A DNA stretch of 64,000 nucleotides from Minisyncoccota bacterium (GCA_041664465.1 JBAYKP010000004.1:6876-70875), one strand, 5' to 3'. Numbered from the stretch's first letter, positions 1 to 64,000 are shown. Notes: generated by a model not told the origin, from the letters alone. Translations and numbers: made by a program.

Positions 1-2634
1 AGAATTGATAAGAAACGCAAATTCTCCGTGGCATCTTTGCTTCGCGTCTTAGGACTCAATACAGATGAAGCTATCTTGAAAGCTTTCGGTGACAACGAAG
101 AAATACTGAAGACTATTAAAGTCTGTCTTGAGAAAGATCCAGCCAAGACACTTTCTGATTCATATATAGAGATATACAAGCGTCTTCGTGATGGCGATCT
201 AGCCACGCCTGATAATGCACGTGAATTTATGAGTATTCTTCTTTCAGCTGAGCGTTATGATCTTTCTCCTGTCGGGCGATTCCGTTTCAATAAAAGATTT
301 GAGAAAAGTATGGATGAGAAGGAAATGGAGCGTCGCACTATCTCTGCAGATGACGTCGTCACTATTGTGAAGAATATTATTGCCCTCAATAGCGACCCGC
401 ATTCCAAGGGAGATGATATAGACCACCTAGGTCAGCGTCGTGTGCGTTATGTCGGAGAAATGTTCCAACAGAAGATTCGTACCGGTATGGCTCAGATTAA
501 GAGAAATGTCCAAGACCGTATGTCAACCATTGACGTCGGGACGACAATGCCAATACAGATTATCAATCAGCGTCCTTTGCAAGCTCGTATCAAAGAATTC
601 TTCACTGCCAACCAGCTCTCACAATTTATGAACCAAGAGAACGTGATGGCAGAAGTGGAGCATTTGCGTATTCTCTCTGCACTCGGTCCTGGAGGTCTTA
701 CTCGTGAGCGAGCTGGGCTTGAAGTTCGTGACGTGCATACTTCTCACTATGGAAGAGTCTGTCCTATACATACACCTGAGGGTCCAAACATCGGACTTAT
801 CCTTCACCTTTCTACTTATGCCAAGATAAATGAATTTGGAATAATAGAGACACCTTATATAAAAGTTAAAAATGGCAAGATAACTTCCGAAGTTGTTTAT
901 CTAAACGCGCTTGAAGAAGAGAATTACAACATTGCTCACGCCGGGATAGACTATGATGATAAGGGCAATATAATTGATGACAAAGTAGAAGCTCGTCTGA
1001 AGACCAAGCCTGGAATGATTTCTAAAAATGAAATTGATTTTATAGATGTAGCGACGAACCAAGCTTTCTCGGTGGCGACTTCTATGATCCCATTCTTAGA
1101 ACACGATGATGCTCACAGAACACTGATGGGAAGTAATATGCAGAAGCAGGCTTTACCTTGTATCGTTCCAGAGATTCCTCTCGTGGCAACTGGTATAGAA
1201 GAATTGGCAAGTCGCGATTCTGGGCGTTTAGTTCTAGCCCTAGTTTCCGGGGATGTTACTTATGTAGATGCCAAGAAGATAATAGTCAAAGATGAGAAAG
1301 GCAAAGACCATACTTATCCTTTGATTACTTTCTCTCGTACGAACAACTTCTCTATCTTCCATCAGCGTCCTTCTGTCTCTATTGGAGACAAAGTGAAGCG
1401 TGGGCACGTACTTGCTGATACTAGTACGACAGATCACGGGCAGATAGCTATCGGGCAGAATGCTCTCATCGCCTTTATGTCTTGGGGTGGAGCGAACTAT
1501 GAAGATGCGATCATTCTTTCTGAGAAATTAGTGAAGGATAGCAAATTTACAAGTATTTACGTCACAGAATTTATTTGTAATGTTCGTGATACGAAATTAG
1601 GTCCTGAAATTACCACTCGCGATATTCCAAATGTAGGTGAGAATAAATTGAAAGACTTGGATGAAGACGGAATCATTGTTGTCGGAGCTGAAGTCACAGA
1701 GAATGATATTCTCGTTGGTAAAATTACTCCAAAAGGCGAGACCGAGCTCACTCCTGAGGAAAGGCTCCTTCGCTCTATCTTTACCGAGAAGGCTCGCGAT
1801 GTGAAAGATACATCATTAAGACTTGAACACGGTAAGAAGGGTAGAATCGTCGGAGTGAAAATTTTCTCTCGTGATCAAGGACATAATCTAGAATCTGGAA
1901 TTATAAAAAGAATTGTAGTGGAAATCGCACAGATTAGAAATATTTCTGTCGGAGACAAACTTTCTGGACGTCACGGCAACAAAGGAGTCATCTCAGTCAT
2001 TTTGCCTGAAGAAGAAATGCCATTTATGGCCGATGGTACTCCAGTAGATATCATCCTTACTCCGCTTGGTGTGCCTTCTCGTATGAACTTGGGGCAGATT
2101 CTTGAAATGCATTTGGGTTATGCGGCGCATACACTAGGCTATCAAGCTATCGTTCCTCCATTCTCATCAGCAACAGTTCCAGAAATAAAAGCTGAGCTTG
2201 TGAAAGCTGGAATGCCAGAATCTGGGAAGGTTACATTATATGATGGACGAACTGGGGATGCTTTTGACCAAGATGTGGCTATAGGTTATATGTATATGCT
2301 CAAGCTTCACCACATGGTGGAAGATAAACTTCATATGCGTTCTATCGGTCCATACTCCTTAATTACTCAGCAACCTCTCGGCGGTAAAGCGCAAGGTGGA
2401 GGACAAAGATTCGGAGAAATGGAGGTCTGGGCACTGGAAGGTCATGGAGCCGCTTACTCACTACGAGAAATGCTTACCATAAAGTCCGATGATATTATGG
2501 GTCGCTCACAGACATTTGACGCAATTATCAAAGGCAAAGTAATCGGTGAGCCAAATGTCCCAGCATCGTTTAATGTATTACTGAACTATCTCCGCGGATT
2601 ATCACTTGATGTTGAATTAAAAAAGTCGAAATAA
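1..2634 (+). CDS. rpoB: DNA-directed RNA polymerase subunit beta, C-terminal portion (5' end lies outside the window)
   Basis: The frame is open from base 1. The ORF caller begins at a GTG at 28. The translation carries conserved RpoB C-terminal motifs (GRHGNKGV, GGQRFGEMEVWALE, LNYLRGLSLDVEL) and ends at TAA 2632-2634, with rpoC immediately downstream. Confidence 0.95.
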   Translation, partial: RIDKKRKFSVASLLRVLGLNTDEAILKAFGDNEEILKTIKVCLEKDPAKTLSDSYIEIYKRLRDGDLATPDNAREFMSILLSAERYDLSPVGRFRFNKRFEKSMDEKEMERRTISADDVVTIVKNIIALNSDPHSKGDDIDHLGQRRVRYVGEMFQQKIRTGMAQIKRNVQDRMSTIDVGTTMPIQIINQRPLQARIKEFFTANQLSQFMNQENVMAEVEHLRILSALGPGGLTRERAGLEVRDVHTSHYGRVCPIHTPEGPNIGLILHLSTYAKINEFGIIETPYIKVKNGKITSEVVYLNALEEENYNIAHAGIDYDDKGNIIDDKVEARLKTKPGMISKNEIDFIDVATNQAFSVATSMIPFLEHDDAHRTLMGSNMQKQALPCIVPEIPLVATGIEELASRDSGRLVLALVSGDVTYVDAKKIIVKDEKGKDHTYPLITFSRTNNFSIFHQRPSVSIGDKVKRGHVLADTSTTDHGQIAIGQNALIAFMSWGGANYEDAIILSEKLVKDSKFTSIYVTEFICNVRDTKLGPEITTRDIPNVGENKLKDLDEDGIIVVGAEVTENDILVGKITPKGETELTPEERLLRSIFTEKARDVKDTSLRLEHGKKGRIVGVKIFSRDQGHNLESGIIKRIVVEIAQIRNISVGDKLSGRHGNKGVISVILPEEEMPFMADGTPVDIILTPLGVPSRMNLGQILEMHLGYAAHTLGYQAIVPPFSSATVPEIKAELVKAGMPESGKVTLYDGRTGDAFDQDVAIGYMYMLKLHHMVEDKLHMRSIGPYSLITQQPLGGKAQGGGQRFGEMEVWALEGHGAAYSLREMLTIKSDDIMGRSQTFDAIIKGKVIGEPNVPASFNVLLNYLRGLSLDVELKKSK

Positions 2635-2644
2635 ATTAATAAGG

Positions 2645-2742
2645 CATTTCCTCCTCTCCTTACTAAGGAGAGGACCGAGGAGAGGTGAATTAATTAAGAA
2701 CCCCCTCTCAGTCTCCCCCTTGGTAAGGGGGAGAGGGAATCA
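2645..2742. repeat. Copy R1 of a multi-hairpin palindromic element (about 98 bp) in the rpoB-rpoC spacer
   Basis: Hairpin tcctctcctt-act-aaggagagga, then a core gagaggtgaattaattaagaacc, then hairpin ctccccctt-ggt-aagggggag. The 23-nt core reappears exactly, reverse-complemented, inside uvrB (copy R4). Confidence 0.8.
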
Positions 2743-2755
2743 ACAAACATAATAT

Positions 2756-5700
2756 ATGAAAATAATAGATACAACAGATTTCGATTCAATAACACTCAAG
2801 CTTGCTTCTCCTGAGAGAATAAAGGAATGGTCATACGGAGAAGTGACAAAGCCAGAAACTATCAACTATCGTACCGGTCGCTCCGAACGCTCAGGTCTCT
2901 TCGACGAAAGAATTTTCGGTCCAGAGAAAGATTACGAATGTTACTGTGGTAAATACAGAAGAATTCGTTACAAAGATATAATTTGTGAAAAATGTGGAGT
3001 GGAAGTTACTCGCTCTATCGTTCGCCGTGACAGAATGGGGCATATAGAGCTAGCATCCCCAGTATCGCATATTTGGTTCCTACGTGGGGTGCCAAGCCGC
3101 ATGTCTACGCTTCTCAATATCTCAGTCTCAGACTTGGAGAAAGTTATTTATTTTGCAGGATATATAGTAGTCAGTGTCTCAGCAACTGAAAAAGAAACTA
3201 TCACCAAGAATCTAGAAAGTGAATTCAAATCAAAAATCAAAAGTGCCAATAATGAAGAAGAAAAAGAAAAACTTAAAGAATTATTACTCAATACCAAGCG
3301 TGAGATATCTGAAATCGTCTTAGGTAAAGTCTTAAACGAGATAGCTTATCACCACTACGGACTCAAATACGGAAGTTGTTTCGAAGCAAGTATTGGAGCT
3401 GAGGCTATCTTCACTATCTTTAAGAATCTAGATTTAGAAAAATTGAAGACAGAGACGGCGGCAATGCTTCCAAAAGCCAGCAGTATAGATAAAGAAAAAT
3501 TGGAGAAGAGGATGTCCCTTATCCGCTCAATGATTCACTCTGGTATCAGACCTGAGTGGATGTTCCTCACTGTTATCCCAGTTATCCCTCCTGCTCTTCG
3601 TCCGATGGTGGCTCTTGATGGTGGGCGTCACGCGACTTCCGACTTGAACGATTTATATAGAAGAGTTATAAACAGAAATAATCGTCTTAAGAAATTAAAA
3701 GAAATTGGGGCTCCAGATGTGATTCTAAGAAATGAGAAAAGAATTTTGCAAGAAGCGGTAGATGCTCTGATAGATAACTCCATCGCCAAGCAGAATGATT
3801 CTCAAGCTGTCTCGGCTTCTCAGAAGCGTGCGCTCAAATCTCTTTCAGATAATTTAAAATCAAAGCAAGGTTTATTCCGTCAGAATTTGCTTGGTAAGCG
3901 TGTGGACTATTCCGGACGTTCCGTGATCGTCGTTGGTCCAGGATTGAAGCTCAATCAATGCGGACTTCCAAAGCATATGGCACTTGAACTTTTCAAACCT
4001 TTCGTAATTTCCAAAATATTAGAGACCGAGCTTGCTTTCAATATTCGTGGTGCCAATAGACTAATAGAAGAAGGCACGCCAGAAGTCTGGGCAATACTTG
4101 AAGAAGTAATCAGGGGGAAGTATGTGCTTCTAAACCGTGCACCAACACTTCACAGACTTGGTATTCAAGCCTTTAATCCTATCCTTATAGAAGGTCACGC
4201 TATTCAAGTGCATCCACTTGTCTGTGCCGGATTCAACGCCGACTTTGACGGGGACCAGATGGCTGTCTACGTACCGCTTGGAGAAATGGCTCAAATGGAA
4301 GCAAAAGAATATATGGCTTCCAATAAAAATTTATTGAAACCGCAAGATGGATCACCGATCGTAATGCCGAAGATGGATATCGTCCTTGGTTGTTACTGGA
4401 TGACAAAAGGAGTAGATGGCGAACGTGGAGAAGGTATGGCATTTGCAAGTCCAAACCAAGCTATTACAGCTTTTGATCTAGGAGTCATTACTTTCCGTGC
4501 CAAGATTAAAGTCCTAGGAACTGAGAAAGCTCGCTATGCAAAATTTGCAGATAAACCTTTTGAGACGACTGTCGGTAAATTATTCTTCAATAGTATTTTC
4601 CCTGATGACTTCCCATACATAGAAGATGAGATTACTATCAAGCGTATGTCGCTCCTTGTAGATGAGCTCATCGTCCACTATGGTATAGATGCTACTCCAA
4701 AATTCTTGGATAAAATTAAAGATTTCGGTTATCAATATGCGACCTACTCAGGGGTGACTTGGGGTATTGATAATGTGACAGTGCCAGCTGGCAAGAAAGA
4801 GATTGTGGCTAAGTTCCGTAAAGAAGAAGAAGTTGTCCGTGATCAATATGCCGAAGGACTCCTCTCAGAAGAAGAGCAATATCAAAAAGTTATTGAGATA
4901 TGGGAACACGCCAAGAAAGAAATTGAAAAGATAATTCCTGCCACTTTGGATACGAAGGGTTCCACCTATGATCTTGTGACCTCTGGCGCTCGAGGTAGTA
5001 TGGGGTCTCTCATTCAGATGTGTGGAATGAAAGGACTCATTGTGAATACTTCCGGTGCGACTCTTGACTTCCCAATCATCCCTTCATACATTGAAGGACT
5101 TTCACCACTTGAATATTTCATCACGACTCACGGTTCTCGTAAGGGTGCCGCCGACACGGCCTTAAATACGGCTAAAGCTGGTTACCTTACACGACGTCTA
5201 GTGGATGTAGCGCAAGATGTTGTCGTAACAGAGGAAGATTGTGGCACGAAGAATGGCAAGACGATAGTAGCTGTCCAAGGTGCTTTCGCGAAGTATATTC
5301 ACGGACGAGTACTTCTTGCTGATATAAAAGGAGAGGATGGTAAAGTGGTATTTAAAAAGGGAACACTTATAATGAAAGAAGATGCAAGATTGTTAGAGAA
5401 AATGGGAGTGAAAGAAGCTCTCGTCCGCACGCCACTTTCTTGTGAGACGACTCACGGTATATGTCGTATTTGTTATGGTCTTGATTTGGGGCGAAATACA
5501 ATGATAGAGCTAGGACAAGCCGTTGGTATCATCGCGGCGCAAGCTATCGGTGAGCCAGGAACCCAGCTGACACTTCGTACTTTCCACGCGGGTGGAGTCG
5601 CGACTGTGGATATCACGACAGGACTTCCTCGTGTTGAAGAAATTTTCGAAAGAAGAATTCCGAAGAATCCAGCTATTATATCTCAGACTGATGGCGAAGT

Positions 5701-6373
5701 GATAGACATCACAGATAATGGCAAAGAAAAGACTATTAAAGTTCTCTCTGACTCAAAAGCAGATGGCAAGAAAAATGAAATGGAATATACAGTTGCTTTC
5801 CGTCGTCAGCCCGCAGTCAAAGTCGGGATGCATGTGAAGAAAGGAGAACTTCTAACTGATGGCTCAGCTGATATAAATGAAGTTGTGAAATATGGTGGCA
5901 AGGAAATGGCAGAAGAATACATCGTAGATGAAATCAATAAAGTTTACGATTTGCAGAGTGCTTCAATCTCACGAAAACATATTGAAATAATTATTCGCCA
6001 AATGTTCTCACGAAAGAGAATTAAAGATGCCGGCGATACGACTTTCTCTCCAGGTGAAATAGTAGAAAATATTGAACTCATAGAAGAGAATAATCGCCTT
6101 AAAGAAGAAGGTGGAGGTATAGAAGCTACGGCTGGAACTATTGTTCTAGGTATTACCGAAGTTTCCCTTACGACGAAGAGCTGGCTCTCAGCGGCTTCCT
6201 TCCAGAATACAAACCGCGTTCTTATCAACAATGCAATCCGTGGTGGAGTGGATAATCTACGCGGACTCAAAGAGAACGTCATCATTGGTGGACTTATACC
6301 AGCAGGTACAGGCTTCGGTGTAGAAAAAGCTCAAAAAGAAAAAGAGGAAGTGAATGAAGAAGTTGTTGCTTAA
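2756..6373 (+). CDS. rpoC: DNA-directed RNA polymerase subunit beta'
   Basis: 1205 aa. The N-terminal zinc-binding region (CYCGKY...CEKCGVEV), the NADFDGD catalytic motif and conserved C-terminal regions are all present. Confidence 0.97.
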   Translation: MKIIDTTDFDSITLKLASPERIKEWSYGEVTKPETINYRTGRSERSGLFDERIFGPEKDYECYCGKYRRIRYKDIICEKCGVEVTRSIVRRDRMGHIELASPVSHIWFLRGVPSRMSTLLNISVSDLEKVIYFAGYIVVSVSATEKETITKNLESEFKSKIKSANNEEEKEKLKELLLNTKREISEIVLGKVLNEIAYHHYGLKYGSCFEASIGAEAIFTIFKNLDLEKLKTETAAMLPKASSIDKEKLEKRMSLIRSMIHSGIRPEWMFLTVIPVIPPALRPMVALDGGRHATSDLNDLYRRVINRNNRLKKLKEIGAPDVILRNEKRILQEAVDALIDNSIAKQNDSQAVSASQKRALKSLSDNLKSKQGLFRQNLLGKRVDYSGRSVIVVGPGLKLNQCGLPKHMALELFKPFVISKILETELAFNIRGANRLIEEGTPEVWAILEEVIRGKYVLLNRAPTLHRLGIQAFNPILIEGHAIQVHPLVCAGFNADFDGDQMAVYVPLGEMAQMEAKEYMASNKNLLKPQDGSPIVMPKMDIVLGCYWMTKGVDGERGEGMAFASPNQAITAFDLGVITFRAKIKVLGTEKARYAKFADKPFETTVGKLFFNSIFPDDFPYIEDEITIKRMSLLVDELIVHYGIDATPKFLDKIKDFGYQYATYSGVTWGIDNVTVPAGKKEIVAKFRKEEEVVRDQYAEGLLSEEEQYQKVIEIWEHAKKEIEKIIPATLDTKGSTYDLVTSGARGSMGSLIQMCGMKGLIVNTSGATLDFPIIPSYIEGLSPLEYFITTHGSRKGAADTALNTAKAGYLTRRLVDVAQDVVVTEEDCGTKNGKTIVAVQGAFAKYIHGRVLLADIKGEDGKVVFKKGTLIMKEDARLLEKMGVKEALVRTPLSCETTHGICRICYGLDLGRNTMIELGQAVGIIAAQAIGEPGTQLTLRTFHAGGVATVDITTGLPRVEEIFERRIPKNPAIISQTDGEVIDITDNGKEKTIKVLSDSKADGKKNEMEYTVAFRRQPAVKVGMHVKKGELLTDGSADINEVVKYGGKEMAEEYIVDEINKVYDLQSASISRKHIEIIIRQMFSRKRIKDAGDTTFSPGEIVENIELIEENNRLKEEGGGIEATAGTIVLGITEVSLTTKSWLSAASFQNTNRVLINNAIRGGVDNLRGLKENVIIGGLIPAGTGFGVEKAQKEKEEVNEEVVA

Positions 6374-6402
6374 TAATTAATAAGAGCGAAAGCTCTTAAA
6401 TT

Positions 6403-8157
6403 ATGTCATCATCGGTAGATAAAATTAAAGAAAGGCTTTCCATTGTTGATGTTATTTCGAGTTACATACAGGTGGAGCAATCAGGAAAGAATTTCAAAGC
6501 TAAGTGTCCTTTTCACAATGAGAAGACGCCGTCATTTTTCATCTCGCCCGACCGAGGCACTTACTATTGTTTCGGTTGTGGGGAGAAGGGGGATATCTTT
6601 TCTTTCGTAGAGAAATTTGAAGGAGCTGACTTTATGGGAGCTTTGAAGTTACTTGCCGAAAGAGCTGGAGTTGAACTTCTATATGAAAGGGTAGATAAGA
6701 ATAAAGATAAAAAAGAATTGTATTTTGAAATACTAGAAGAAGCGACGAAATTCTTTGAAGCTAATTTTGAAAAAGAACCCAAAGTACGTGCCTACTTACT
6801 AAGCAGAGGTCTCAATGATACTAGTATTAAAGATTTCAGAATTGGATATGTCAAAGATGAATGGAGATCACTTTCTGATTATTTAATTGCTAAGGGTTAT
6901 AAGATAGAAGATTTGGAAACAGTTGGTTTGGTAAAGAAATCTGAAAAAGGTACATACGATAGATTCCGTTCTCGCATTATTTTCCCTATTAGTGATTCAA
7001 GTGGGAGAGTTATAGCTTTCTCGGGGAGGATATTTGGGAAGGATGATGCAACCGAAGCTAAATATTTGAATAGCCCTGATACGCCACTTTTCAATAAATC
7101 TAATGTCTTATTTGGTATAGATAAGGCGAAACTTTCTATAAGAAAAAGAGGATATAGTATTGTAGTAGAAGGACAGATGGATTTGATCCTTTCACATCAG
7201 GCAGACTTTACGAATACTGTCGCTGTCTCGGGGACGGCTTTCACTGACAGTATTACCAACAGTGAATCAAATATAAATAATTTAGGGCTTATCCGTCGTT
7301 TATCTTCCAATATTATTTTTGCTTATGATGGAGATAGTGCTGGAATAAGAGCGGCTAGTCGCTCAGCTATGATAGCTTTGTCTTTAGATATGCAAGTCAA
7401 AGTGGCACAACTTCCAGATGGGAAAGATCCCGCCGATATTATAAAAGATGATGTAGAGGAATGGAAAGATATTATTAAAAATGCGAAAGATATTATAACT
7501 TTTCACGTAGATAGAATTTGTAAAAATACAAATGATATAAGACAGAGAGGCAAGCTCGTCAGAGATGTCATCTTTCCTTTCTTAACTGTGGTGAAGAGTT
7601 CTATAGATAGATCTTCATATATGTCTATAATTCATTCTAAAACAGGGATACCAGCTTCGGCGGTGATTGAAGATTTTGGAGTTTATGAGAGGAACCATAT
7701 AGTAGAAAACAAGATAGAAAATTTAGATAATAAAGTAGTAGAAAAAGAAATAATTTCAAGAAGAGGTAATTTGGAGAAAAGATTGTTTGGGATTATTTTC
7801 TTACAAGAAAGAAATGACATTGGTATAGACAAAGAAGGAATTTTCTCTTTATTAAAAGAAAAAATAGGAGAAGATGAATTCCAGAAGATATATGAATTCC
7901 ATTCTCCATTTGGAGATGTCCTTGCGCAAGATATTGAAAGGTTGTATGGTGATAATATAAAAGATATTAATCGGCATATGGATGAGTTAATGTTAAATTT
8001 AGAAGGAGAAATTTTAGGAGAGCGTTTATTTTTATTAAGAGATAAGATTAACCAACAATCAAACTCAACTGAAAACTTTGATCCAGGTCCTATACTTATA
8101 GAGATACAAAATATAGGAGAAAGAATAGAAAAAATTAAAAGCAATAGGTCAAAATAA
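6403..8157 (+). CDS. dnaG: DNA primase
   Basis: 584 aa. CHC2 zinc finger ([30 protein letters not shown]), a Toprim region (VEGQMDLI...DGDSAG) and a C-terminal helper domain. Confidence 0.9.
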
Positions 8158-8161
8158 TTTT

Positions 8162-9484
8162 ATGAAAAAAAAGATGAAAAAAATAAACAAAAAAATAGTT
8201 AAAAAAATTATTAAGAAAGCCTCCTCCGCTAAAGCTACGGCAGGCCGAAGAAAAAAAGTAGTTAAAAAAGTCACACCTAAAAAGAAAAAGAAAGTTATAA
8301 AAAAAACTACTAAAAAAGTAGTTAAAAAATCTAAACCAAAGATTTCTAAATCTAAACCGAAAGCTAAAGTTAAAGTGATGTCTAATTCTAAAAGAGAGCT
8401 TTTAGAAAAGAAGCAAAAAAGTGAAGAAGGGAAAGCTCTAGAAATGATAGAGAAAGGCAAGAAAAGAGGCTTCGTAACTTATGATGAGATTATTAAGGAA
8501 TTTCCAGATATAGAGACCAATATACTTTTCTTGGATGAATTATATGATCGTTTTGCAGTGGCTGGTATTGATGTCTTGGAAGGAGGTAATTTGCTTGATA
8601 CATCGGGCGATGTAGAAAAGTTGGTTTTAAAATATAGTAAAGATGCCAAAACTTATGATTCTATTCAAATGTATTTGAAAGAGATAGGTCAGTATCCTCT
8701 GATTGCTGCCAGCGAAGAAAGAGAGCTTGCCAAGAGGATAGAAAAGGGAGACATAGAAGCCAAGAATCTGCTTGCCCGTGCGAACCTTCGTCTCGTAGTA
8801 TCTATTGCCAAGAAGTATGTCGGTAGAAGCTCGGACCTCACTTTGCTTGACCTGATTCAAGAAGGGAACTTGGGCTTGTTTAAAGCGGTAGAGAAATTTG
8901 ATTGGACCAAAGGATATAAATTCTCTACTTATGCCACTTGGTGGATACGCCAATCCATCACTCGTGCATTAGCGGATCAATCTCGCACTATCCGTATACC
9001 AGTGCATATGGTAGAAACTATTTCAAAGTATAAACAAGTAGTTAGAAGACTTTCTCAAGATCTTGGACGTGATCCTCTTGTGGAAGAAATAGCGACAGAA
9101 ATGAATTTAGAAGTAGAGAAGATTCATATAATAGAGCAGATCAATCAAGAAACTGTCTCCTTGGAGCAACCAATAGGAGATGATGACGAGAAGTCTACAC
9201 GTGGTGAGTTCATCCCTGATGATAAGATTCTTCGACCCGACCAAGATTCTTCACGTAGAATTCTTTCTGACCAGATAAGAGAAGTTTTAGAGACTTTGAG
9301 TCCTAAAGAGAGGAAGATTCTAGAGCTTCGTTATGGACTGATGGATGGAGTCCAGCATACCCTTGAAGAAGTCGGGCAAGAGTTCGGCGTCACTCGTGAG
9401 CGTATCCGTCAGATTGAAGCGAAGGTCCACGAAAAGCTCCGCAACAACGAAAAGATTGCCCGTCTTAAAAATTATTTTGATTAG
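8162..9484 (+). CDS. rpoD: RNA polymerase sigma-70 factor with a lysine-rich N-terminal extension (alternative start at ATG 8374)
   Basis: Sigma70 regions 1.2 to 4 are recognisable ([62 protein letters not shown]). The first roughly 70 codons encode K-rich repeats (KKVVKK, PKKKKK). Confidence 0.9.
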
Positions 9485-9485
9485 A

Positions 9486-10193
9486 TTATAGTTGTTGATC
9501 TACTGGGGCTTCTACTGGAGCTACTAATTTGAATAATAAATCTCCATATTTCCAGAAAGCGTCATTGCCTTTTATCTTGGCGATACATTCTGAAGCGATG
9601 GCTCTCTCCATTGCATGTTGATGGATTTGAACTAATGGAAATTGACGATAAACCCAAGCGATACTTCCATTTGATTCATTAATGATTCTCTCTAATATTG
9701 GATGAAATCTTGCGCAGAAAGGACATTCAAAATCAGAATATTCTATAATCGTTACTTTGGCTGTTTTAGGATTTCCTAAAATATGTTCACCATCTTCAAT
9801 AGGAGGAACTTCTCCTGTATAAGCTGTTGTTACTTTACCAGTGATGACTTCATCAATAACTTTTTTTACATTTTCATATGATTCGGCACCATTTATTTTA
9901 GATTTTACGCCATTTACACCAATCACAATACTATAAGGAGTCCCTGCTCCAGTTTCTCCTTTCATAGCGCTCCCCACACTAAATTCTATTTTTTTAGCAA
10001 AAGCATCTTTATCAAATGTTTTTACACATTCAGCAAGACTAGTCTTGGATACTCCGACTTGTTCTGACAAAGTTTTATCTTTAGGAGTAGCTCCACTCCC
10101 ACCTCTGGTTAATAAAATAGCTAACATTACTAAAAATCCTGCAACAATAATTGCTGTAGGTGTATTGATTTGTTGTTTTTTTTCTTTTTCCAT
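9486..10193 (-). CDS. Membrane-anchored DsbA-family thiol:disulfide oxidoreductase
   Basis: 235 aa with an N-terminal transmembrane helix and a thioredoxin fold carrying a CPFC active site (YSDFECPFCARFHP). Confidence 0.75.
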   Translation of the reverse strand: MEKEKKQQINTPTAIIVAGFLVMLAILLTRGGSGATPKDKTLSEQVGVSKTSLAECVKTFDKDAFAKKIEFSVGSAMKGETGAGTPYSIVIGVNGVKSKINGAESYENVKKVIDEVITGKVTTAYTGEVPPIEDGEHILGNPKTAKVTIIEYSDFECPFCARFHPILERIINESNGSIAWVYRQFPLVQIHQHAMERAIASECIAKIKGNDAFWKYGDLLFKLVAPVEAPVDQQL

Positions 10194-10240
10194 AGGATTA
10201 TTATATCACATAATTAATTTAATCAACCATTAAATGTGTA

Positions 10241-10269
10241 TTGAAAAATAGGGCTAATTGTGATATAAT
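10241..10269 (+). promoter_or_regulatory. Sigma70-like promoter for the GT2 gene: TTGAAA, 17-nt spacer, TATAAT, ending 11 nt before the ATG
   Basis: -35 at 10241-10246 and -10 at 10264-10269. A 9-bp inverted repeat (tatatcaca at 10201-10209, tgtgatata at 10258-10266) overlaps the -10. Confidence 0.45.
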
Positions 10270-10280
10270 ACACTTCATAC

Positions 10281-11555
10281 ATGGATTCGTTATATACCGT
10301 TATATTCTATGTTTTTTCCTTCATTTCTGTATACGTACAGATCTTTTTTTTAGTGACATTTTTCGATAAAAGGCGTCATATTAAGTGGAGTCCTAATAAT
10401 ATAGAACTCTCTTCATACCCCACTATTACTATTGCTGTCCCTGTTTATAATGAAGAATCTACCATCATCAAAACAGTAGAATCTCTCCTTGCGCTAGATT
10501 ATCCGAAAGATAAATTGAAGATTTTCATAGTAGATGATGGAAGTAAGGATAATACTTGGAATGTAGTACAAGAATTTAAAGATAATCCCAATATTGTCCT
10601 CCTGCAAAAAGAAAATGGTGGTAAACACACAGCTATCAATCTGGCCTTAGAGAAAAGTGATTCCGAATTCTTTGGATGTCTTGACTCAGATTCTTTTGTT
10701 CACAATCAGACTCTGAAAAGAATTATGAGATATTTTGAGAATGATCCTAGGAATATGGCTGTCATTCCATCAGTCTTAAGTCACGACCCAAAGAATATAA
10801 TTCAGAACGCACAGAAAGTTGAGTATGATATGGGTGTCTATATCAAGAAAATGCTAGGACTCATCGGTGGTATCCAAGTCACCCCCGGACCTCTTTCTAC
10901 TTTTCGGAAAAAAGTTTTTGATGATTTAGGACCTTACAAGAAAGCTCACAATACAGAAGATCAAGAGATAGCTCTCCGAATGCAAGAGCATGGATACAAA
11001 ATAGATTACTGTCCAGATGCATATGTCTATACTAATACACCCAATTCCATCATCAAGCTTTATAGGCAACGCTTGCGATGGATTTATGGTTTCATTAAGA
11101 ATCTCGTAGATTATCGTCATTTATTATTTAGGAAAAAGTATGGGACCGTCGCTTTGTTCACATTGCCGACTGGCTTGATATCCATATTGGGGATAGTCTT
11201 TGTATTCTTTACTCTTATTTACAATTTTATAAAATTTACTTATATCAAAATAATCCAGATACAGACTATTGGTTTCAACAATTTTTTCAGTTTAAATTAC
11301 AAATTTGACTGGTTTTTCATCAATACAAGGGCGATGTTGTTTTTATCTATCATTTTGTATATACTGGTCATTGTATCAGTAATGATTGGTAGGAAAATGT
11401 CCACCGGAAAGGCGAATTTCTCTCTTTCCATAATTTATTTTAGTATTATTTATAGTGTAATAGCGCCATTTTGGATGCTCCGAGCGATATACAACTCTCT
11501 CATTTCCAAGGAGTCTAGCTGGACGTTTGAACGCCGTGTTACCCCAAACAATTAA
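10281..11555 (+). CDS. Processive family-2 beta-glycosyltransferase (cellulose/chitin/PNAG-synthase-like) with C-terminal transmembrane helices
   Basis: 424 aa. Motifs DDGSKDNT, DSDS, TED and QRLRW (the QxxRW signature of processive GT2 synthases), followed by several hydrophobic helices. Confidence 0.75.
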   Translation: MDSLYTVIFYVFSFISVYVQIFFLVTFFDKRRHIKWSPNNIELSSYPTITIAVPVYNEESTIIKTVESLLALDYPKDKLKIFIVDDGSKDNTWNVVQEFKDNPNIVLLQKENGGKHTAINLALEKSDSEFFGCLDSDSFVHNQTLKRIMRYFENDPRNMAVIPSVLSHDPKNIIQNAQKVEYDMGVYIKKMLGLIGGIQVTPGPLSTFRKKVFDDLGPYKKAHNTEDQEIALRMQEHGYKIDYCPDAYVYTNTPNSIIKLYRQRLRWIYGFIKNLVDYRHLLFRKKYGTVALFTLPTGLISILGIVFVFFTLIYNFIKFTYIKIIQIQTIGFNNFFSLNYKFDWFFINTRAMLFLSIILYILVIVSVMIGRKMSTGKANFSLSIIYFSIIYSVIAPFWMLRAIYNSLISKESSWTFERRVTPNN

Positions 11556-11558
11556 TTT

Positions 11559-12299
11559 ATGAATCAACACGAACCTAATGATTGGAAGAAATATATAATA
11601 GTCTTATTCATCACCTCTACCATATTTGTAGCAGGGCTTTGGATTGCTAATTATTTTAATAATAAAAAGATAGATCAATTAAAAAGTATAGAAGACAAAA
11701 TTTCTCTAGACTTAATGTCTTCAGAGACGCAATTCTCTCTCTTGCAGGAATTGTCTTGTAAGGATGTCTCGAGTACCGTACTTTCATCCGAGCTTAATTC
11801 TCTCGCTGAGAAGATTTCTTATAGTGAGACCAATCTAGGGAATAATGATAGCAATGTTGTCAGTCTGAAAAGATATTATTCTCTTCTTGAAATTAAGGAT
11901 TATCTTTTGATGAAGAAAATTACTGAACGATGCGGGCAGAAATCCATATTCATTCTTTATTTCTATAAGAATGATAAGTGTGATGATTGTACCAAGCAGG
12001 GTTACGTTCTCACTAGCTTGAAAGAAAAGTATCCCGATCTTCGTGTTTATTCATTTGATTATAATCTAGATCTTTCAGCTATCCGTGCTATGACTTCTAT
12101 CTATAAAGTGCCTGATAATCTCCCTGCCATCGTTATAAATGGTAAGGTGTATAGTGGCTTCCAAACAATTGAAGAAATAGAAAAGACTTTTCCCCAGCTT
12201 GAAACCATAAAAGTCCCCGAAGTTCCTAAATCCAAAACTGGAGCAACATCTACGAAAGTTAAAACAACCGCTCCTACTACAACACAGAGTGCGAACTAA
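11559..12299 (+). CDS. Membrane-anchored thioredoxin-like protein (CDDC motif) with a Thr-rich C-terminal tail
   Basis: 246 aa with an N-terminal transmembrane helix. A thioredoxin-like segment reads ILYFYKNDKCDDCTKQG...PAIVINGKVY. The gene starts 4 nt after the GT2 stop. Confidence 0.45.
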   Translation: MNQHEPNDWKKYIIVLFITSTIFVAGLWIANYFNNKKIDQLKSIEDKISLDLMSSETQFSLLQELSCKDVSSTVLSSELNSLAEKISYSETNLGNNDSNVVSLKRYYSLLEIKDYLLMKKITERCGQKSIFILYFYKNDKCDDCTKQGYVLTSLKEKYPDLRVYSFDYNLDLSAIRAMTSIYKVPDNLPAIVINGKVYSGFQTIEEIEKTFPQLETIKVPEVPKSKTGATSTKVKTTAPTTTQSAN

Positions 12300-12314
12300 T
12301 TAAATTTTTTATTG

Positions 12315-12387
12315 AGCCGGCACGAGGATTCGAACCCCGGACATCCACTTTACAAAAGTGGCGCTCTACCAACTGAGCTATGCCGGC
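12315..12387 (-). tRNA. tRNA-Thr (anticodon UGU)
   Basis: The reverse complement folds as a cloverleaf: acceptor GCCGGCA/TGCCGGC, D-arm AGCTCAGTTGGTAGAGC, anticodon stem CCACT/AGTGG with loop TTTGTAA, T-arm GGTTCGAATCC. No CCA is encoded. Confidence 0.85.
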
Positions 12388-12434
12388 ACTTTATTAAACA
12401 TAATTCTGTAAAACAATAAGACTATCTTAGCATA

Positions 12435-12899
12435 TTATAGGATTTTATCAACTTTTTCTTCTTGGACTTTTATTTCTTCTTCTAGAATTTTTACTTCTTC
12501 TGCATGATCTTGTTTTATCTTTTCTTTAACCTTTCTAATCTTTATTTTTGATTCAATTACAGCTCTTTCTACGAAAGAAATTTTCCTAGAATCTGTACCG
12601 TTTACTTCTTTCTTTTTAAAGAATTTATTTAATTTAGGTAATTTATTTTTAAGCCAAATAGAAGACTTTGTTATAATTATAAACCAAAGTTTTACAACGA
12701 AGAGAATTATCCATTGGATTATATGTTTGATAGTATGCAAGAAAATACTTTCTAGATATTTGAACGATAATTCTCCTATGTGTTTTTCTTTATTTTCTTT
12801 TATCTCTATTTTATTATTTTGTATCTCCCAATTACGAAACATTAGCATTCCGAATGCTCCTGCTATTGCTATGAAGAAAATAATAATAATTAAGGTCAT
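12435..12899 (-). CDS. Hypothetical small membrane protein (two transmembrane helices plus a charged coiled-coil tail)
   Basis: 154 aa. Hydrophobic N-terminus, K/E-rich C-terminus. It lies adjacent to and co-directional with tsf. Confidence 0.35.
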   Translation of the reverse strand: MTLIIIIFFIAIAGAFGMLMFRNWEIQNNKIEIKENKEKHIGELSFKYLESIFLHTIKHIIQWIILFVVKLWFIIITKSSIWLKNKLPKLNKFFKKKEVNGTDSRKISFVERAVIESKIKIRKVKEKIKQDHAEEVKILEEEIKVQEEKVDKIL

Positions 12900-12902
12900 A
12901 AT

Positions 12903-13685
12903 TTAACCAATAGATTCTCTGATGAATTTTACAAAAGTCGCACCTTTTTCTTTGAGCAGATTACTGATAGTTATGTCAGGATTCTTAATGAACATTTGAT
13001 CCATCAAAGTCTGTTCTTTGAAGTATGTGGAGATTTTGCCATCTAGCATCTTTTTCTTTATATCTTCTGCCTTATCGGATTCTGCTACTTCTTTCTCGAA
13101 AACTTCTATAACTTTAGCCTTGTCATCTTCTGTGATATCTTCTTTGTTTATGAAAGCAGGCTTCATCGCAGCTATATGCATAGCGATATCTTTTGCAAGC
13201 TCTTTACTTCCTCCTTTTAGAGATACAATGACGGCACTTTTGCCATTATGGACATAACTTCCAAGTATTTCTCCTTCTATTATTTCTACTTTTCCTAGCT
13301 CAATTTTCTCTCCGATCTTTTGGACTATTGGATTGATCATTTCAAGAGATTTTTCTTTCATAGCCTCTACTCCTTCTTTTACTGCCAATTCTGCTAAATT
13401 ATTTGCAAGTGTAATAAAGTCGGCATTTCTTGCCACGAAGTCAGTTTCTGAGTGAAGAGTCATTAGTAGAGTCTGATTTGGCATTTCTTTTACAACGATG
13501 ATTCCATCGTGAGCAGTACGGTCTGCTTTCTTCATTGCGATACTACTAGACTTCTTTTTAAGGATAATGAGAGCTTTCTCCATATCTCCCTCTGCTTCTT
13601 CTAATGCATTTTTACATTGCATTACAGATACCCCTGTACTATCTCTTAATTCTTTAACTAATTCTGCGGTTATTTTTATAGACAT
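12903..13685 (-). CDS. tsf: Translation elongation factor Ts
   Basis: 260 aa. N-terminal UBA-like EF-Ts signature (ITAELVKELRDSTGVSVMQCKNALEEAEGDMEKA). It sits downstream of rpsB, as in the conserved rpsB-tsf operon. Confidence 0.9.
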   Translation of the reverse strand: MSIKITAELVKELRDSTGVSVMQCKNALEEAEGDMEKALIILKKKSSSIAMKKADRTAHDGIIVVKEMPNQTLLMTLHSETDFVARNADFITLANNLAELAVKEGVEAMKEKSLEMINPIVQKIGEKIELGKVEIIEGEILGSYVHNGKSAVIVSLKGGSKELAKDIAMHIAAMKPAFINKEDITEDDKAKVIEVFEKEVAESDKAEDIKKKMLDGKISTYFKEQTLMDQMFIKNPDITISNLLKEKGATFVKFIRESIG

Positions 13686-13696
13686 ATTTTATTTGT

Positions 13697-13757
13697 CCAC
13701 ATGTCCGACATAGGGTCTTTAGTTTTTTAAAGTTTTGCTCCTATGTCGGACATGTGG
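13697..13757. promoter_or_regulatory. 18-bp perfect inverted repeat in the rpsB-tsf spacer (ccacatgtccgacatagg / cctatgtcggacatgtgg, 25-nt loop)
   Basis: The arms run 13697-13714 and 13740-13757. Each arm is itself nearly palindromic (catgtc-c-gacatg). The element sits between the rpsB stop and the tsf start on the transcribed strand. Confidence 0.6.
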
Positions 13758-13769
13758 TCTTATTAATAA

Positions 13770-14468
13770 TTACTTTTTCTCTCCAGCAATTCCTTTATTG
13801 TAAGCATCTTTAATTTGGGATAAGAAGAAGGTGATACTAGAGATAGATGCGTCATTGGCAATAATAGGGAAGTCGATCTTTTTCATATTACAATCGGTAT
13901 TCATTAGTGCGATAATTGGGAGATTCATCTTTTGAGCTTCTGTTACTGCTATATGTTCTTTCTTTGGATCTACTACGAACATAGCATCAGGAGTGCGAGT
14001 GATGCCTGTAAGTCCTTGGAAGTTCTTGGTCATATCTTCCATTTCACGATCAATTAATAATCTTTCTTTTTTAGTATATTTATCAAGACCTCCTTTTTCT
14101 TTTTGATCACGTAAATCTAAAAGTTTGATGATGCGTTTTTTAATTTCAGGGAAATTAGTAAGTGATCCTCCCACCCAGCGTTCTCCTACATAAGGCATAT
14201 TGAGGGCAAGGGCTGTCTCTATCACTTGCTGGCGAGCTTCTGCTTTGGTGCCGACGAATAAGATAGTCTTGCCGGTAGAGGCAAGTTCTCTGACTTTTTC
14301 CATAGCTTTTTCGAAAAGCTCATTTGTCTTTTCAATATTTATAATGTCTACTCCATTTTTCGTGGCGAAAATGTAAGGGCTAGTAGATGGATGACGGCGA
14401 CTCTTTGAGTACCCATAGTGGGTACCATTTGCAAACATTTCTTCTATAACACTGTTTTGTGTAGTCAT
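13770..14468 (-). CDS. rpsB: 30S ribosomal protein S2
   Basis: 232 aa with S2 family signatures (GTHYGYSKSRRHP, VVDPKKEHIAVTEA, IIALMNTDCN). Confidence 0.9.
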   Translation of the reverse strand: MTTQNSVIEEMFANGTHYGYSKSRRHPSTSPYIFATKNGVDIINIEKTNELFEKAMEKVRELASTGKTILFVGTKAEARQQVIETALALNMPYVGERWVGGSLTNFPEIKKRIIKLLDLRDQKEKGGLDKYTKKERLLIDREMEDMTKNFQGLTGITRTPDAMFVVDPKKEHIAVTEAQKMNLPIIALMNTDCNMKKIDFPIIANDASISSITFFLSQIKDAYNKGIAGEKK

Positions 14469-14622
14469 AATATTTGGTCTATATGATTAATTTATAATAC
14501 TATCCGTTTTTAAGCATTCCAGCCTATTTACAAGGGTTTTTAAACAAAAAATCCCTCACGGAAAGTACCCATATAGTACCAGAAAAAGCATTATTTTGCA
14601 AATCTTTCTCTCACTTCATCTT

Positions 14623-14651
14623 TTGACCTTACGTCTATTTTAGGGTAGTAT
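14623..14651 (+). promoter_or_regulatory. Sigma70-like promoter for proS: TTGACC, 17-nt spacer, TAGTAT, ending 8 nt before the ATG (leaderless-type)
   Basis: -35 at 14623-14628 and -10 at 14646-14651. The ATG is at 14660 and no Shine-Dalgarno sequence precedes it. Confidence 0.4.
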
Positions 14652-14659
14652 GTGGGTAT

Positions 14660-15919
14660 ATGAAGCAATCACAATTGTTTACTAAAACTAAGAAAGAGAG
14701 TCCAGCGGATGAAGTATCTCTCAATGCTGAACTACTCATAAAGGCAGGCTTTATCAGTAAAGAGATGGCGGGAGTTTACTCGTATTTGCCTCTTGGTCTT
14801 CGTGTTATCAAAAAGATTGAAAATATTATAAGAGAAGAAATGAATGCTATTGGCGGTCAGGAAATGAAAACGTCTATTCTTCAAAGTAAAGAAATTTGGG
14901 AAAAGTCTGGAAGATGGAGTGATGAAGTTGTAGATAATTGGTTTAAAACAAAATTAAAAAATGGTAATGAGGTGGGTTTATCTTGGACCAACGAAGAAGC
15001 TCATGCCAATATTTTAAAACAATATATAAGTTCTTATAAAGATTTACCAATTTATCCTTACGATTTTAAAGATATTTTCAGAAATGAAACGAGAAGTAAA
15101 TCAGGGATATTAAGAGGTAGAGAATTTTACTGGAAAGCCCTTTATTCTTTTTCTAAAAACGAAGAAGAACATAATGAATTTTATGAAAAAGCTAAACAAG
15201 CTTATAAAAATATTTTTGGAAGAGTTGGAGTTGGGCATTTAACTTATCTAACTTTTGCTTCCGGAGGAACTTTCGCAAAATATTCTCATGAGTTTCAGAC
15301 TTTGACTGGGGCTGGAGAAGATACAATCTATGTGGATGAAGACAAAAATATCGCTATTAACAAAGAAGTTTATACGGATGAAGTTATTGAAAATCTTGGT
15401 TTAATTAAAGATAATCTTGTAGAAAAAAAGGCTATAGAAGTAGGGAATATCTTTTCACTTGGGACTAAATATTCAACTCCTTTTGATTTAAAATACAAAG
15501 ATGAAAAAGGAGAAGAAAATCTAGTTATTATGGGTTGTTATGGTGTTGGACTGGGGCGCCTTATGGGGACAGTTGTAGAAGTCCTTTCAGATGATAAGGG
15601 GATAATCTGGCCTGAAAGCATAGCTCCATTTAAGGTTCATTTACTTATGCTAGGTGGAGATGAAAATGTAAAAAGTGAAGCCCTCAAACTTTATGAAGAA
15701 TTAAATGAAAAAGGAATAGAAGTGCTTTTTGATGATCGTATAGATACAAGTGCAGGTGAGAAATTTGCTGATGCAGATCTTATAGGTATTCCTTATAGAG
15801 TCGTGGTTTCAAAGAGAAGTTTAACTGATGGAGGATTTGAAGTGAAAAAGAGAATTGAAGAGAGTGGTAGAATAGTTTCTTTTAATGATTTAGTCAATTT
15901 ACTAGAAACTAAAAACTAG
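14660..15919 (+). CDS. proS: Prolyl-tRNA synthetase (compact form with no editing insertion)
   Basis: 419 aa. The N-terminus matches ProRS (LFTKTKKESPADEVSLNAELLIKAGFISKEMAGVYSYLPLGLRVIKKIENIIREEM). Class II motifs and a C-terminal anticodon-binding domain are present. Confidence 0.8.
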   Translation: MKQSQLFTKTKKESPADEVSLNAELLIKAGFISKEMAGVYSYLPLGLRVIKKIENIIREEMNAIGGQEMKTSILQSKEIWEKSGRWSDEVVDNWFKTKLKNGNEVGLSWTNEEAHANILKQYISSYKDLPIYPYDFKDIFRNETRSKSGILRGREFYWKALYSFSKNEEEHNEFYEKAKQAYKNIFGRVGVGHLTYLTFASGGTFAKYSHEFQTLTGAGEDTIYVDEDKNIAINKEVYTDEVIENLGLIKDNLVEKKAIEVGNIFSLGTKYSTPFDLKYKDEKGEENLVIMGCYGVGLGRLMGTVVEVLSDDKGIIWPESIAPFKVHLLMLGGDENVKSEALKLYEELNEKGIEVLFDDRIDTSAGEKFADADLIGIPYRVVVSKRSLTDGGFEVKKRIEESGRIVSFNDLVNLLETKN

Positions 15920-15940
15920 TTACTAGAACCTAATTTATTT

Positions 15941-16987
15941 ATGTTTAAAAAAATTTACCAAATGTTTTCTAATGATATCGGGATAGATCTAGGTACAGCC
16001 AACACGCTGGTGTATTTGAAGGGTCACGGTATCGTGATAAACGAACCATCAGTGGTAGTGGTAAATCAAAAGACTGGCCAGATTGTTGCAGTTGGGGCAG
16101 AAGCCAAGCAAATGTTAGGGAGGACCCCAGGGCACGTGCGTGCTGTACGACCCATCGTAGATGGAGTTATTTCTGATTTTGAAGTTACCGAAGAAATGCT
16201 TTCTTATCTTATAAACAAGGCCGAGAAAATATCAAAGAAATTTATTCGCCCTCGTGTTGTCCTTGGAGTGCCAACTGGTATTACGAACGTAGAAATAAGA
16301 GCTGTCGAAGATGCGGCCCGCTCAGCTGGGGCACGCGAAGTTTATATTATAGAAGAACCTATGTCTGCAGCTATCGGTATTCGTCTTCCAGTGAAGGAGC
16401 CAATGGGCTCTGTCATCGTAGACATCGGGGGAGGAACGACGGATATTGCCGTCATATCACTTTCTGGAGTTGTGCGTTCAAAGAATTTAAAAATTGCCGG
16501 AGATTTATTCAATACAGATATTATAAATTATATGAAAGATGAATTCAAATTACTCATCGGAGAGAGAACAGCAGAAAGTGTAAAGATTGCAATTGGCAGT
16601 GTCATAGAAGGCGAGTCAATGGAAGCAGAAGTGAGAGGTAGAGACTTGGTGACAGGTCTTCCTCGCCAAGTCATCGTGACGGACTCAGATATACGAGAAG
16701 CAATCTTGCCTTCTATTCTAAGCTTGGTAGATGGAGTCAAAGAAGTCTTGGAGACTACCCCTCCGGAACTATTGTCGGATATTATGCATCGTGGCTTGGT
16801 GCTCTCGGGTGGCGGGGCTTTAATCAGGGGCTTAGACGTTTTATTACAAAAAACCCTTAAAATACCTATATATATTGCGGAAGACCCATTGACGGCTGTG
16901 GCTCGTGGGGCTGGTGTTATATTGGCCGATTTTGATTCTTATCAAGAAGTTTTATTAAACACAGATGATTCATCAGTTCCGAGATAA
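15941..16987 (+). CDS. mreB: Rod-shape-determining protein MreB
   Basis: 348 aa with actin-like ATPase motifs (GIDLGTANTLVY, VVDIGGGTTDIAVIS). Confidence 0.92.
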   Translation: MFKKIYQMFSNDIGIDLGTANTLVYLKGHGIVINEPSVVVVNQKTGQIVAVGAEAKQMLGRTPGHVRAVRPIVDGVISDFEVTEEMLSYLINKAEKISKKFIRPRVVLGVPTGITNVEIRAVEDAARSAGAREVYIIEEPMSAAIGIRLPVKEPMGSVIVDIGGGTTDIAVISLSGVVRSKNLKIAGDLFNTDIINYMKDEFKLLIGERTAESVKIAIGSVIEGESMEAEVRGRDLVTGLPRQVIVTDSDIREAILPSILSLVDGVKEVLETTPPELLSDIMHRGLVLSGGGALIRGLDVLLQKTLKIPIYIAEDPLTAVARGAGVILADFDSYQEVLLNTDDSSVPR

Positions 16988-17762
16988 AAAACAAATAGCA
17001 GGGAAGAAAAGACTAATTAGAAATTTTATTTTTTTGATTATTTTTCTTGTGCTTGCTTCTTTGGGAATTTTTGCTTATACTAGCCCTCTCGTACATTATA
17101 TTGGGAGACCTATTTGGAAGACAAAAACAGCCATCGTCAGTAATTTAGAAAATGTAGGCTATGTGGTACGCACGAAATCATCCGTCTATAAAGAAAATGA
17201 AAATCTTTTAAATGAAAATAGAGATTTGAAAAGTTCTATGATAGATTATCAGATTCTCAAAGATGAGAACATAGCATTAAAGGAAACTTTGGGACGTAAA
17301 CCCATAAACAAAAATTTAATTCTTTCAAATATTTTAACAAAACCAAATTATTCGCCTTATGATACTATCACGATAGATATTGGCTCAGATTCTGGTCTCA
17401 GTGTGGGAGACGTCGTCTACTCCAATGCTTTATTGCCACTCGGAGAAGTCGGGGCAGTTTATGCTAATACATCACTAGTGACTCTTTATACCAATCCAGG
17501 TGAAGTCACAGAAGCTATGATAGAGGGGACAAATACAAGTGTAGAATTGGTGGGTCGTGGAGGAGGTAATTTTGAAATGAGTATACCGGTTGATTTACCT
17601 TTTACAAAAGGAGCGTTGGTATATTTGCCAAATCTAGAAACACAAATCATCGCCGTGATGCAAGACGTCATCTCACTTCCGAATGATCCTGTAAAGAAAG
17701 TAATTTTAAGTTCTCTTGTGAACGTCCAAAGTCTCAAATGGGTTTTCGTTGAAAGTAAATAA
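16965..17762 (+). CDS. mreC: Rod-shape-determining protein MreC
   Basis: 265 aa. Transmembrane helix, then coiled coil, then beta-rich domain. It lies immediately downstream of mreB and overlaps it. Confidence 0.6.
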   Translation: MIHQFRDKKQIAGKKRLIRNFIFLIIFLVLASLGIFAYTSPLVHYIGRPIWKTKTAIVSNLENVGYVVRTKSSVYKENENLLNENRDLKSSMIDYQILKDENIALKETLGRKPINKNLILSNILTKPNYSPYDTITIDIGSDSGLSVGDVVYSNALLPLGEVGAVYANTSLVTLYTNPGEVTEAMIEGTNTSVELVGRGGGNFEMSIPVDLPFTKGALVYLPNLETQIIAVMQDVISLPNDPVKKVILSSLVNVQSLKWVFVESK

Positions 17763-19027
17763 TGAAAAATTTTGATTTTAAAATTGAAAAGAAAATCCCA
17801 AATTTTTTGGGGAGAGCTGGGGTCATTAGTACACCGCATGGAGATATAGAGACTCCATCTTTTGTTGTTGTGGGTACGAAAGGTACAGTGAAGTCTTTGA
17901 CAGTAGAGCAATTGAGAGAAATTGGCACCCCAGTGGTACTGGCGAATACTTATCACTTGTACTTACAGCCAGGGGATGAGCTTATAAGAGATGCGGGGGG
18001 CTTACATAAATTTATGAATTGGCAAGGTCCCTTGATGACTGACTCTGGAGGATTCCAAGTATTCTCGTTAGGAGTAGCATATGGCAAAGAAATTTCTAAA
18101 GTAGTTTCTGTTACTGACCCAAGTCTTCTTATTCCTGAGAGGTCAATAGCAGAAGATGGAGTACCCAGACTTGCAACTATAGGCAATGATGGAGTATCTT
18201 TCCGCTCACATATAGATGGCTCACTTCATTATATAACTCCCGAGAAGTCTATAGAAATTCAGCATAATTTAGGGGCGGATATTATTTTTGCTTTTGATGA
18301 GTGCACATCACCAACAGAGAATGATAGATATCAAGATGAAGCACTTTCTCGCACACATGCTTGGGCAAAGAGGAGTTTGGTAGAGCATAAAAAGAGGGAA
18401 GAGGGGAATAAATTCCCCCAAGCGCTTTTTGGTATTGTTCAAGGCGGGCGGTCAGAAGAACTCAGGAGGAAGTCTGCAAAAATTATTTCTGGAATTAAGA
18501 TAGAGGATGGAATGGACCCCGTGACGGGTGAAGCCCGTTTTACGGGGTTCGATGGATATGGTATCGGTGGTTCTTTTGCCAAGGAAGATATGTCGAGTGC
18601 TGTGAAGTGGGTGAATGAAGAACTTCCCGAAGAGAAGCCTCGGCACTTACTTGGTATTGGGGAGCCGGAGGATTTATTGTCAGGAGTAGAAAATGGGGTA
18701 GATTTATTTGATTGCGTAGGGCCTACTCGTATTGCTCGTAATGGAACTTTGTTTACAAAGAATGGTAAGATAAATATATCAAATGCAAAATTTGTAAAAG
18801 ATTTTGACAAGTTAGATGAAGGATGTGAGTGTTATACTTGTAGGAATTATACGAAGAGTTATTTGTCTCATTTATTTCGTGCCAAAGAAATGCTCGGAGC
18901 AACTCTTGCATCAATACACAATGTGTATTTTATAACTAACTTAGTGAAGAAAATGCGTGGGGCGATAATAGAGGGTACATTTTCAGAATTTAAAAAAGAA
19001 TTTTTAAAGGGATATTTAAAAGAGTAA
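17762..19027 (+). CDS. tgt: Queuine tRNA-ribosyltransferase
   Basis: 421 aa. TGT motifs (LMTDSGGFQVFSL, catalytic Asp region) and a C-terminal zinc site CxCxxC...H (CECYTCRNY...H). Confidence 0.9.
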   Translation: MKNFDFKIEKKIPNFLGRAGVISTPHGDIETPSFVVVGTKGTVKSLTVEQLREIGTPVVLANTYHLYLQPGDELIRDAGGLHKFMNWQGPLMTDSGGFQVFSLGVAYGKEISKVVSVTDPSLLIPERSIAEDGVPRLATIGNDGVSFRSHIDGSLHYITPEKSIEIQHNLGADIIFAFDECTSPTENDRYQDEALSRTHAWAKRSLVEHKKREEGNKFPQALFGIVQGGRSEELRRKSAKIISGIKIEDGMDPVTGEARFTGFDGYGIGGSFAKEDMSSAVKWVNEELPEEKPRHLLGIGEPEDLLSGVENGVDLFDCVGPTRIARNGTLFTKNGKINISNAKFVKDFDKLDEGCECYTCRNYTKSYLSHLFRAKEMLGATLASIHNVYFITNLVKKMRGAIIEGTFSEFKKEFLKGYLKE

Positions 19028-19039
19028 AACCTTTTCTGT

Positions 19040-19127
19040 ATTTAAAGTCCCCTTGATAAGGGGGATTAGGGGGTTTGAATTAAGAAATCTAAACCCCTCC
19101 CGACCTCCCCTTATCAGGGGAGGAGGA
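19040..19127. repeat. Copy R2 of the multi-hairpin palindromic element (about 88 bp, near-perfect overall palindrome)
   Basis: Hairpins ccccttgataagggg and ccccttatcagggg flank the stem agggggttt...aaacccct around a gaattaag core. The element lies just after the tgt stop. Confidence 0.8.
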
Positions 19128-19168
19128 AATGCGAATACAATATTAAAAATAAGTGTTATAATAATTTT

Positions 19169-19564
19169 ATGAAAGATTACAGAGGAACTATAATTGAAGA
19201 AAGTTTGGATAATAAAGGTGTATTAAAGAAAGTACAAATTTTAAGTACAAAAGTTGAAAGTATCACAGATAAACACAAAACTCCGTGGCTTAAGCAATGG
19301 ACGTTACATTTTGCATTAATTCCAGAGAATGAGGCAGAAAATATCGCCTTAGAAATAAGTAAATCTTTTGATAAAGAACACGCTAGTTGGTATGCTGATT
19401 ATCGAAATAAAACTCATCATTATATTATTTTCCCAAACAAAATTTTCTATATTAAAAGAGATAATATAGAGCAATACAATCAAGCAAAACAATATGGACT
19501 CTCGCTTGGTATTCCAGAATATCAAGTAGATTTTCATCCTGATATTAAAGAATGGGAGAAGTAA
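19169..19564 (+). CDS. Hypothetical protein
   Basis: 131-aa ORF with no recognisable motif. Confidence 0.3.
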   Translation: MKDYRGTIIEESLDNKGVLKKVQILSTKVESITDKHKTPWLKQWTLHFALIPENEAENIALEISKSFDKEHASWYADYRNKTHHYIIFPNKIFYIKRDNIEQYNQAKQYGLSLGIPEYQVDFHPDIKEWEK

Positions 19565-19965
19565 TTTTTTTGTTTATGAAATTTATTTTATATAATAAAA
19601 AACTTGTTTCTCGTGCTAGAGAATTAAGAAAAAATAGAACAGAAGCGGAAATTATATTTTGGAATAAAGTTTTGAAAGATAAAGAAGTAACAAGTTATAA
19701 ATTTACCCAACAAAAACCTCTTGGAGATTTTATTGCTGATTTTTATTGTTCTAAACTTTTATTGGTTGTTGAAATTGATGGAGAAATACACAATGAACTA
19801 AAAGGAAGAGACAAAGAAAGGTCCGAGATTCTTCTTTATAAATATGGTATAAAGGTAATTAGATACCAAAATGATAACGTCTTAAATAATATTGAAAAGG
19901 TTATTGGTGATTTTAAAAATGAAATGAAATTACGAGAAAAATACTTAAAATTAAAGGGTATTTAA
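19552..19965 (+). CDS. DUF559 / Vsr-like (PD-(D/E)xK) endonuclease-domain protein
   Basis: 137 aa. LRKNRTEAEIIFWNKVL...DFYCSKLLLVVEIDGEIH...KERSEIL...GIKVIRY matches the DUF559 very-short-patch-repair-like endonuclease fold. Confidence 0.65.
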   Translation: MGEVIFLFMKFILYNKKLVSRARELRKNRTEAEIIFWNKVLKDKEVTSYKFTQQKPLGDFIADFYCSKLLLVVEIDGEIHNELKGRDKERSEILLYKYGIKVIRYQNDNVLNNIEKVIGDFKNEMKLREKYLKLKGI

Positions 19966-20005
19966 AGTCCCACTGATAAGGGGGATTTAGGGGGTTTAAA
20001 GTATT
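19958..20005. repeat. Copy R3: half-unit of the palindromic element (shared with the left half of R2), flanked by tttaaagt direct repeats
   Basis: gtatttaaagtcccactgataagggggatttagggggtttaaagtatttaaac compared with the R2 left arm gtatttaaagtccccttgataagggggattagggggttt. Confidence 0.65.
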
Positions 20006-20014
20006 TAAACTATT

Positions 20015-22249
20015 ATGAAAAATAAAGTATTCAAATTGAAGAGCAATTATAAGCCTGATGGTGATCAGCCGAAGGCGATTTCACAGTTGCTGGAAGGCTT
20101 AGAAAAGGGTATGAAGAAGCAGACTCTCCTTGGTGCAACGGGGACAGGCAAGACTTTCACTATTGCCAATGTGATAGAGAAGTGGAACAAGCCGACGTTG
20201 GTAATAGCTCACAATAAGACTCTTGCTGCTCAGCTTGCTCAGGAATTCAGAGAATTTTTCCCTGATGCGGCAGTACACTACTTCGTATCTTATTATGATT
20301 ACTACCAGCCGGAAGCTTATATGCCTATTACAGATACCTATATAGAGAAAGATGCTCAGATAAATAAAGAGATAGATCGTCTCCGCCATGCTACCACGCA
20401 GTCACTTCTGACTCGTCCAGATGTGATTATTGTGGCATCTGTGTCTTGTATATATGGATTAGGAAGTCCGGAAGAGTACGAAAAGGTAAATTTGAAACTG
20501 GAAATCGGCTCGAAGATTGGGAGGACTGATCTGATGAGAAGATTACTTGGGATACATTTTGAAAGAACGAATGCAGATCTCAATCCTGGCACTTTCAGAT
20601 CTATTGGGGACAGAGTCGAAGTGATGCCAATATCTGAGACTTTTGTATATCAAATCGAATTTTCTTCCCCTAGGCACGGCCTAGGGGAGAGTGTTGTTTC
20701 TAAAATTTTGAAAGTTGATCCAGTTTCTGCACATGTACTTAAAGAAGAGAAAAGCCTGCCCGACGGCAAGGCGGGTATTTTCTTATTCCCCGCCAAGCAT
20801 TTCATTACCGATGATGAAAGTACGAAAACTGCTATCAAGAATATTAAATTAGAACTTGCACAGCAATTAAAGAAGTTTGAGAAAGAAGGTAAATTACTTG
20901 AAGCCGAGAGAATTAAAAGAAGGACGAATTATGATTTGGCTATGATTAAAGAAGTGGGTTATTGCAATGGCATAGAGAATTATTCTAGACAGTTTTCTGG
21001 GAAAAAAGAAGGGGAAGCACCGGATACATTACTTTCTTATTTTAAAAATAATTTTCTGACTATTATTGATGAATCTCATGTGACTTTGCCTCAACTTGGC
21101 GGAATGTATGCTGGTGATGCATCACGCAAGAATACTTTGGTAGAGTTCGGTTTCCGTCTTCCTTCTGCGAAAGATAATCGCCCGCTCAAATATAATGAAT
21201 TTGAAGAAAGAATTGGAGACGTGATATATGTATCTGCGACGCCGAGTGAACAGGAAAGGACTATGAGTAATCAGGTAGTTGAGCAGATTATTCGCCCTAC
21301 AGGGCTTATAGATCCAGAGATATTGGTGAAGCCAGTGAGTGTGGGAGTTCCTCCCCTCCTTACTAAGGAGGGGACTAAGGGGAGGTTCTTAATTAATTCA
21401 CCTCTCCCTGACCCTCTCCTTGCAAAGGAGAGGGGGAATTCATACCCTGGTCAAATTGAAGATTTTATAAAAGAAGCGGATAGAGTTATTAAGAAAGGGT
21501 TTAGGGCGATAGCGACAACCTTGACGAAGAAGATGGCGGAAGATTTGAGCTTGTTCTTGAAAGAGAAAGGATATAAAGCAGAATATCTGCATAGTGATAT
21601 TAAAACTATAGAGAGAATTCAAATATTAACCCAGTTTAGAAAAGGGGACTTTGATATTTTGATCGGAGTGAATTTGCTTCGTGAGGGTCTTGATCTTCCG
21701 GAGCTTGCTCTCATAGGAATTTTAGATGCAGACAAAGAAGGATTCTTACGATCTACTACATCCCTAATTCAGATTATCGGCCGTGCAGCGAGAAATGTCG
21801 AAGGAAGGGTTGTGCTCTATGCCGATCATATGACGAAGTCCCTCGAAAGTGCGATAGATGAAACAACGAGAAGAAGAAATATACAGATAGCTTACAATAA
21901 GAAGCATGGCATTACTCCTGCGACGATTATTAAAAAGATTAAAGATATTACAGAAGAGCTTGAAGATAAGCATGGCAAGGCAGTGAACGCCGAACTTGAT
22001 CTAGATGTGGAATTATTTAAGAAAGCATTTGGAGCAAGTAAAAGTAATAAGGGTAAAGGTGAGAGAGAGTCAATAAAGAATCTACTCCTCTCAGATGAAG
22101 ATAGGAATAAAAATGTTTACGAAAAGATAATAAAGATAAAAGAGAAAGAAATGAATAAAGCGGTGAAGGAACTAGACTTTGAAACCGCGGCAATATTGAG
22201 AGATGAGATAGTGGTGTTGAAAAGTAAAAAGGCCACAACTGTTGAGTGA
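20015..22249 (+). CDS. uvrB: Excinuclease ABC subunit B, carrying an in-frame 37-codon insertion derived from a palindromic element
   Basis: 744 aa. Helicase motifs (GATGTGKTF, DESHVT), a beta-hairpin region, a C-terminal UVR domain (DFETAAILRDEIVVLK) and a TGA stop. Confidence 0.93.
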   Translation: MKNKVFKLKSNYKPDGDQPKAISQLLEGLEKGMKKQTLLGATGTGKTFTIANVIEKWNKPTLVIAHNKTLAAQLAQEFREFFPDAAVHYFVSYYDYYQPEAYMPITDTYIEKDAQINKEIDRLRHATTQSLLTRPDVIIVASVSCIYGLGSPEEYEKVNLKLEIGSKIGRTDLMRRLLGIHFERTNADLNPGTFRSIGDRVEVMPISETFVYQIEFSSPRHGLGESVVSKILKVDPVSAHVLKEEKSLPDGKAGIFLFPAKHFITDDESTKTAIKNIKLELAQQLKKFEKEGKLLEAERIKRRTNYDLAMIKEVGYCNGIENYSRQFSGKKEGEAPDTLLSYFKNNFLTIIDESHVTLPQLGGMYAGDASRKNTLVEFGFRLPSAKDNRPLKYNEFEERIGDVIYVSATPSEQERTMSNQVVEQIIRPTGLIDPEILVKPVSVGVPPLLTKEGTKGRFLINSPLPDPLLAKERGNSYPGQIEDFIKEADRVIKKGFRAIATTLTKKMAEDLSLFLKEKGYKAEYLHSDIKTIERIQILTQFRKGDFDILIGVNLLREGLDLPELALIGILDADKEGFLRSTTSLIQIIGRAARNVEGRVVLYADHMTKSLESAIDETTRRRNIQIAYNKKHGITPATIIKKIKDITEELEDKHGKAVNAELDLDVELFKKAFGASKSNKGKGERESIKNLLLSDEDRNKNVYEKIIKIKEKEMNKAVKELDFETAAILRDEIVVLKSKKATTVE
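21337..21447 (+). repeat. Copy R4: palindromic element inserted in-frame in uvrB (encodes SVGVPPLLTKEGTKGRFLINSPLPDPLLAKERGNSYP)
   Basis: Hairpins cccctcctt-act-aaggagggg and ccctctcctt-gca-aaggagaggg surround the core ggttcttaattaattcacctctc, which is the reverse complement of the R1 core. The flanking residues (LIDPEILVKPV / GQIEDFIKE) line up with the uninterrupted UvrB consensus (DPxIxVRP / GQIDDL). Confidence 0.75.
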
Positions 22250-22292
22250 AGGGCCTTTTAGTGATCAAAGCATGAAATGAACAAAAACTGTG

Positions 22293-22364
22293 TCGGCGCG
22301 ACAGGCCTCGAACCTGCATCTCCTGACTGCCAGTCAAGCTTCTTAACGTTAAAACGACGCACCG
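22293..22364 (-). tRNA. tRNA-like gene, possibly tRNA-Ala (GGC), with an atypical D-arm
   Basis: The reverse complement is CGGUGCG...GCAGGUUCGAGGCCUGU-CGCGCCG-A. A 7-bp acceptor stem (one G-U pair), anticodon stem CTTGA/TCAGG with loop CTGGCAG, and a T-arm GGTTCGAGG all fit. Positions 10-25 (GTTTTAACGTTAAGAA) cannot form a canonical D-stem, and the G3:U70 Ala identity pair is missing. Confidence 0.4.
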
Positions 22365-22400
22365 GTTAATTTAATGGCATATTAGCTGATTTATTCATAT

Positions 22401-22429
22401 TTGTCAAATATAAAATTTAGTGTTAGAAT
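22401..22429 (+). promoter_or_regulatory. Sigma70-like promoter upstream of uvrA: TTGTCA, 17-nt spacer, TAGAAT
   Basis: -35 at 22401-22406 and -10 at 22424-22429. The first in-frame ATG is at 22468 and the conserved UvrA N-terminus starts at ATG 22582. Confidence 0.35.
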
Positions 22430-22467
22430 TAGAGTAATTAAATATTGATATACCCCCTCTAAGAGAG

Positions 22468-25266
22468 ATGCGGGGACTGTTTAAATTTATGAAAAAAAAC
22501 GAAGAAGCAAAAATAATAATAAAAGGGGCTCGGACGCACCCCGAAGGAAAGAGTACTTCCTACGGGGCAGGCAATTTGAATATGGTTGATAAAATAGTTA
22601 TTCGAGGTGCTCGTACCCACAATTTAAAAAACATTTCTGTCGAAATGCCTCGGAATAAGATGATAGTAATTACTGGGATGTCAGGCTCTGGGAAGAGTTC
22701 TTTGGCCTTTGATTCTATCTTCGCCGAAGGTCAGAGGCGTTATGTGGAGAGTCTTTCAGCTTATGCTCGCCAATTCCTCAATCAAATGCCGAAGCCGGAT
22801 GTAGATGAGATTACAGGTCTTTCACCAGCTATCTCTATAGACCAGAAGTCACGTTCCAACAACCCTCGTTCGACAGTTGCAACTATCACTGAGATATATG
22901 ATTATCTTCGTGTTCTTTATGCGCGTATTGGACATCCTCATTGTCCTCTCTGCGGAGAAGAGATAAAAAAGTTATCAAATGATGAGATACTTCATTTTGC
23001 AATAGATAAGATAAAGAATTTTCAAAAAGATACAAAGAAAAACCCCGTAAAAAAGCAAAGCTTTAACGGGGCAAGGAAAGTTTTAGGCGTTGAATGGAAT
23101 GAAGCTCCCGTGTCTATTCTTGCCCCAGTTGTGAGAGGCAGAAAAGGTGAATATTATCAACTTCTTTATGATTTACTCAATAAAGGCTTTGCGCAAGTTA
23201 GACTTGATGGAGAGATAAAGAAATTGAGAGAAAGAATAGATATTTCTAAAACTAAGAAGCATGACATAGAAGTTATTGTGGATAGTTTCCAAATTCATGA
23301 ATTTAAAGATAATGAAAAGGATTCTTATTCACGTTTAGCTGAGAGTGTCGAGAGAGCTTTGCTCGAATCAGATGGCTTAGTGATAATTAAAATAGATGAA
23401 GAGGAGTACCTTATGTCTTCCAAGTTTTCTTGTGCTAATGACGGCTTTGCTTTCCCCGAGATAGAGCCAAGATTATTTTCTTTCAATTCTCCTTATGGAG
23501 CATGTCCAACTTGTAATGGTCTCGGGACAAAATATTTCGGCGGAGATGAAGCTTGTGATGATTGTAAGGGTCTTCGTCTTCGTACTGAAGCATTGCATGT
23601 GTACCTTGGTGAAAGCGCTTCGCAGAAACATCAAAATTCTTCCCGCTTTACCCTAAAGGGCTCCGACGCGGATAAGAATTTTGATTTTTCTGCTCCGCTT
23701 AACATCGTGGGTGTGACGCAATTATCAATTTCCGATGTTGCGGATTATTTCATTGAGTTAGAATTAAGCGATCAAGAGAAAGAAATTTCAAAAGTTATAA
23801 TAAAAGAGATAGAAGCTCGTCTTCAGTTCTTATTAAACGTTGGTCTTGATTATCTGTCTCTTGACAGAAAGGCCAATACGCTTTCTGGTGGTGAGGCTCA
23901 GCGCATACGTCTCGCTTCGCAACTCGGTTCACGACTTGTAGGAGCACTCTATGTGCTTGATGAACCGACGATAGGATTACATCAGAGAGATAATGATAAA
24001 TTAATTAAAACATTAGAAGACCTTCGTGATTTGGGTAATACTATTATAGTGGTAGAGCATGATGAAGATACTATCTTTGCGTCGGATTATATAGTAGATA
24101 TAGGACCTAAAGCCGGAGTTCACGGCGGGGAAGTGATAGTCTCTGGGTATCTTGATGAGTTACTTGATGCGAAGACTAATGCATCCAAGTCTAGAACTTT
24201 GGCTTATTTACGTAATGAAGCTCGGATAGAAATTCCAGAGAAGAGAAGAACGAGCGACAAAGGAACTTTGAAGATAGTCGGAGGGAAAATTTTCAATATT
24301 GATAATCTAAATGCTGAAGTGCCACTTGGCAAGCTTGTAACTATTACTGGAGTATCAGGAAGTGGCAAGAGTTCCTTCATGTATGAAATCTTACATAAAA
24401 ATCTACAAGCAAGATACGAGAGAAAGTTTCGAACCGCGAAAGTTTTCAACTGTGCATCTTTCACTGGTACAGAATATCTTTCTCGTGTCGTTCTCATAGA
24501 TCAGTCTCCAATAGGTAGGACACCTCGATCAAATATTGCTACCTATACAGGAGCTTTCACTCATATCCGTGATATGTTTGCATTGAGCGAAGAAGCACGT
24601 TTGAAAGGCTGGAAAGCTAATAGATTCTCTTTCAATGTAAAAGGTGGGAGATGTGAAGCTTGTGAAGGGAATGGTGAAGTCGCAGTTGAAATGCACTTCT
24701 TGCCAACAGTCTACGTGACTTGTGATGTTTGTAATGGCAAGAGATTCGATAAGGAAACTTTGACGGTAAAATACAAAAAGAAAAATATTTATGAAGTTTT
24801 GCAAATGACGGTAGAGGAAGCTTTTACTTTTTGGGAAGATATACCAGCAGTTTACGATAGGATGAAGACACTTATGGATGTAGGACTTGGCTATGTGAAG
24901 CTTGGCCAATCAGCGACGACCCTTTCAGGTGGAGAGGCTCAGCGTGTTAAAATTTCTACAGAGCTTTATAAGCCATATTGGGAGAAGACGATCTATTTAC
25001 TTGATGAGCCGACTGTTGGATTGCATTATGATGATGTGGCTAAATTGCTGGAAGTATTGAATAGACTTGTAGAGAAAGGTAATAGTGTAGTGGTGATAGA
25101 GCACAATATGGATATTATCAAATCATCTGACTATATTATAGATATAGGGCCAGAAGGAGGACTCTCTGGTGGGAAAATTGTTGCCAAAGGCACGCCGGAA
25201 GAAGTTGCTAATACGCCATCTTCCCATACGGGGAAATATTTGAAGAAAGTATTGAGAAAAAAATAA
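22468..25266 (+). CDS. uvrA: Excinuclease ABC subunit A (probable true start at ATG 22582)
   Basis: 932 aa. Two ABC ATPase modules ([18 protein letters not shown]; LSGGEAQR twice) and zinc-finger cysteine clusters. The canonical N-terminus [17 protein letters not shown] begins at codon 39. Confidence 0.93.
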
Positions 25267-26514
25267 ATGGATACAAATTCTGCCATGGCAGAATTTGTAT
25301 CCATAAAAAATATGAAAATACAAGATTTAAAAAAATTAAGAATTCCAGATAAATCAGGAGTCTATTTCTTTCTTAAATCAGCTAGGCAAGGCCTAGCTGA
25401 AAAGAATATTCTTTATATTGGTAAAGCTACCTCACTTCGGGATAGGGTAAAGAGCTATTTTTCTAAGGATTTAATCAATACTAGAGGTCCGGCTATTTTA
25501 GACATGACAGTAAGGGCAGATAATATAGAGTGGCAGGAGACAGATAGCGTCCTTGAAGCTTTGATATTAGAGGCGAATTTGATAAAGAAATATAAGCCGA
25601 AATATAATACGAAAGAGAAAGACAATAAGAGCTTTAATTATGTTTGTATTAACAAAGACGTTCCTTCAAAAATTTTGGTTGTTCGAGGCAGGAATTTGGA
25701 TAAAAGTTTATATAAGAATATTTTTGGACCTTTTCCGAATGGTAATTTATTAAAAGAAGGAATGAAAATAATCAGAAGAATATTTCCATATTTTGATTAT
25801 GATTCAAATAAAAAGAATAATAAAGAATTTTATAGACAGATAGGACTTGTTCCTAAAAATGAATATAATGAAAATATAAAAAATATTAAACTTCTTTTTC
25901 AAGGCAAGAAAAAAAGTATTATAAAAAATCTTAAAGCAAGAATGACTTATTTTTCAAAACTAAAAGATTTTGAAAATGCAGCACGAATTCGAGATCAAAT
26001 ATATGCGTTAAATCATATTAATGACATTTCGCTAATAAAAGATGAAATATATGGAAGTCCAACTTCCATATATAGAATAGAAGCATATGACGTTGCTCAT
26101 ATGAGTGGCAAGAATATGGTAGGGGTAATGACAGTAGTAGAAGGAGAGGAAGTAAATAAAAATGAATATAGGAAATTTATAATACGAACACAAAATGATG
26201 CCAATGATACCGGAGCCCTCGAAGAAATTATTTCTCGTCGATTGAGACATACAGAATGGGGGTTGCCCAATTTGATAGTGGTGGATGGAAGCATCGCACA
26301 GGTGAATGTCGCGAAGAGGGTACTTGGTCGTTATCAATTTGATATACCAATCGTAGGGGTGGTGAAAGACGAACATCATAGACCGAAGGCTATAATGGGT
26401 GATGAAAAGATAATTAAAGCTTATAAAAAGGAGATTCTACTTGCCAATAATGAAGCTCATAGATTTGCTATAACTTTTCACAAACAAAAGAGAAATAAAA
26501 GCTTTTTAAAATAA
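25267..26514 (+). CDS. uvrC: Excinuclease ABC subunit C, short form lacking the C-terminal (HhH)2 domain
   Basis: 415 aa. GIY-YIG domain (GVYFF...ILYIGKATSLRDRVKSYF, EALILEANLIKKYKPKYN), UVR domain (ENAARIRDQIYALNHI) and RNase-H-like endonuclease domain (RIEAYDVAHMSG...VVDGSIAQ...EAHRFAITFHKQKR). The gene stops immediately after that last domain. Confidence 0.8.
   Translation: MDTNSAMAEFVSIKNMKIQDLKKLRIPDKSGVYFFLKSARQGLAEKNILYIGKATSLRDRVKSYFSKDLINTRGPAILDMTVRADNIEWQETDSVLEALILEANLIKKYKPKYNTKEKDNKSFNYVCINKDVPSKILVVRGRNLDKSLYKNIFGPFPNGNLLKEGMKIIRRIFPYFDYDSNKKNNKEFYRQIGLVPKNEYNENIKNIKLLFQGKKKSIIKNLKARMTYFSKLKDFENAARIRDQIYALNHINDISLIKDEIYGSPTSIYRIEAYDVAHMSGKNMVGVMTVVEGEEVNKNEYRKFIIRTQNDANDTGALEEIISRRLRHTEWGLPNLIVVDGSIAQVNVAKRVLGRYQFDIPIVGVVKDEHHRPKAIMGDEKIIKAYKKEILLANNEAHRFAITFHKQKRNKSFLK
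25269..25302. repeat. 34-bp perfect palindrome ggatacaaattctgccatggcagaatttgtatcc at the uvrC 5' end (contains the start ATG)
   Basis: The sequence equals its own reverse complement and encodes DTNSAMAEFVS. A second copy lies inside miaA. Confidence 0.9.
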
Positions 26515-26539
26515 TTATTTCTTGATATACTACAAGAAT

Positions 26540-27538
26540 ATGATAAAAGTTGGAGTTATTCGTGGAGGAATAAGTGGCGAGTACGAGGTTTCTCTTAAAA
26601 CAGGGGGCAATGTCCTTTCGCATCTTCGGGGGGATAAATTAAGTGAGAAATATAAAGCTATAGATATACTTATAGATAAAGAAGGTGTTTGGCATATAAA
26701 TGGTAAGCCTGTAGCAACCTCAGATGTGTTTAATTCCGTTGATGTTATTTTCAATGCTCTGCATGGAGACTTCGGAGAGGATGGTAAAGTCCAGCAGATG
26801 CTTGATGGATGGAAGATTCCATACACTGGCTCAGGTGCTTTCGCTTCAGCTCTAGGATACAATAAAGTTCTCGCTAAAGAGCAATTCAGTTTACTTGGAA
26901 TAAAGACCCCGAGTCATCTTGTAATACCTAAATACAATGAAGAAGATGCAGATATAAAAGTTTATTCTAAAAAAACAGCTAAACAAATTCATGACAAGCT
27001 TTCTCCTCCTTGGATAGTGAAGCCTCTTGCTGGTGGCTCTTCTGTCGGTATGAGGATGTGCAAAACTTATCCCGAGCTTATGAATGCATTCCTAGATGGA
27101 GTAAATAAAGAAGTGGATGTTTTGGTGGAAGAAATGATAGAAGGCAAGGAGGCTACAGTAGGAGTGATAGATAATTTTCGTGATAAAGTTGTCTACGTTC
27201 TTCCAACTATTGAGATACGTGTTCACAAAGGGAAAGATTTCTTTGATTTTGAAGCAAAGTATAAGGGTATGTCAGAAGAAATTTGTCCTGGGAATTTCAC
27301 AAATGATGAGAAGCTTGAGCTTGAAAGGTTGGCAAGCCTTATTCACACAGGGCTTAACTTGAGCCATTATTCAAGAAGTGACTTTATTATTCATCCGAAG
27401 AAGGGCATTTATGCTTTAGAAGTGAATACATTGCCGGGGCTTACAGATGAATCATTAGTTCCTAAAATGTTAAAGGCTGTGGGATCCGATGTGCCTACAT
27501 TTATTGATCATATTCTTAAACTAGCCTTAAAAAGATAG
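26540..27538 (+). CDS. ddl: D-alanine--D-alanine ligase
   Basis: The Ddl N-terminus IKVGVIRGGISGEYEVSLKTG, the FNALHGDFGEDGKVQQMLDGWKIPYTGSG motif and an ATP-grasp C-terminus. The ORF-track start at 26522 is a TTG, so the ATG at 26540 is preferred. Confidence 0.88.
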   Translation: MIKVGVIRGGISGEYEVSLKTGGNVLSHLRGDKLSEKYKAIDILIDKEGVWHINGKPVATSDVFNSVDVIFNALHGDFGEDGKVQQMLDGWKIPYTGSGAFASALGYNKVLAKEQFSLLGIKTPSHLVIPKYNEEDADIKVYSKKTAKQIHDKLSPPWIVKPLAGGSSVGMRMCKTYPELMNAFLDGVNKEVDVLVEEMIEGKEATVGVIDNFRDKVVYVLPTIEIRVHKGKDFFDFEAKYKGMSEEICPGNFTNDEKLELERLASLIHTGLNLSHYSRSDFIIHPKKGIYALEVNTLPGLTDESLVPKMLKAVGSDVPTFIDHILKLALKR

Positions 27539-27558
27539 TTGTGTTATAATAAATTTAT

Positions 27559-28386
27559 ATGGAAGAAAATAAAATTACACCAATAATAACAGATAAAACT
27601 CCAGAAACCCCAGTTGAAGGGGCTTTGTCTTTAGAGCAACAATTAGAAGCAATGAAAATTGAGAATGAAAGATTGTTGATTAAGTATAAAAGATTAGAAC
27701 AATCTAAATTAGAAGAAGATATGTTTATCTCAAATGTATTTCATGGTATGAAGAATTATTTTAACCAAATTCTTGGTTTTCTTGATATTATTAGTGATGG
27801 GAATTTAGAAGAAGAAGATCAAAAAACTTATTTAAACATTATTGAAAAAGCAAGTTCATCAGCTCATAGCTTAAGTGAAGAATTTTTACTTTGGAAAAAA
27901 TCTGGATCAAATAAATTTGAGGCACAAATATCAGAAATAGAATTATCTTCATTTGTTGATAGCCTTATAAATTCATCAAGAGAAATGGCGAATTTAAAGA
28001 AAATAAATTTTAATGACAGCATTGATTCTGGTATTTCTGTTATGGCTGACCCATCCATGTTGAAATCAGTTTTAGAAAATTTAATTTCAAATGCGATAAA
28101 GTTTACAGAACCAGAAGGGAATATTTCTATTTCTTGTGAGAGGAAAGATAATGAAGTGAAAATATATGTAATTGATGATGGAAGAGGTATCCCTAAGGAT
28201 AGACAAGATAAAATTTTAAACAGTTTAGGGGATACTACTATTGGGACGAGTGGAGAGAAGGGGACGGGATTTGGTCTCCATACTTGTAATGGATTAATAA
28301 AAAAGATGGGAGGGCATATTGATTTTACAAGTGAAGAAGGGAAAGGAGCTACATTTAGTGTGACTTTGCCGGCGGGGAGTAGATAA
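27559..28386 (+). CDS. Soluble sensor histidine kinase (coiled coil, HisKA-like domain, HATPase_c domain)
   Basis: 275 aa with no transmembrane helix. A phospho-acceptor region (ISNVFHGMKNYFNQILGF) and ATPase N/G boxes (LISNAIKFT, IDDGRGIP, GTGFGL). No response regulator is adjacent. Confidence 0.7.
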   Translation: MEENKITPIITDKTPETPVEGALSLEQQLEAMKIENERLLIKYKRLEQSKLEEDMFISNVFHGMKNYFNQILGFLDIISDGNLEEEDQKTYLNIIEKASSSAHSLSEEFLLWKKSGSNKFEAQISEIELSSFVDSLINSSREMANLKKINFNDSIDSGISVMADPSMLKSVLENLISNAIKFTEPEGNISISCERKDNEVKIYVIDDGRGIPKDRQDKILNSLGDTTIGTSGEKGTGFGLHTCNGLIKKMGGHIDFTSEEGKGATFSVTLPAGSR

Positions 28387-28414
28387 GATATAGTTTGTAT
28401 TAATATATTCACAT

Positions 28415-29254
28415 ATGAAAATTTCAATCTTGGGCTATGGAGTATTTGGTTCTGCTATTGCTTCTAGATTAGTTTTGAAGGGGCATCATATAATCAAAGA
28501 AGAAATTCATCAAGATACCGATATTGTCTTAGTGTCCGTTCCTTCTTATGCTGTCTCAGACGTTCTCATCTCTCATAAAAATGAAATTCTTAACAAGAAG
28601 ATTATAATCTGTTCGAAAGGTTTTGATAAAAGTGGGGAACTTTTTTCTAAGGTTTTAGAAAAAGAATTTCCCAATAATCCGATATATTTTTTATACGGGC
28701 CAACATTGGCAGAAGAACTTCGCCGAGGAGTCTTCTCTATAATGGTTCTAGCTGGCGGAGAAGGAAAAGAAGAATTGAAAAAGCAGATAGAGCTTCCAGA
28801 TTTAAGGATTAAATTATCTGACGATATTATTGGAGTTCAAGTAGGCTCGGCATTGAAGAATACAGTTGGGATATTTGTTGGATTAGTAGAAGGGGCAGGA
28901 TTGGGTGAGAATACTCAAGGTTTTGTATATTCTCAAGGTTTACAAGAAATACAAAAAATTGGAGTTTATATGGGGGCAAAATCTGAAACGTTTCTTGGTT
29001 TTACTTGCGCTGGGGATTTGTTTGTAAGGTCACGTAGTAGAATGCTAGGAGTAGAAATAGGTAAAGGACGACCCTTTGAAGAAGTAGCCAAAGAAATGGT
29101 GTATCCTAAAGAAGGCATTGCGTCATTATTAAATATTTTGAAAATGGATGGTAATCCTGATGTCAATTTAAATTTCTTCAAATTAATCAATGAAATTGTC
29201 TTTGAAAATATGCCAGTAAAAGAAGCGGTGAAAAGGCTAGCCGAGATGATCTAA
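28415..29254 (+). CDS. gpsA: NAD(P)H-dependent glycerol-3-phosphate dehydrogenase-like protein (short)
   Basis: 279 aa. Rossmann motif ILGYGVFGSAIA, GPTLAEE, GSALKNTVGIFVGL and CAGDLFV...SRSRMLG resemble GpsA. Confidence 0.6.
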   Translation: MKISILGYGVFGSAIASRLVLKGHHIIKEEIHQDTDIVLVSVPSYAVSDVLISHKNEILNKKIIICSKGFDKSGELFSKVLEKEFPNNPIYFLYGPTLAEELRRGVFSIMVLAGGEGKEELKKQIELPDLRIKLSDDIIGVQVGSALKNTVGIFVGLVEGAGLGENTQGFVYSQGLQEIQKIGVYMGAKSETFLGFTCAGDLFVRSRSRMLGVEIGKGRPFEEVAKEMVYPKEGIASLLNILKMDGNPDVNLNFFKLINEIVFENMPVKEAVKRLAEMI

Positions 29255-29881
29255 CTTTCTTCTACGGAAGAGATCTATGAAGAAGAATACGTAGCTCGTA
29301 CCCTTACTTGAAAGATTGAAGAGTATGCCAATAGTAAACAGTATCAATGCCAGATTGATACTTATAAACGATACGCCGATGGCTAAAATAGCAGACATAA
29401 TAGGGAAGAGTATATGCATTCGGGCATGTGCGTTTTCTATTTGCGTGAATGGTGCATTTTCAATAGTTTGAGATTTGATAGCGTAGCTACGCATCGCGAA
29501 AAGAGAAATGCCTATCAAAATAATATTTAAAGCGAAAAATATTGTAGCAGTTTCTGAGTAAATATATTGACCCAAGAAATGAGAAGAGAATGGCACAAGC
29601 CCAACGAGAAAGAAAAAGATTCCATTTAGATTTGCGAATTCTGCGTCAATATTTTTCACAAGGACTGAAGCTATGAAGTGATGGCTTCTCCAGTAAGTAA
29701 AAATGAGAGAGAAGCTAAGAAGATAACTTAAAAACAATGGATACATATTGATAAGAGAGTTGATAAGAGTTCCTTCACTCACTATCCCTACATAGTCAGG
29801 GACTCGTATCTCAAAAACCAAGATAGTCATAACGATAGCAAAGATGCTATCTGCCAGCTGGTCTAATCTAAATTGTTTCAT
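29237..29881 (-). CDS. DUF1211 / TMEM175-family membrane protein (putative K+ channel-like)
   Basis: RLDQLADSIFAIVMTILVFEI matches the DUF1211 signature (RLEAFSDGVFAIAITLLVLEI). About six transmembrane helices. The ORF-track start at 29890 is a TTG, so the ATG at 29881 is preferred. Confidence 0.6.
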   Translation of the reverse strand: MKQFRLDQLADSIFAIVMTILVFEIRVPDYVGIVSEGTLINSLINMYPLFLSYLLSFSLIFTYWRSHHFIASVLVKNIDAEFANLNGIFFFLVGLVPFSSHFLGQYIYSETATIFFALNIILIGISLFAMRSYAIKSQTIENAPFTQIENAHARMHILFPIMSAILAIGVSFISINLALILFTIGILFNLSSKGTSYVFFFIDLFRRRKLDHLG

Positions 29882-30280
29882 CCCGCACAAAGTAAAAGGT
29901 ATTTTTTATTTTTACTCTAATATTAAATAATAATTAAACTGTTTCCTCGCAAGAAGATATAAATAAACTTTGTGCGGGATTCATCATATACTTTTTATTA
30001 TATCATAATAATTTATGTATATAAAATAAAATACCCACATTGTAAATGGGTTTTTATTCATTATACAAAGACATACTATTGTGTACATCTAGGATTTAGT
30101 ACAAGGCACCCTATTGTCATAGGCTAGATACTTAAACTCAAGACAATCATGGATTATCATAATTGTCTCTAAAATGAGAGTAAGTTAAAACTAGGAGAAC
30201 GATTTCAGTTTTCATACCAGGCGTAACCTTTTGTTACTATTTTTTATTACCTTATCATAACTAGATATTTGAGGCAAGTT

Positions 30281-30862
30281 CTATTTAAATATTTCATCAA
30301 TAAGCGCTTCTAGCCCTTTTTTTGTCTTGTTTGAGAAGGGGATTATGGGGTAGATGTCGCCTGCCATTTTTTTTAGTTCTGTCATTTGTTTATGATATTC
30401 ACTTTGCGTCAGTTTGTCTATCTTGTTGGCAACTATTATGAAATTTTTCTGATGATTTATAAGCTCATTGAACATTAGGATATCTTTCTCGGTCATTCCG
30501 ACTGTTGCATCTATTATCATCACAACTTTTTTCTGAGTGTAAATAGAATTGAAAAGATAAGAATCTATAAGTTCGCCAATCTTCTCACGCCCTAATCCAG
30601 AAGACCTAGCGAAACCATAGCCAGGCAAGTCTACGAAGTAGAAAGAATCATTCAAATCATTTTTAACTAGAAAAATATTTATCTCTTGAGTTCTACCAGG
30701 GAATGAGCTAGTGCGAGATGCGCTACTTTTAGTCAAGGTATTTATAAGGCTTGATTTGCCGACATTTGAACGCCCCACAAAGGCTATCTGAGGCACTCCA
30801 TCAGCCAGTATCTCATCATCTGAAACTAGCCCTTTTATAAACTTTGTAGAAGTAATTTTCAT
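30281..30862 (-). CDS. engB: Ribosome biogenesis GTP-binding protein YsxC/EngB
   Basis: 193 aa with G motifs IAFVGRSNVGKSSLIN, DLPGYGFA and NKIDK. Confidence 0.85.
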   Translation of the reverse strand: MKITSTKFIKGLVSDDEILADGVPQIAFVGRSNVGKSSLINTLTKSSASRTSSFPGRTQEINIFLVKNDLNDSFYFVDLPGYGFARSSGLGREKIGELIDSYLFNSIYTQKKVVMIIDATVGMTEKDILMFNELINHQKNFIIVANKIDKLTQSEYHKQMTELKKMAGDIYPIIPFSNKTKKGLEALIDEIFK

Positions 30863-31124
30863 AAGTCTATATTAGCAGAAAAGTGAAGTTATTGCGAAGG
30901 GTAAATTAGCGGACCATGAGTACATTTCTCGCCCGCGACTAAAACTTTTTCGTCAAAAAGTTTTGTCTGGGAGTCTCACGACACGATTTACTAATCGCTA
31001 GCTCATCTATTTTCTCTACTAAGAAAATATGATTCCGCTGTTCTCGTCCGCACGCAAAGTATGCAGATACTTTGCTTAAGGTCCACACTCAAAATAGCCT
31101 TATATTATAAGGTTATTTTGGCTG

Positions 31125-31197
31125 TGGACCTTAGCGGACTCGAACCGCTTACCTCCTCATTGCAAATGAGGCGCTCTACCAGATGAGCTAAAGGCCC
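31125..31197 (-). tRNA. tRNA-Ala (anticodon UGC)
   Basis: The reverse complement is GGGCCTTTAGCTCATCTGGTAGAGCGCCTCATTTGCAATGAGGAGGTAAGCGGTTCGAGTCCGCTAAGGTCCA. It has the G3:U70 identity pair, anticodon loop TTTGCAA and T-loop GGTTCGAGTCC. Confidence 0.88.
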
Positions 31198-31268
31198 TAA
31201 AACAATTAATAATTACTAATTAAGAATTAATAATTAAGATATCCCTATATTACCTTATTTTATATTTT

Positions 31269-31296
31269 TTGCAAGACATATAAAAACTGATATAAT
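31269..31296 (+). promoter_or_regulatory. Sigma70-like promoter: TTGCAA, 16-nt spacer, TATAAT, ending 6 nt before the ATG at 31303 (leaderless-type)
   Basis: -35 at 31269-31274 and -10 at 31291-31296. Confidence 0.45.
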
Positions 31297-31302
31297 ATAT
31301 TT

Positions 31303-31575
31303 ATGCAAACAGATTTTTCTAATTCTATTTCAATTAATATTGAATTTGATAAAAATTTAGAAAAAATAACTGGTACTTCGGGTCACACAGTAGTGATGAG
31401 TACGGGTGCTAACTTTATGTTTTTACTTAATAGTATTTTTATGGAATATCCAGAAATAATGAAAATTTGTAAACCAGGGGAATTAGGGTTCACTATCAAT
31501 GGTTATCCACCTAAAGAATATAGTCCACTTTTTGATAAAGACGTAGTTAGTTTTGTGGTAATACAAAACCTTTAA
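31303..31575 (+). CDS. Hypothetical small protein, possibly a beta-grasp (MoaD/ThiS-like) fold without a terminal Gly-Gly
   Basis: 90 aa. The pattern ...ITGTSGHTVV...FTINGYPP...LFDKDVVSFVV resembles the MoaD/ThiS beta-grasp consensus, but the protein ends IQNL. Confidence 0.3.
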   Translation: MQTDFSNSISINIEFDKNLEKITGTSGHTVVMSTGANFMFLLNSIFMEYPEIMKICKPGELGFTINGYPPKEYSPLFDKDVVSFVVIQNL

Positions 31576-31627
31576 ATAGATTCATACTTAGGTGTCAAAG
31601 TTATTAACATATATATTGTACAATATA

Positions 31628-31655
31628 TTGACAATATTTTTCATACATATATAAT
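31628..31655 (+). promoter_or_regulatory. Sigma70-like promoter: TTGACA, 16-nt spacer, TATAAT, ending 6 nt before the ATG at 31662 (leaderless-type)
   Basis: -35 at 31628-31633 and -10 at 31650-31655. Confidence 0.5.
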
Positions 31656-31661
31656 GAAAAT

Positions 31662-32441
31662 ATGATTAAAAATATATTTCTATTAGAACTAAGGAAAACT
31701 AATAAGTTATCTCAGGCTTTTATGGCTCAAAAGATAAGTGTTTCTCGTGCCAGTTATATTGAAATTGAAAAAGGAGCAAAAGAACTTACTCTTTCACAAG
31801 CACAAAAAATTGCTGATATTTTTAATATATCTCTCGAGTCTCTTATTTCTGGTAAAAAAACTTCTGAAATAGAAGTATCTTTTAGTAAAGAAAAAAATAA
31901 AGAAGAGAAAAAAGAACTTCGTATTGATGTTCCACAAAAAAATATTAAAAAATTTAAAGAAGTTCTATTATATATATTAGAAAAAGTTGGAAGCAAGTCT
32001 AATGTTGGAATGACTGTTTTGTATAAACTTCTGTATTTTATAGATTTTGACTATTATGAAAAATTTGAAGAGCAATTAATAGGGGCCACATATATTAAGA
32101 ATCATTTTGGGCCGACTCCTATTGAATTTAAAAAGATTGTAGAGAATCTTGAGTTAAAAGGAGAACTAGAAACTGTAAAAAGTAAGTATTTTCTACATGA
32201 ACAGACCAAATATCTATCTCGTCGTCAACCTGATATATCTGTCTTAAGTGCTCAAGAGATAAAGCATATAGATGAGGTTCTTTCTAGACTTTCTGATAAA
32301 TCTGCAACCGAATTAAGTGATTATTCGCATTTAGATATTCCATGGCTAGGAACAGAAGATGGAAAGGTAATAAAATATGAATCTGTTTTTTATCGAACTA
32401 AAGATACATCAGTAAGAATATATGCCGATGATAACTTATAA
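31662..32441 (+). CDS. HTH (XRE-family) fused to a Panacea/DUF4065 (SocA-like) domain; putative antitoxin
   Basis: N-terminal HTH_3 (LRKTNKLSQAFMAQKISVSRASYIEIEKG). The C-terminal LYKLLYFIDFDYYEKFEEQLIGATYIKNHFGPTP matches the Panacea/DUF4065 signature. Confidence 0.6.
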   Translation: MIKNIFLLELRKTNKLSQAFMAQKISVSRASYIEIEKGAKELTLSQAQKIADIFNISLESLISGKKTSEIEVSFSKEKNKEEKKELRIDVPQKNIKKFKEVLLYILEKVGSKSNVGMTVLYKLLYFIDFDYYEKFEEQLIGATYIKNHFGPTPIEFKKIVENLELKGELETVKSKYFLHEQTKYLSRRQPDISVLSAQEIKHIDEVLSRLSDKSATELSDYSHLDIPWLGTEDGKVIKYESVFYRTKDTSVRIYADDNL

Positions 32442-32793
32442 AAAGACAGAGGATTTTGAAAAAGATCTCAAACGGCTTCTTAAAAAATTTCCAACATTGG
32501 TTGAAGATATTGAAATTGCCAAATCTTTTGCGATAGAGATGTATCACCTAAAGAATATAGACAAGAGATCGATTTTTCCGATTCCAAATTTCTTTTCTGA
32601 AACAATAAAAATCTGTAAACTCAAAAAGTTTGCTTGTAAATCTTTAAAGGGGCGTGGTGTAAAAAGTAGAATAAGAATTATATATGCTTTTTACGTAGAA
32701 ACTAAAACAATAGATTTTATTGAAATGTATTTTAAAGGAGAAAAAGAAATAGAAGATAAAGAGAGGATAAAAGAATATTTAAAAAACATTTAA
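32422..32793 (+). CDS. RelE/ParE-fold toxin-like protein, overlapping the Panacea gene by 20 nt
   Basis: 123 aa. The basic C-terminal region RIRIIYAFYVETKTIDFIEMYFKGEKE fits the RelE/ParE pattern (R.iY....e...v.il.i..r). Confidence 0.45.
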   Translation: MPMITYKKTEDFEKDLKRLLKKFPTLVEDIEIAKSFAIEMYHLKNIDKRSIFPIPNFFSETIKICKLKKFACKSLKGRGVKSRIRIIYAFYVETKTIDFIEMYFKGEKEIEDKERIKEYLKNI

Positions 32794-32795
32794 TA

Positions 32796-34118
32796 TCAGA
32801 AGAGAGAAATTATCGCTGCGACGGCGGTGATTCCCATAAGTATAGTGGCGGCCCAACCTAGGAATCTGGTAATGGGCTTATTTTTATATTCACCCATTAT
32901 TTTATGGCTACTACTTATTTTTACAATGAAGACGAGGATGACAGGAGCTACGATGCCATTAGCTATAGCCGAGTAGATGAGAGCTTTAATAGGGTCTATC
33001 CCTATGAAATTCAAGATTATTCCTATGATTATAGAAATAGCGATAATTGCATAGAAAGCGTGAGCCGTTTTATATTTGCGATAGAGACCTTCTTTCCATC
33101 CGAAACTTTCAGATATAGCATAAGCAGTAGAGCCAGCAAGGACCGGTATAGCAAGAAGTCCAGTCCCGATAATTCCAATAGCGAAGAGGAGAGTAGCGAA
33201 TGGTCCTGCAAGTGGTCTTAAGGTCAAGGCAGCATCAGATGCTGTACCAATATTTGTAATTCCATTTACAAAGAGAGTATTTGCACAAACTGCAATGATA
33301 AAGAACATCACAATATTTGATAAGAACATTCCAATCCAAATATCTAGACGCATTTCTTTTACTTCATTGTGAGTTGTTCCTTTACGTGAGGCTACTGTCT
33401 TCTTGCCATCTCGGATTTCTTCTTCTATCTCTTCCGACGTTTGCCAGAAAAAAAGATAAGGAGAAATAGTTGTTCCCAATATTCCTGTTATAAGTAGGAT
33501 TTGAGTTTTAGTAAATGTTATTTGTGGTATAAGTCCATCGTGAAGTAAGAGAGACCAATCCATATGAATTATTAATCCGGTAGCAATATATGCGAAAACT
33601 GCAATGACAAGCCACTTTAAATATTTGGTATATATTCTATATGGCACTATTATTTCCAATAATAATCCTGCCAATCCAGTGAAGATAACTAGAAAAATAA
33701 AAGAAGCTTTTGGAGCTAAGAGTTGTACGGCCTTTGCCATCGCCCCCAAGTCAGCCCCGATGTTTAATGTATTTGCAAAGAAAAGAAGAATAGTACAAAC
33801 ATATAGAATTTTTTTAGAAAAATTTCTTTTAATATTTGAAGCCAGTCCTCGCCCTGTGACCATCGCTATGCGGGCGCACATTTCTTGGACCGTAGCCACA
33901 AGAGGATAAACCCAAACCGCCATCCACAAGAGACTTGTGCCGTATTGAGCTCCTGCTTGAGAATATGTGGCGATACCAGCTGGGTCATCATCTGCTGCCC
34001 CTGTGATAACTCCAGGTCCAATCTTTTTCAAATACTCTGTTCTTTCTTGTAATAAAGATTCTTTTTCTTCTGCCAGGGTTACTTCTTCGTCTTTTGGTAT
34101 CATTTTTTCATCTTTCAT
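32796..34118 (-). CDS. mntH: NRAMP-family divalent metal (Mn2+/Fe2+) transporter
   Basis: 440 aa. NRAMP signature GPGVITGAADDDPAGIATYSQAGAQYG and about 11 transmembrane helices. Confidence 0.85.
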   Translation of the reverse strand: MKDEKMIPKDEEVTLAEEKESLLQERTEYLKKIGPGVITGAADDDPAGIATYSQAGAQYGTSLLWMAVWVYPLVATVQEMCARIAMVTGRGLASNIKRNFSKKILYVCTILLFFANTLNIGADLGAMAKAVQLLAPKASFIFLVIFTGLAGLLLEIIVPYRIYTKYLKWLVIAVFAYIATGLIIHMDWSLLLHDGLIPQITFTKTQILLITGILGTTISPYLFFWQTSEEIEEEIRDGKKTVASRKGTTHNEVKEMRLDIWIGMFLSNIVMFFIIAVCANTLFVNGITNIGTASDAALTLRPLAGPFATLLFAIGIIGTGLLAIPVLAGSTAYAISESFGWKEGLYRKYKTAHAFYAIIAISIIIGIILNFIGIDPIKALIYSAIANGIVAPVILVFIVKISSSHKIMGEYKNKPITRFLGWAATILMGITAVAAIISLF

Positions 34119-34171
34119 ATATTATATAATATACTATTTTAAAAGAATTTGGTACAATATAAGTACTACTT

Positions 34172-35713
34172 ATGGCGCTAAACAAACCAAACAAAATTCA
34201 GATAATAAAATATGCTCCACCACCACCAGATCTGCCGACGTTGGGTAGAGTAGATCCAAGTGATGTTGCTTTCATTGGCCGTACAAATTATGTTGCTTCT
34301 CTTGAAGAAAAGAGGTTTGTTTTCGGTATCAAGCGTATAGACCGTAGACGTCATATGTACATCATTGGTAAATCTGGAGTTGGTAAATCTAAACTTCAAG
34401 AATTAATGATTCGCCAAGATATTGCTTATGGGCATGGTGTCTGTATTATTGATCCACACGGTGAGCTCATAGAAGATATTTTGAATTTTATCCCAGAAGA
34501 AAGAATCGAAGACGTCTGCGTAATAGATCCGGGAGATATTGATTTCCCTTCATCCTTTAATCCGCTTGCCAATATTGACCCAACTTTCAAACATCAACTT
34601 ACTCAAGGGTTGATAGAAGTTCTCCGTAAGCAGTTCGGAGCGAACTGGACGCCACGTCTAGAGCACGTTTTTCGTTTTACGGTTCTTGCCTTGCTTGACT
34701 ATCCATTTGCGACAATGCGCGGAATGATAAGTATGCTAACTGATCGTAATTATCGTCAGAAAGTGGTGGAGTATATAGAAGACGACATGGTCAAAAGATT
34801 CTGGGCTATAGAATTCGCTGACTGGTCTGAGAAGTTTGATACGGACGCCATCATTCCTTTGGTGAACAAGCTTGGGCAATTCCTTTCTGATCCAATGCTC
34901 CGAAATATTTTCGGACAGAAAGAAAATAAAATAGATCTAGAACAAATAATGAATGAGCAGAAGATTCTGATGATTAATCTTTCTAAGGGTAAGATTGGTG
35001 AAGAGAACTCATCTTTCTTTGGAGCGATGTTCCTTACCAAGATCAAGCAGGCTGGTATGGCTCGTGCCAAGCTTGAGCCGAAAGATCGTGCGGACTTTTA
35101 TGTTTATGTGGATGAGTTCCAAAACATTGTGACAGATACATTTGAGAACATTCTTTCAGAGGCTCGTAAGTATGGATTGAACCTCATTATCGCTCACCAG
35201 TATATAGCGCAGTTATTACCGAAAGTTCAGCAAGCTGTCCTTGGTAATGTGGGCTCCATAGTGACATTCCGTGTTGGAGGTGATGATGCTACGAAGTTGA
35301 AGCCCGAGTTCGCACCAGTCTTTGATGTGAAAGATATGATTAATCTTGGAGTTGGAGAATTTTATATTAAGATGACGATTGATGGAGAAAGTTATGATCC
35401 GTTTTCAGGAGAGACATTGAAAGTTCTTCCCGCGACACATCCTTCTTATAGGCAAAGAGTTATAGAAGCTTCACGTCGCAAATATTCTATCCCTGCTGGT
35501 GACGCTCAGCGTTTGATAGCCGAAGAAGAAGCCACTATCATCCGTAGTGCTCAAGAAAAGGCTGCAATCACTGGCAAGAAAGGAAAAAGTGAAGAATCTA
35601 ATGAAGAAGAGGAAAACAATAAAGAAGAAAATGATGAAATAGAAAATAAAGAAGAACAAAAAAGCAAACCAAAACCTAAAAAAGAAGAAAAAGGCGGCGA
35701 GCCATTAATCTAA
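34172..35713 (+). CDS. Soluble P-loop ATPase, TraD/VirD4 (type IV coupling protein)-like, of the FtsK/HerA superfamily
   Basis: 513 aa. Walker A IIGKSGVGKS, Walker B YVYVDEFQN, a T4CP-like AHQYIAQL motif, and an acidic low-complexity C-terminus. No transmembrane helix. Confidence 0.5.
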   Translation: MALNKPNKIQIIKYAPPPPDLPTLGRVDPSDVAFIGRTNYVASLEEKRFVFGIKRIDRRRHMYIIGKSGVGKSKLQELMIRQDIAYGHGVCIIDPHGELIEDILNFIPEERIEDVCVIDPGDIDFPSSFNPLANIDPTFKHQLTQGLIEVLRKQFGANWTPRLEHVFRFTVLALLDYPFATMRGMISMLTDRNYRQKVVEYIEDDMVKRFWAIEFADWSEKFDTDAIIPLVNKLGQFLSDPMLRNIFGQKENKIDLEQIMNEQKILMINLSKGKIGEENSSFFGAMFLTKIKQAGMARAKLEPKDRADFYVYVDEFQNIVTDTFENILSEARKYGLNLIIAHQYIAQLLPKVQQAVLGNVGSIVTFRVGGDDATKLKPEFAPVFDVKDMINLGVGEFYIKMTIDGESYDPFSGETLKVLPATHPSYRQRVIEASRRKYSIPAGDAQRLIAEEEATIIRSAQEKAAITGKKGKSEESNEEEENNKEENDEIENKEEQKSKPKPKKEEKGGEPLI

Positions 35714-35791
35714 TTAACTTTGTTTACAAGGCAATCCAGAGTGGTATAATTATAATACAAGGTCGCAAAGCTTAATTTCTCTATATATTTT

Positions 35792-36097
35792 ATGGTATTT
35801 ATCTATACAACATGTAAAAATGTAGAAGAGGCACAAAAGCTAGGAGGACTTATTATAAGTAAGAAAATAGCTGCTTGTGTGGATTTCTGGCCTATATCTT
35901 CTTGTTATAATTGGAAGGGAAGTCTTCAATGTATATCTCAGGCGATGCTTTTGATCACTACTTTTGAATCAAAATTAGAAGAAGTGAATCAAATCATTTC
36001 AGAGAACCATACTTATAGTACTCCTCTTATCGCCGGAGTGGATGTCCGTCGCATTAATCACCCTTATAAAGAATGGATGATGGAAGAAATAGTTTAA
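35792..36097 (+). CDS. cutA: Divalent-cation tolerance protein CutA
   Basis: 101 aa. IYTTCKNVEEAQKLGGLIISKKIAACVDFWPISSCYNWKGSL...HPYKEW matches the CutA1 family. Confidence 0.75.
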   Translation: MVFIYTTCKNVEEAQKLGGLIISKKIAACVDFWPISSCYNWKGSLQCISQAMLLITTFESKLEEVNQIISENHTYSTPLIAGVDVRRINHPYKEWMMEEIV

Positions 36098-36107
36098 TGC
36101 CTTTTAT

Positions 36108-36527
36108 ATGAATTCAAAGAAAATTTTAATTTTTGGAGTATTTGATGGTATACATGATGGCCATATGCATTTTGTAAATGAAGCTAGAACGCATGGCGAT
36201 CACCTCGTAGCTGTCGTGGCGCGTGATGCCGTGGTAGAAGAACTGAAAGGTGTATTACCAAAAGAGAATGAAGTAGAGAGAATAAAAGAACTTTTAAAAA
36301 TTCCCGAGATAGACCTCGTGCTTTTAGGAGATCCACAGATTGGTACTTATAATGTGCTCAAAGAAGTGAAGCCCGATATTGTATTCCTTGGATATGACCA
36401 AGAGGCACTTAAAAAAGATTTAGATAAGAAAATAAAAAGTGGTATTTTAAAAGATATAGAGATTGTCATTGGCACATCGCACAAAGGAGAAGAATTGCAC
36501 TCATCAATTTTGAAAAAGAAAAAATAA
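36108..36527 (+). CDS. Cytidylyltransferase-like nucleotidyltransferase (HxGH motif)
   Basis: 139 aa. ILIFGVFDGIHDGHMHFVNEAR carries the (T/H)xGH nucleotidyltransferase signature. Confidence 0.55.
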   Translation: MNSKKILIFGVFDGIHDGHMHFVNEARTHGDHLVAVVARDAVVEELKGVLPKENEVERIKELLKIPEIDLVLLGDPQIGTYNVLKEVKPDIVFLGYDQEALKKDLDKKIKSGILKDIEIVIGTSHKGEELHSSILKKKK

Positions 36528-36577
36528 ACTCGGAACCTTTTATATTTTAAAGAATCAAGGTATACTATAACTAATCT

Positions 36578-38854
36578 ATGGAAAATGAAATTCCACACAA
36601 TCGTGACATCACTTATTTTGGTAAGACGAACTTTCGTAGTAGCAATACTATTTTCGGTATAAAAAGGAAAGACCGTCGTCAGCATATGTATATACTTGGT
36701 AAGTCAGGTACTGGTAAGTCTGTTCTTCTCTCTAATCTTATTTCTCAAAATATCCAAAATGGCGAAGGCGTCTGCGTCGTAGACCCTCACGGAGAAACAG
36801 TAGAAGAGATTCTCCATCTCATTCCTGATCACAGAGTTAAAGATGTTATATACTTCAATCCAGCTGATACGGACTTTCATATTGGCTTCAATGTCATTCA
36901 GCTTGATGATCCAAAGTACAAGCACTTGGTGGCTTCGGGGCTTATGGGGATTTTCACGAAGATTTGGGCGAATGCGTGGAGTTCAAGAATGGAATACATC
37001 CTAAACAATGCAATTCTTGCTTTGCTTGATACACCTGGTACAACGCTTCTCGGAATTCCTCGTCTTCTAGTGGACAAGGATTATCGTCAGATGATAATTG
37101 GCAATCTGAAAGATCCAGTAGTCAAAGCTTTCTGGGTCCACGAGTATGAGCAATGGCGTGAACAGTTCCGAAATGAAGCCATCGCTCCGATTCAGAACAA
37201 AGTAGGACAGTTCCTTTCTACTTCTATTATTCGTAATGTTGTCGGTCAGCCGAAATCCACTATTGATATTTTTGACATAATGAATAGTGGGAAAATTTTC
37301 CTTGTGAACGTTTCAAAGGGGCGTATCGGTGAAGACAATTCGGCTCTCCTCGGTGGTATGATTATTACCAAGATTCAGCTTGCTGCGATGGAGCGTGTAC
37401 GTATACCTGAGGACGAACGTAAAGACTTTTATTTATATGTCGATGAATTCCAGAACTTTGCTACAGATGCGTTTGCCAATATTCTTTCTGAGGCTCGCAA
37501 ATACCGTTTGAATCTTACTGTCGCCCACCAGTATACTGCTCAGCTTGAGAATAAAGATGGCTCGAAAGTTCGTGATGCTGTCTTTGGCAACGTCGGCACC
37601 ATGATCATTTTTCGTGTAGGAGGAGATGATGCTGAATTTTTAGAGAAAGAATTTGAGCCTGAATTCACAGCACTAGATTTAGTGAATTTACCGAACTATC
37701 ATATTTATATAAAGCTTATGATTGATGGAGTGACGAGTCGTCCATTCTCTGCGGTGACGTTGCCGCCACTTAAAGTTGATTTATCACTAGGAGTTAAAGA
37801 TAAAATTATAGAATCTTCTAGGAAGCTTTATACTCGTCCTCGTAAAGAAGTTGAAGATGAGATATCACGATGGAGTGGAATGCTTCAAGTGGGAGATGGT
37901 GAAGCGAAATATAAGGCTGATTGTTCAAACTGTGGAAAAGTTACGATGGTGCCTTTTGAGCCTCAGGAGGGTAGACCAGTTTACTGTAAAGAATGTATGT
38001 TTAAAATTAAGAGTGGAGAATTGAAGCCTGAGACTGGATTCATCGCTTCACGTTCATCTCGTCAAGAAGAGAAAGTTTCTACTGAACCTTTGGCTGCACT
38101 TGGTATAGAATTCGGGGTGACAGATAAGAATTTTAGAGTTTCCAAGAATCAAGAACAGACAAAAAATTCTGCCCCGATCAATATGGATACGAATCATCAC
38201 AATGGCCATATAAAATCTAATAATCTAGGAGGAAATATTAGTAACAATAATAATTATAAAAATAATTTTGTAAAACAAGAAAGGAGGCATACAGGTCCTT
38301 CTCCACTTTTGAAAGGATTATTGCAGAAAATAGGTATAAATAATGACAAAAAAGTAGATGAAGCTCCTAAAATAGAAGCCGTCGAAATTAAGAAAGAAGT
38401 ACCAGCTCCGATGTCTTTAGAATCTTTAAAAGCAAAAACAAATGAAGAAATTAAAAAGGATTTTGTAATACCAGCCAAGGAAGCATCCGAAGAAAAGAAA
38501 GCATCTTTGAAAGATTTGCTTGAAAAGACAGCAAATCATAATTTCCCAAAGGAAAGTCATTTGGAGGAAAAAGAAAAGGCTCAGGTTGCTTCGCAACCTG
38601 AGCCAGAAGTTAAAATTCCTGAGCCAGAAGTCATTTCACCAGTTCCTCAAAAAGAAGACAAGGTAGAGGCTGCTCCACAGGAAAATCTTTTTGAGAGGTC
38701 CTCGGATGAGGGAGGACAAGGTGCCAGACCATCTCAAAAAGACATTCCTGTTTCGCAACCAAAGCCCGAAACAAAATCAGATGCTGATTCTTGGCAGAAA
38801 CGTAAGATAAAGAAAGAAGTTCCAGAAGATGTGCTTCGTAAAGTATTAGAATAA
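36578..38854 (+). CDS. Soluble TraD/VirD4-like P-loop ATPase (paralog of 34172-35713) with a C-terminal CxxC...CxxC zinc ribbon and a long disordered tail
   Basis: 758 aa. Walker A ILGKSGTGKS, Walker B LYVDEFQN and AHQYTAQL, then CSNCGKVTMVPFEPQEGRPVYCKEC, then a low-complexity K/E/P-rich tail with PEPEV repeats. Confidence 0.5.
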   Translation: MENEIPHNRDITYFGKTNFRSSNTIFGIKRKDRRQHMYILGKSGTGKSVLLSNLISQNIQNGEGVCVVDPHGETVEEILHLIPDHRVKDVIYFNPADTDFHIGFNVIQLDDPKYKHLVASGLMGIFTKIWANAWSSRMEYILNNAILALLDTPGTTLLGIPRLLVDKDYRQMIIGNLKDPVVKAFWVHEYEQWREQFRNEAIAPIQNKVGQFLSTSIIRNVVGQPKSTIDIFDIMNSGKIFLVNVSKGRIGEDNSALLGGMIITKIQLAAMERVRIPEDERKDFYLYVDEFQNFATDAFANILSEARKYRLNLTVAHQYTAQLENKDGSKVRDAVFGNVGTMIIFRVGGDDAEFLEKEFEPEFTALDLVNLPNYHIYIKLMIDGVTSRPFSAVTLPPLKVDLSLGVKDKIIESSRKLYTRPRKEVEDEISRWSGMLQVGDGEAKYKADCSNCGKVTMVPFEPQEGRPVYCKECMFKIKSGELKPETGFIASRSSRQEEKVSTEPLAALGIEFGVTDKNFRVSKNQEQTKNSAPINMDTNHHNGHIKSNNLGGNISNNNNYKNNFVKQERRHTGPSPLLKGLLQKIGINNDKKVDEAPKIEAVEIKKEVPAPMSLESLKAKTNEEIKKDFVIPAKEASEEKKASLKDLLEKTANHNFPKESHLEEKEKAQVASQPEPEVKIPEPEVISPVPQKEDKVEAAPQENLFERSSDEGGQGARPSQKDIPVSQPKPETKSDADSWQKRKIKKEVPEDVLRKVLE

Positions 38855-38860
38855 ATTTTT

Positions 38861-40261
38861 ATGATTATCAAAAGAATAAAATATTCTATAGTCTTGCTCG
38901 TAATGTTTTTTTCTTTTGTAAATTTAGCTTGTGCTGGTCTTGAGATTACAGAGATAAATAATTCAAAAGCAACAGTCAATCGTTGGATTAAAATTTATAA
39001 TAATGACTCAAGTGAAACTCTGACGGAATGGTTTGTTATGGATGATCATCTTCCGTTATTAACTGGTGGTTTTTGGCATTCTCACGCAATTAAGGCTGAT
39101 GGTTCTTCGACATTAGCTCCTAATTCTTACGCCATAATAACAAATTATTCTAACATAGAAACTTTTAAAACTAAAAATCCAGATATTTCAGGTATGCCAT
39201 TGTTTTATGGAAGTTTAACCTTTGAAAAAGAAGGAATAGAAGGAACTATGGGTCTTAGTAAGGACAAAAAAACAATCATTGGTCAATTGTCTTATGGTGG
39301 AGCCAGCACTTCATTAAATAATGATTCCTCAGCTAATTCATCTGAAGAAAATCCAGTAGACGAAACAGTTGATCTTATCCCTGTTAACAATAAGATTCCT
39401 ATAATTTATAAGATATCCACCAAAATTATTGCTCCCAAGATAGCCACAGCTGGTATTCCTTTTAGTATAGATCACAGTACAACTGGACTCAGTAAAGAGA
39501 AAATAGTTTTTGGTAAATTTATTTGGAATTTCGGTGACGGGATGAAAAAGGAGGGAAGTACATCAGACCCATTTGAATACATTTATGATTATCCCGGGGA
39601 GTATGTTCTCACCCTTTCATATACTGATTCTATTTTTGATACGAAGCCTGATGCGACTGACAGACTTACTATCAAAGTTATTCCTTCAGGAGTGGTCATA
39701 AGCTCTGTGGGGACTTATGCTGATCCATTTGTAGAGATAGAGAATAATTCAAGCTACGAAATGTCTCTCAATAAATGGATATTGAAAGGTAATGTTCATT
39801 CATTTTTAATTCCCGAAGGTATGGTAATCTTGCCAAATAAAAAGCTCAAACTCTCTCCACGTATTACCGGCTTTGATTTCAATGATTTGAGTTCTATTTC
39901 TATCATAGACCAATCAGGGCAAACCTTTGCAACCTATCCAAAACAAAATAAATTTTCCAAATCTTATTCATCCTATTCTACAAACGATAATTCAAATGGC
40001 AATATTGTGAAAGGGAATACTGTGGAAAGTAATAAAGTAGAAAGTCTGAAAAATAATGAAAATGTTATAAATTTAAATGACCTTGGTGCAAGTGCCGGCA
40101 ATGCTGATAATGGATTAAGTAATAAAACACTCATATATTTGGGTCTCATTGGCATTATCATAATAGGTATTGCCAGTGTAGTCCTCATCCGTCGCAAGGT
40201 AGACTATCCAGACTATGTGGAAAAGGAAATCAGTGCAAAAGATATGACGATAATAGAGTAG
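38861..40261 (+). CDS. Surface protein: signal/anchor, lamin-tail-like domain, PKD domain, second lamin-tail-like domain, C-terminal transmembrane anchor
   Basis: 466 aa. LTD-like LEITEINNS...WIKIYNNDSSETLTEW and FVEIENNSSYEMSLNKWILKG, a PKD motif WNFGDG, and a C-terminal hydrophobic helix followed by RRK. Confidence 0.55.
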   Translation: MIIKRIKYSIVLLVMFFSFVNLACAGLEITEINNSKATVNRWIKIYNNDSSETLTEWFVMDDHLPLLTGGFWHSHAIKADGSSTLAPNSYAIITNYSNIETFKTKNPDISGMPLFYGSLTFEKEGIEGTMGLSKDKKTIIGQLSYGGASTSLNNDSSANSSEENPVDETVDLIPVNNKIPIIYKISTKIIAPKIATAGIPFSIDHSTTGLSKEKIVFGKFIWNFGDGMKKEGSTSDPFEYIYDYPGEYVLTLSYTDSIFDTKPDATDRLTIKVIPSGVVISSVGTYADPFVEIENNSSYEMSLNKWILKGNVHSFLIPEGMVILPNKKLKLSPRITGFDFNDLSSISIIDQSGQTFATYPKQNKFSKSYSSYSTNDNSNGNIVKGNTVESNKVESLKNNENVINLNDLGASAGNADNGLSNKTLIYLGLIGIIIIGIASVVLIRRKVDYPDYVEKEISAKDMTIIE

Positions 40262-40274
40262 TTAGTCACAAGTC

Positions 40275-40340
40275 GTCAGCCACAAGTCGGACTTGTGGCA
40301 GAAATTATTTTGTAACACTTGCAAACGGCCGTTGCTAAGT
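40275..40340. terminator. Paired palindromes after the surface-protein gene, the second followed by a T-run (likely terminator)
   Basis: 19-bp palindrome ccacaagtc-g-gacttgtgg, then an imperfect hairpin aacacttgcaaacgg/ccgttgctaagtgtt, then ttggtttt. Confidence 0.35.
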
Positions 40341-40394
40341 GTTGCAAAGTTAAAAACTTGGTTTTAAGTATATTTTATTGTATTATTTAAATAT

Positions 40395-42065
40395 ATGAAA
40401 AATGAGGCTAAGACCTGCCAAAATTGCAAGAAAGACTTCATTATAGAGGCTGACGATTTTTCTTTCTATGAGAAGATCAAAGTCCCAGCACCGACTTGGT
40501 GCCCAGAGTGTAGACAGCAACGCCGATATGCATGGAGAAATGAAAGGACTCTATACAGAAGAAATTGTGATTTGTGTGGTAAGAGTACCGTGACTATTTA
40601 TTCTCCTAATAAAGATTTGAAAGTTTATTGCTTAAAATGCTGGTGGGGAGATGGTTGGGATCCTGCCAATTATGGCAAAGATTTTGATTTTTCAAGACCT
40701 TTTTTTGAGCAGTTCCATGAATTTCAAAAGGAAGTTCCTAGAATGGCACTTTTAAGTAAAAATAGTATCAATTCCGACTATACAAATCATTCAGGAGATA
40801 ATAAGAATACTTATCTATCTTTCTGTTGTTTTAATACGGAAGATGTTTTTTACTCAACATGGATATTTAAGTCAAGAAATTGTATGGATTCTAGTTATAT
40901 TTATGATAGTGGAGAAAGATTGTATGAATCTATTGATTCTCGTAAGGCATATCATTGTCAATATGGAATTCTTTTAGAAAATTGCGTTGATTGTTTATAT
41001 TGTTATGATTGTCATAATTGCAATGATTGTTTTATGTCTTCAAATTTGAGGAACAAAAGTAATGTATTTAAAAATGAACAATATTCTCGTGAAGCATATT
41101 TAGAAAAATTAAAAGAATATAATTTGAGTTCATATTTAGATCGTGAAAAATTATATAAGGAATTCCTAGATTTGATGGTTAATAATTCTATCCATCGTTA
41201 TGTGATAAGTGAACGTAATGTCAATTCTACTGGAAATCTAATATTTAATAGCAAAAATGCGATTAATTGTTTTGACGCTGAAACATTAGAAGATGTAAAA
41301 AGATCTTACGCAGTTCTTGACATGAAGGACTCTATAGATATATATCACGCTGGAACAAAATCAGAACTTTGTTATGAATGCCATGGTTGCACTCGTATTT
41401 ATAATGTAAAATTTTCACATCTTTGTTATGACAATAGAGATATCTCGTACTGTGACTCATGCCAAAACTCTCAAAATCTTTTTGGGTGTATTTCTGTCAA
41501 AAAGGGTGAATATATGATTTTAAATAAAAAGTATTCAAAAGAAGAATATCTAGAATTAAAAGAAAAGATAATAGAACATATGAAGAAGGGAGGGGAGTAT
41601 GGAGAATTCTTCCCACCATCTATTTCTCCTGTTTGTTATAATGAAACTCAAGGCAATTATTATATGCCAGAAACTAGAGATGCAATCTTGGCTCGTGGTT
41701 GGCGATGGGAAGATAAAGTCCTGGGTACTTTTGGTAAAGAAACAATACAGCCTGAAGATATTCCTGACAATATAGAAGATATAGATGATTCTATTACAAA
41801 AGAGATATTGAAGTGTATAACTTGCACGAAGAATTATAATATTACCCCAGATGAATTAACTTTTTATAAAAGAGAAAATATTCCTATCCCTAAAAATTGC
41901 CCGGAATGTAGATACAAGAAGCGATTTGCCCTACGCTTACCTCGCAGACTCTGGCACAGAAGCTGTATGCACGAAGGCTGTAATAATGAATTCGAGACTA
42001 GCTATGCACCAGAAAGACCGGAGATAGTGTATTGTGAAAAGTGCTATCAGCAAGCAATTTTATAA
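40395..42065 (+). CDS. Cysteine-rich protein with N- and C-terminal zinc-ribbon-like modules (paralog 1)
   Basis: 556 aa. The N-terminal CQNCKKDFIIEADDFSFYEKIKVPAPTWCPECR...CDLCGK...YCLKCW is mirrored by the C-terminal CITCTKNY...FYKRENIPIPKNCPECR...YCEKCYQQ. The central region has a 5-residue Cys/Asn periodicity (NCVDCLYCYDCHNCNDC). Confidence 0.4.
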   Translation: MKNEAKTCQNCKKDFIIEADDFSFYEKIKVPAPTWCPECRQQRRYAWRNERTLYRRNCDLCGKSTVTIYSPNKDLKVYCLKCWWGDGWDPANYGKDFDFSRPFFEQFHEFQKEVPRMALLSKNSINSDYTNHSGDNKNTYLSFCCFNTEDVFYSTWIFKSRNCMDSSYIYDSGERLYESIDSRKAYHCQYGILLENCVDCLYCYDCHNCNDCFMSSNLRNKSNVFKNEQYSREAYLEKLKEYNLSSYLDREKLYKEFLDLMVNNSIHRYVISERNVNSTGNLIFNSKNAINCFDAETLEDVKRSYAVLDMKDSIDIYHAGTKSELCYECHGCTRIYNVKFSHLCYDNRDISYCDSCQNSQNLFGCISVKKGEYMILNKKYSKEEYLELKEKIIEHMKKGGEYGEFFPPSISPVCYNETQGNYYMPETRDAILARGWRWEDKVLGTFGKETIQPEDIPDNIEDIDDSITKEILKCITCTKNYNITPDELTFYKRENIPIPKNCPECRYKKRFALRLPRRLWHRSCMHEGCNNEFETSYAPERPEIVYCEKCYQQAIL

Positions 42066-42119
42066 ATGTAACAGATTTCTGCGATCGTCGAAAAGTGTTA
42101 TGATGAATAAATAATATAT

Positions 42120-43796
42120 ATGGAACAAAAATCAGCAACAAAGAATTGCCAGAATTGTAAGAAAGACTTCATTATAGAGCCAGATGATTTTTCATTTTAT
42201 GAGAAGATGCAGGTGCCTGTACCCAATGTTTGCCCTGATTGTCGTTTTAAAATGCGCGCTATGTGGAGAAATGAAATGACTCTTTATTCAGGTCAAAAAT
42301 GTGAAATGTGTAAGAAAAGTATTATTACTATATATAATCCAAAATCAAAATATATCAAATATTGTCATGATTGTTTTTATTCTGAGAAATGGAGCCCAAA
42401 AGATTATGCAAAATCGTACGATAAATCAAGACCATTTTTTGACCAAATGAAAGAATTATTGATAGAAGTTCCAAAAGACTGCTTAGGTATTTCTACTGGT
42501 GATGGCCAAAATATTAATAGTGAATATATTAATATGGCTTCTGGCTGTAAAAATTGTTATCTTGTTTTTAATACTAGCCCCGCTGAAGAGTTGCTTTATT
42601 CAAGAGGAATTAAAAATGGGACTTTTTCTTCAGATATTTATTTTGGAGTGAAATTTGAAAATTGCTATGACTGTGTTAGTGTCCAAGAATCAGCTAATGT
42701 TTTCTGGGGGCAAAATATTATAGGTTGTGTTAATTCATATTTTATTTTAAACGGTAGTGGTCTTACTAATTGTTTTGGATGTGTAAATTTAAGGAATAAA
42801 AGTAATTGCTGGTTTAATGAGCAACTTACTCCCGAAGAATATAAAAAAAGATTAAAAGAAGTTATGGGGAGTTATTCTAAAATTATTGAAGCTCGTAAAA
42901 AGTTTGAAGAATTTTGTTTACAGCACCCCCGCAGAGAAAATAATAATCTGAAGACTATTGATTGTGTAGGAGATTATTTAACTGAATGTAAAAATGTGGT
43001 GAATTCATTTGAGGTTGCAAAGTCTGAAGATTGTCGATATTTATTTTCATCTAAAGTGATTAAAGATTCTTTGGGGACTATAGGATTTGGAACGAATTCT
43101 GAAAGACTTTTAGAGGTTATCGCTACAGGATACTCTAGTAATGTGATAGGTTCATACTGGGCAGAAAATTCAAGCGACATAATGTATTCATTTGATCTAA
43201 GGAATTGTAATGATTGCATAGGTTGTGATGCACTTAGGAATGGTAAATATGCCATTTTTAATAAAGAGTATTCAAAGGAAGAATATGAAGAATTAAAAGC
43301 TCATATTATAAAAGAGCTTACAGAATTAGGTATACATGGGTTGATGATGCCGGTTACGATAGCTCCATTTGCTTATAATGAATCTATAGCACAAGATAAT
43401 TTTCCTTTGACCAAAGAGGAAGCCCTAGCACAAGGTTTCAGATGGGAAGATGACATACAGATGACTAAAAGCAAGGAAACCTTACAGCCAAATGAGATAG
43501 AGGATAATATAAAAGATGTGAAAGATTCTATAACGAGTGAGATATTAAAATGTATAACTTGTGAAAGAAATTATAAAATTACAGAACAAGAGCTTTTATT
43601 TTATAGAAAGATGAATTTACCAATTCCTCGTCAATGTTTCTTTTGTCGTCACCAAGATAGAATAAAAAGGCGAGGCCCATACAAATTCTGGGACCGTAAA
43701 TGTGATCATTGTGGTAAGGATATAAAGACAAATTATGCACCAGAAAGAAAAGAAATAATATACTGCGAAAAGTGTTATCAGCAAGAAGTAATTTAG
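42120..43796 (+). CDS. Cysteine-rich protein with N- and C-terminal zinc-ribbon-like modules (paralog 2)
   Basis: 558 aa. Same architecture as paralog 1 (CQNCKKDFIIEPDDFSFYEKMQVPVPNVCPDCR ... CITCERNYKITEQELLFYRKMNLPIPRQCFFCR ... YCEKCYQQ). Confidence 0.4.
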   Translation: MEQKSATKNCQNCKKDFIIEPDDFSFYEKMQVPVPNVCPDCRFKMRAMWRNEMTLYSGQKCEMCKKSIITIYNPKSKYIKYCHDCFYSEKWSPKDYAKSYDKSRPFFDQMKELLIEVPKDCLGISTGDGQNINSEYINMASGCKNCYLVFNTSPAEELLYSRGIKNGTFSSDIYFGVKFENCYDCVSVQESANVFWGQNIIGCVNSYFILNGSGLTNCFGCVNLRNKSNCWFNEQLTPEEYKKRLKEVMGSYSKIIEARKKFEEFCLQHPRRENNNLKTIDCVGDYLTECKNVVNSFEVAKSEDCRYLFSSKVIKDSLGTIGFGTNSERLLEVIATGYSSNVIGSYWAENSSDIMYSFDLRNCNDCIGCDALRNGKYAIFNKEYSKEEYEELKAHIIKELTELGIHGLMMPVTIAPFAYNESIAQDNFPLTKEEALAQGFRWEDDIQMTKSKETLQPNEIEDNIKDVKDSITSEILKCITCERNYKITEQELLFYRKMNLPIPRQCFFCRHQDRIKRRGPYKFWDRKCDHCGKDIKTNYAPERKEIIYCEKCYQQEVI

Positions 43797-43852
43797 ATAA
43801 TTAAGAAATGAGTAAGGCAAGACCTTACTCAAAATAAGGATATTTTTAATAT

Positions 43853-44632
43853 ATGCAAAATAAAAAACAACAACAAAATAAGAAAGATACCTCATGGAAT
43901 AGTGTTGCGAGCTGGTATGATGAACTGCTGAAGGGGGATGATAGCTACCAGGCGAAGGTTATACTGCCGAATTTGCTTCGGGTACTTGATTTAAAGAAAG
44001 GGGAGAATATTTACGATTTGGCTTGTGGGCAGGGATACTTTGCCAATATTTTTGTTCATATGGGGGCAAATGTAGTGGCTTCTGATTTATCTAAGAATCT
44101 TATAGAGACAGCGAAAAAGAATACTAAAGAAAAAATTAATTTCTATATTTCGCCTGCGCACAAAGCACAGTTCTTGAAAGATAATACTATTGATACTATC
44201 GTAATAGTTCTAGCAATTCAGAATATTGAGAATGTTGGGGAAGTCTTTGCTGAATGTAAGAGAATACTGAAGAAAGATGGAAGAATAGTTCTAGTTCTCA
44301 ATCACCCAGCATTTAGAGTCCCGCAGGGTAGTGATTGGTATTTTGCTGAGGGAGTACAGTCTCGTATAATTAGTCAATATCTTTCTCCCTCAAAAATTTA
44401 TATTGATATGACTCCGGGGGAGAAGAATCCGAAGAGGAAGATAAAGACCATATCATTCCATCGTTCGCTTCAAGATTATATGAAAGTGTTTTCCAAGAAT
44501 GGATTTGCTATTACGCGTCTAGAAGAATGGATTTCTCACAAGCAAAGTGGCATAGGCCCTCGTCAAGTAGTTGAAGACAAAGCTCGCAAAGAAATACCAA
44601 TGTTTATGTGTATAGAAATTAAAAAGATTTAA
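43853..44632 (+). CDS. Class I SAM-dependent methyltransferase
   Basis: 259 aa with motif I VLDLKKGENIYDLACGQGYF and a Rossmann-like methyltransferase fold. Confidence 0.75.
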   Translation: MQNKKQQQNKKDTSWNSVASWYDELLKGDDSYQAKVILPNLLRVLDLKKGENIYDLACGQGYFANIFVHMGANVVASDLSKNLIETAKKNTKEKINFYISPAHKAQFLKDNTIDTIVIVLAIQNIENVGEVFAECKRILKKDGRIVLVLNHPAFRVPQGSDWYFAEGVQSRIISQYLSPSKIYIDMTPGEKNPKRKIKTISFHRSLQDYMKVFSKNGFAITRLEEWISHKQSGIGPRQVVEDKARKEIPMFMCIEIKKI

Positions 44633-46144
44633 TTATTTTAATATTTTAATATCAGCACCGATGGAGTTTAATCTATCGGCGATTTCTTCGTATCCACGAT
44701 TGATCATATAGACATTGCGGAGGATTGAAGTGCCATTGGCCCCGAGCATACCGATGAGGATTATCATTGCAGGGCGGAGGGCTGGAGGGCAGACTATCTG
44801 GGCGCCTTTGAGTGGCGTCCCGCCCTCTATATAGACTCTGTGTGGATCGGCGAGAGTGATGCTAGCGCCAAGTCTATTTAATTCTGTGAAGTATATTGCA
44901 CGATTCTCATAGACCCAGTCGTGGATCATAGTCTGACCTTTGGCACGAATTGCAATAGGGACAAAGAATGGAAGATTATCCATATTAAGTCCTGGGTAAG
45001 GATTGGCGTGGATTTTATCTCCTAAGGCTTTTAATTTAGAAGGGAAGATGTGCAAGTCCACAAGATTAGTTCGTCCATTATATGATTTATAAACTTTAGA
45101 TATTTTATATTTAAGCCCCATCCTTTTTAATTTCTCTAATTCAAGAGAAAGGAAGTCAATAGGGCAGCGGGTTATTTTAAGTTCTGAGTCAGTGGCAATT
45201 GCTGCAGAGATGAACATCATAGATTCAATAGGGTCCTCACTATTGGTATATTCAATATCCATATCTATATCTTTGATTCCGTGTACTATTAGAGTAGAAG
45301 TGCCTATACCCTCTATCTTCACTCCAAGCTTTTCTAAGAAGAAGCAGATTTCTTGGACCATATAGTTGGCACTTGCGAATTTGATAGTAGTCGTACCGTT
45401 TATCCTTGCCACAGCGGTAAGAATATTCTCACAAGCTGTATCTCCAGCTTCGTACATGACAATGTTTCCTGGTTTTAATTTTTTACTTTCTATTTTGTAT
45501 TCATTGTTTGTAGTTTTAATTTTAACACCGAGGTCTTCTAGTGCATAAGTATGTGCTGATATTGTTCTTTTGCCGAGTTTGCATCCAGAAGCATGAGGAA
45601 TAGAAAATGTTGGTAAAAGGTGAATAAGCGGGCCGATAATCATTACGACAGAGCGAGTCTTCACTGCAGATTCTACATTTATTTTATCTAAGGTAAAAGT
45701 TGCTGGAGGAGTGACAATGAGAGAATTATTTGCAATCCATTTAATAGAGACGCCAATACTTTCAAGAATTTCGATGACCCTGTAGACTTCTTCGATGCGG
45801 GCGATGCCGTGGAGAGTAGTCTTGCCACGATTGAGTAGGGATGCACAGAGAAGTCCAACGGCGCCATTTTTGGAAAAGTTTGTATTGATAGTGCCATGTA
45901 GTTTTTTACCGCCAACAATTTGAAAGTCTATAGAATTATTGATAGAGACTATCTGGTGCTCTAATACTTCGCTTATTTTGCCAAGTATCTCAGTACTGAA
46001 ATTCTGCTCTCCTTTCTCCATTCGTGCAACTGCCGATTGGGAGGTCTCAAGCTCTTTCGCGAAAGCGTCTTGAGTTAGACCTCGACGTTCTCTTAATTCC
46101 TTTATAAAATAGCCTATTTTCTGTTGTTCTGTCTCTTTTTTCAT
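44633..46144 (-). CDS. murA: UDP-N-acetylglucosamine 1-carboxyvinyltransferase with an N-terminal XRE-type HTH domain fusion
   Basis: 503 aa. Residues 10-65 form an HTH_3 (IKELRERRGLTQDAFAKELETSQSAVARMEKG). The remainder is MurA (IVGGKKLHGTINTNFSKNGAVGLLCASLL, active-site Cys in HASGCKLGKRTI). Confidence 0.8.
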   Translation of the reverse strand: MKKETEQQKIGYFIKELRERRGLTQDAFAKELETSQSAVARMEKGEQNFSTEILGKISEVLEHQIVSINNSIDFQIVGGKKLHGTINTNFSKNGAVGLLCASLLNRGKTTLHGIARIEEVYRVIEILESIGVSIKWIANNSLIVTPPATFTLDKINVESAVKTRSVVMIIGPLIHLLPTFSIPHASGCKLGKRTISAHTYALEDLGVKIKTTNNEYKIESKKLKPGNIVMYEAGDTACENILTAVARINGTTTIKFASANYMVQEICFFLEKLGVKIEGIGTSTLIVHGIKDIDMDIEYTNSEDPIESMMFISAAIATDSELKITRCPIDFLSLELEKLKRMGLKYKISKVYKSYNGRTNLVDLHIFPSKLKALGDKIHANPYPGLNMDNLPFFVPIAIRAKGQTMIHDWVYENRAIYFTELNRLGASITLADPHRVYIEGGTPLKGAQIVCPPALRPAMIILIGMLGANGTSILRNVYMINRGYEEIADRLNSIGADIKILK

Positions 46145-46184
46145 ATATTGTTTATTATTGTTAATAATTACTATTTACTATTTT

Positions 46185-46203
46185 ATATCATATATGATAT
46201 AAT
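46185..46203. promoter_or_regulatory. 16-bp perfect palindrome atatcatatatgatat overlapping a TATAAT -10 box in the murA-murB divergent spacer
   Basis: Palindrome at 46185-46200 and TATAAT at 46198-46203, which ends 10 nt before the murB ATG at 46214. Confidence 0.4.
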
Positions 46204-46213
46204 TGCAAGAGTT

Positions 46214-47248
46214 ATGAATATACAAGAATACGTAGATATAAAAGATTATACAACTCTCCGAGTAGGAGGGCAGTTTCGGTATTTTGTTGTTATAGAAAAA
46301 GTAGAAGATTTAGAAAAAGTTTTTTCTTTCGCTAAAGAGAATGATGTAAAAATTTTTATTTTAGGGGGAGGTTCAAACATAGTCTTTTCTGATGGAGTTC
46401 TCGATGTCTTGGCTCTTAAAATAGAAATCAAAGGTTTTGAAATTGTTTCGCAGATAGAAAACTATGTAGATATAAAAGTTGGAGCTGGAGAGGTTTGGGA
46501 TCAAATTGTTTCTCGGACGGTGGGTATGGGTTTGTCAGGGCTTGAATCGTTATCTCTAATTCCTGGAACAGTCGGAGCTAGCCCCGTGCAGAATATAGGA
46601 GCATACGGAGCTGAAGTGAAAGACACTATACTTGAAGTAGAAGTCTATGAAATGAAAACAGGGAAAATATTTAATATTTCAAACCAAGATTGTAAATTTG
46701 GATACAGGGATAGTATTTTCAAAAATGAGATGAGAGGTAAATATGTGATAGTTGGGGTGACATATAGGCTTGATAAAGTGGCTTCATCTAATTTACTTTC
46801 CAAGGCGCTTTCATATCCTGGAATAAAAAGATATTTTATAGAGAATAATATTAATAATCCGACTCTCAAACAGATTCGTGAGACTATTATAGACATCCGT
46901 AGAAGTAAATTACCAAATCCAAAAGAGAAGCCTAATTTAGGTTCATTTTTCAAGAATCCAATAGTATTAAATGAGATAGCCAATAATATAAAGAGGCAAT
47001 ACTCAAATGCCAAATTTTATCCTGTTGATAATAACTATACGAAAATCCCTGCCGGCTGGCTTATAGAAAATGCAGGATTGAAAGGGGAATCCTTCGGTAG
47101 TGTGTCTGTCTATGAAGAGAATGCTCTTGTATTGGTGAATAATGGTAATGCCACCTGCGAGGATATCATTAAAGCCAGAAATGAAATAATAAAAGTTGTA
47201 AAAGAAAAATTTGGAATTGTTCTTGAGCAAGAACCAGAGATAATGTAA
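46214..47248 (+). CDS. murB: UDP-N-acetylenolpyruvoylglucosamine reductase
   Basis: The MurB FAD-binding N-terminus (DYTTLRVGGQFRYFVVIEKVEDLEKV, ILGGGSNIVF) and C-terminal domain are present. The ORF-track start at 46124 adds a hydrophobic, non-conserved extension, so the ATG at 46214 is preferred. Confidence 0.85.
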   Translation: MNIQEYVDIKDYTTLRVGGQFRYFVVIEKVEDLEKVFSFAKENDVKIFILGGGSNIVFSDGVLDVLALKIEIKGFEIVSQIENYVDIKVGAGEVWDQIVSRTVGMGLSGLESLSLIPGTVGASPVQNIGAYGAEVKDTILEVEVYEMKTGKIFNISNQDCKFGYRDSIFKNEMRGKYVIVGVTYRLDKVASSNLLSKALSYPGIKRYFIENNINNPTLKQIRETIIDIRRSKLPNPKEKPNLGSFFKNPIVLNEIANNIKRQYSNAKFYPVDNNYTKIPAGWLIENAGLKGESFGSVSVYEENALVLVNNGNATCEDIIKARNEIIKVVKEKFGIVLEQEPEIM

Positions 47249-47352
47249 TTAAGAATTAATAATTACGAATTAAACTAAAAAATTACAATTAAGAAACGGC
47301 CGTTTCTTAATTGTAAAACGACTAAATTTACAAATTTAGTCGTTTTAGTTTG

Positions 47353-47434
47353 TGCCGGAGGGGAGACTTGAACTCCCAAGTCTTGCGACACGCGATTTTG
47401 AGTCGCGCATGGTTACCAATTTCATCACTCCGGC
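47353..47434 (-). tRNA. tRNA-Leu (anticodon CAA), with long variable arm
   Basis: The reverse complement is GCCGGAGTGATGAAATTGGTAACCATGCGCGACTCAAAATCGCGTGTCGCAAGACTTGGGAGTTCAAGTCTCCCCTCCGGCA. Anticodon stem CGCGA/TCGCG with loop CTCAAAA, and a type-II variable arm. Confidence 0.85.
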
Positions 47435-47490
47435 AATGCTTGTATTCTAACAGAAAAGCCAGAAAAATCAATTTTGAAATTATTCTATAT

Positions 47491-48669
47491 ATGGCGTATA
47501 GTAGATGTATGATTCAGAAACAAAATGATTCCCTTTCATACATAGAAATTTCGAAGGAAAATTTGATACACAATATCAAGCAATTTCGAGGTTTGCTGAA
47601 AAATAAAGAAAATTTAGGAGGCAAGACCAAGATTGCTGTGGTGGTGAAGTCCAATGCTTATGGGCATGGGGATATGGAAGTGGCGAAGATTACGAGTCCT
47701 TATGTGGATTACTTTCAAGTAGATAGTATAGAAGAGGGAGAGAGAGTGAGGGAAGTTACAAAAAAGCCAATTTTAATATTTGGTTACACAAACGATGATG
47801 GAATAAAGAGGGCTATAAAAATAAATGCGATTTTAGCTTGCTTTGATTTCGTACATTTACTTAAGATTAATCACATGGGAGGGGTTTTGAAGAAAAAAGT
47901 AAAAGTCCATCTAGCCATAGATTCTTATCTTGGCCGCGAGGGGATAATGCCTTCGCAAGTAGAGAATATAATTAAAGAAATAAAAAATTTAAAGAATATA
48001 ATTCTAGATGGTGTGTATTCGCATTTTGCAAACATTGAAGATACGATGAATTCCACACATGCAAACAGACAGATAGATACTTACCACAAATGCGTGGAAA
48101 TATTTAGGGAAAATGGCTATGAAAAAATAAATACCCACATCTCTGCTACTTCCGGAATTCTCGTATATGAGAAAGGAGAAAATCTGCACAGTATAGTCCG
48201 TCTTGGTATAGGACTTTATGGCTTGTGGCCAAGTGAGCATCTAGAATATTTGAATAAAAAGAAAATAAATTTGAAGCCAGTCATCAGGTGGGTAACGCAT
48301 GTCGCTCAAGTGAAAGTAATACCTGCCAACTATCCTATTGGTTATGGTCTTACTTATATTACAAAGAAAGCTACCAAGATAGCCGTAATACCCCAAGGTT
48401 ATGCCGATGGGCTTACTCGTCTGATGTCAAACAATGGAGAATTTTTAATCAGAGGTAAGAAGGCCAAGATACTTGGTAGAGTTGCAATGAATATGACAGT
48501 AGTAGATGTCTCAAATATTAAAGATGTAATACCAGAGGAAGAAGTGGTGATAATAGGTACTCAGAATAAGAGAGAGATTACAGTGGAAGATGTAGCTAAA
48601 AGAATGGATACTATAAACTATGAAGTAATTACTAAAATAAGTGCATTATTGCCAAGGGTTATTGTATAG
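47491..48669 (+). CDS. alr: Alanine racemase
   Basis: The PLP motif VVKSNAYGHG and the Alr C-terminal domain are present. The ORF-track start at 47350 overlaps tRNA-Leu, so the ATG at 47491 is preferred. Confidence 0.8.
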   Translation: MAYSRCMIQKQNDSLSYIEISKENLIHNIKQFRGLLKNKENLGGKTKIAVVVKSNAYGHGDMEVAKITSPYVDYFQVDSIEEGERVREVTKKPILIFGYTNDDGIKRAIKINAILACFDFVHLLKINHMGGVLKKKVKVHLAIDSYLGREGIMPSQVENIIKEIKNLKNIILDGVYSHFANIEDTMNSTHANRQIDTYHKCVEIFRENGYEKINTHISATSGILVYEKGENLHSIVRLGIGLYGLWPSEHLEYLNKKKINLKPVIRWVTHVAQVKVIPANYPIGYGLTYITKKATKIAVIPQGYADGLTRLMSNNGEFLIRGKKAKILGRVAMNMTVVDVSNIKDVIPEEEVVIIGTQNKREITVEDVAKRMDTINYEVITKISALLPRVIV

Positions 48670-48793
48670 TTTGTTTTCGAGAAAAGTAGTATAATTTAAT
48701 TATAAGAAAGAGATGTAAGATTTCGTCTTGTGTTTCGTCTTAGTATTTAGAGGTCAAAATTATTAATTAATTAATTTATTAAGATATTATAGT

Positions 48794-49516
48794 ATGAAAA
48801 AATATAAAAAAAGTGAATTGTTTGCAGTTTCTTTAATTTTAGGGATGGCTTTTTATTTACCTGTTAGTCTTGTTAAAGCAGAAACTGTAAAAGAAAGTAA
48901 TAATAACGTTCAAATTAATTCTAATGGTGAAGAAGATAATAATTTAGAAGATGTAAAGAGTAAAGATAACAACAGTGAGGATAATCAAGGAGATAATGAA
49001 GATAATCAAAAAGAAATTAAAAATCAGCAAGGAGACAACGAAGCAGATAATCAAAAAGATCAGAATGATGATCAAGATGAAGATAATCAATTTGATGGAC
49101 AAGAACACTTGGGGGTTATGGCTGACTCAGTCTCTAATCTTTTAGAGGTGGCAGATAAAGAAGATGGCGAAGTTAGTGATAAAATTAAAGAAATAGCCAA
49201 AGAACAAGATCTTAATAAGGATGAAGTTTCTAAGGAGATAGATCAAATTCACAATAGAAGTAAATTTAAAATATTTTTAATTGGTACAGATTATGAAAAT
49301 ATTGGTCAATTAAGAAGTGAAATGGTGAAAATTAGTGATCAGATTGACCAACTTAATGGATTGTTAGATCAAACAAAAAAAGCAGAGAATAAAACAGTTA
49401 TCCAAGAGCAAGTTAAAGTTCTAGAACAAGAACAGCAAAAGATTGGGGATTTGCTTGTCAGTAATGAGAGTAAGTTTAGTCTATTCGGCTGGTTTATGAA
49501 AATGTTTAGTAAGTAA
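48794..49516 (+). CDS. Secreted acidic low-complexity protein (signal peptide, D/E/N/Q-rich region, coiled coil)
   Basis: 240 aa. An N-terminal hydrophobic signal, DN/Q-rich repeats and a C-terminal coiled coil. Confidence 0.35.
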   Translation: MKKYKKSELFAVSLILGMAFYLPVSLVKAETVKESNNNVQINSNGEEDNNLEDVKSKDNNSEDNQGDNEDNQKEIKNQQGDNEADNQKDQNDDQDEDNQFDGQEHLGVMADSVSNLLEVADKEDGEVSDKIKEIAKEQDLNKDEVSKEIDQIHNRSKFKIFLIGTDYENIGQLRSEMVKISDQIDQLNGLLDQTKKAENKTVIQEQVKVLEQEQQKIGDLLVSNESKFSLFGWFMKMFSK

Positions 49517-49547
49517 TTTAATCGATATTTACAATACATAAACTAAG

Positions 49548-49576
49548 TTGCATTTTTAAGAGTTTTGTAGTATTAT
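49548..49576 (+). promoter_or_regulatory. Sigma70-like promoter for rpmG: TTGCAT, 17-nt spacer, TATTAT, ending 7 nt before the ATG (leaderless-type)
   Basis: -35 at 49548-49553 and -10 at 49571-49576. The ATG is at 49584. Confidence 0.45.
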
Positions 49577-49583
49577 ACGCATT

Positions 49584-49742
49584 ATGTCACAAGATAGACT
49601 TTTCAAATTAGGCTGTACTAAATGCAAGCGCATTAACTACTGGTCAAGCAAAAACAAGAAACTCGTCACTAAAAAGATCGAGCTTAAGAAGTATTGCAAA
49701 TGGTGCAAAATTAATACTAAACACAAAGAAATGAAAAAATAA
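49584..49742 (+). CDS. rpmG: 50S ribosomal protein L33 (52 aa, below the ORF-track length cutoff)
   Basis: The translation MSQDRLFKLGCTKCKRINYWSSKNKKLVTKKIELKKYCKWCKINTKHKEMKK matches the L33 zinc-ribbon consensus (C.ECK.RNY....N......LELKKYC..C...T.HKE). Confidence 0.85.
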   Translation: MSQDRLFKLGCTKCKRINYWSSKNKKLVTKKIELKKYCKWCKINTKHKEMKK

Positions 49743-49743
49743 A

Positions 49744-49769
49744 ACCCTGCAAAGGGTTTTATTTTTTAA
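49744..49769 (+). terminator. Rho-independent terminator after rpmG
   Basis: Stem aaccct/agggtt with loop gcaa, followed by ttttatttttt. Confidence 0.7.
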
Positions 49770-49775
49770 TGTATA

Positions 49776-50000
49776 TGTGGGCGATGGAGGGGAACCGCGA
49801 GTACGCTTTCGGTCACAAGTATTTTTCTGCTGAAAAATCTCGCGACCCCGACTCGGCTCGTCAGCCTCCGTCTTCCGATTCCTCCATCTAAAAAATCTAT
49901 GATACTATCATAGATTTTTTCCTGCGGGCGATGGAGGAATCGGACCCCCGCCAAAGCGTTTGGAGTGCTTTGTACTACCATTATACTAATCGCCCTTGTG
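49776..50000. ncRNA. GC-rich structured element of unknown class (candidate small RNA or repeat)
   Basis: A local GC rise. The motif gggcgatggagg occurs twice (49789, 49927). A 15-bp stem tccgattcctccatc/gatggaggaatcgga encloses the 31-bp AT palindrome aaaaaatctatgata-c-tatcatagatttttt. An alternative pairing of cctccatc with the upstream gatggagg is possible. gggcgat near 49788 and atcgccc near 49990 are complementary. Confidence 0.35.
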
Positions 50001-50021
50001 GATTTGAGTATACTATAAATC

Positions 50022-51029
50022 TTATTTATTTTCCAGTCTTTTCTTTGCATTCAAAAACTTCTTTATTTCTCTCAGAGCCTTAGTTTTTTCTGTATTTTTT
50101 CTTGGGTCTATCCAAAGAGTATTGGGGTCGCGTTTGAACCAAGTCTTTTGACGTTTAGCAAAATGCCAAATTTCTGTATAGAGTTTTTCTATCATTTCAT
50201 TCTTCGCCTGCCGTAGCCTTAGCGAAGGCAGGTTTTTTATCTTTTGCAGATATAGTGCTACATATCTGTATTCTAATCCCAAAGCATTTAGTCTTTTCCA
50301 AGATACTCCACTTTTATGCAAATTTTCCACCTCTTTTATCATTCCTTTTTTCATACGGGCGAGTAGGCGAGTCTTGATTCTTTCTTTAAGAATTTCCGGT
50401 GGTAGAGTCAACCCAATTTTTAAAACTTCAAACTTATTACTGGATACAAACTCTGCCATGGCAGAGTTTGTATCCTTTGGTCCTAAGCGTGGCTTATGAC
50501 CGAGAGGGGGAACTTTACCTATTGCGGTAGCTATCTCGATAGCACGGATTAATCGCACAGGATTATTGGTATCAATATTTTTGACTCGGTTTTTATCTAA
50601 TTTTATTAAAATTTTAAGAAGTTCTCCCGCAGACTTTTTAGAAAGTTCTTCTCTGAGCTTTTTATTTGGGGGAACATTTGGGAATACAGTTCCATTTACT
50701 ATTGCATCTATGTAGAAACCTGTACCTCCACAGATTATTGGTACTTTGCCCCTACTAATAATTTCTTCTATTTTTTTAAACGCCATTTTTTGAAATTCAT
50801 TTACAGTAAAAACTTTAGATGGAGAATATATATCAAGTAAATGATGTGGAATCCCTCTCATTTCTTTCTTTGTAATTTTCCCTGTACCCAAATTCATTCC
50901 TTTATATACCTGTCTAGAATCAGCAGAAATTATCTCGCCGTTTATTTTCTTAGCAATTTCTACGGCAAGGTCACTCTTCCCAGTGGAAGTTTGACCTAAT
51001 ACAACAATGATCTTATCCATATTTCGCAT
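50022..51029 (-). CDS. miaA: tRNA dimethylallyltransferase
   Basis: 335 aa with P-loop VVLGQTSTGKSDLAVEIAKK, ISADSRQVYKGM and the MiaA core. An embedded palindrome encodes DTNSAMAEFVS. Confidence 0.88.
   Translation of the reverse strand: MRNMDKIIVVLGQTSTGKSDLAVEIAKKINGEIISADSRQVYKGMNLGTGKITKKEMRGIPHHLLDIYSPSKVFTVNEFQKMAFKKIEEIISRGKVPIICGGTGFYIDAIVNGTVFPNVPPNKKLREELSKKSAGELLKILIKLDKNRVKNIDTNNPVRLIRAIEIATAIGKVPPLGHKPRLGPKDTNSAMAEFVSSNKFEVLKIGLTLPPEILKERIKTRLLARMKKGMIKEVENLHKSGVSWKRLNALGLEYRYVALYLQKIKNLPSLRLRQAKNEMIEKLYTEIWHFAKRQKTWFKRDPNTLWIDPRKNTEKTKALREIKKFLNAKKRLENK
50442..50475. repeat. 34-bp perfect palindrome ggatacaaactctgccatggcagagtttgtatcc inside miaA (second copy)
   Basis: It differs from the uvrC copy by one symmetric base pair and encodes the identical peptide DTNSAMAEFVS on the minus strand. 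Confidence 0.9.
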
Positions 51030-51052
51030 ATTAGCACATTTTATGATAATAT

Positions 51053-51364
51053 ATGAGAATTATGGGATTCAAATCATATATAACAAAAAAGGTCCTTCAA
51101 ATGAAGGGCATGTCTGCTGAACAGGCAGAGAAGATGGCGAAACAGCTTGAAGATAATCCAGAGATCACCAATAGTCTAAAAGCTTTAGAGAGCAACAAAG
51201 AAGTCAAAGAACTCTTTGAGAAAATTACAAAAGAAATAGAAGAGAAGAAGAAAGCCGGCACTGCCGAGCAGTATGCGGCTATCCTCGTGATGAATAAATA
51301 CAAAGCAGAAATTATGAAGCATCGCGAAGCCCTCGCTCCACTTATGAGTCTGATGCAAAAGTAA
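51053..51364 (+). CDS. Hypothetical small helical protein
   Basis: 103-aa ORF, K/E-rich, with no recognisable motif. Confidence 0.3.
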   Translation: MRIMGFKSYITKKVLQMKGMSAEQAEKMAKQLEDNPEITNSLKALESNKEVKELFEKITKEIEEKKKAGTAEQYAAILVMNKYKAEIMKHREALAPLMSLMQK

Positions 51365-51390
51365 TTTTATTTTTGATATTTTTTCTAAGT

Positions 51391-52611
51391 TTAAATCGCT
51401 TCTGCTAGATCTACATCACTATGATCTATCGGTTTCTTGTTCTTGTAAGTTTTGTAAATAAATATGAAAGTAATTATTAGGATTATAAAGGCACATACGA
51501 ATGGTAGTGGAGCAGATATGGCATAGACAGCTCCTCCTAGGAGAGGTCCCAAAATCATAGACAGAGACATTAGAGAAGAGAGAATGCCCATCATTTCTCC
51601 TTGCTCCTTTTTGTCTGAGAATCCAATTATTTGGCTGTTCATTACGACTCGTAAAGTAGAATTACAAAATGCAGTGATTATCAATCCGAACAAGAAAGCA
51701 AATTTGAAAGGCATAGCCATTATCAAGTATCCAATAGCGAAAGGAACGAGCATCCAGACCATCAAGAATGATTCTTTAAAATATTTGAGCCAGACTTTAC
51801 GAATCATAAAAGCTTGATTGAGAGAAATTATCACTCCTACTAAAGTCATAATTAAGCCGGAAGCTATAACTGTCCAGGAGAATACGCGTGTGATGTATAA
51901 AGCAAAAATTGACTGATTGAGAGAAGTAGCAATACCAAAGAAAAGCCACGCTAGATATAGAGGCAGAATATTTTTATTCTTGAAAGCTTTGATGATAGGA
52001 TTAAATGGATTGAGAGAAATTTTGCCAGTGTTTCTATTGTGGTTTGTCTCTGGCAAGAAGAAATAAGCAAGGATCGTATTTAAAGTTGCCATTATGCCGA
52101 CAACAATGAAAGGCAACTTCATACTAACGCTTGAGAGGACTCCACCGACAAGTGGACCAATAATAAAACTTATACCGAAGACGGCACCGATTAGTCCGAA
52201 ATTTTTAGTTCTATCTTTCTGGTCTTTAGAAATATCTACGAGATAATTCTGAGCAGTAGAAATATTCCCAGCCGCCGAGCCGTCGATTATTCGCCCTAAG
52301 AAAAGCCCAAAAATAGTTTTTGAAAAAGCAAAGATAAGCCAGCCGACGGCACTAGAAGCTAGACTCACTAGCAAGACGGGACGTCGGCCCTTTCTGTCTG
52401 AAATCATCCCAAGTATCGGGGCACTGAAAAATGCAAAAAGAGAAAATACCGCGAAAAGTAAAGTGACGACAATATCTGGGACATTGAATGATTCTACATA
52501 GTAGGGAAGGATAGGAATAATAAGTCCAATACCTAAGACGTCCAGAAAGACAGTAGACAGTATGATTATTTTCGGTGAAATATTAAATTTGTTTTGGAAC
52601 TTTTTTATCAT
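51391..52611 (-). CDS. MFS transporter (drug:H+ antiporter-like)
   Basis: 406 aa, about 12 transmembrane helices, and MFS motif A GMISDRKGRRPVLL. Confidence 0.8.
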   Translation of the reverse strand: MIKKFQNKFNISPKIIILSTVFLDVLGIGLIIPILPYYVESFNVPDIVVTLLFAVFSLFAFFSAPILGMISDRKGRRPVLLVSLASSAVGWLIFAFSKTIFGLFLGRIIDGSAAGNISTAQNYLVDISKDQKDRTKNFGLIGAVFGISFIIGPLVGGVLSSVSMKLPFIVVGIMATLNTILAYFFLPETNHNRNTGKISLNPFNPIIKAFKNKNILPLYLAWLFFGIATSLNQSIFALYITRVFSWTVIASGLIMTLVGVIISLNQAFMIRKVWLKYFKESFLMVWMLVPFAIGYLIMAMPFKFAFLFGLIITAFCNSTLRVVMNSQIIGFSDKKEQGEMMGILSSLMSLSMILGPLLGGAVYAISAPLPFVCAFIILIITFIFIYKTYKNKKPIDHSDVDLAEAI

Positions 52612-52687
52612 TTATCCAGTTTATCATATTTATCTTATTCTCTATAATTCTTTATTTTTAACTCAAAATTTGGTAGAGTCTATATAT

Positions 52688-53800
52688 ATGTCATTATCAA
52701 TCGGAATCGTCGGCTTGCCAAACGTCGGGAAATCAACCTTATTCAACGCTCTTACGAAGAAGGGTGTGCCTTGCGAGAATTATCCATTTTGTACCATAGA
52801 CCCATCTGTCGGTGTTGTGGCTGTGCCTGATGATCGTATTTGGAAGCTTAGAGAATTTTCTAAATCAGCGAAGACGATACCCGCAGTTATAGAATTCGTA
52901 GATATCGCAGGGCTGGTCAAAGGCGCATCAGAAGGTGAAGGACTTGGCAATAAATTCTTGGCAAATATTCGTGAGGTGGATGCCATACTTGAAATGGTAA
53001 GAATTTTCCCATTGAAGAGTGACAGTGGCAATGAGATACTCCACGTGATGGGAGACATAGATCCACTGCGAGATATTGAAATAATAAATCTAGAGCTTAT
53101 ATTGGCTGACTTGGAGACTGTAATAAAAAGGAAAAATAATATTGTCAAAGAAGTAAGAAAAGGAGACAAAGAATTTGTTTTAGAAGATGAAGCTCTTGCG
53201 AAATTGATTCCAGTTCTTGAAGCAGACCATCTTGCGAACACGGTAGACTTTAATGAAAAAGAATTAGAGAAAGTTAAACAGTTGGGGCTATTGTCTATGA
53301 AGCCATTTATATATGGACTTAATAAAAGAGCCGGGTCAGAGAATCTTGATACAGCCAATCCTGAAATTTTCAAAGAGCTGACAGATTATATAGAAAGTAT
53401 GGGTTCAAGGTTCGTGGTGATAGATGCAAAAGTTGAAGATGAGCTTAAAGATTTTGAAGGTGAAGAAAAAGAGATGTTTAGAAAGGAATTAGGAGGAGAA
53501 GATGATGGAATAAACAGTTTAATAACAGAAGGGTATAAACTCCTAGGTCTTGATACTTACTTTACAACAGGAGAGGATGAAACAAGAGCTTGGACTATTA
53601 AGAAAGGTAGTACGGCCCCTGTGGCCGGTATGGCTATTCACACTGACTTTAAAGATAAATTCATCCGTGCCGAAGTCGTCTTTTGGAAAGACTTACTTGA
53701 GGCTGGTAGCTATGCCGAAGCCCGTGCCAAAGGAAAAGTCCGCACCGAAGGCAAGGATTATATAGTGAAGAATGGGGATGTCATAGAATTCAAAATTTAA
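52688..53800 (+). CDS. ychF: Ribosome-binding ATPase YchF (Obg family)
   Basis: MSLSIGIVGLPNVGKSTLFNALT, a C-terminal TGS domain, and the usual YchF length of about 363 aa. The ORF-track start at 52562 overlaps the MFS gene, so the ATG at 52688 is preferred. Confidence 0.9.
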   Translation: MSLSIGIVGLPNVGKSTLFNALTKKGVPCENYPFCTIDPSVGVVAVPDDRIWKLREFSKSAKTIPAVIEFVDIAGLVKGASEGEGLGNKFLANIREVDAILEMVRIFPLKSDSGNEILHVMGDIDPLRDIEIINLELILADLETVIKRKNNIVKEVRKGDKEFVLEDEALAKLIPVLEADHLANTVDFNEKELEKVKQLGLLSMKPFIYGLNKRAGSENLDTANPEIFKELTDYIESMGSRFVVIDAKVEDELKDFEGEEKEMFRKELGGEDDGINSLITEGYKLLGLDTYFTTGEDETRAWTIKKGSTAPVAGMAIHTDFKDKFIRAEVVFWKDLLEAGSYAEARAKGKVRTEGKDYIVKNGDVIEFKI

Positions 53801-53804
53801 ATAT

Positions 53805-54914
53805 ATGTTTAAACGAATTTACTTTTTCTTTTTTACTTATATGGCAGCAATGTTTTTCTCTCAAACATTGATTGTCTTTTGGTTATCTAAAAATGGTTTT
53901 GATTTTTCTCATATTATAATTTTTTTCGTTACTTCTTACATAGTAGCTCTCATTGGTATTTTTGTTTTATCAAAAATAAAAATGAATTTGAAACCCACCA
54001 TTTTACTAGGGGTACTTTTGAGTGCATTAAGTGTTGCAGTTTTAATAAAAATATTTAGTGTGTATCAATTATATTTTTCTGCTATTCTTACAGGATTTAA
54101 TGTTATTTTCTTTTGGATCCCTTATAATATTATGCATTTTAAGTTTAGCAACGAAGACAAAAGAGGGCTCAATAGCGGGATTTATTTTTTAGCTACTCCT
54201 ATTATAAGTATGACCTTACAGCCCTTGGCTGGTCTAGTGGCAGAAAAATTTGGATTTGAAACTATGTTTTTCATTGGCATAGCTATGTATCTTATACCAA
54301 TCTTTTTAATTAGATTTTTACCAAGCTTTGAAATAAAATTAAATATTATAAAAGAATTTCGAGAAAACAAATTTAATTGGTCTACTTTTTTTCAAGGATT
54401 TGCTTCTAGGGTAAATTGGACGCTTATTCCAATATTTACTTTATTTTTTATTAAATCACCTAAGGCCTTCGGTAGTTTTTTTGGATATTTAGCAATTATT
54501 ACTGCTATAACTTCTTTATTTAATGCAGCAATATCCGACAAGATGAAAAATAGAAAAGTATTTTTCTATTTGTTTACTTCTATCGCTGTTTTAAGTTTAG
54601 TGCCGTTAGCTTTTGTAGAAAACATTTATTATTGGGCTATTTTTGCTGGCATCACTAGTATGTGTATGTATTTAGCTAATCCTTTTTGGCTTGCGTTTAA
54701 TCTGGATTATTATAAGGAGATAGGAGTAGAAAAAACAATAATTTTAAGAGAGGTCTTTCTAAATGCGGGATATATTGTAGCCTTATTGATAGCAATTTTA
54801 ATTTTCTGTATCACTTCCTCTACGAAGATAAGCTTATTGGTTGTCTCTTTGATAGCTTGTATTTTGCCATTGGCCTCTTATTTGCAAGGAGTTTATAAGA
54901 ATAAAAATATTTGA
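53805..54914 (+). CDS. Polytopic membrane protein (possible transporter)
   Basis: 369 aa and about 10-12 hydrophobic helices, with no clear family motif. Confidence 0.35.
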   Translation: MFKRIYFFFFTYMAAMFFSQTLIVFWLSKNGFDFSHIIIFFVTSYIVALIGIFVLSKIKMNLKPTILLGVLLSALSVAVLIKIFSVYQLYFSAILTGFNVIFFWIPYNIMHFKFSNEDKRGLNSGIYFLATPIISMTLQPLAGLVAEKFGFETMFFIGIAMYLIPIFLIRFLPSFEIKLNIIKEFRENKFNWSTFFQGFASRVNWTLIPIFTLFFIKSPKAFGSFFGYLAIITAITSLFNAAISDKMKNRKVFFYLFTSIAVLSLVPLAFVENIYYWAIFAGITSMCMYLANPFWLAFNLDYYKEIGVEKTIILREVFLNAGYIVALLIAILIFCITSSTKISLLVVSLIACILPLASYLQGVYKNKNI

Positions 54915-55444
54915 TTATGAAAAATAATTTACAAAAATATGCAAAAATTCTTAAAAATGGCGGAGTGGGGGTCATACCTACGGATACTTTGTATGGATTG
55001 GTGGGGAGTGCATTTTCTAAGAAAGCGATAAATAGGATTTATAAAATTAAAAAAAGAAATAAAAGCAAGAAATTAATAATTTTAATTTCTTCATTAAGCG
55101 ATTTAGAAAAATTTAAGATAAAAATTAGTGAAGAAGAGGCCAAAATTTTGGAAAAATTTTGGCCGGGGGAAGTCAGTATTATCCTGAATGATACAGCTTT
55201 TAGATTTCCAAAGAAAAAGTCTTTATTAGAAATTTTGAAATGTACAGGTCCACTTGTCGCCCCAAGTGTAAATAGAGAATGTGAAAAGCCAGCAGAAAAT
55301 ATCAAGCAAGCAAAAGGATATTTTGGGGATACTGTAGATTTTTATTTACCAGGCGGAATTTTAAAATCTGAGCCTTCTACTTTAATAAGAATAAAAAATG
55401 GCAATATTGAGGTATTGCGACAAGGAAAGGTTTTTTTGGTATAA
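54911..55444 (+). CDS. tsaC: L-threonylcarbamoyladenylate synthase (YrdC/TsaC family)
   Basis: 177 aa. GGVGVIPTDTLYGLVGSAF and the YrdC fold. Confidence 0.8.
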   Translation: MIMKNNLQKYAKILKNGGVGVIPTDTLYGLVGSAFSKKAINRIYKIKKRNKSKKLIILISSLSDLEKFKIKISEEEAKILEKFWPGEVSIILNDTAFRFPKKKSLLEILKCTGPLVAPSVNRECEKPAENIKQAKGYFGDTVDFYLPGGILKSEPSTLIRIKNGNIEVLRQGKVFLV

Positions 55445-55454
55445 TAAAGCCATT

Positions 55455-56003
55455 ATGGAAACAAATATAAACACACCAAAACAATCGAATTTTGTGAAAG
55501 TATCTATTATCGTTGCTATTGTGGTCGTTATGAATCTGTTCTTTAATTATGCTGTATCTTTGGTTTATAAGGAGCCAGTAATGGATTCTTTTATCAAGCC
55601 TACGCAGGTAGTAGAAGCTATAAAGACTAAAGACCAATGTATCTCTGTCGGAGGTCAGTGGAGCGAGAATGCTTATCCTGATCCAGCTCTCAAAGGTAAA
55701 ACTCAAATAGAAGGTTATTGTAATGAGAATTATACAAAACAGCTCAATTATGATGCTGCTCGCAAAGTATATGAGAAGAAAGTATTTATTACTCTCATAA
55801 CTCTTGGAGTCATATCTCTAATTTCTGGAGGATTCATTGCTATCTCAATCCTCTCTATTGCATTCGCTTGGGGCGGAGTACTCTCACTCATTATTGCCTC
55901 AATGCGTTACTGGTCACAAGCAGATAATTTAGCCAAAGTGGTAATCCTCGCTATTGCTCTCGGAATCTTAATCTGGCTTGCAGTAAAGAAATTTAATAAG
56001 TAA
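55455..56003 (+). CDS. Hypothetical membrane protein (two or three transmembrane helices)
   Basis: METNINTPKQ... with hydrophobic helices. The ORF-track start at 55398 would overlap tsaC. Confidence 0.35.
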   Translation: METNINTPKQSNFVKVSIIVAIVVVMNLFFNYAVSLVYKEPVMDSFIKPTQVVEAIKTKDQCISVGGQWSENAYPDPALKGKTQIEGYCNENYTKQLNYDAARKVYEKKVFITLITLGVISLISGGFIAISILSIAFAWGGVLSLIIASMRYWSQADNLAKVVILAIALGILIWLAVKKFNK

Positions 56004-56025
56004 AAAATAATTTAAGAAAAGAGAA

Positions 56026-58416
56026 ATGCAAAATTACGATCATAAAAAAATTGAAAAAAAGTGGCAAGGAGTGTGGGAGAAAAGTAAAATCTATGAAGCC
56101 AAGACTGGAGGTAAGGGGAAACCATTTTATGGGCTTATAGAATTCCCTTATCCATCAGGTGCTGGGCTTCATGTAGGACATATACGTAGTAATACTGCTA
56201 TGGATATTATTACACGTAAGCGTCGCATGGAAGGCTACAACGTTCTTTATCCAATTGGTTGGGATGCTTTTGGTCTGCCGACTGAGAACTATGCTATAAA
56301 GATGGGGATAGAGCCAGCAAAAGTCACTAAAACTAATACTGATATTTTCCGTAAACAGTTGAAATCTGTCGGTTTTGGATTTGACTGGTCAAGAGAGATA
56401 GACACAACGAATCCAGCTTATTATAAATGGACTCAATGGATATTTTTACAAATGCATAAAAAAGGGCTGGCTTATAAACATAAAACAGAGATAAATTGGT
56501 GCGAGAAATGCAAAATTGGTTTAGCCAATGAAGAAGTTGTAGCAGGAGTTTGTGAACGTTGCGGGGGCTCTGTGATTAAAAAAGAAAAGGAGCAATGGAT
56601 GCTTGCGATTACTAAATATGCAGACAGACTCGATAAAGATTTAGATGATGTAAATTATTTAGAGAAAATAAAAATTCAACAGAGAAATTGGATAGGCAAG
56701 AGTGAGGGAAGCGAAATAGAATTTAAAATTTCATCTAGGCAAGGCCTAGCTGAAAAAATAAAAGTATTCACAACTCGTGCAGATACTATTTTTGGTGCGA
56801 CGTATGTGGTGCTTGCTCCGGAGCATGAGCTAGTCTCAAAGTTAAAGTTACAGATTTCAAATTGGAATGAAGTAGAAAGTTATATTAAAGAAGTTAAAAA
56901 TAAACCAGACATAGAAAGGACAGCGGAAGATAAAGTAAAAACAGGTATAGAATTGAAAGGGGTCAAAGCTATAAATCCTGCAAATGGGGAAGAAGTCCCT
57001 GTCTGGATTGCCGACTATGTACTTGCGACTTATGGGGCAGGGGCGATAATGGCGGTTCCACAACATGACGACAGAGACAGAGAGTTTGCTACTAAGTTTA
57101 ATTTGCCAATAATAGATAAGCCGCTAGTAAATGCTAAAGAAATAACAGATAAAGTCGGAGGGAAAATTGTTACGAAGTATAAATTACGTGATTGGGTTTT
57201 TTCTAGACAGAGGTATTGGGGGGAGCCGATTCCTATAATACATTGTGAAAAGTGTGGCTATGTGCCAGTACCTGAGAAAGACCTTCCTGTATTGTTGCCC
57301 AAGGTTAAGTCTTATACTCCAACTGACAACGGTGAATCTCCACTCGCTATTATTTCTAAATGGGTAAATACAACTTGTCCTAAATGTAAAGGTAAAGCTA
57401 AAAGAGAGACAGATACAATGCCGAACTGGGCAGGATCGTCTTGGTACTTCTTGCGTTATGCAGATCCAAAGAACAAGAAGGAATTTGCCTCTAAAAAGGC
57501 TTTAAAATATTGGATGAAAGAAGGGGTTAATTGGTACAACGGAGGTATGGAACATACAACTCTCCACTTACTTTATTCTCGTTTTTGGCATAAATTCTTG
57601 TATGATTTGAAATTAGTTCCTACATCGGAGCCTTATATGAAGAGGACTTCGCATGGAATGATCTTGGCCGAAGGTGGAGTGAAAATGTCTAAGTCACTAG
57701 GAAATACTGTAGATCCTAAAGATATTGTTACACTTTATGGAGCTGATACTTTGCGTATTTATGAAATGTTTATTGGTCCGTTTGATCAATCTGTTGCATG
57801 GAGTACAGAGAGTATAATCGGTTCACGAAGATTTCTAGATAAGGTCTGGCGTGTTGCACAGCAACTACAGATGAGCACTGATAAGAAATTACAGATCAAC
57901 ACGGATAAAAAATCAGTATCTATCAGTGATTATAATCAGGGTCAATCAGTAAATTTTTCAATAGAAAAATTATTGCATAAAACGATTAAAAAAATAGAAG
58001 AAGATATAGAGTCTATGAGTTTTAACACCGCTATTTCTTCTATGATGATTTTAGTAAATGAAATGGAAAAAGCTACAAATGTAAATGAGAAAGATTTCAA
58101 AATGTTTCTTCAAATTTTAGCTCCATTTGCTCCGCATATTACAGAAGAGATTTGGCAAAATTTGGATGGGAAGAAGTCTATTCACTTAAGTTCTTGGCCC
58201 AAATATGACAAGAATAAGATTATAGATGAAAAAATTATGATAGGGGTTCAAGTAAATGGAAAAGTTCGCACTGAGATCAGTATAGATAAAGATATAGGAG
58301 AAGATGAGGTTAAGAATTTAGTCTTGAAAAATAAGGATATTTTGGTTTGGATAGAAGAGAAGGAGGTTAAACGTGTTATTTATGTGAAGGGGAGAATTGT
58401 GAATATCGTGGTCTAG
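56026..58416 (+). CDS. leuS: Leucyl-tRNA synthetase
   Basis: 796 aa. HIGH motif (PYPSGAGLHVGHIRS), KMSKS (VKMSKSLGN) and the editing/CP1 domain. Confidence 0.93.
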   Translation: MQNYDHKKIEKKWQGVWEKSKIYEAKTGGKGKPFYGLIEFPYPSGAGLHVGHIRSNTAMDIITRKRRMEGYNVLYPIGWDAFGLPTENYAIKMGIEPAKVTKTNTDIFRKQLKSVGFGFDWSREIDTTNPAYYKWTQWIFLQMHKKGLAYKHKTEINWCEKCKIGLANEEVVAGVCERCGGSVIKKEKEQWMLAITKYADRLDKDLDDVNYLEKIKIQQRNWIGKSEGSEIEFKISSRQGLAEKIKVFTTRADTIFGATYVVLAPEHELVSKLKLQISNWNEVESYIKEVKNKPDIERTAEDKVKTGIELKGVKAINPANGEEVPVWIADYVLATYGAGAIMAVPQHDDRDREFATKFNLPIIDKPLVNAKEITDKVGGKIVTKYKLRDWVFSRQRYWGEPIPIIHCEKCGYVPVPEKDLPVLLPKVKSYTPTDNGESPLAIISKWVNTTCPKCKGKAKRETDTMPNWAGSSWYFLRYADPKNKKEFASKKALKYWMKEGVNWYNGGMEHTTLHLLYSRFWHKFLYDLKLVPTSEPYMKRTSHGMILAEGGVKMSKSLGNTVDPKDIVTLYGADTLRIYEMFIGPFDQSVAWSTESIIGSRRFLDKVWRVAQQLQMSTDKKLQINTDKKSVSISDYNQGQSVNFSIEKLLHKTIKKIEEDIESMSFNTAISSMMILVNEMEKATNVNEKDFKMFLQILAPFAPHITEEIWQNLDGKKSIHLSSWPKYDKNKIIDEKIMIGVQVNGKVRTEISIDKDIGEDEVKNLVLKNKDILVWIEEKEVKRVIYVKGRIVNIVV

Positions 58417-58503
58417 TATTATTTACTTTTATTAAGTATAATATAATTATTAATAATTATTACAAGCCGTCTTTGTATAAAACTATGGCGAGCCAAAGAA
58501 AAA

Positions 58504-60846
58504 ATGGAATCAAAAAGAATTGAATTTTTCAACAAGTTATCGTTTATTACATTATTAGCTACTATCTTCGTCTCTTTGTTTTTCTTCATACCTTATGTCC
58601 CTGTGACTCTTGAGGCTAGTAAAGGATTCCTACTTTCTGTAGGGACGACTTTATCTGTCTTTTTTTGGTTGATTGCAAGACTTGGTGAAGGCAAATTCAC
58701 AATTCCTCGCGATAGACTTATCCTTTTTGTTGGAGTTATTCCTCTCATATTTTTAATTGCATCTTTTTTCTCATCTTCTCTCTATATTTCTCTCTTTGGT
58801 AGTGGTTTTGAAATGGGGACTTTCGGTTCAATGCTCGTACTCTTTGTTCTATTTTTTCTCTCATCAATGTATTTCCAAACAGAAAAGCGTTTATGGTATT
58901 TCTTCGGGGCTCTTTTCTTGGGAGGAGTAATTCTTTCAATTTTTGAATTGGTTAATATGTTTGTTGGCTTTGATCGCTTCCTACCGGGACTTTTGCAAGG
59001 TATTTCATCAGGGAATCTTGTCGGTAGTTGGAATAACTTCGCACTACTTTTTGGTCTTTTTATTTTATTGTCTTTATTCACATTAGAATTTTTAAAAACA
59101 AAAGGAGTATTCCTTATCGTTCAATATTTCTTATTAGTGACAGGAATTTTCTTCCTTATAATTATAAATATTCCACTTGTATGGCTTTTGGTCGCTATCT
59201 TTTCAATGGTCATCTTTGTGTATAGTGTTTCTATTCAACATGCAGGAATAAAGATAATTCACGGAGGAGGAGAAAGCAAGAGATTCCCATTTGTGGCTCT
59301 TGTTGTGATGTTTGTAAGTCTTGTCTTCTTGGTAGGTAGCAACTCTTTAGGTGGATTAATATCTAAATATGTTAATCTTTCCAACCCAGAAGTTCGTCCA
59401 TCTATAGTTACGACAGGTCAAATTGCTCTTAAGTCTATAAAGCACAATCCCGCATTTGGTACTGGCCCAAATACTTTCAGCTTAGACTGGGCTCTCTGGC
59501 AACCTAAAGAAATAGCTTCAACCATCTTTTGGAATTCTGATTTTAGTAATGGATATAGTACTCTTTCTACTTTTGTTGTTACTACTGGTATCTTAGGATT
59601 ATTAGCTTGGATTATCTTTTTCATTATTTTCGTAATAAGAGGAATTCAATCTCTTCGTATTGCTCTCAAGGATCCACTGTCCAATTATTTTATTCTGACG
59701 ACCTTTATGGTCTCTTTATATTGTTGGATTACTTTCGTCATATATACACCCAATATTTTAATGTTAATGTTGGCCTTCTCTTCAAGTGGTATCTTGATCG
59801 GAATATTAGTATATAGACAAGTTATAGAAGTTAAACATTTTTCTTTCTTGAATGATCCTAGGAATAGTTTCTTTGCGATTCTTTCTTTGATGGTTCTAAT
59901 GATTGCTACATTATTCGTCTCATATTTATATGTTGAGAAGTTTACTTCTGTCATATATTTTTCTAAAAGTTTAAATGCTGATAACACGATGGAATCTCTC
60001 GTTCATTCTGAGAAAATGCTTGTGAATGCCATTTCACTAGATAAGAATGATATTTATTATCGTACACTTTCTCAAGTATATGTAGCAGAGATTGGAGCTC
60101 TCGTAAATGATAAGAATGTATCACAAGATACACTCAAGTCTAATCTTCAACAGTTAATAAATTTTGCGCAGAATTCTGCATCTATGGCTGTCAGTCAGAA
60201 TCCTAAACAATATTTAAACTATGTCAATTTGGGCAATGTTTATGCTTCGCTCGTAACGTTATCAGTGGACGGTAGTTATGAAAGTGCCGTTAGCTCTTAT
60301 GCTAAAGCACAGGCTCTAGCACCGAACAATCCATCTATCCTCTTAGCCAAGGCTCAATTAGAATTTGCTAAAAAGAATAACGATGAAGCTCGTAAATTGA
60401 TTAGCCAAGCCTTAGACCTCAAGCTCAATTACACTGATGCTTTATTCCTATTAGCTCAGATTGAGACAAGCGAAGGCAATACGGCTGGGGCTATCAAGCA
60501 AGTAGAACGTGCAGCTCAATTAAATCCAAGTGACTCTACAATCTTTTTTCGATTAGGGTTATTGCGTTACAATAATTCTGATTATACTGGAGCAGTTTCT
60601 GCTTTCGAACAAGCAGTCTTGTTAGACAATGGTTACTTGAATGCTAGATATTTCCTAGGATTGTCTTATCAGAAAGTTGGGCGTAATGGTGATGCTCTAA
60701 TTCAATTTAAAATATTAGATAAAGTCTTGCCAAATAATCAAGATGTCAAGAAGGCGATAGATTCTCTCTCCAATGTAGGTGCTACCGTGGCTCCACTTGC
60801 TCCTGTTACTACTAAACCGGTTACTAAAACACCACAAGGACAATAA
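58504..60846 (+). CDS. O-antigen ligase/polymerase-like membrane domain fused to C-terminal TPR repeats
   Basis: 780 aa. About 12 transmembrane helices, including a Wzy_C-like region, then roughly 300 aa of TPR-like repeats (AKAQLEFAKKNNDEA, LLAQIETSEGN, LGLSYQKVGRNGDA). Confidence 0.5.
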   Translation: MESKRIEFFNKLSFITLLATIFVSLFFFIPYVPVTLEASKGFLLSVGTTLSVFFWLIARLGEGKFTIPRDRLILFVGVIPLIFLIASFFSSSLYISLFGSGFEMGTFGSMLVLFVLFFLSSMYFQTEKRLWYFFGALFLGGVILSIFELVNMFVGFDRFLPGLLQGISSGNLVGSWNNFALLFGLFILLSLFTLEFLKTKGVFLIVQYFLLVTGIFFLIIINIPLVWLLVAIFSMVIFVYSVSIQHAGIKIIHGGGESKRFPFVALVVMFVSLVFLVGSNSLGGLISKYVNLSNPEVRPSIVTTGQIALKSIKHNPAFGTGPNTFSLDWALWQPKEIASTIFWNSDFSNGYSTLSTFVVTTGILGLLAWIIFFIIFVIRGIQSLRIALKDPLSNYFILTTFMVSLYCWITFVIYTPNILMLMLAFSSSGILIGILVYRQVIEVKHFSFLNDPRNSFFAILSLMVLMIATLFVSYLYVEKFTSVIYFSKSLNADNTMESLVHSEKMLVNAISLDKNDIYYRTLSQVYVAEIGALVNDKNVSQDTLKSNLQQLINFAQNSASMAVSQNPKQYLNYVNLGNVYASLVTLSVDGSYESAVSSYAKAQALAPNNPSILLAKAQLEFAKKNNDEARKLISQALDLKLNYTDALFLLAQIETSEGNTAGAIKQVERAAQLNPSDSTIFFRLGLLRYNNSDYTGAVSAFEQAVLLDNGYLNARYFLGLSYQKVGRNGDALIQFKILDKVLPNNQDVKKAIDSLSNVGATVAPLAPVTTKPVTKTPQGQ

Positions 60847-60859
60847 TAGTTTCAATTGA

Positions 60860-62542
60860 ATGCCTAAAAAGATTCTGACATTCTTCAATAGGGAATTTAA
60901 TGGGATAAACGAAGCCGCCTTGTTACTTGGTGGCTTCGCTTTCCTTTCCCAAGTATTGGGGCTGATTCGTGATAGAGCACTTGCAAGTATAGTAGGAGCT
61001 GGTCCCACTTTGGACGTTTACTATGCAGCTTTTCGAATTCCTGATTTTATTTATATTTCTATTGCATCCCTTGCTTCGGTGACGGTCCTTCTTCCTTTTT
61101 TGATAAATAAAATGAAAGAGGATAATAATGACAAGGCTCGTCTCTTTCTAAACAATGTTTTTAGCGCTTATATGCTTTTTATGATTACAATCAGCGTAAT
61201 CATTTCTATTCTAATGCCATATATAGCTTCTTATATTGCTCCCGGTTTTGGAGAATCTCAACTAGCCTCACTCGTTACGACTAGTCGCATTATGCTTCTG
61301 TCTCCTATCTTCATTGGCTTATCAAATATGATTGGATCAGTTACGCAATTATTTAGGAACTTTTTTATTTTTTCTTTGTCTCCCATATTTTATAATTTAG
61401 GAATTCTATCAGGTATTATTTTTTTATATCCTATTTTTGGTGTTTATGGATTAGCTTATGGAGTGATTCTTGGCGCTGTTTTGCATTTATTGGTTCAAGT
61501 TCCTATCGTAGTAAGTCATGGATTATTCCCTAGATTAACTTTCAAAATAAAATGGCGAGAAATTTATAACGTTACCAAGTTATCTATTCCTAGGACATTA
61601 GCCTTATCTTGCAATAGTCTGGCTTTCATTGTCCTTATTGCTATGGCTTCCACTTTGAAAGAAGGATCTATATCTTTATTTACATTTTCCTTCAATCTCC
61701 AATCTGTTCCTGTTGGAATTATAGGGATTTCATATTCAGTTGCCGCTTTCCCGATTCTTGTCAGATCATTTTCTTTGAATGATATGAATAATTTCATCAC
61801 TCATATAATAGGAGCAGCCAAGCAAATCATTTTCTGGTCTTTGCCTATTATTGCTCTTATTACTGTTCTGCGTGCGCAGATTGTGCGTGTAGTCTTAGGT
61901 TCCAATGCTTTCTCTTGGTCAGACACTAGACTGACGGCCGCTGCTATTGCTTTATTTATAGTATCTTTGATCACACAGAGTTTAGTTCTTCTTTTTGTCC
62001 GAGGTTATTATGCTGCAGCCAAGACCAAGACCCCTCTTATTGTCAATGTATTCTCTTCTGTTATGGTTATAATCTTTGCTTACGTTACTCTTTTTATATT
62101 TAAAAATTATCCGGGCACTTTACATTCCATTGAATCAATTCTTAGGGTGAAAGATGTCCCAGGGACGATAATGTTAGCTCTGCCGATTGCTTACGCCTTA
62201 GGTTCAATATTGAATTTCTTTTTAATTTGGATTATGTTTAAGCGGGATTTCTTGAAGGGGAGAGGAACTATGCTTTATAAAACATTTTTAGAAAGTTTCT
62301 TAGGCGCCATTACGATGGGACTTTTTGCTTATATTTCATTAAATTTCTTTAGTTACATTTTTGATTTGGATACATTTCTAGGAATTTTCTTGCAAGGTTT
62401 GATCTCGGGACTTATAGGTATCGGGGCTGGTATATTAGTTTTGTATATATTTAAGAATCAAGAATTACTAGATATAGCAAAAGCTCTTAGCCATAAATTA
62501 TCAAATAAGAATATTATCGCCCCAGAGCAGACAGATTTATAG
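60860..62542 (+). CDS. murJ: Lipid II flippase MurJ/MviN
   Basis: 560 aa. The N-terminus ALLLGGFAFLSQVLGLIRDRALASIVGAGPTLDVYYAAFRIPDFIY matches the MurJ consensus, with 14 predicted transmembrane helices. Confidence 0.8.
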   Translation: MPKKILTFFNREFNGINEAALLLGGFAFLSQVLGLIRDRALASIVGAGPTLDVYYAAFRIPDFIYISIASLASVTVLLPFLINKMKEDNNDKARLFLNNVFSAYMLFMITISVIISILMPYIASYIAPGFGESQLASLVTTSRIMLLSPIFIGLSNMIGSVTQLFRNFFIFSLSPIFYNLGILSGIIFLYPIFGVYGLAYGVILGAVLHLLVQVPIVVSHGLFPRLTFKIKWREIYNVTKLSIPRTLALSCNSLAFIVLIAMASTLKEGSISLFTFSFNLQSVPVGIIGISYSVAAFPILVRSFSLNDMNNFITHIIGAAKQIIFWSLPIIALITVLRAQIVRVVLGSNAFSWSDTRLTAAAIALFIVSLITQSLVLLFVRGYYAAAKTKTPLIVNVFSSVMVIIFAYVTLFIFKNYPGTLHSIESILRVKDVPGTIMLALPIAYALGSILNFFLIWIMFKRDFLKGRGTMLYKTFLESFLGAITMGLFAYISLNFFSYIFDLDTFLGIFLQGLISGLIGIGAGILVLYIFKNQELLDIAKALSHKLSNKNIIAPEQTDL

Positions 62543-62583
62543 ACAGCCTTTCATTTTAAGGGTTTTTTTGGTAGGATAAGAGT

Positions 62584-64000
62584 ATGCAGAATATTAAACA
62601 TATCAGGAATTTTTCAATTATTGCTCATATTGATCATGGCAAGAGTACTTTAGCGGATAGAATGCTTGAAGTGACAGGCACAATAGAGAAACGTAAAATG
62701 AAAGATCAGGTACTTGACTCTATGGAGCTTGAAAGAGAGCGGGGTATTACTATTAAAATGCAACCGGTTCGGATGGAGTATATTTTAGATAATGAAAAGT
62801 ATATTTTAAATTTGATTGATACTCCGGGACATATAGATTTCTCTTATGAAGTTTCTCGAGCGCTTAAGGCGGTAGAGGGGTCCATACTTCTCGTAGACGC
62901 TACTCAAGGAGTCCAAGCTCAGACGCTTACGACGCTTCAAATGGCACGTGACCTAGGGCTTGTCATTATCCCAGTAATTTCCAAGATAGATTCACCTTTA
63001 GCTAGAATAGATGAAGTGAAAATGGAAGTTGCCCTTCTTCTAGATATTGATCCAGATATCATTATGATGGTTTCAGGTAGGACCGGAGAAGGTGTCAGAG
63101 AATTACTTTCCGAAATAGTTAAACGTATCCCAGCACCCAAAGAAAATGAAGTGGTAACTTCAAGTGGCCGGGCACTTGTCTTTGATTTCAAATATGACAA
63201 CCATAGAGGAGTTATCGTTTATGTTCGTGTAATAGATGGCGAATTTCAGAAAGGGAGCTCACTTTTATTTGCTGTATCATCCGAGAAATTTATTTCTCTT
63301 GAGGTAGGGACTTTTTCTCCCGAAGAAGAAAGTAAAGAAAAAATAGGAACAGGCGAGATTGGCTATATCGTCACAGGAATTAAAAAGCCAGGGATTGCTT
63401 CTGTTGGAGATACTATAACGTATTTGAAAAAGCCAATGCCGGCTCTATCGGGGTATATGAATCCCAAGCCAGTTGTCTGGGCTTCTGTCTATCCTGAGAG
63501 TCAGGATGATTTCCCTAATTTAAAACAAGCCTTGGGGCGTCTACGTCTTTCTGATTCTTCTTTTTCTTACGAAGAAGAATCTTCAGGATCTTTAGGTAGA
63601 GGATACCGGTGTGGATTCCTGGGAATGCTCCATCTTGAAATAATCGCTGAGAGATTAAATAGAGAGTTTGATTTAGAACTGATAGTAACGATGCCATCCA
63701 TAACATATAAAGTAGTTCTACGTAATGGAAAAGAGGATACTATTTATTCTCCTCATCTTTTTCCTGATGATGGTAATATCATAAAGGTTTTTGAGCCGTG
63801 GGTAAATGTGAAAATTATTACTCCATCTATATATACGAGCTACCTGATGCCATTTTTATATGACCATGAGGGAGTTATCAAAACAACAGAAAATTTTGGA
63901 GATAATAGATCCTCCATTGATTTAGAAATGCCCCTTCGCGAGCTCATGAGAAATTTCTTTGATGATATGAAAAGTCTTACTTCTGGGTACGCCTCTATTT
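62584..64000 (+). CDS. lepA: Elongation factor 4 (LepA), N-terminal part; continues beyond the window
   Basis: MQNIKHIRNFSIIAHIDHGKSTLADRMLE...DTPGHIDF. The GTPase domain is present and the ORF runs off the window end. Confidence 0.9.
   Translation, partial: MQNIKHIRNFSIIAHIDHGKSTLADRMLEVTGTIEKRKMKDQVLDSMELERERGITIKMQPVRMEYILDNEKYILNLIDTPGHIDFSYEVSRALKAVEGSILLVDATQGVQAQTLTTLQMARDLGLVIIPVISKIDSPLARIDEVKMEVALLLDIDPDIIMMVSGRTGEGVRELLSEIVKRIPAPKENEVVTSSGRALVFDFKYDNHRGVIVYVRVIDGEFQKGSSLLFAVSSEKFISLEVGTFSPEEESKEKIGTGEIGYIVTGIKKPGIASVGDTITYLKKPMPALSGYMNPKPVVWASVYPESQDDFPNLKQALGRLRLSDSSFSYEEESSGSLGRGYRCGFLGMLHLEIIAERLNREFDLELIVTMPSITYKVVLRNGKEDTIYSPHLFPDDGNIIKVFEPWVNVKIITPSIYTSYLMPFLYDHEGVIKTTENFGDNRSSIDLEMPLRELMRNFFDDMKSLTSGYASI

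Follow-up and report, generated by a model that had tools for sequence, protein, structure and literature searches.

A Patescibacteria family of cysteine-rich proteins with paired zinc modules around a predicted beta-solenoid core, and its genomic link to VirD4-like ATPases

Two adjacent genes on the plus strand of the 64-kb window (the whole stretch of DNA analysed here) encode unusually cysteine-rich proteins. The initial annotation had described two neighbouring open reading frames of 556 and 558 amino acids, and both are found exactly there: paralog 1 (P1, 40395..42065, 556 aa, a full ORF with stop codon in the ORF list) and paralog 2 (P2, 42120..43796, 558 aa) with the same architecture. 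Their identity, formerly put by eye at roughly 35-40%, is 40% over the full length (BLASTP, E 7e-132). P1 contains 35 Cys (6.3%) and 43 Asn (7.7%), and neither a TM segment nor a signal peptide is predicted for it. A promoter and terminator scan gave a number of sites no higher than in shuffled sequence.

Terminal zinc modules

In both chains a first zinc module (Zn1 and Zn2) is followed by solenoid A, solenoid B, an acidic linker and a second zinc module (Zn3 and Zn4). Judged from sequence comparison and the AF2 model of P1 (pTM 0.84), each chain is predicted to be pseudo-symmetric, with a double treble-clef module at each end, two homologous narrow beta-solenoids and the linker. The N-terminal double module of P1 (aa 1-88, 40395..40658, plus strand) consists of Zn1, an Arg-rich helix and then Zn2, and direct reading gives C8-x2-C11-x24-C36-x2-C39 (zf_Tbcl type) and C58-x2-C61-x17-C79-x2-C82 (zf_Tbcl_2 type). 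Read in the same way, the C-terminal module (aa 469-556, 41799..42062, plus strand) comprises Zn3, C474-x2-C477-x24-C502-x2-C505, and Zn4, C524-x4-C529-x17-C547-x2-C550. Zn2 has the exact x17 spacing in both proteins; Zn4 has it in P2, and in P1 it reads Cx4C-x17-CxxC. The conserved linker of P1 (aa 401-468, 41595..41798, plus strand) has a net charge of -10, a pLDDT of 86-96 and the motifs GEFFP...SPF-x-YNET, RWED and GKETI-x-P. In P2 the N module covers aa 1-91 (42120-42392), the solenoid core aa 117-397 (42468-43310) and the C module aa 473-558 (43536-43793), all on the plus strand.

All eight cysteines of the N-terminal module are invariant in A1, and both modules together have 16 invariant terminal cysteines; family-wide Cys conservation amounts to 95-98% for Zn1, 61-88% for Zn2, 77-98% for Zn3 and 97-100% for Zn4. 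The zinc modules are basic (net charges +2, +4 and +6, with +2 and +4 entered for the N-terminal module of P1) and their Arg-rich helix is conserved (CR-x2-RR-x3-RNE). The near-duplicate Cys modules noticed initially at both ends indeed represent a true internal duplication, as the two ~85-aa modules of P1 share 38% identity (BLASTP, E 1e-21) and align with 99.8% probability in profile-profile comparison (HHalign, E 1.3e-29). They had been called mirrored, which applies only to the domain order Zn-solenoid-solenoid-Zn; the modules themselves are copied directly, without a change of orientation.

The architecture had also been regarded as unplaceable. This is valid for the core, which has no family match, but the terminal modules match, in P1 and P2 at scores below the curated cut-offs, the catalogued domains zf_Tbcl (PF13451) and zf_Tbcl_2 (PF23477), the only library matches of the family when 53 members were scanned. 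For PF13451 P1 reaches 20.4 bits (E 5e-4; curated cut-off 24 bits), the profile is found at E<=0.01 in 25 of the 53 relatives, and a precomputed PF13451 label is attached to some database members. For PF23477/TIGR04272 P1 scores 22.1 bits (E 1.3e-4) and P2 21.2 bits (E 2.4e-4), both under the cut-offs of 27 bits (PF23477) and 36 bits (TIGR04272); zf_Tbcl_2 matches 34/53 relatives. With these families P1 and P2 share the Cys spacings CxxC-x24-CxxC and CxxC-x17-CxxC, but here both are joined in a single ~85-aa module, two copies of which flank a 380-aa core. [quoted passage not shown]

Sequence and profile searches of the PDB returned only insignificant LIM-like matches of the C-terminal module (E 0.005-0.1), and Pfam LIM reached E 0.046. 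LIM domains resemble the P1/P2 modules in having two Zn(Cys)4 sites of treble-clef type in succession, but the modules depart from the LIM pattern C-x2-C-x16-23-H-x2-C-x2-C-x2-C-x16-21-C-x2-(C/H/D) in their spacing and in having no His ligand. LIM domains furthermore have a fixed 2-residue linker and Cys2-His-Cys / Cys4 ligands, and the match in P1 spans half of Zn3 plus Zn4. As LIM domains are protein-docking modules, a functional analogy is plausible.

Predicted beta-solenoid core

The core consists of two tandem copies of one ~130-aa unit. In P1, unit A (aa 114-243, 40734..41123, plus strand; ~8 coils, each 12 residues long, in which every third residue is small) and unit B (aa 265-393, 41187..41573, plus strand) align with 99.9% probability (HHalign, E 1.9e-35), and stacking and conservation also support unit B. 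This duplication is absent from the initial observations. Unit A ends in the cap motif C-x2-C-x2-C212...LRNK...N-x-Q-Y-S-x-E-x-Y and then a helix, and unit B in FGC365...Y-x-I-x-N-K-x-Y-S-K-E-E-Y, again followed by a helix; Y352, N377 and Y380 of unit B are conserved to at least 95%.

The 5-residue periodicity of Cys and Asn proposed earlier was not recovered. Autocorrelation over 329 family members shows a 2.6-3.7x enrichment of Cys-Cys spacings at lags 3, 6, 9, 12, 15 and 18, with a drop to 0.06-0.17x at every other lag (0.07x at lag 5), and Asn spacing peaks at lag 12, which means a Cys period of 3 and a coil of 12 residues. Every third position is C/S/A/G/T at 70-100% over ~8 rows, and bridges in the structural model are spaced every ~12 residues. 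The predicted coil therefore has ~12 residues, with a small residue in every third position probably pointing inward and Asn ladders at the turns.

The core had further been described as a metal-studded solenoid or beta-helix; the beta-solenoid is retained, the metal studding is not. The Cys run C197, C200, C203, C206, C209 and C212 (40983..41030, plus strand), which makes up the final ~1.5 coils of solenoid A, is conserved family-wide to 74%, 24%, 25%, 81%, 87% and 96%. Within P1 orthologues these positions are 81-100% conserved with Ser as usual substitute, and in P2 orthologues S, G, I, V or L is found instead. Such replacement by Ser, Gly or aliphatic residues indicates buried packing positions rather than metal ligands, and cysteine as the favoured small inward residue explains the Cys-periodic appearance without extra metal sites. 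Only C212 and C365 (96% each) are near-invariant among the core cysteines, the others ranging from 4 to 87%, and the count of conserved cysteines consequently predicts four terminal Zn(Cys)4 sites. A conserved Cys ligand set beyond these four sites, as expected of Fe-S or multi-metal proteins, is not present in the sequence, and Fe-S, ferredoxin and radical-SAM profiles gave zero matches (Pfam, NCBIfam, 53-member scan).

The core matched nothing in Pfam, NCBIfam, PADLOC or the PDB sequences, even when 53 members were scanned singly; PHROGs gave one weak match (phrog_15341, E 1e-4) and Foldseek no significant fold match in the PDB (best E 1.7). With antifreeze beta-helices of insects and plants (TmAFP 1EZG, sbwAFP 1M8N, ryegrass ice-binding protein 3ULT) a TmAFP-type 12-residue coil with an inward small or Cys residue in each third position is shared, but not the Thr-x-Thr ice-binding ladder, the secreted and disulfide-bonded nature or a significant structural match. 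Pentapeptide-repeat proteins differ by their 5-residue period (A(D/N)LXX), and left-handed beta-helix transferases and gamma-carbonic anhydrases by their hexapeptide [LIV]-[GAED]-x2-[STAV]-x, 18-residue coils and Pfam Hexapep match. With curli CsgA and bactofilin there is neither sequence similarity nor a common coil length; unlike these, the P1/P2 solenoids are capped by conserved motifs and helices within a multidomain chain. A Cys-filled 12-residue beta-solenoid with double zinc fingers at both ends is not represented in Pfam or PDB.

Family spread, gene neighbourhood and the ATPases

The family is found throughout Patescibacteria (CPR, ultra-small bacteria) with 3,867 clusters at 50% identity. 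P1 has >6,865 relatives, the closest orthologue being 84% identical, and orthologues in the family are 65-88% conserved. All relatives are named "hypothetical" or bear spurious labels derived from zinc ribbons, and a literature search found no description of the family, which together with the unmatched core agrees with its earlier designation as uncharacterised. Two phage/viral collections gave one zinc-module-only match and one 42-aa fragment, and a phage origin was rejected.

Tandem arrays contain up to 11 copies, and 131 of 148 genes are nearer to a gene of another genome than to the neighbouring paralog, so these arrays hold many ancient paralog lineages. Between paralogs 35% of the consensus positions are shared in the solenoids and 55-61% in zinc modules and linker, and 12-17% of solenoid positions are conserved but different. 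Zinc modules and linker are, by this comparison, common to all paralogs, and the solenoids are kept within orthologue lines and differ between paralogs. Patescibacteria genomes typically have ~0.6-1 Mb. Despite such tiny genomes some members give ~19 kb, roughly 2-3% of the genome, to tandem arrays of the family, and this share, together with the long-conserved paralog lines, argues for an important, lineage-defining function.

The window also encodes a zinc-finger-subtype soluble VirD4/TraD-like P-loop ATPase (36578..38854, plus strand, 758 aa), considered a partner candidate from Pfam, NCBIfam and adjacency, with Walker A GKSGTGKS and Walker B FYLYVDEF. Its ribbon was earlier said to resemble that of P1 and P2, and it does belong to the family that Zn2 and Zn4 match below the cut-offs (PF23477/TIGR04272): the zf_Tbcl_2 domain (aa 445-476, nt 37910-38005, plus strand) scores 51.4 bits in Pfam (E 8.5e-14) and 54.1 bits in TIGR04272 (E 9e-15), above the cut-offs. 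The K/E/P-rich, disordered tail ends in the conserved C-terminal peptide EVPEDVLRKVLE (nt 38816-38851). A second soluble VirD4-like ATPase (34172..35713, plus strand, 513 aa; Pfam, NCBIfam) has no zinc finger and the conserved C-terminal peptide ...GGEPLI (nt 35696-35710); this subtype recurs beside family genes and dnaJ in other genomes. The zinc-finger ATPase matches TrwB_AAD_bind (PF10412, 2.4e-14, 53.5 bits, cut-off 20.5), and PF12696 and PF02534 (TraG-D_C, T4SS-DNA_transf) are also matched above the Pfam cut-offs; NCBIfam equivalog scores remain far under theirs. Walker A (GKSGxGK[ST]), Walker B (FYLYVDEF) and the tail are conserved across ATPase loci, and the N-terminal extension of a 746-aa form matches no Pfam family. 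Phage relatives of the ATPase occur in SPO1-like phages and phage G; they are unannotated and uninformative.

With type IV coupling proteins (T4CPs; VirD4/TraD/TrwB) these ATPases share the P-loop motor, Walker A/B and TrwB/TraG domains, but they lack the N-terminal anchor (maximum 19-residue hydropathy <1.6 in 27/27 ATPases examined) and do not stand beside virB4, and one subtype has a zinc finger and a long disordered tail. Neither VirB4 nor another T4SS gene was found within the window. Patescibacteria contain 5,713 VirD4-like T4CPs, only 148 of them near virB4, and exaptation "cannot be ruled out" (PMC12102498).

A functional link between the family and the VirD4-like ATPase, hinted at initially by the similar ribbon, is supported by gene adjacency in both directions. 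Around the best 80 matches no gene from outside the family is found more often than the ATPase (25 genes, 20/80 loci versus ~2 expected); since these loci are phylogenetically clustered, the Poisson value of 1.5e-18, which ignores phylogeny, is inflated by shared synteny. On the same strand and within 261 bp lie 19 of the 25 genes, and the adjacency is shared by loci of Paceibacteria, Peregrinibacteria/Peribacteria and Abawacabacteria. Starting reciprocally from the ATPase in metagenomes, an adjacent family gene is present in 18/30 loci with at least 2 kb on each side and in 8/11 with at least 4 kb (60-73% of well-flanked loci). No ATPase lies within 10 kb in 60/80 family loci, and the closest named orthologue of P1 among the matches listed is flanked by rpoC and dnaG and has no ATPase in its vicinity. 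In the window an unrelated LTD/PKD surface-protein gene separates ATPase and P1; it was rejected as conserved partner (1/80 loci), as were CutA, a cytidylyltransferase-like gene, a methyltransferase and HTH-MurA (1-5/80 loci).

Possible role and alternatives

Tentatively, and with somewhat less than even confidence, we regard the family as soluble cytoplasmic scaffolds that work with the adjoining orphan VirD4/TraD-like ATPases as specificity adaptors, partner subunits or clients. Docking or the binding of nucleic acid would fall to the zinc modules as a handle common to all paralogs, and each paralog would use the faces of its solenoids for recognition of its own. Cooperation would be with soluble hexameric ATPases, one subtype of which bears a similar zinc finger, most plausibly as a set of specificity adaptors, or else partner subunits or clients, of this motor. 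In Paceibacteria family genes and ATPases are interleaved with grpE-dnaK-dnaJ, and family genes recur inside the operon rpoB-rpoC-[gene]-dnaG-rpoD and directly 3' of the block rpsM-rpsK-rpsD-rpoA-rplQ-rplM-rpsI; given this placement, the likely context is a housekeeping process acting on proteins or nucleoproteins. The family is the first concrete partner candidate for the thousands of orphan VirD4-like homologues counted in this phylum (PMC12102498). A more far-reaching and rather doubtful extension is that the orphan ATPases and a fixed set of at least 10 ancient solenoid paralogs together make up an ATP-driven machine of the cytoplasm that is specific to this phylum and hitherto undescribed. 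It might be a hetero-oligomeric apparatus for proteins or nucleoproteins, co-regulated with Hsp70; the solenoid paralogs would act in it as specificity subunits, and their zinc modules would dock to the motor, either at its zinc finger or at the conserved C-terminal peptides.

Alternatively, though this is unlikely, the proteins may be nucleic-acid-binding factors of information processing, whose zinc modules grip RNA or DNA and whose solenoids each recognise their own target, the tie to the ATPase being secondary or the ATPase a nucleic-acid translocase like T4CPs. The basic modules with their Arg-rich helix, the position within transcription and ribosomal operons and a stable ancient paralog set suited to site-specific recognition would fit, as would the DNA pumps among T4CPs and the match of the ATPase to the TrwB "DNA-binding domain" and weakly to CedD. 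However, the core yielded no known nucleic-acid-binding fold, sequence-specific reading of nucleic acids is not an established property of beta-solenoids, the chains as a whole have a pI of ~6.1-6.4 and their linker is strongly acidic, and the operon placement may reflect high expression only.

It is improbable that the solenoids stack head-to-tail (as in bactofilin or curli) into hetero-polymeric cytoplasmic filaments, with the homologous end modules as joints and the ATPase remodelling the polymer. Quite improbable, too, are secreted type IV substrates or effectors that are recognised by the adjoining ATPase and act on the host bacterium. T4CPs do recruit substrates, effector families are often multi-copy (as the arrays here) and encoded beside the coupling protein, and T4SS are widespread in Patescibacteria (PMC12102498), but the anchorless ATPases, the window without virB4 and the rarity of T4CPs near virB4 do not fit export, nor do four predicted structural Zn sites without a signal peptide. 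Moreover, well-conserved orthologues, ancient paralogs and housekeeping operons are unlike fast-evolving effectors.

Very improbable is the metal-rich core of the initial annotation, in which the chain would bear further Zn, Fe-S or other metal centres, or serve in thiol redox chemistry or metal buffering. The extreme Cys content across the family (median 36 per chain, range 23-52), CxxCxxC strings at the end of each solenoid unit and CutA1 and Nramp genes nearby in the window could suggest it, but cysteines other than C212 and C365 swap freely with Ser, Gly, Ala and aliphatics, both inside an orthologue group and from one group to another. Moreover, a strict x-x-small period kept over ~8 coils suits interior packing, Fe-S, ferredoxin and radical-SAM profiles are unmatched, and neither CutA (5/80 loci) nor Nramp is conserved next to the family. 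Hardly credible is an anti-phage or conflict system made up of ATPase and paralog array, for although the ATPases match PADLOC mad8 (3e-17 and 1e-12), weakly HerA models and the phage family phrog_5156, the family proteins themselves are unmatched in PADLOC and absent from phage collections, and context and conservation speak against it, with housekeeping placement, phylum-wide conservation and slowly evolving paralogs.

Terminal zinc modules and the double solenoid core

The two adjacent genes under study, P1 (40395-42065, forward strand, 556 aa) and P2 (42120-43796, forward strand, 558 aa), are arranged in tandem with a spacing of 54 nt. Their products share 40% identity across the whole length (BLASTP E 7e-132), which bears out the tandem paralogs recognised in the initial annotation, and the cysteine motifs described there are present at the start and the end of both proteins. 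The N-terminal ~85 aa of P1 are homologous to its C-terminal ~85 aa (38% identity, E 1e-21 in pairwise comparison), and at profile level the two modules match with a probability of 99.8% (E 1.3e-29). What had been called mirrored modules is therefore a true duplication, but of direct copies at the two ends. In each module a CxxC-x24-CxxC finger is followed by an Arg-rich helix and then by a CxxC-x17-CxxC finger. Library searches matched the modules solely to zf_Tbcl (PF13451) and zf_Tbcl_2 (PF23477 / TIGR04272), with scores below threshold in P1 and P2; among 53 relatives zf_Tbcl is matched in 25 and zf_Tbcl_2 in 34. The earlier remark that the architecture fits no known family appears too broad for the terminal modules but holds for the core between them, which is without match in Pfam, NCBIfam, PADLOC or PDB sequences.

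Counting of the conserved cysteines in an alignment of 53 sequences from both orthologue series reveals 16 invariant terminal residues grouped as four CxxC...CxxC, all of them in the terminal modules. Each chain thus has four conserved Cys4 sites, predicted to bind zinc, and all four are found in P1 as well as in P2. Computed site by site over 329 diverse family members, conservation amounts to 95-98% in site 1 (C8, C11, C36, C39) and 97-100% in site 4 (C524, C529, C547, C550); in site 3 C474 reaches 98% and the remaining three Cys ~77%, and in site 2 C58 reaches 88% and the remaining three ~61%. For stand-alone CxxC-x17-CxxC domains zinc binding was demonstrated via ICP-MS (PMC12704099).

The core is a tandem duplication (residues 114-243 versus 265-393, HHalign probability 99.9%, E 1.9e-35), and each solenoid unit ends with ...C-x2-C-x2-C-x3-L-R-N-x-x-Y-x-I-x-N-x-Q-Y-S-x-E-E-Y followed by a helix. 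A 5-residue period of Cys and Asn, as originally proposed, was not recovered: Cys-Cys spacings fall almost exclusively on lags divisible by three (2.6-3.7x at 3, 6, 9 and 12) and are depleted at other lags (0.06-0.17x), and Asn autocorrelation is maximal at lag 12. Written in rows of 12, unit A has C/S/A/G/T at every third position (70-100%) over ~8 rows. The same geometry occurs in the beetle antifreeze helix (1EZG), whose coils are 12 residues long and turn each third side chain to the inside, and with such a coil the CxxCxxCxxCxxCxxC string is explained as an interior ladder. AF2 models of P1 and P2 (pTM 0.84 and 0.81) predict zinc modules, helices and linker confidently; the two repeat regions reach moderate pLDDT (60-75) with few regular DSSP elements, and the P2 model shows isolated bridges spaced every ~12 residues. 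The core belongs to the beta-solenoid fold class with a period 3/12 small-residue repeat.

The solenoid or beta-helix foreseen in the initial annotation is thus supported by this repeat, but the supposed metal studding is not, since most core cysteines are replaceable. Cys-richness is a trait of the whole family (median 36 per chain, range 23-52), and the P1 run C197-C212 is 81-100% kept within P1 orthologues, with Ser as commonest substitute; in P2 orthologues these positions are occupied by S, I/V/L, G and L. Near-invariance (96%) is restricted to C212 and C365, which correspond to each other as the last cysteines of units A and B. Judged from these substitutions the core cysteines are probably not metal ligands, a fifth metal site formed from C206, C209, C212 or C365 is unlikely, and a metal-studded or redox core is highly improbable.

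Distribution and paralog arrays

Relatives in a set of 5.8 billion proteins number >6,865 for P1 and >4,665 for P2, either without names or with spurious zinc-ribbon labels. An exhaustive scan yielded 3,867 clusters at 50% identity, 1,546 of them at E<=1e-30, and nearly all are full-length matches of 540-600 aa. At least 579 stretches of GTDB species genomes contain the family, and the stretches listed are from Patescibacteria throughout, one odd label aside, which makes its spread phylum-wide among these matches. As judged from record titles only, the lineages include Nomura-/Paceibacteria, Staskawicz-, Giovannoni-, Sung-, Lipton- and Abawacabacteria and Peregrini-/Peribacteria. Labels of 'Saccharibacteria' were also encountered, but they derive from automatically assigned MAG titles and are thus putative. 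In the phage collections searched the family is absent. One locus titled 'Burkholderiales bacterium' (L047, JAMPXW010000002.1, 267 kb) has Paceibacteria-typical gene content and synteny, including four family copies, two ATPases and dnaJ; its title probably reflects wrong binning or labelling of the MAG.

P1 and P2 represent separate orthologue series, each with 65-88% identity. In the neighbourhoods of the 80 best matches, copies form same-strand tandem arrays; 31 loci contain one copy and 23 two, and the largest arrays comprise 7, 9 and 11 copies within ~20 kb. For 131 of 148 genes the nearest relative is located in another genome and is not one of the adjoining paralogs (median identity 56.7% vs 42.8%), and the 10 genes scored in one array (L016) are 35-46% identical to each other. 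By these identities the copies are old, and the ancient arrays represent a fixed repertoire of specialised lineages instead of a rapidly diversifying arsenal.

Association with VirD4-like ATPases and putative function

Two VirD4/TraD-like P-loop ATPases (Pfam, NCBIfam) are encoded upstream of P1 and P2 on the same strand, one without (34172-35713, forward) and one with a zinc finger (36578-38854, forward). The ribbon of the latter (aa 445-476) belongs clearly to PF23477/TIGR04272 (E 8.5e-14 and 9e-15), so that its likeness to the P1 and P2 fingers, already remarked in the first reading, is real at domain-family level. Clustering of the complete set of 1,274 ORFs from the 80 loci placed this ATPase family ahead of every other non-family neighbour in frequency (25 genes in 20 loci); ~2 are expected from two type IV coupling proteins (T4CPs) per ~1,000 genes (Poisson 1.5e-18, shared ancestry ignored, the loci being phylogenetically clustered). 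On the same strand and within 261 bp lie 19 of the 25 genes, several being 2-5 bp apart or overlapping, and the adjacency is seen not only in Paceibacteria but also at loci of Peregrinibacteria, Peribacter and Abawacabacteria. The majority of family loci lack an ATPase within 10 kb. In the reverse direction, with ATPase genes of metagenome contigs as the starting point, 39/80 loci have a family gene immediately next to the ATPase, as do 18/30 with >=2 kb and 8/11 with >=4 kb on each side. The adjacency between the family and soluble orphan VirD4-like ATPases is reciprocal, in line with the link suspected initially.

ATPases of both subtypes have intact Walker motifs and are without membrane anchor. 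Kept across loci are the C-terminal peptides EVPEDVLRKVLE of the zinc-finger subtype (38816-38851, forward) and the EEPLI-type end of the other (35696-35710, forward), with the consensus ...EVPEDVLRK[IV]LE and ...E[EA]EP[LM]I, respectively, in the window and loci L005-L084; following a long K/E/P-rich disordered tail, they look like docking motifs. A 746-747-aa ATPase form adjoins the family in Peregrinibacteria, Peribacter and Abawacabacteria (L048 7187-9427, L069 4453-6696, L072 15146-17389); its ~330-aa N-terminal extension, to which no Pfam family was matched, probably corresponds to the phrog_5156 N-terminus.

The window covers a housekeeping region of the chromosome, with rpoB/C, dnaG, rpoD, aaRS genes, tgt, uvrABC, ddl, murA/B, alr, ychF, leuS, murJ and four tRNAs. 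In many Paceibacteria the family genes and both ATPases occupy the gaps of the Hsp70 operon, in the order rps/rpoA/rpl - grpE - family - family - (wHTH) - dnaK - zinc-finger ATPase - family ... rsmE - ATPase - dnaJ - family. The closest relative of P1 that bears a name (L166, Ca. Nomurabacteria GW2011_GWF2_35, 82% identity) has the orthologue between rpoC and dnaG (9001-10671), whereas in the window dnaG directly follows rpoC; the gene therefore moves between highly expressed housekeeping operons.

With gene adjacency as the sole functional basis, we tentatively propose that the zinc modules would be a handle common to all paralogs, the solenoid faces would be paralog-specific recognition surfaces, and the proteins would cooperate with the ATPase, be it as its adaptors, its partner subunits or its clients, in a housekeeping process that handles protein or nucleoprotein. 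When the P1 and P2 lines are compared, sharing is lowest in the solenoids (common consensus at 35% of positions), where 12-17% of positions are kept within each line yet differ between lines; in zinc modules and linker 55-61% are common to both. The zinc modules are basic (net charge +2, +4, +6) and the linker is acidic (-10 in P1, -7 in P2); that the family comprises stand-alone nucleic-acid-binding factors is conceivable though unlikely. Polymer formation by the solenoids appears improbable. Among 5,713 VirD4-like T4CP homologues of Patescibacteria only 148 were near virB4, and exaptation to another function was raised (PMC12102498); with no virB4 in the 64-kb window, secreted T4SS substrates are a quite improbable reading. 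A defence system is extremely improbable.

The kinds of components of the proposed ATPase-linked system are already known, namely treble-clef zinc fingers, beta-solenoid and T4CP-like motor. In Pfam, NCBIfam, PDB and the searchable literature we found no description of the ~130-aa solenoid unit, of the Zn-solenoid-solenoid-Zn architecture or of its pairing with orphan T4CP-like ATPases. The family is a large, conserved and lineage-defining unknown that opens the question of orphan T4CPs to experiment.

Further genes in the neighbourhood

A small winged-helix protein of PaaX_M/Cas2-like type is encoded in divergent orientation between family genes and dnaK in Paceibacteria (L001 14065-14604, reverse strand; cluster c6, 9 loci) and may be a regulator in place of HrcA in the rearranged Hsp70 operon. 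The first ATPase of the window is flanked by an Nramp metal transporter (reverse strand), CutA1 and a cytidylyltransferase-like gene (32796-36527); CutA recurs in 5/80 loci, the other two do not. Between ATPase and P1 lies the gene of a surface-type protein (38861-40261, forward) that combines two Lamin-tail domains with a PKD domain and has an N-terminal hydrophobic segment, a C-terminal TM and a weak LPXTG-like match. It was rejected as a conserved neighbour of the family because it recurs in 1/80 loci only. The MurA-like enolpyruvyl transferase (44633-46144, reverse; Pfam EPSP_synthase, 4e-40) carries an XRE-type HTH_3 at its N-terminus (aa 14-61, 1.6e-12), an unusual case of a cell-wall enzyme joined to a DNA-binding domain. 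Finally, tRNA-Leu(CAA) (47352-47434, reverse) overlaps the TTG start of the alanine-racemase ORF (47350-48669, forward); since the Pfam match begins at aa 67, the real Alr start lies downstream of this mechanically assigned TTG.
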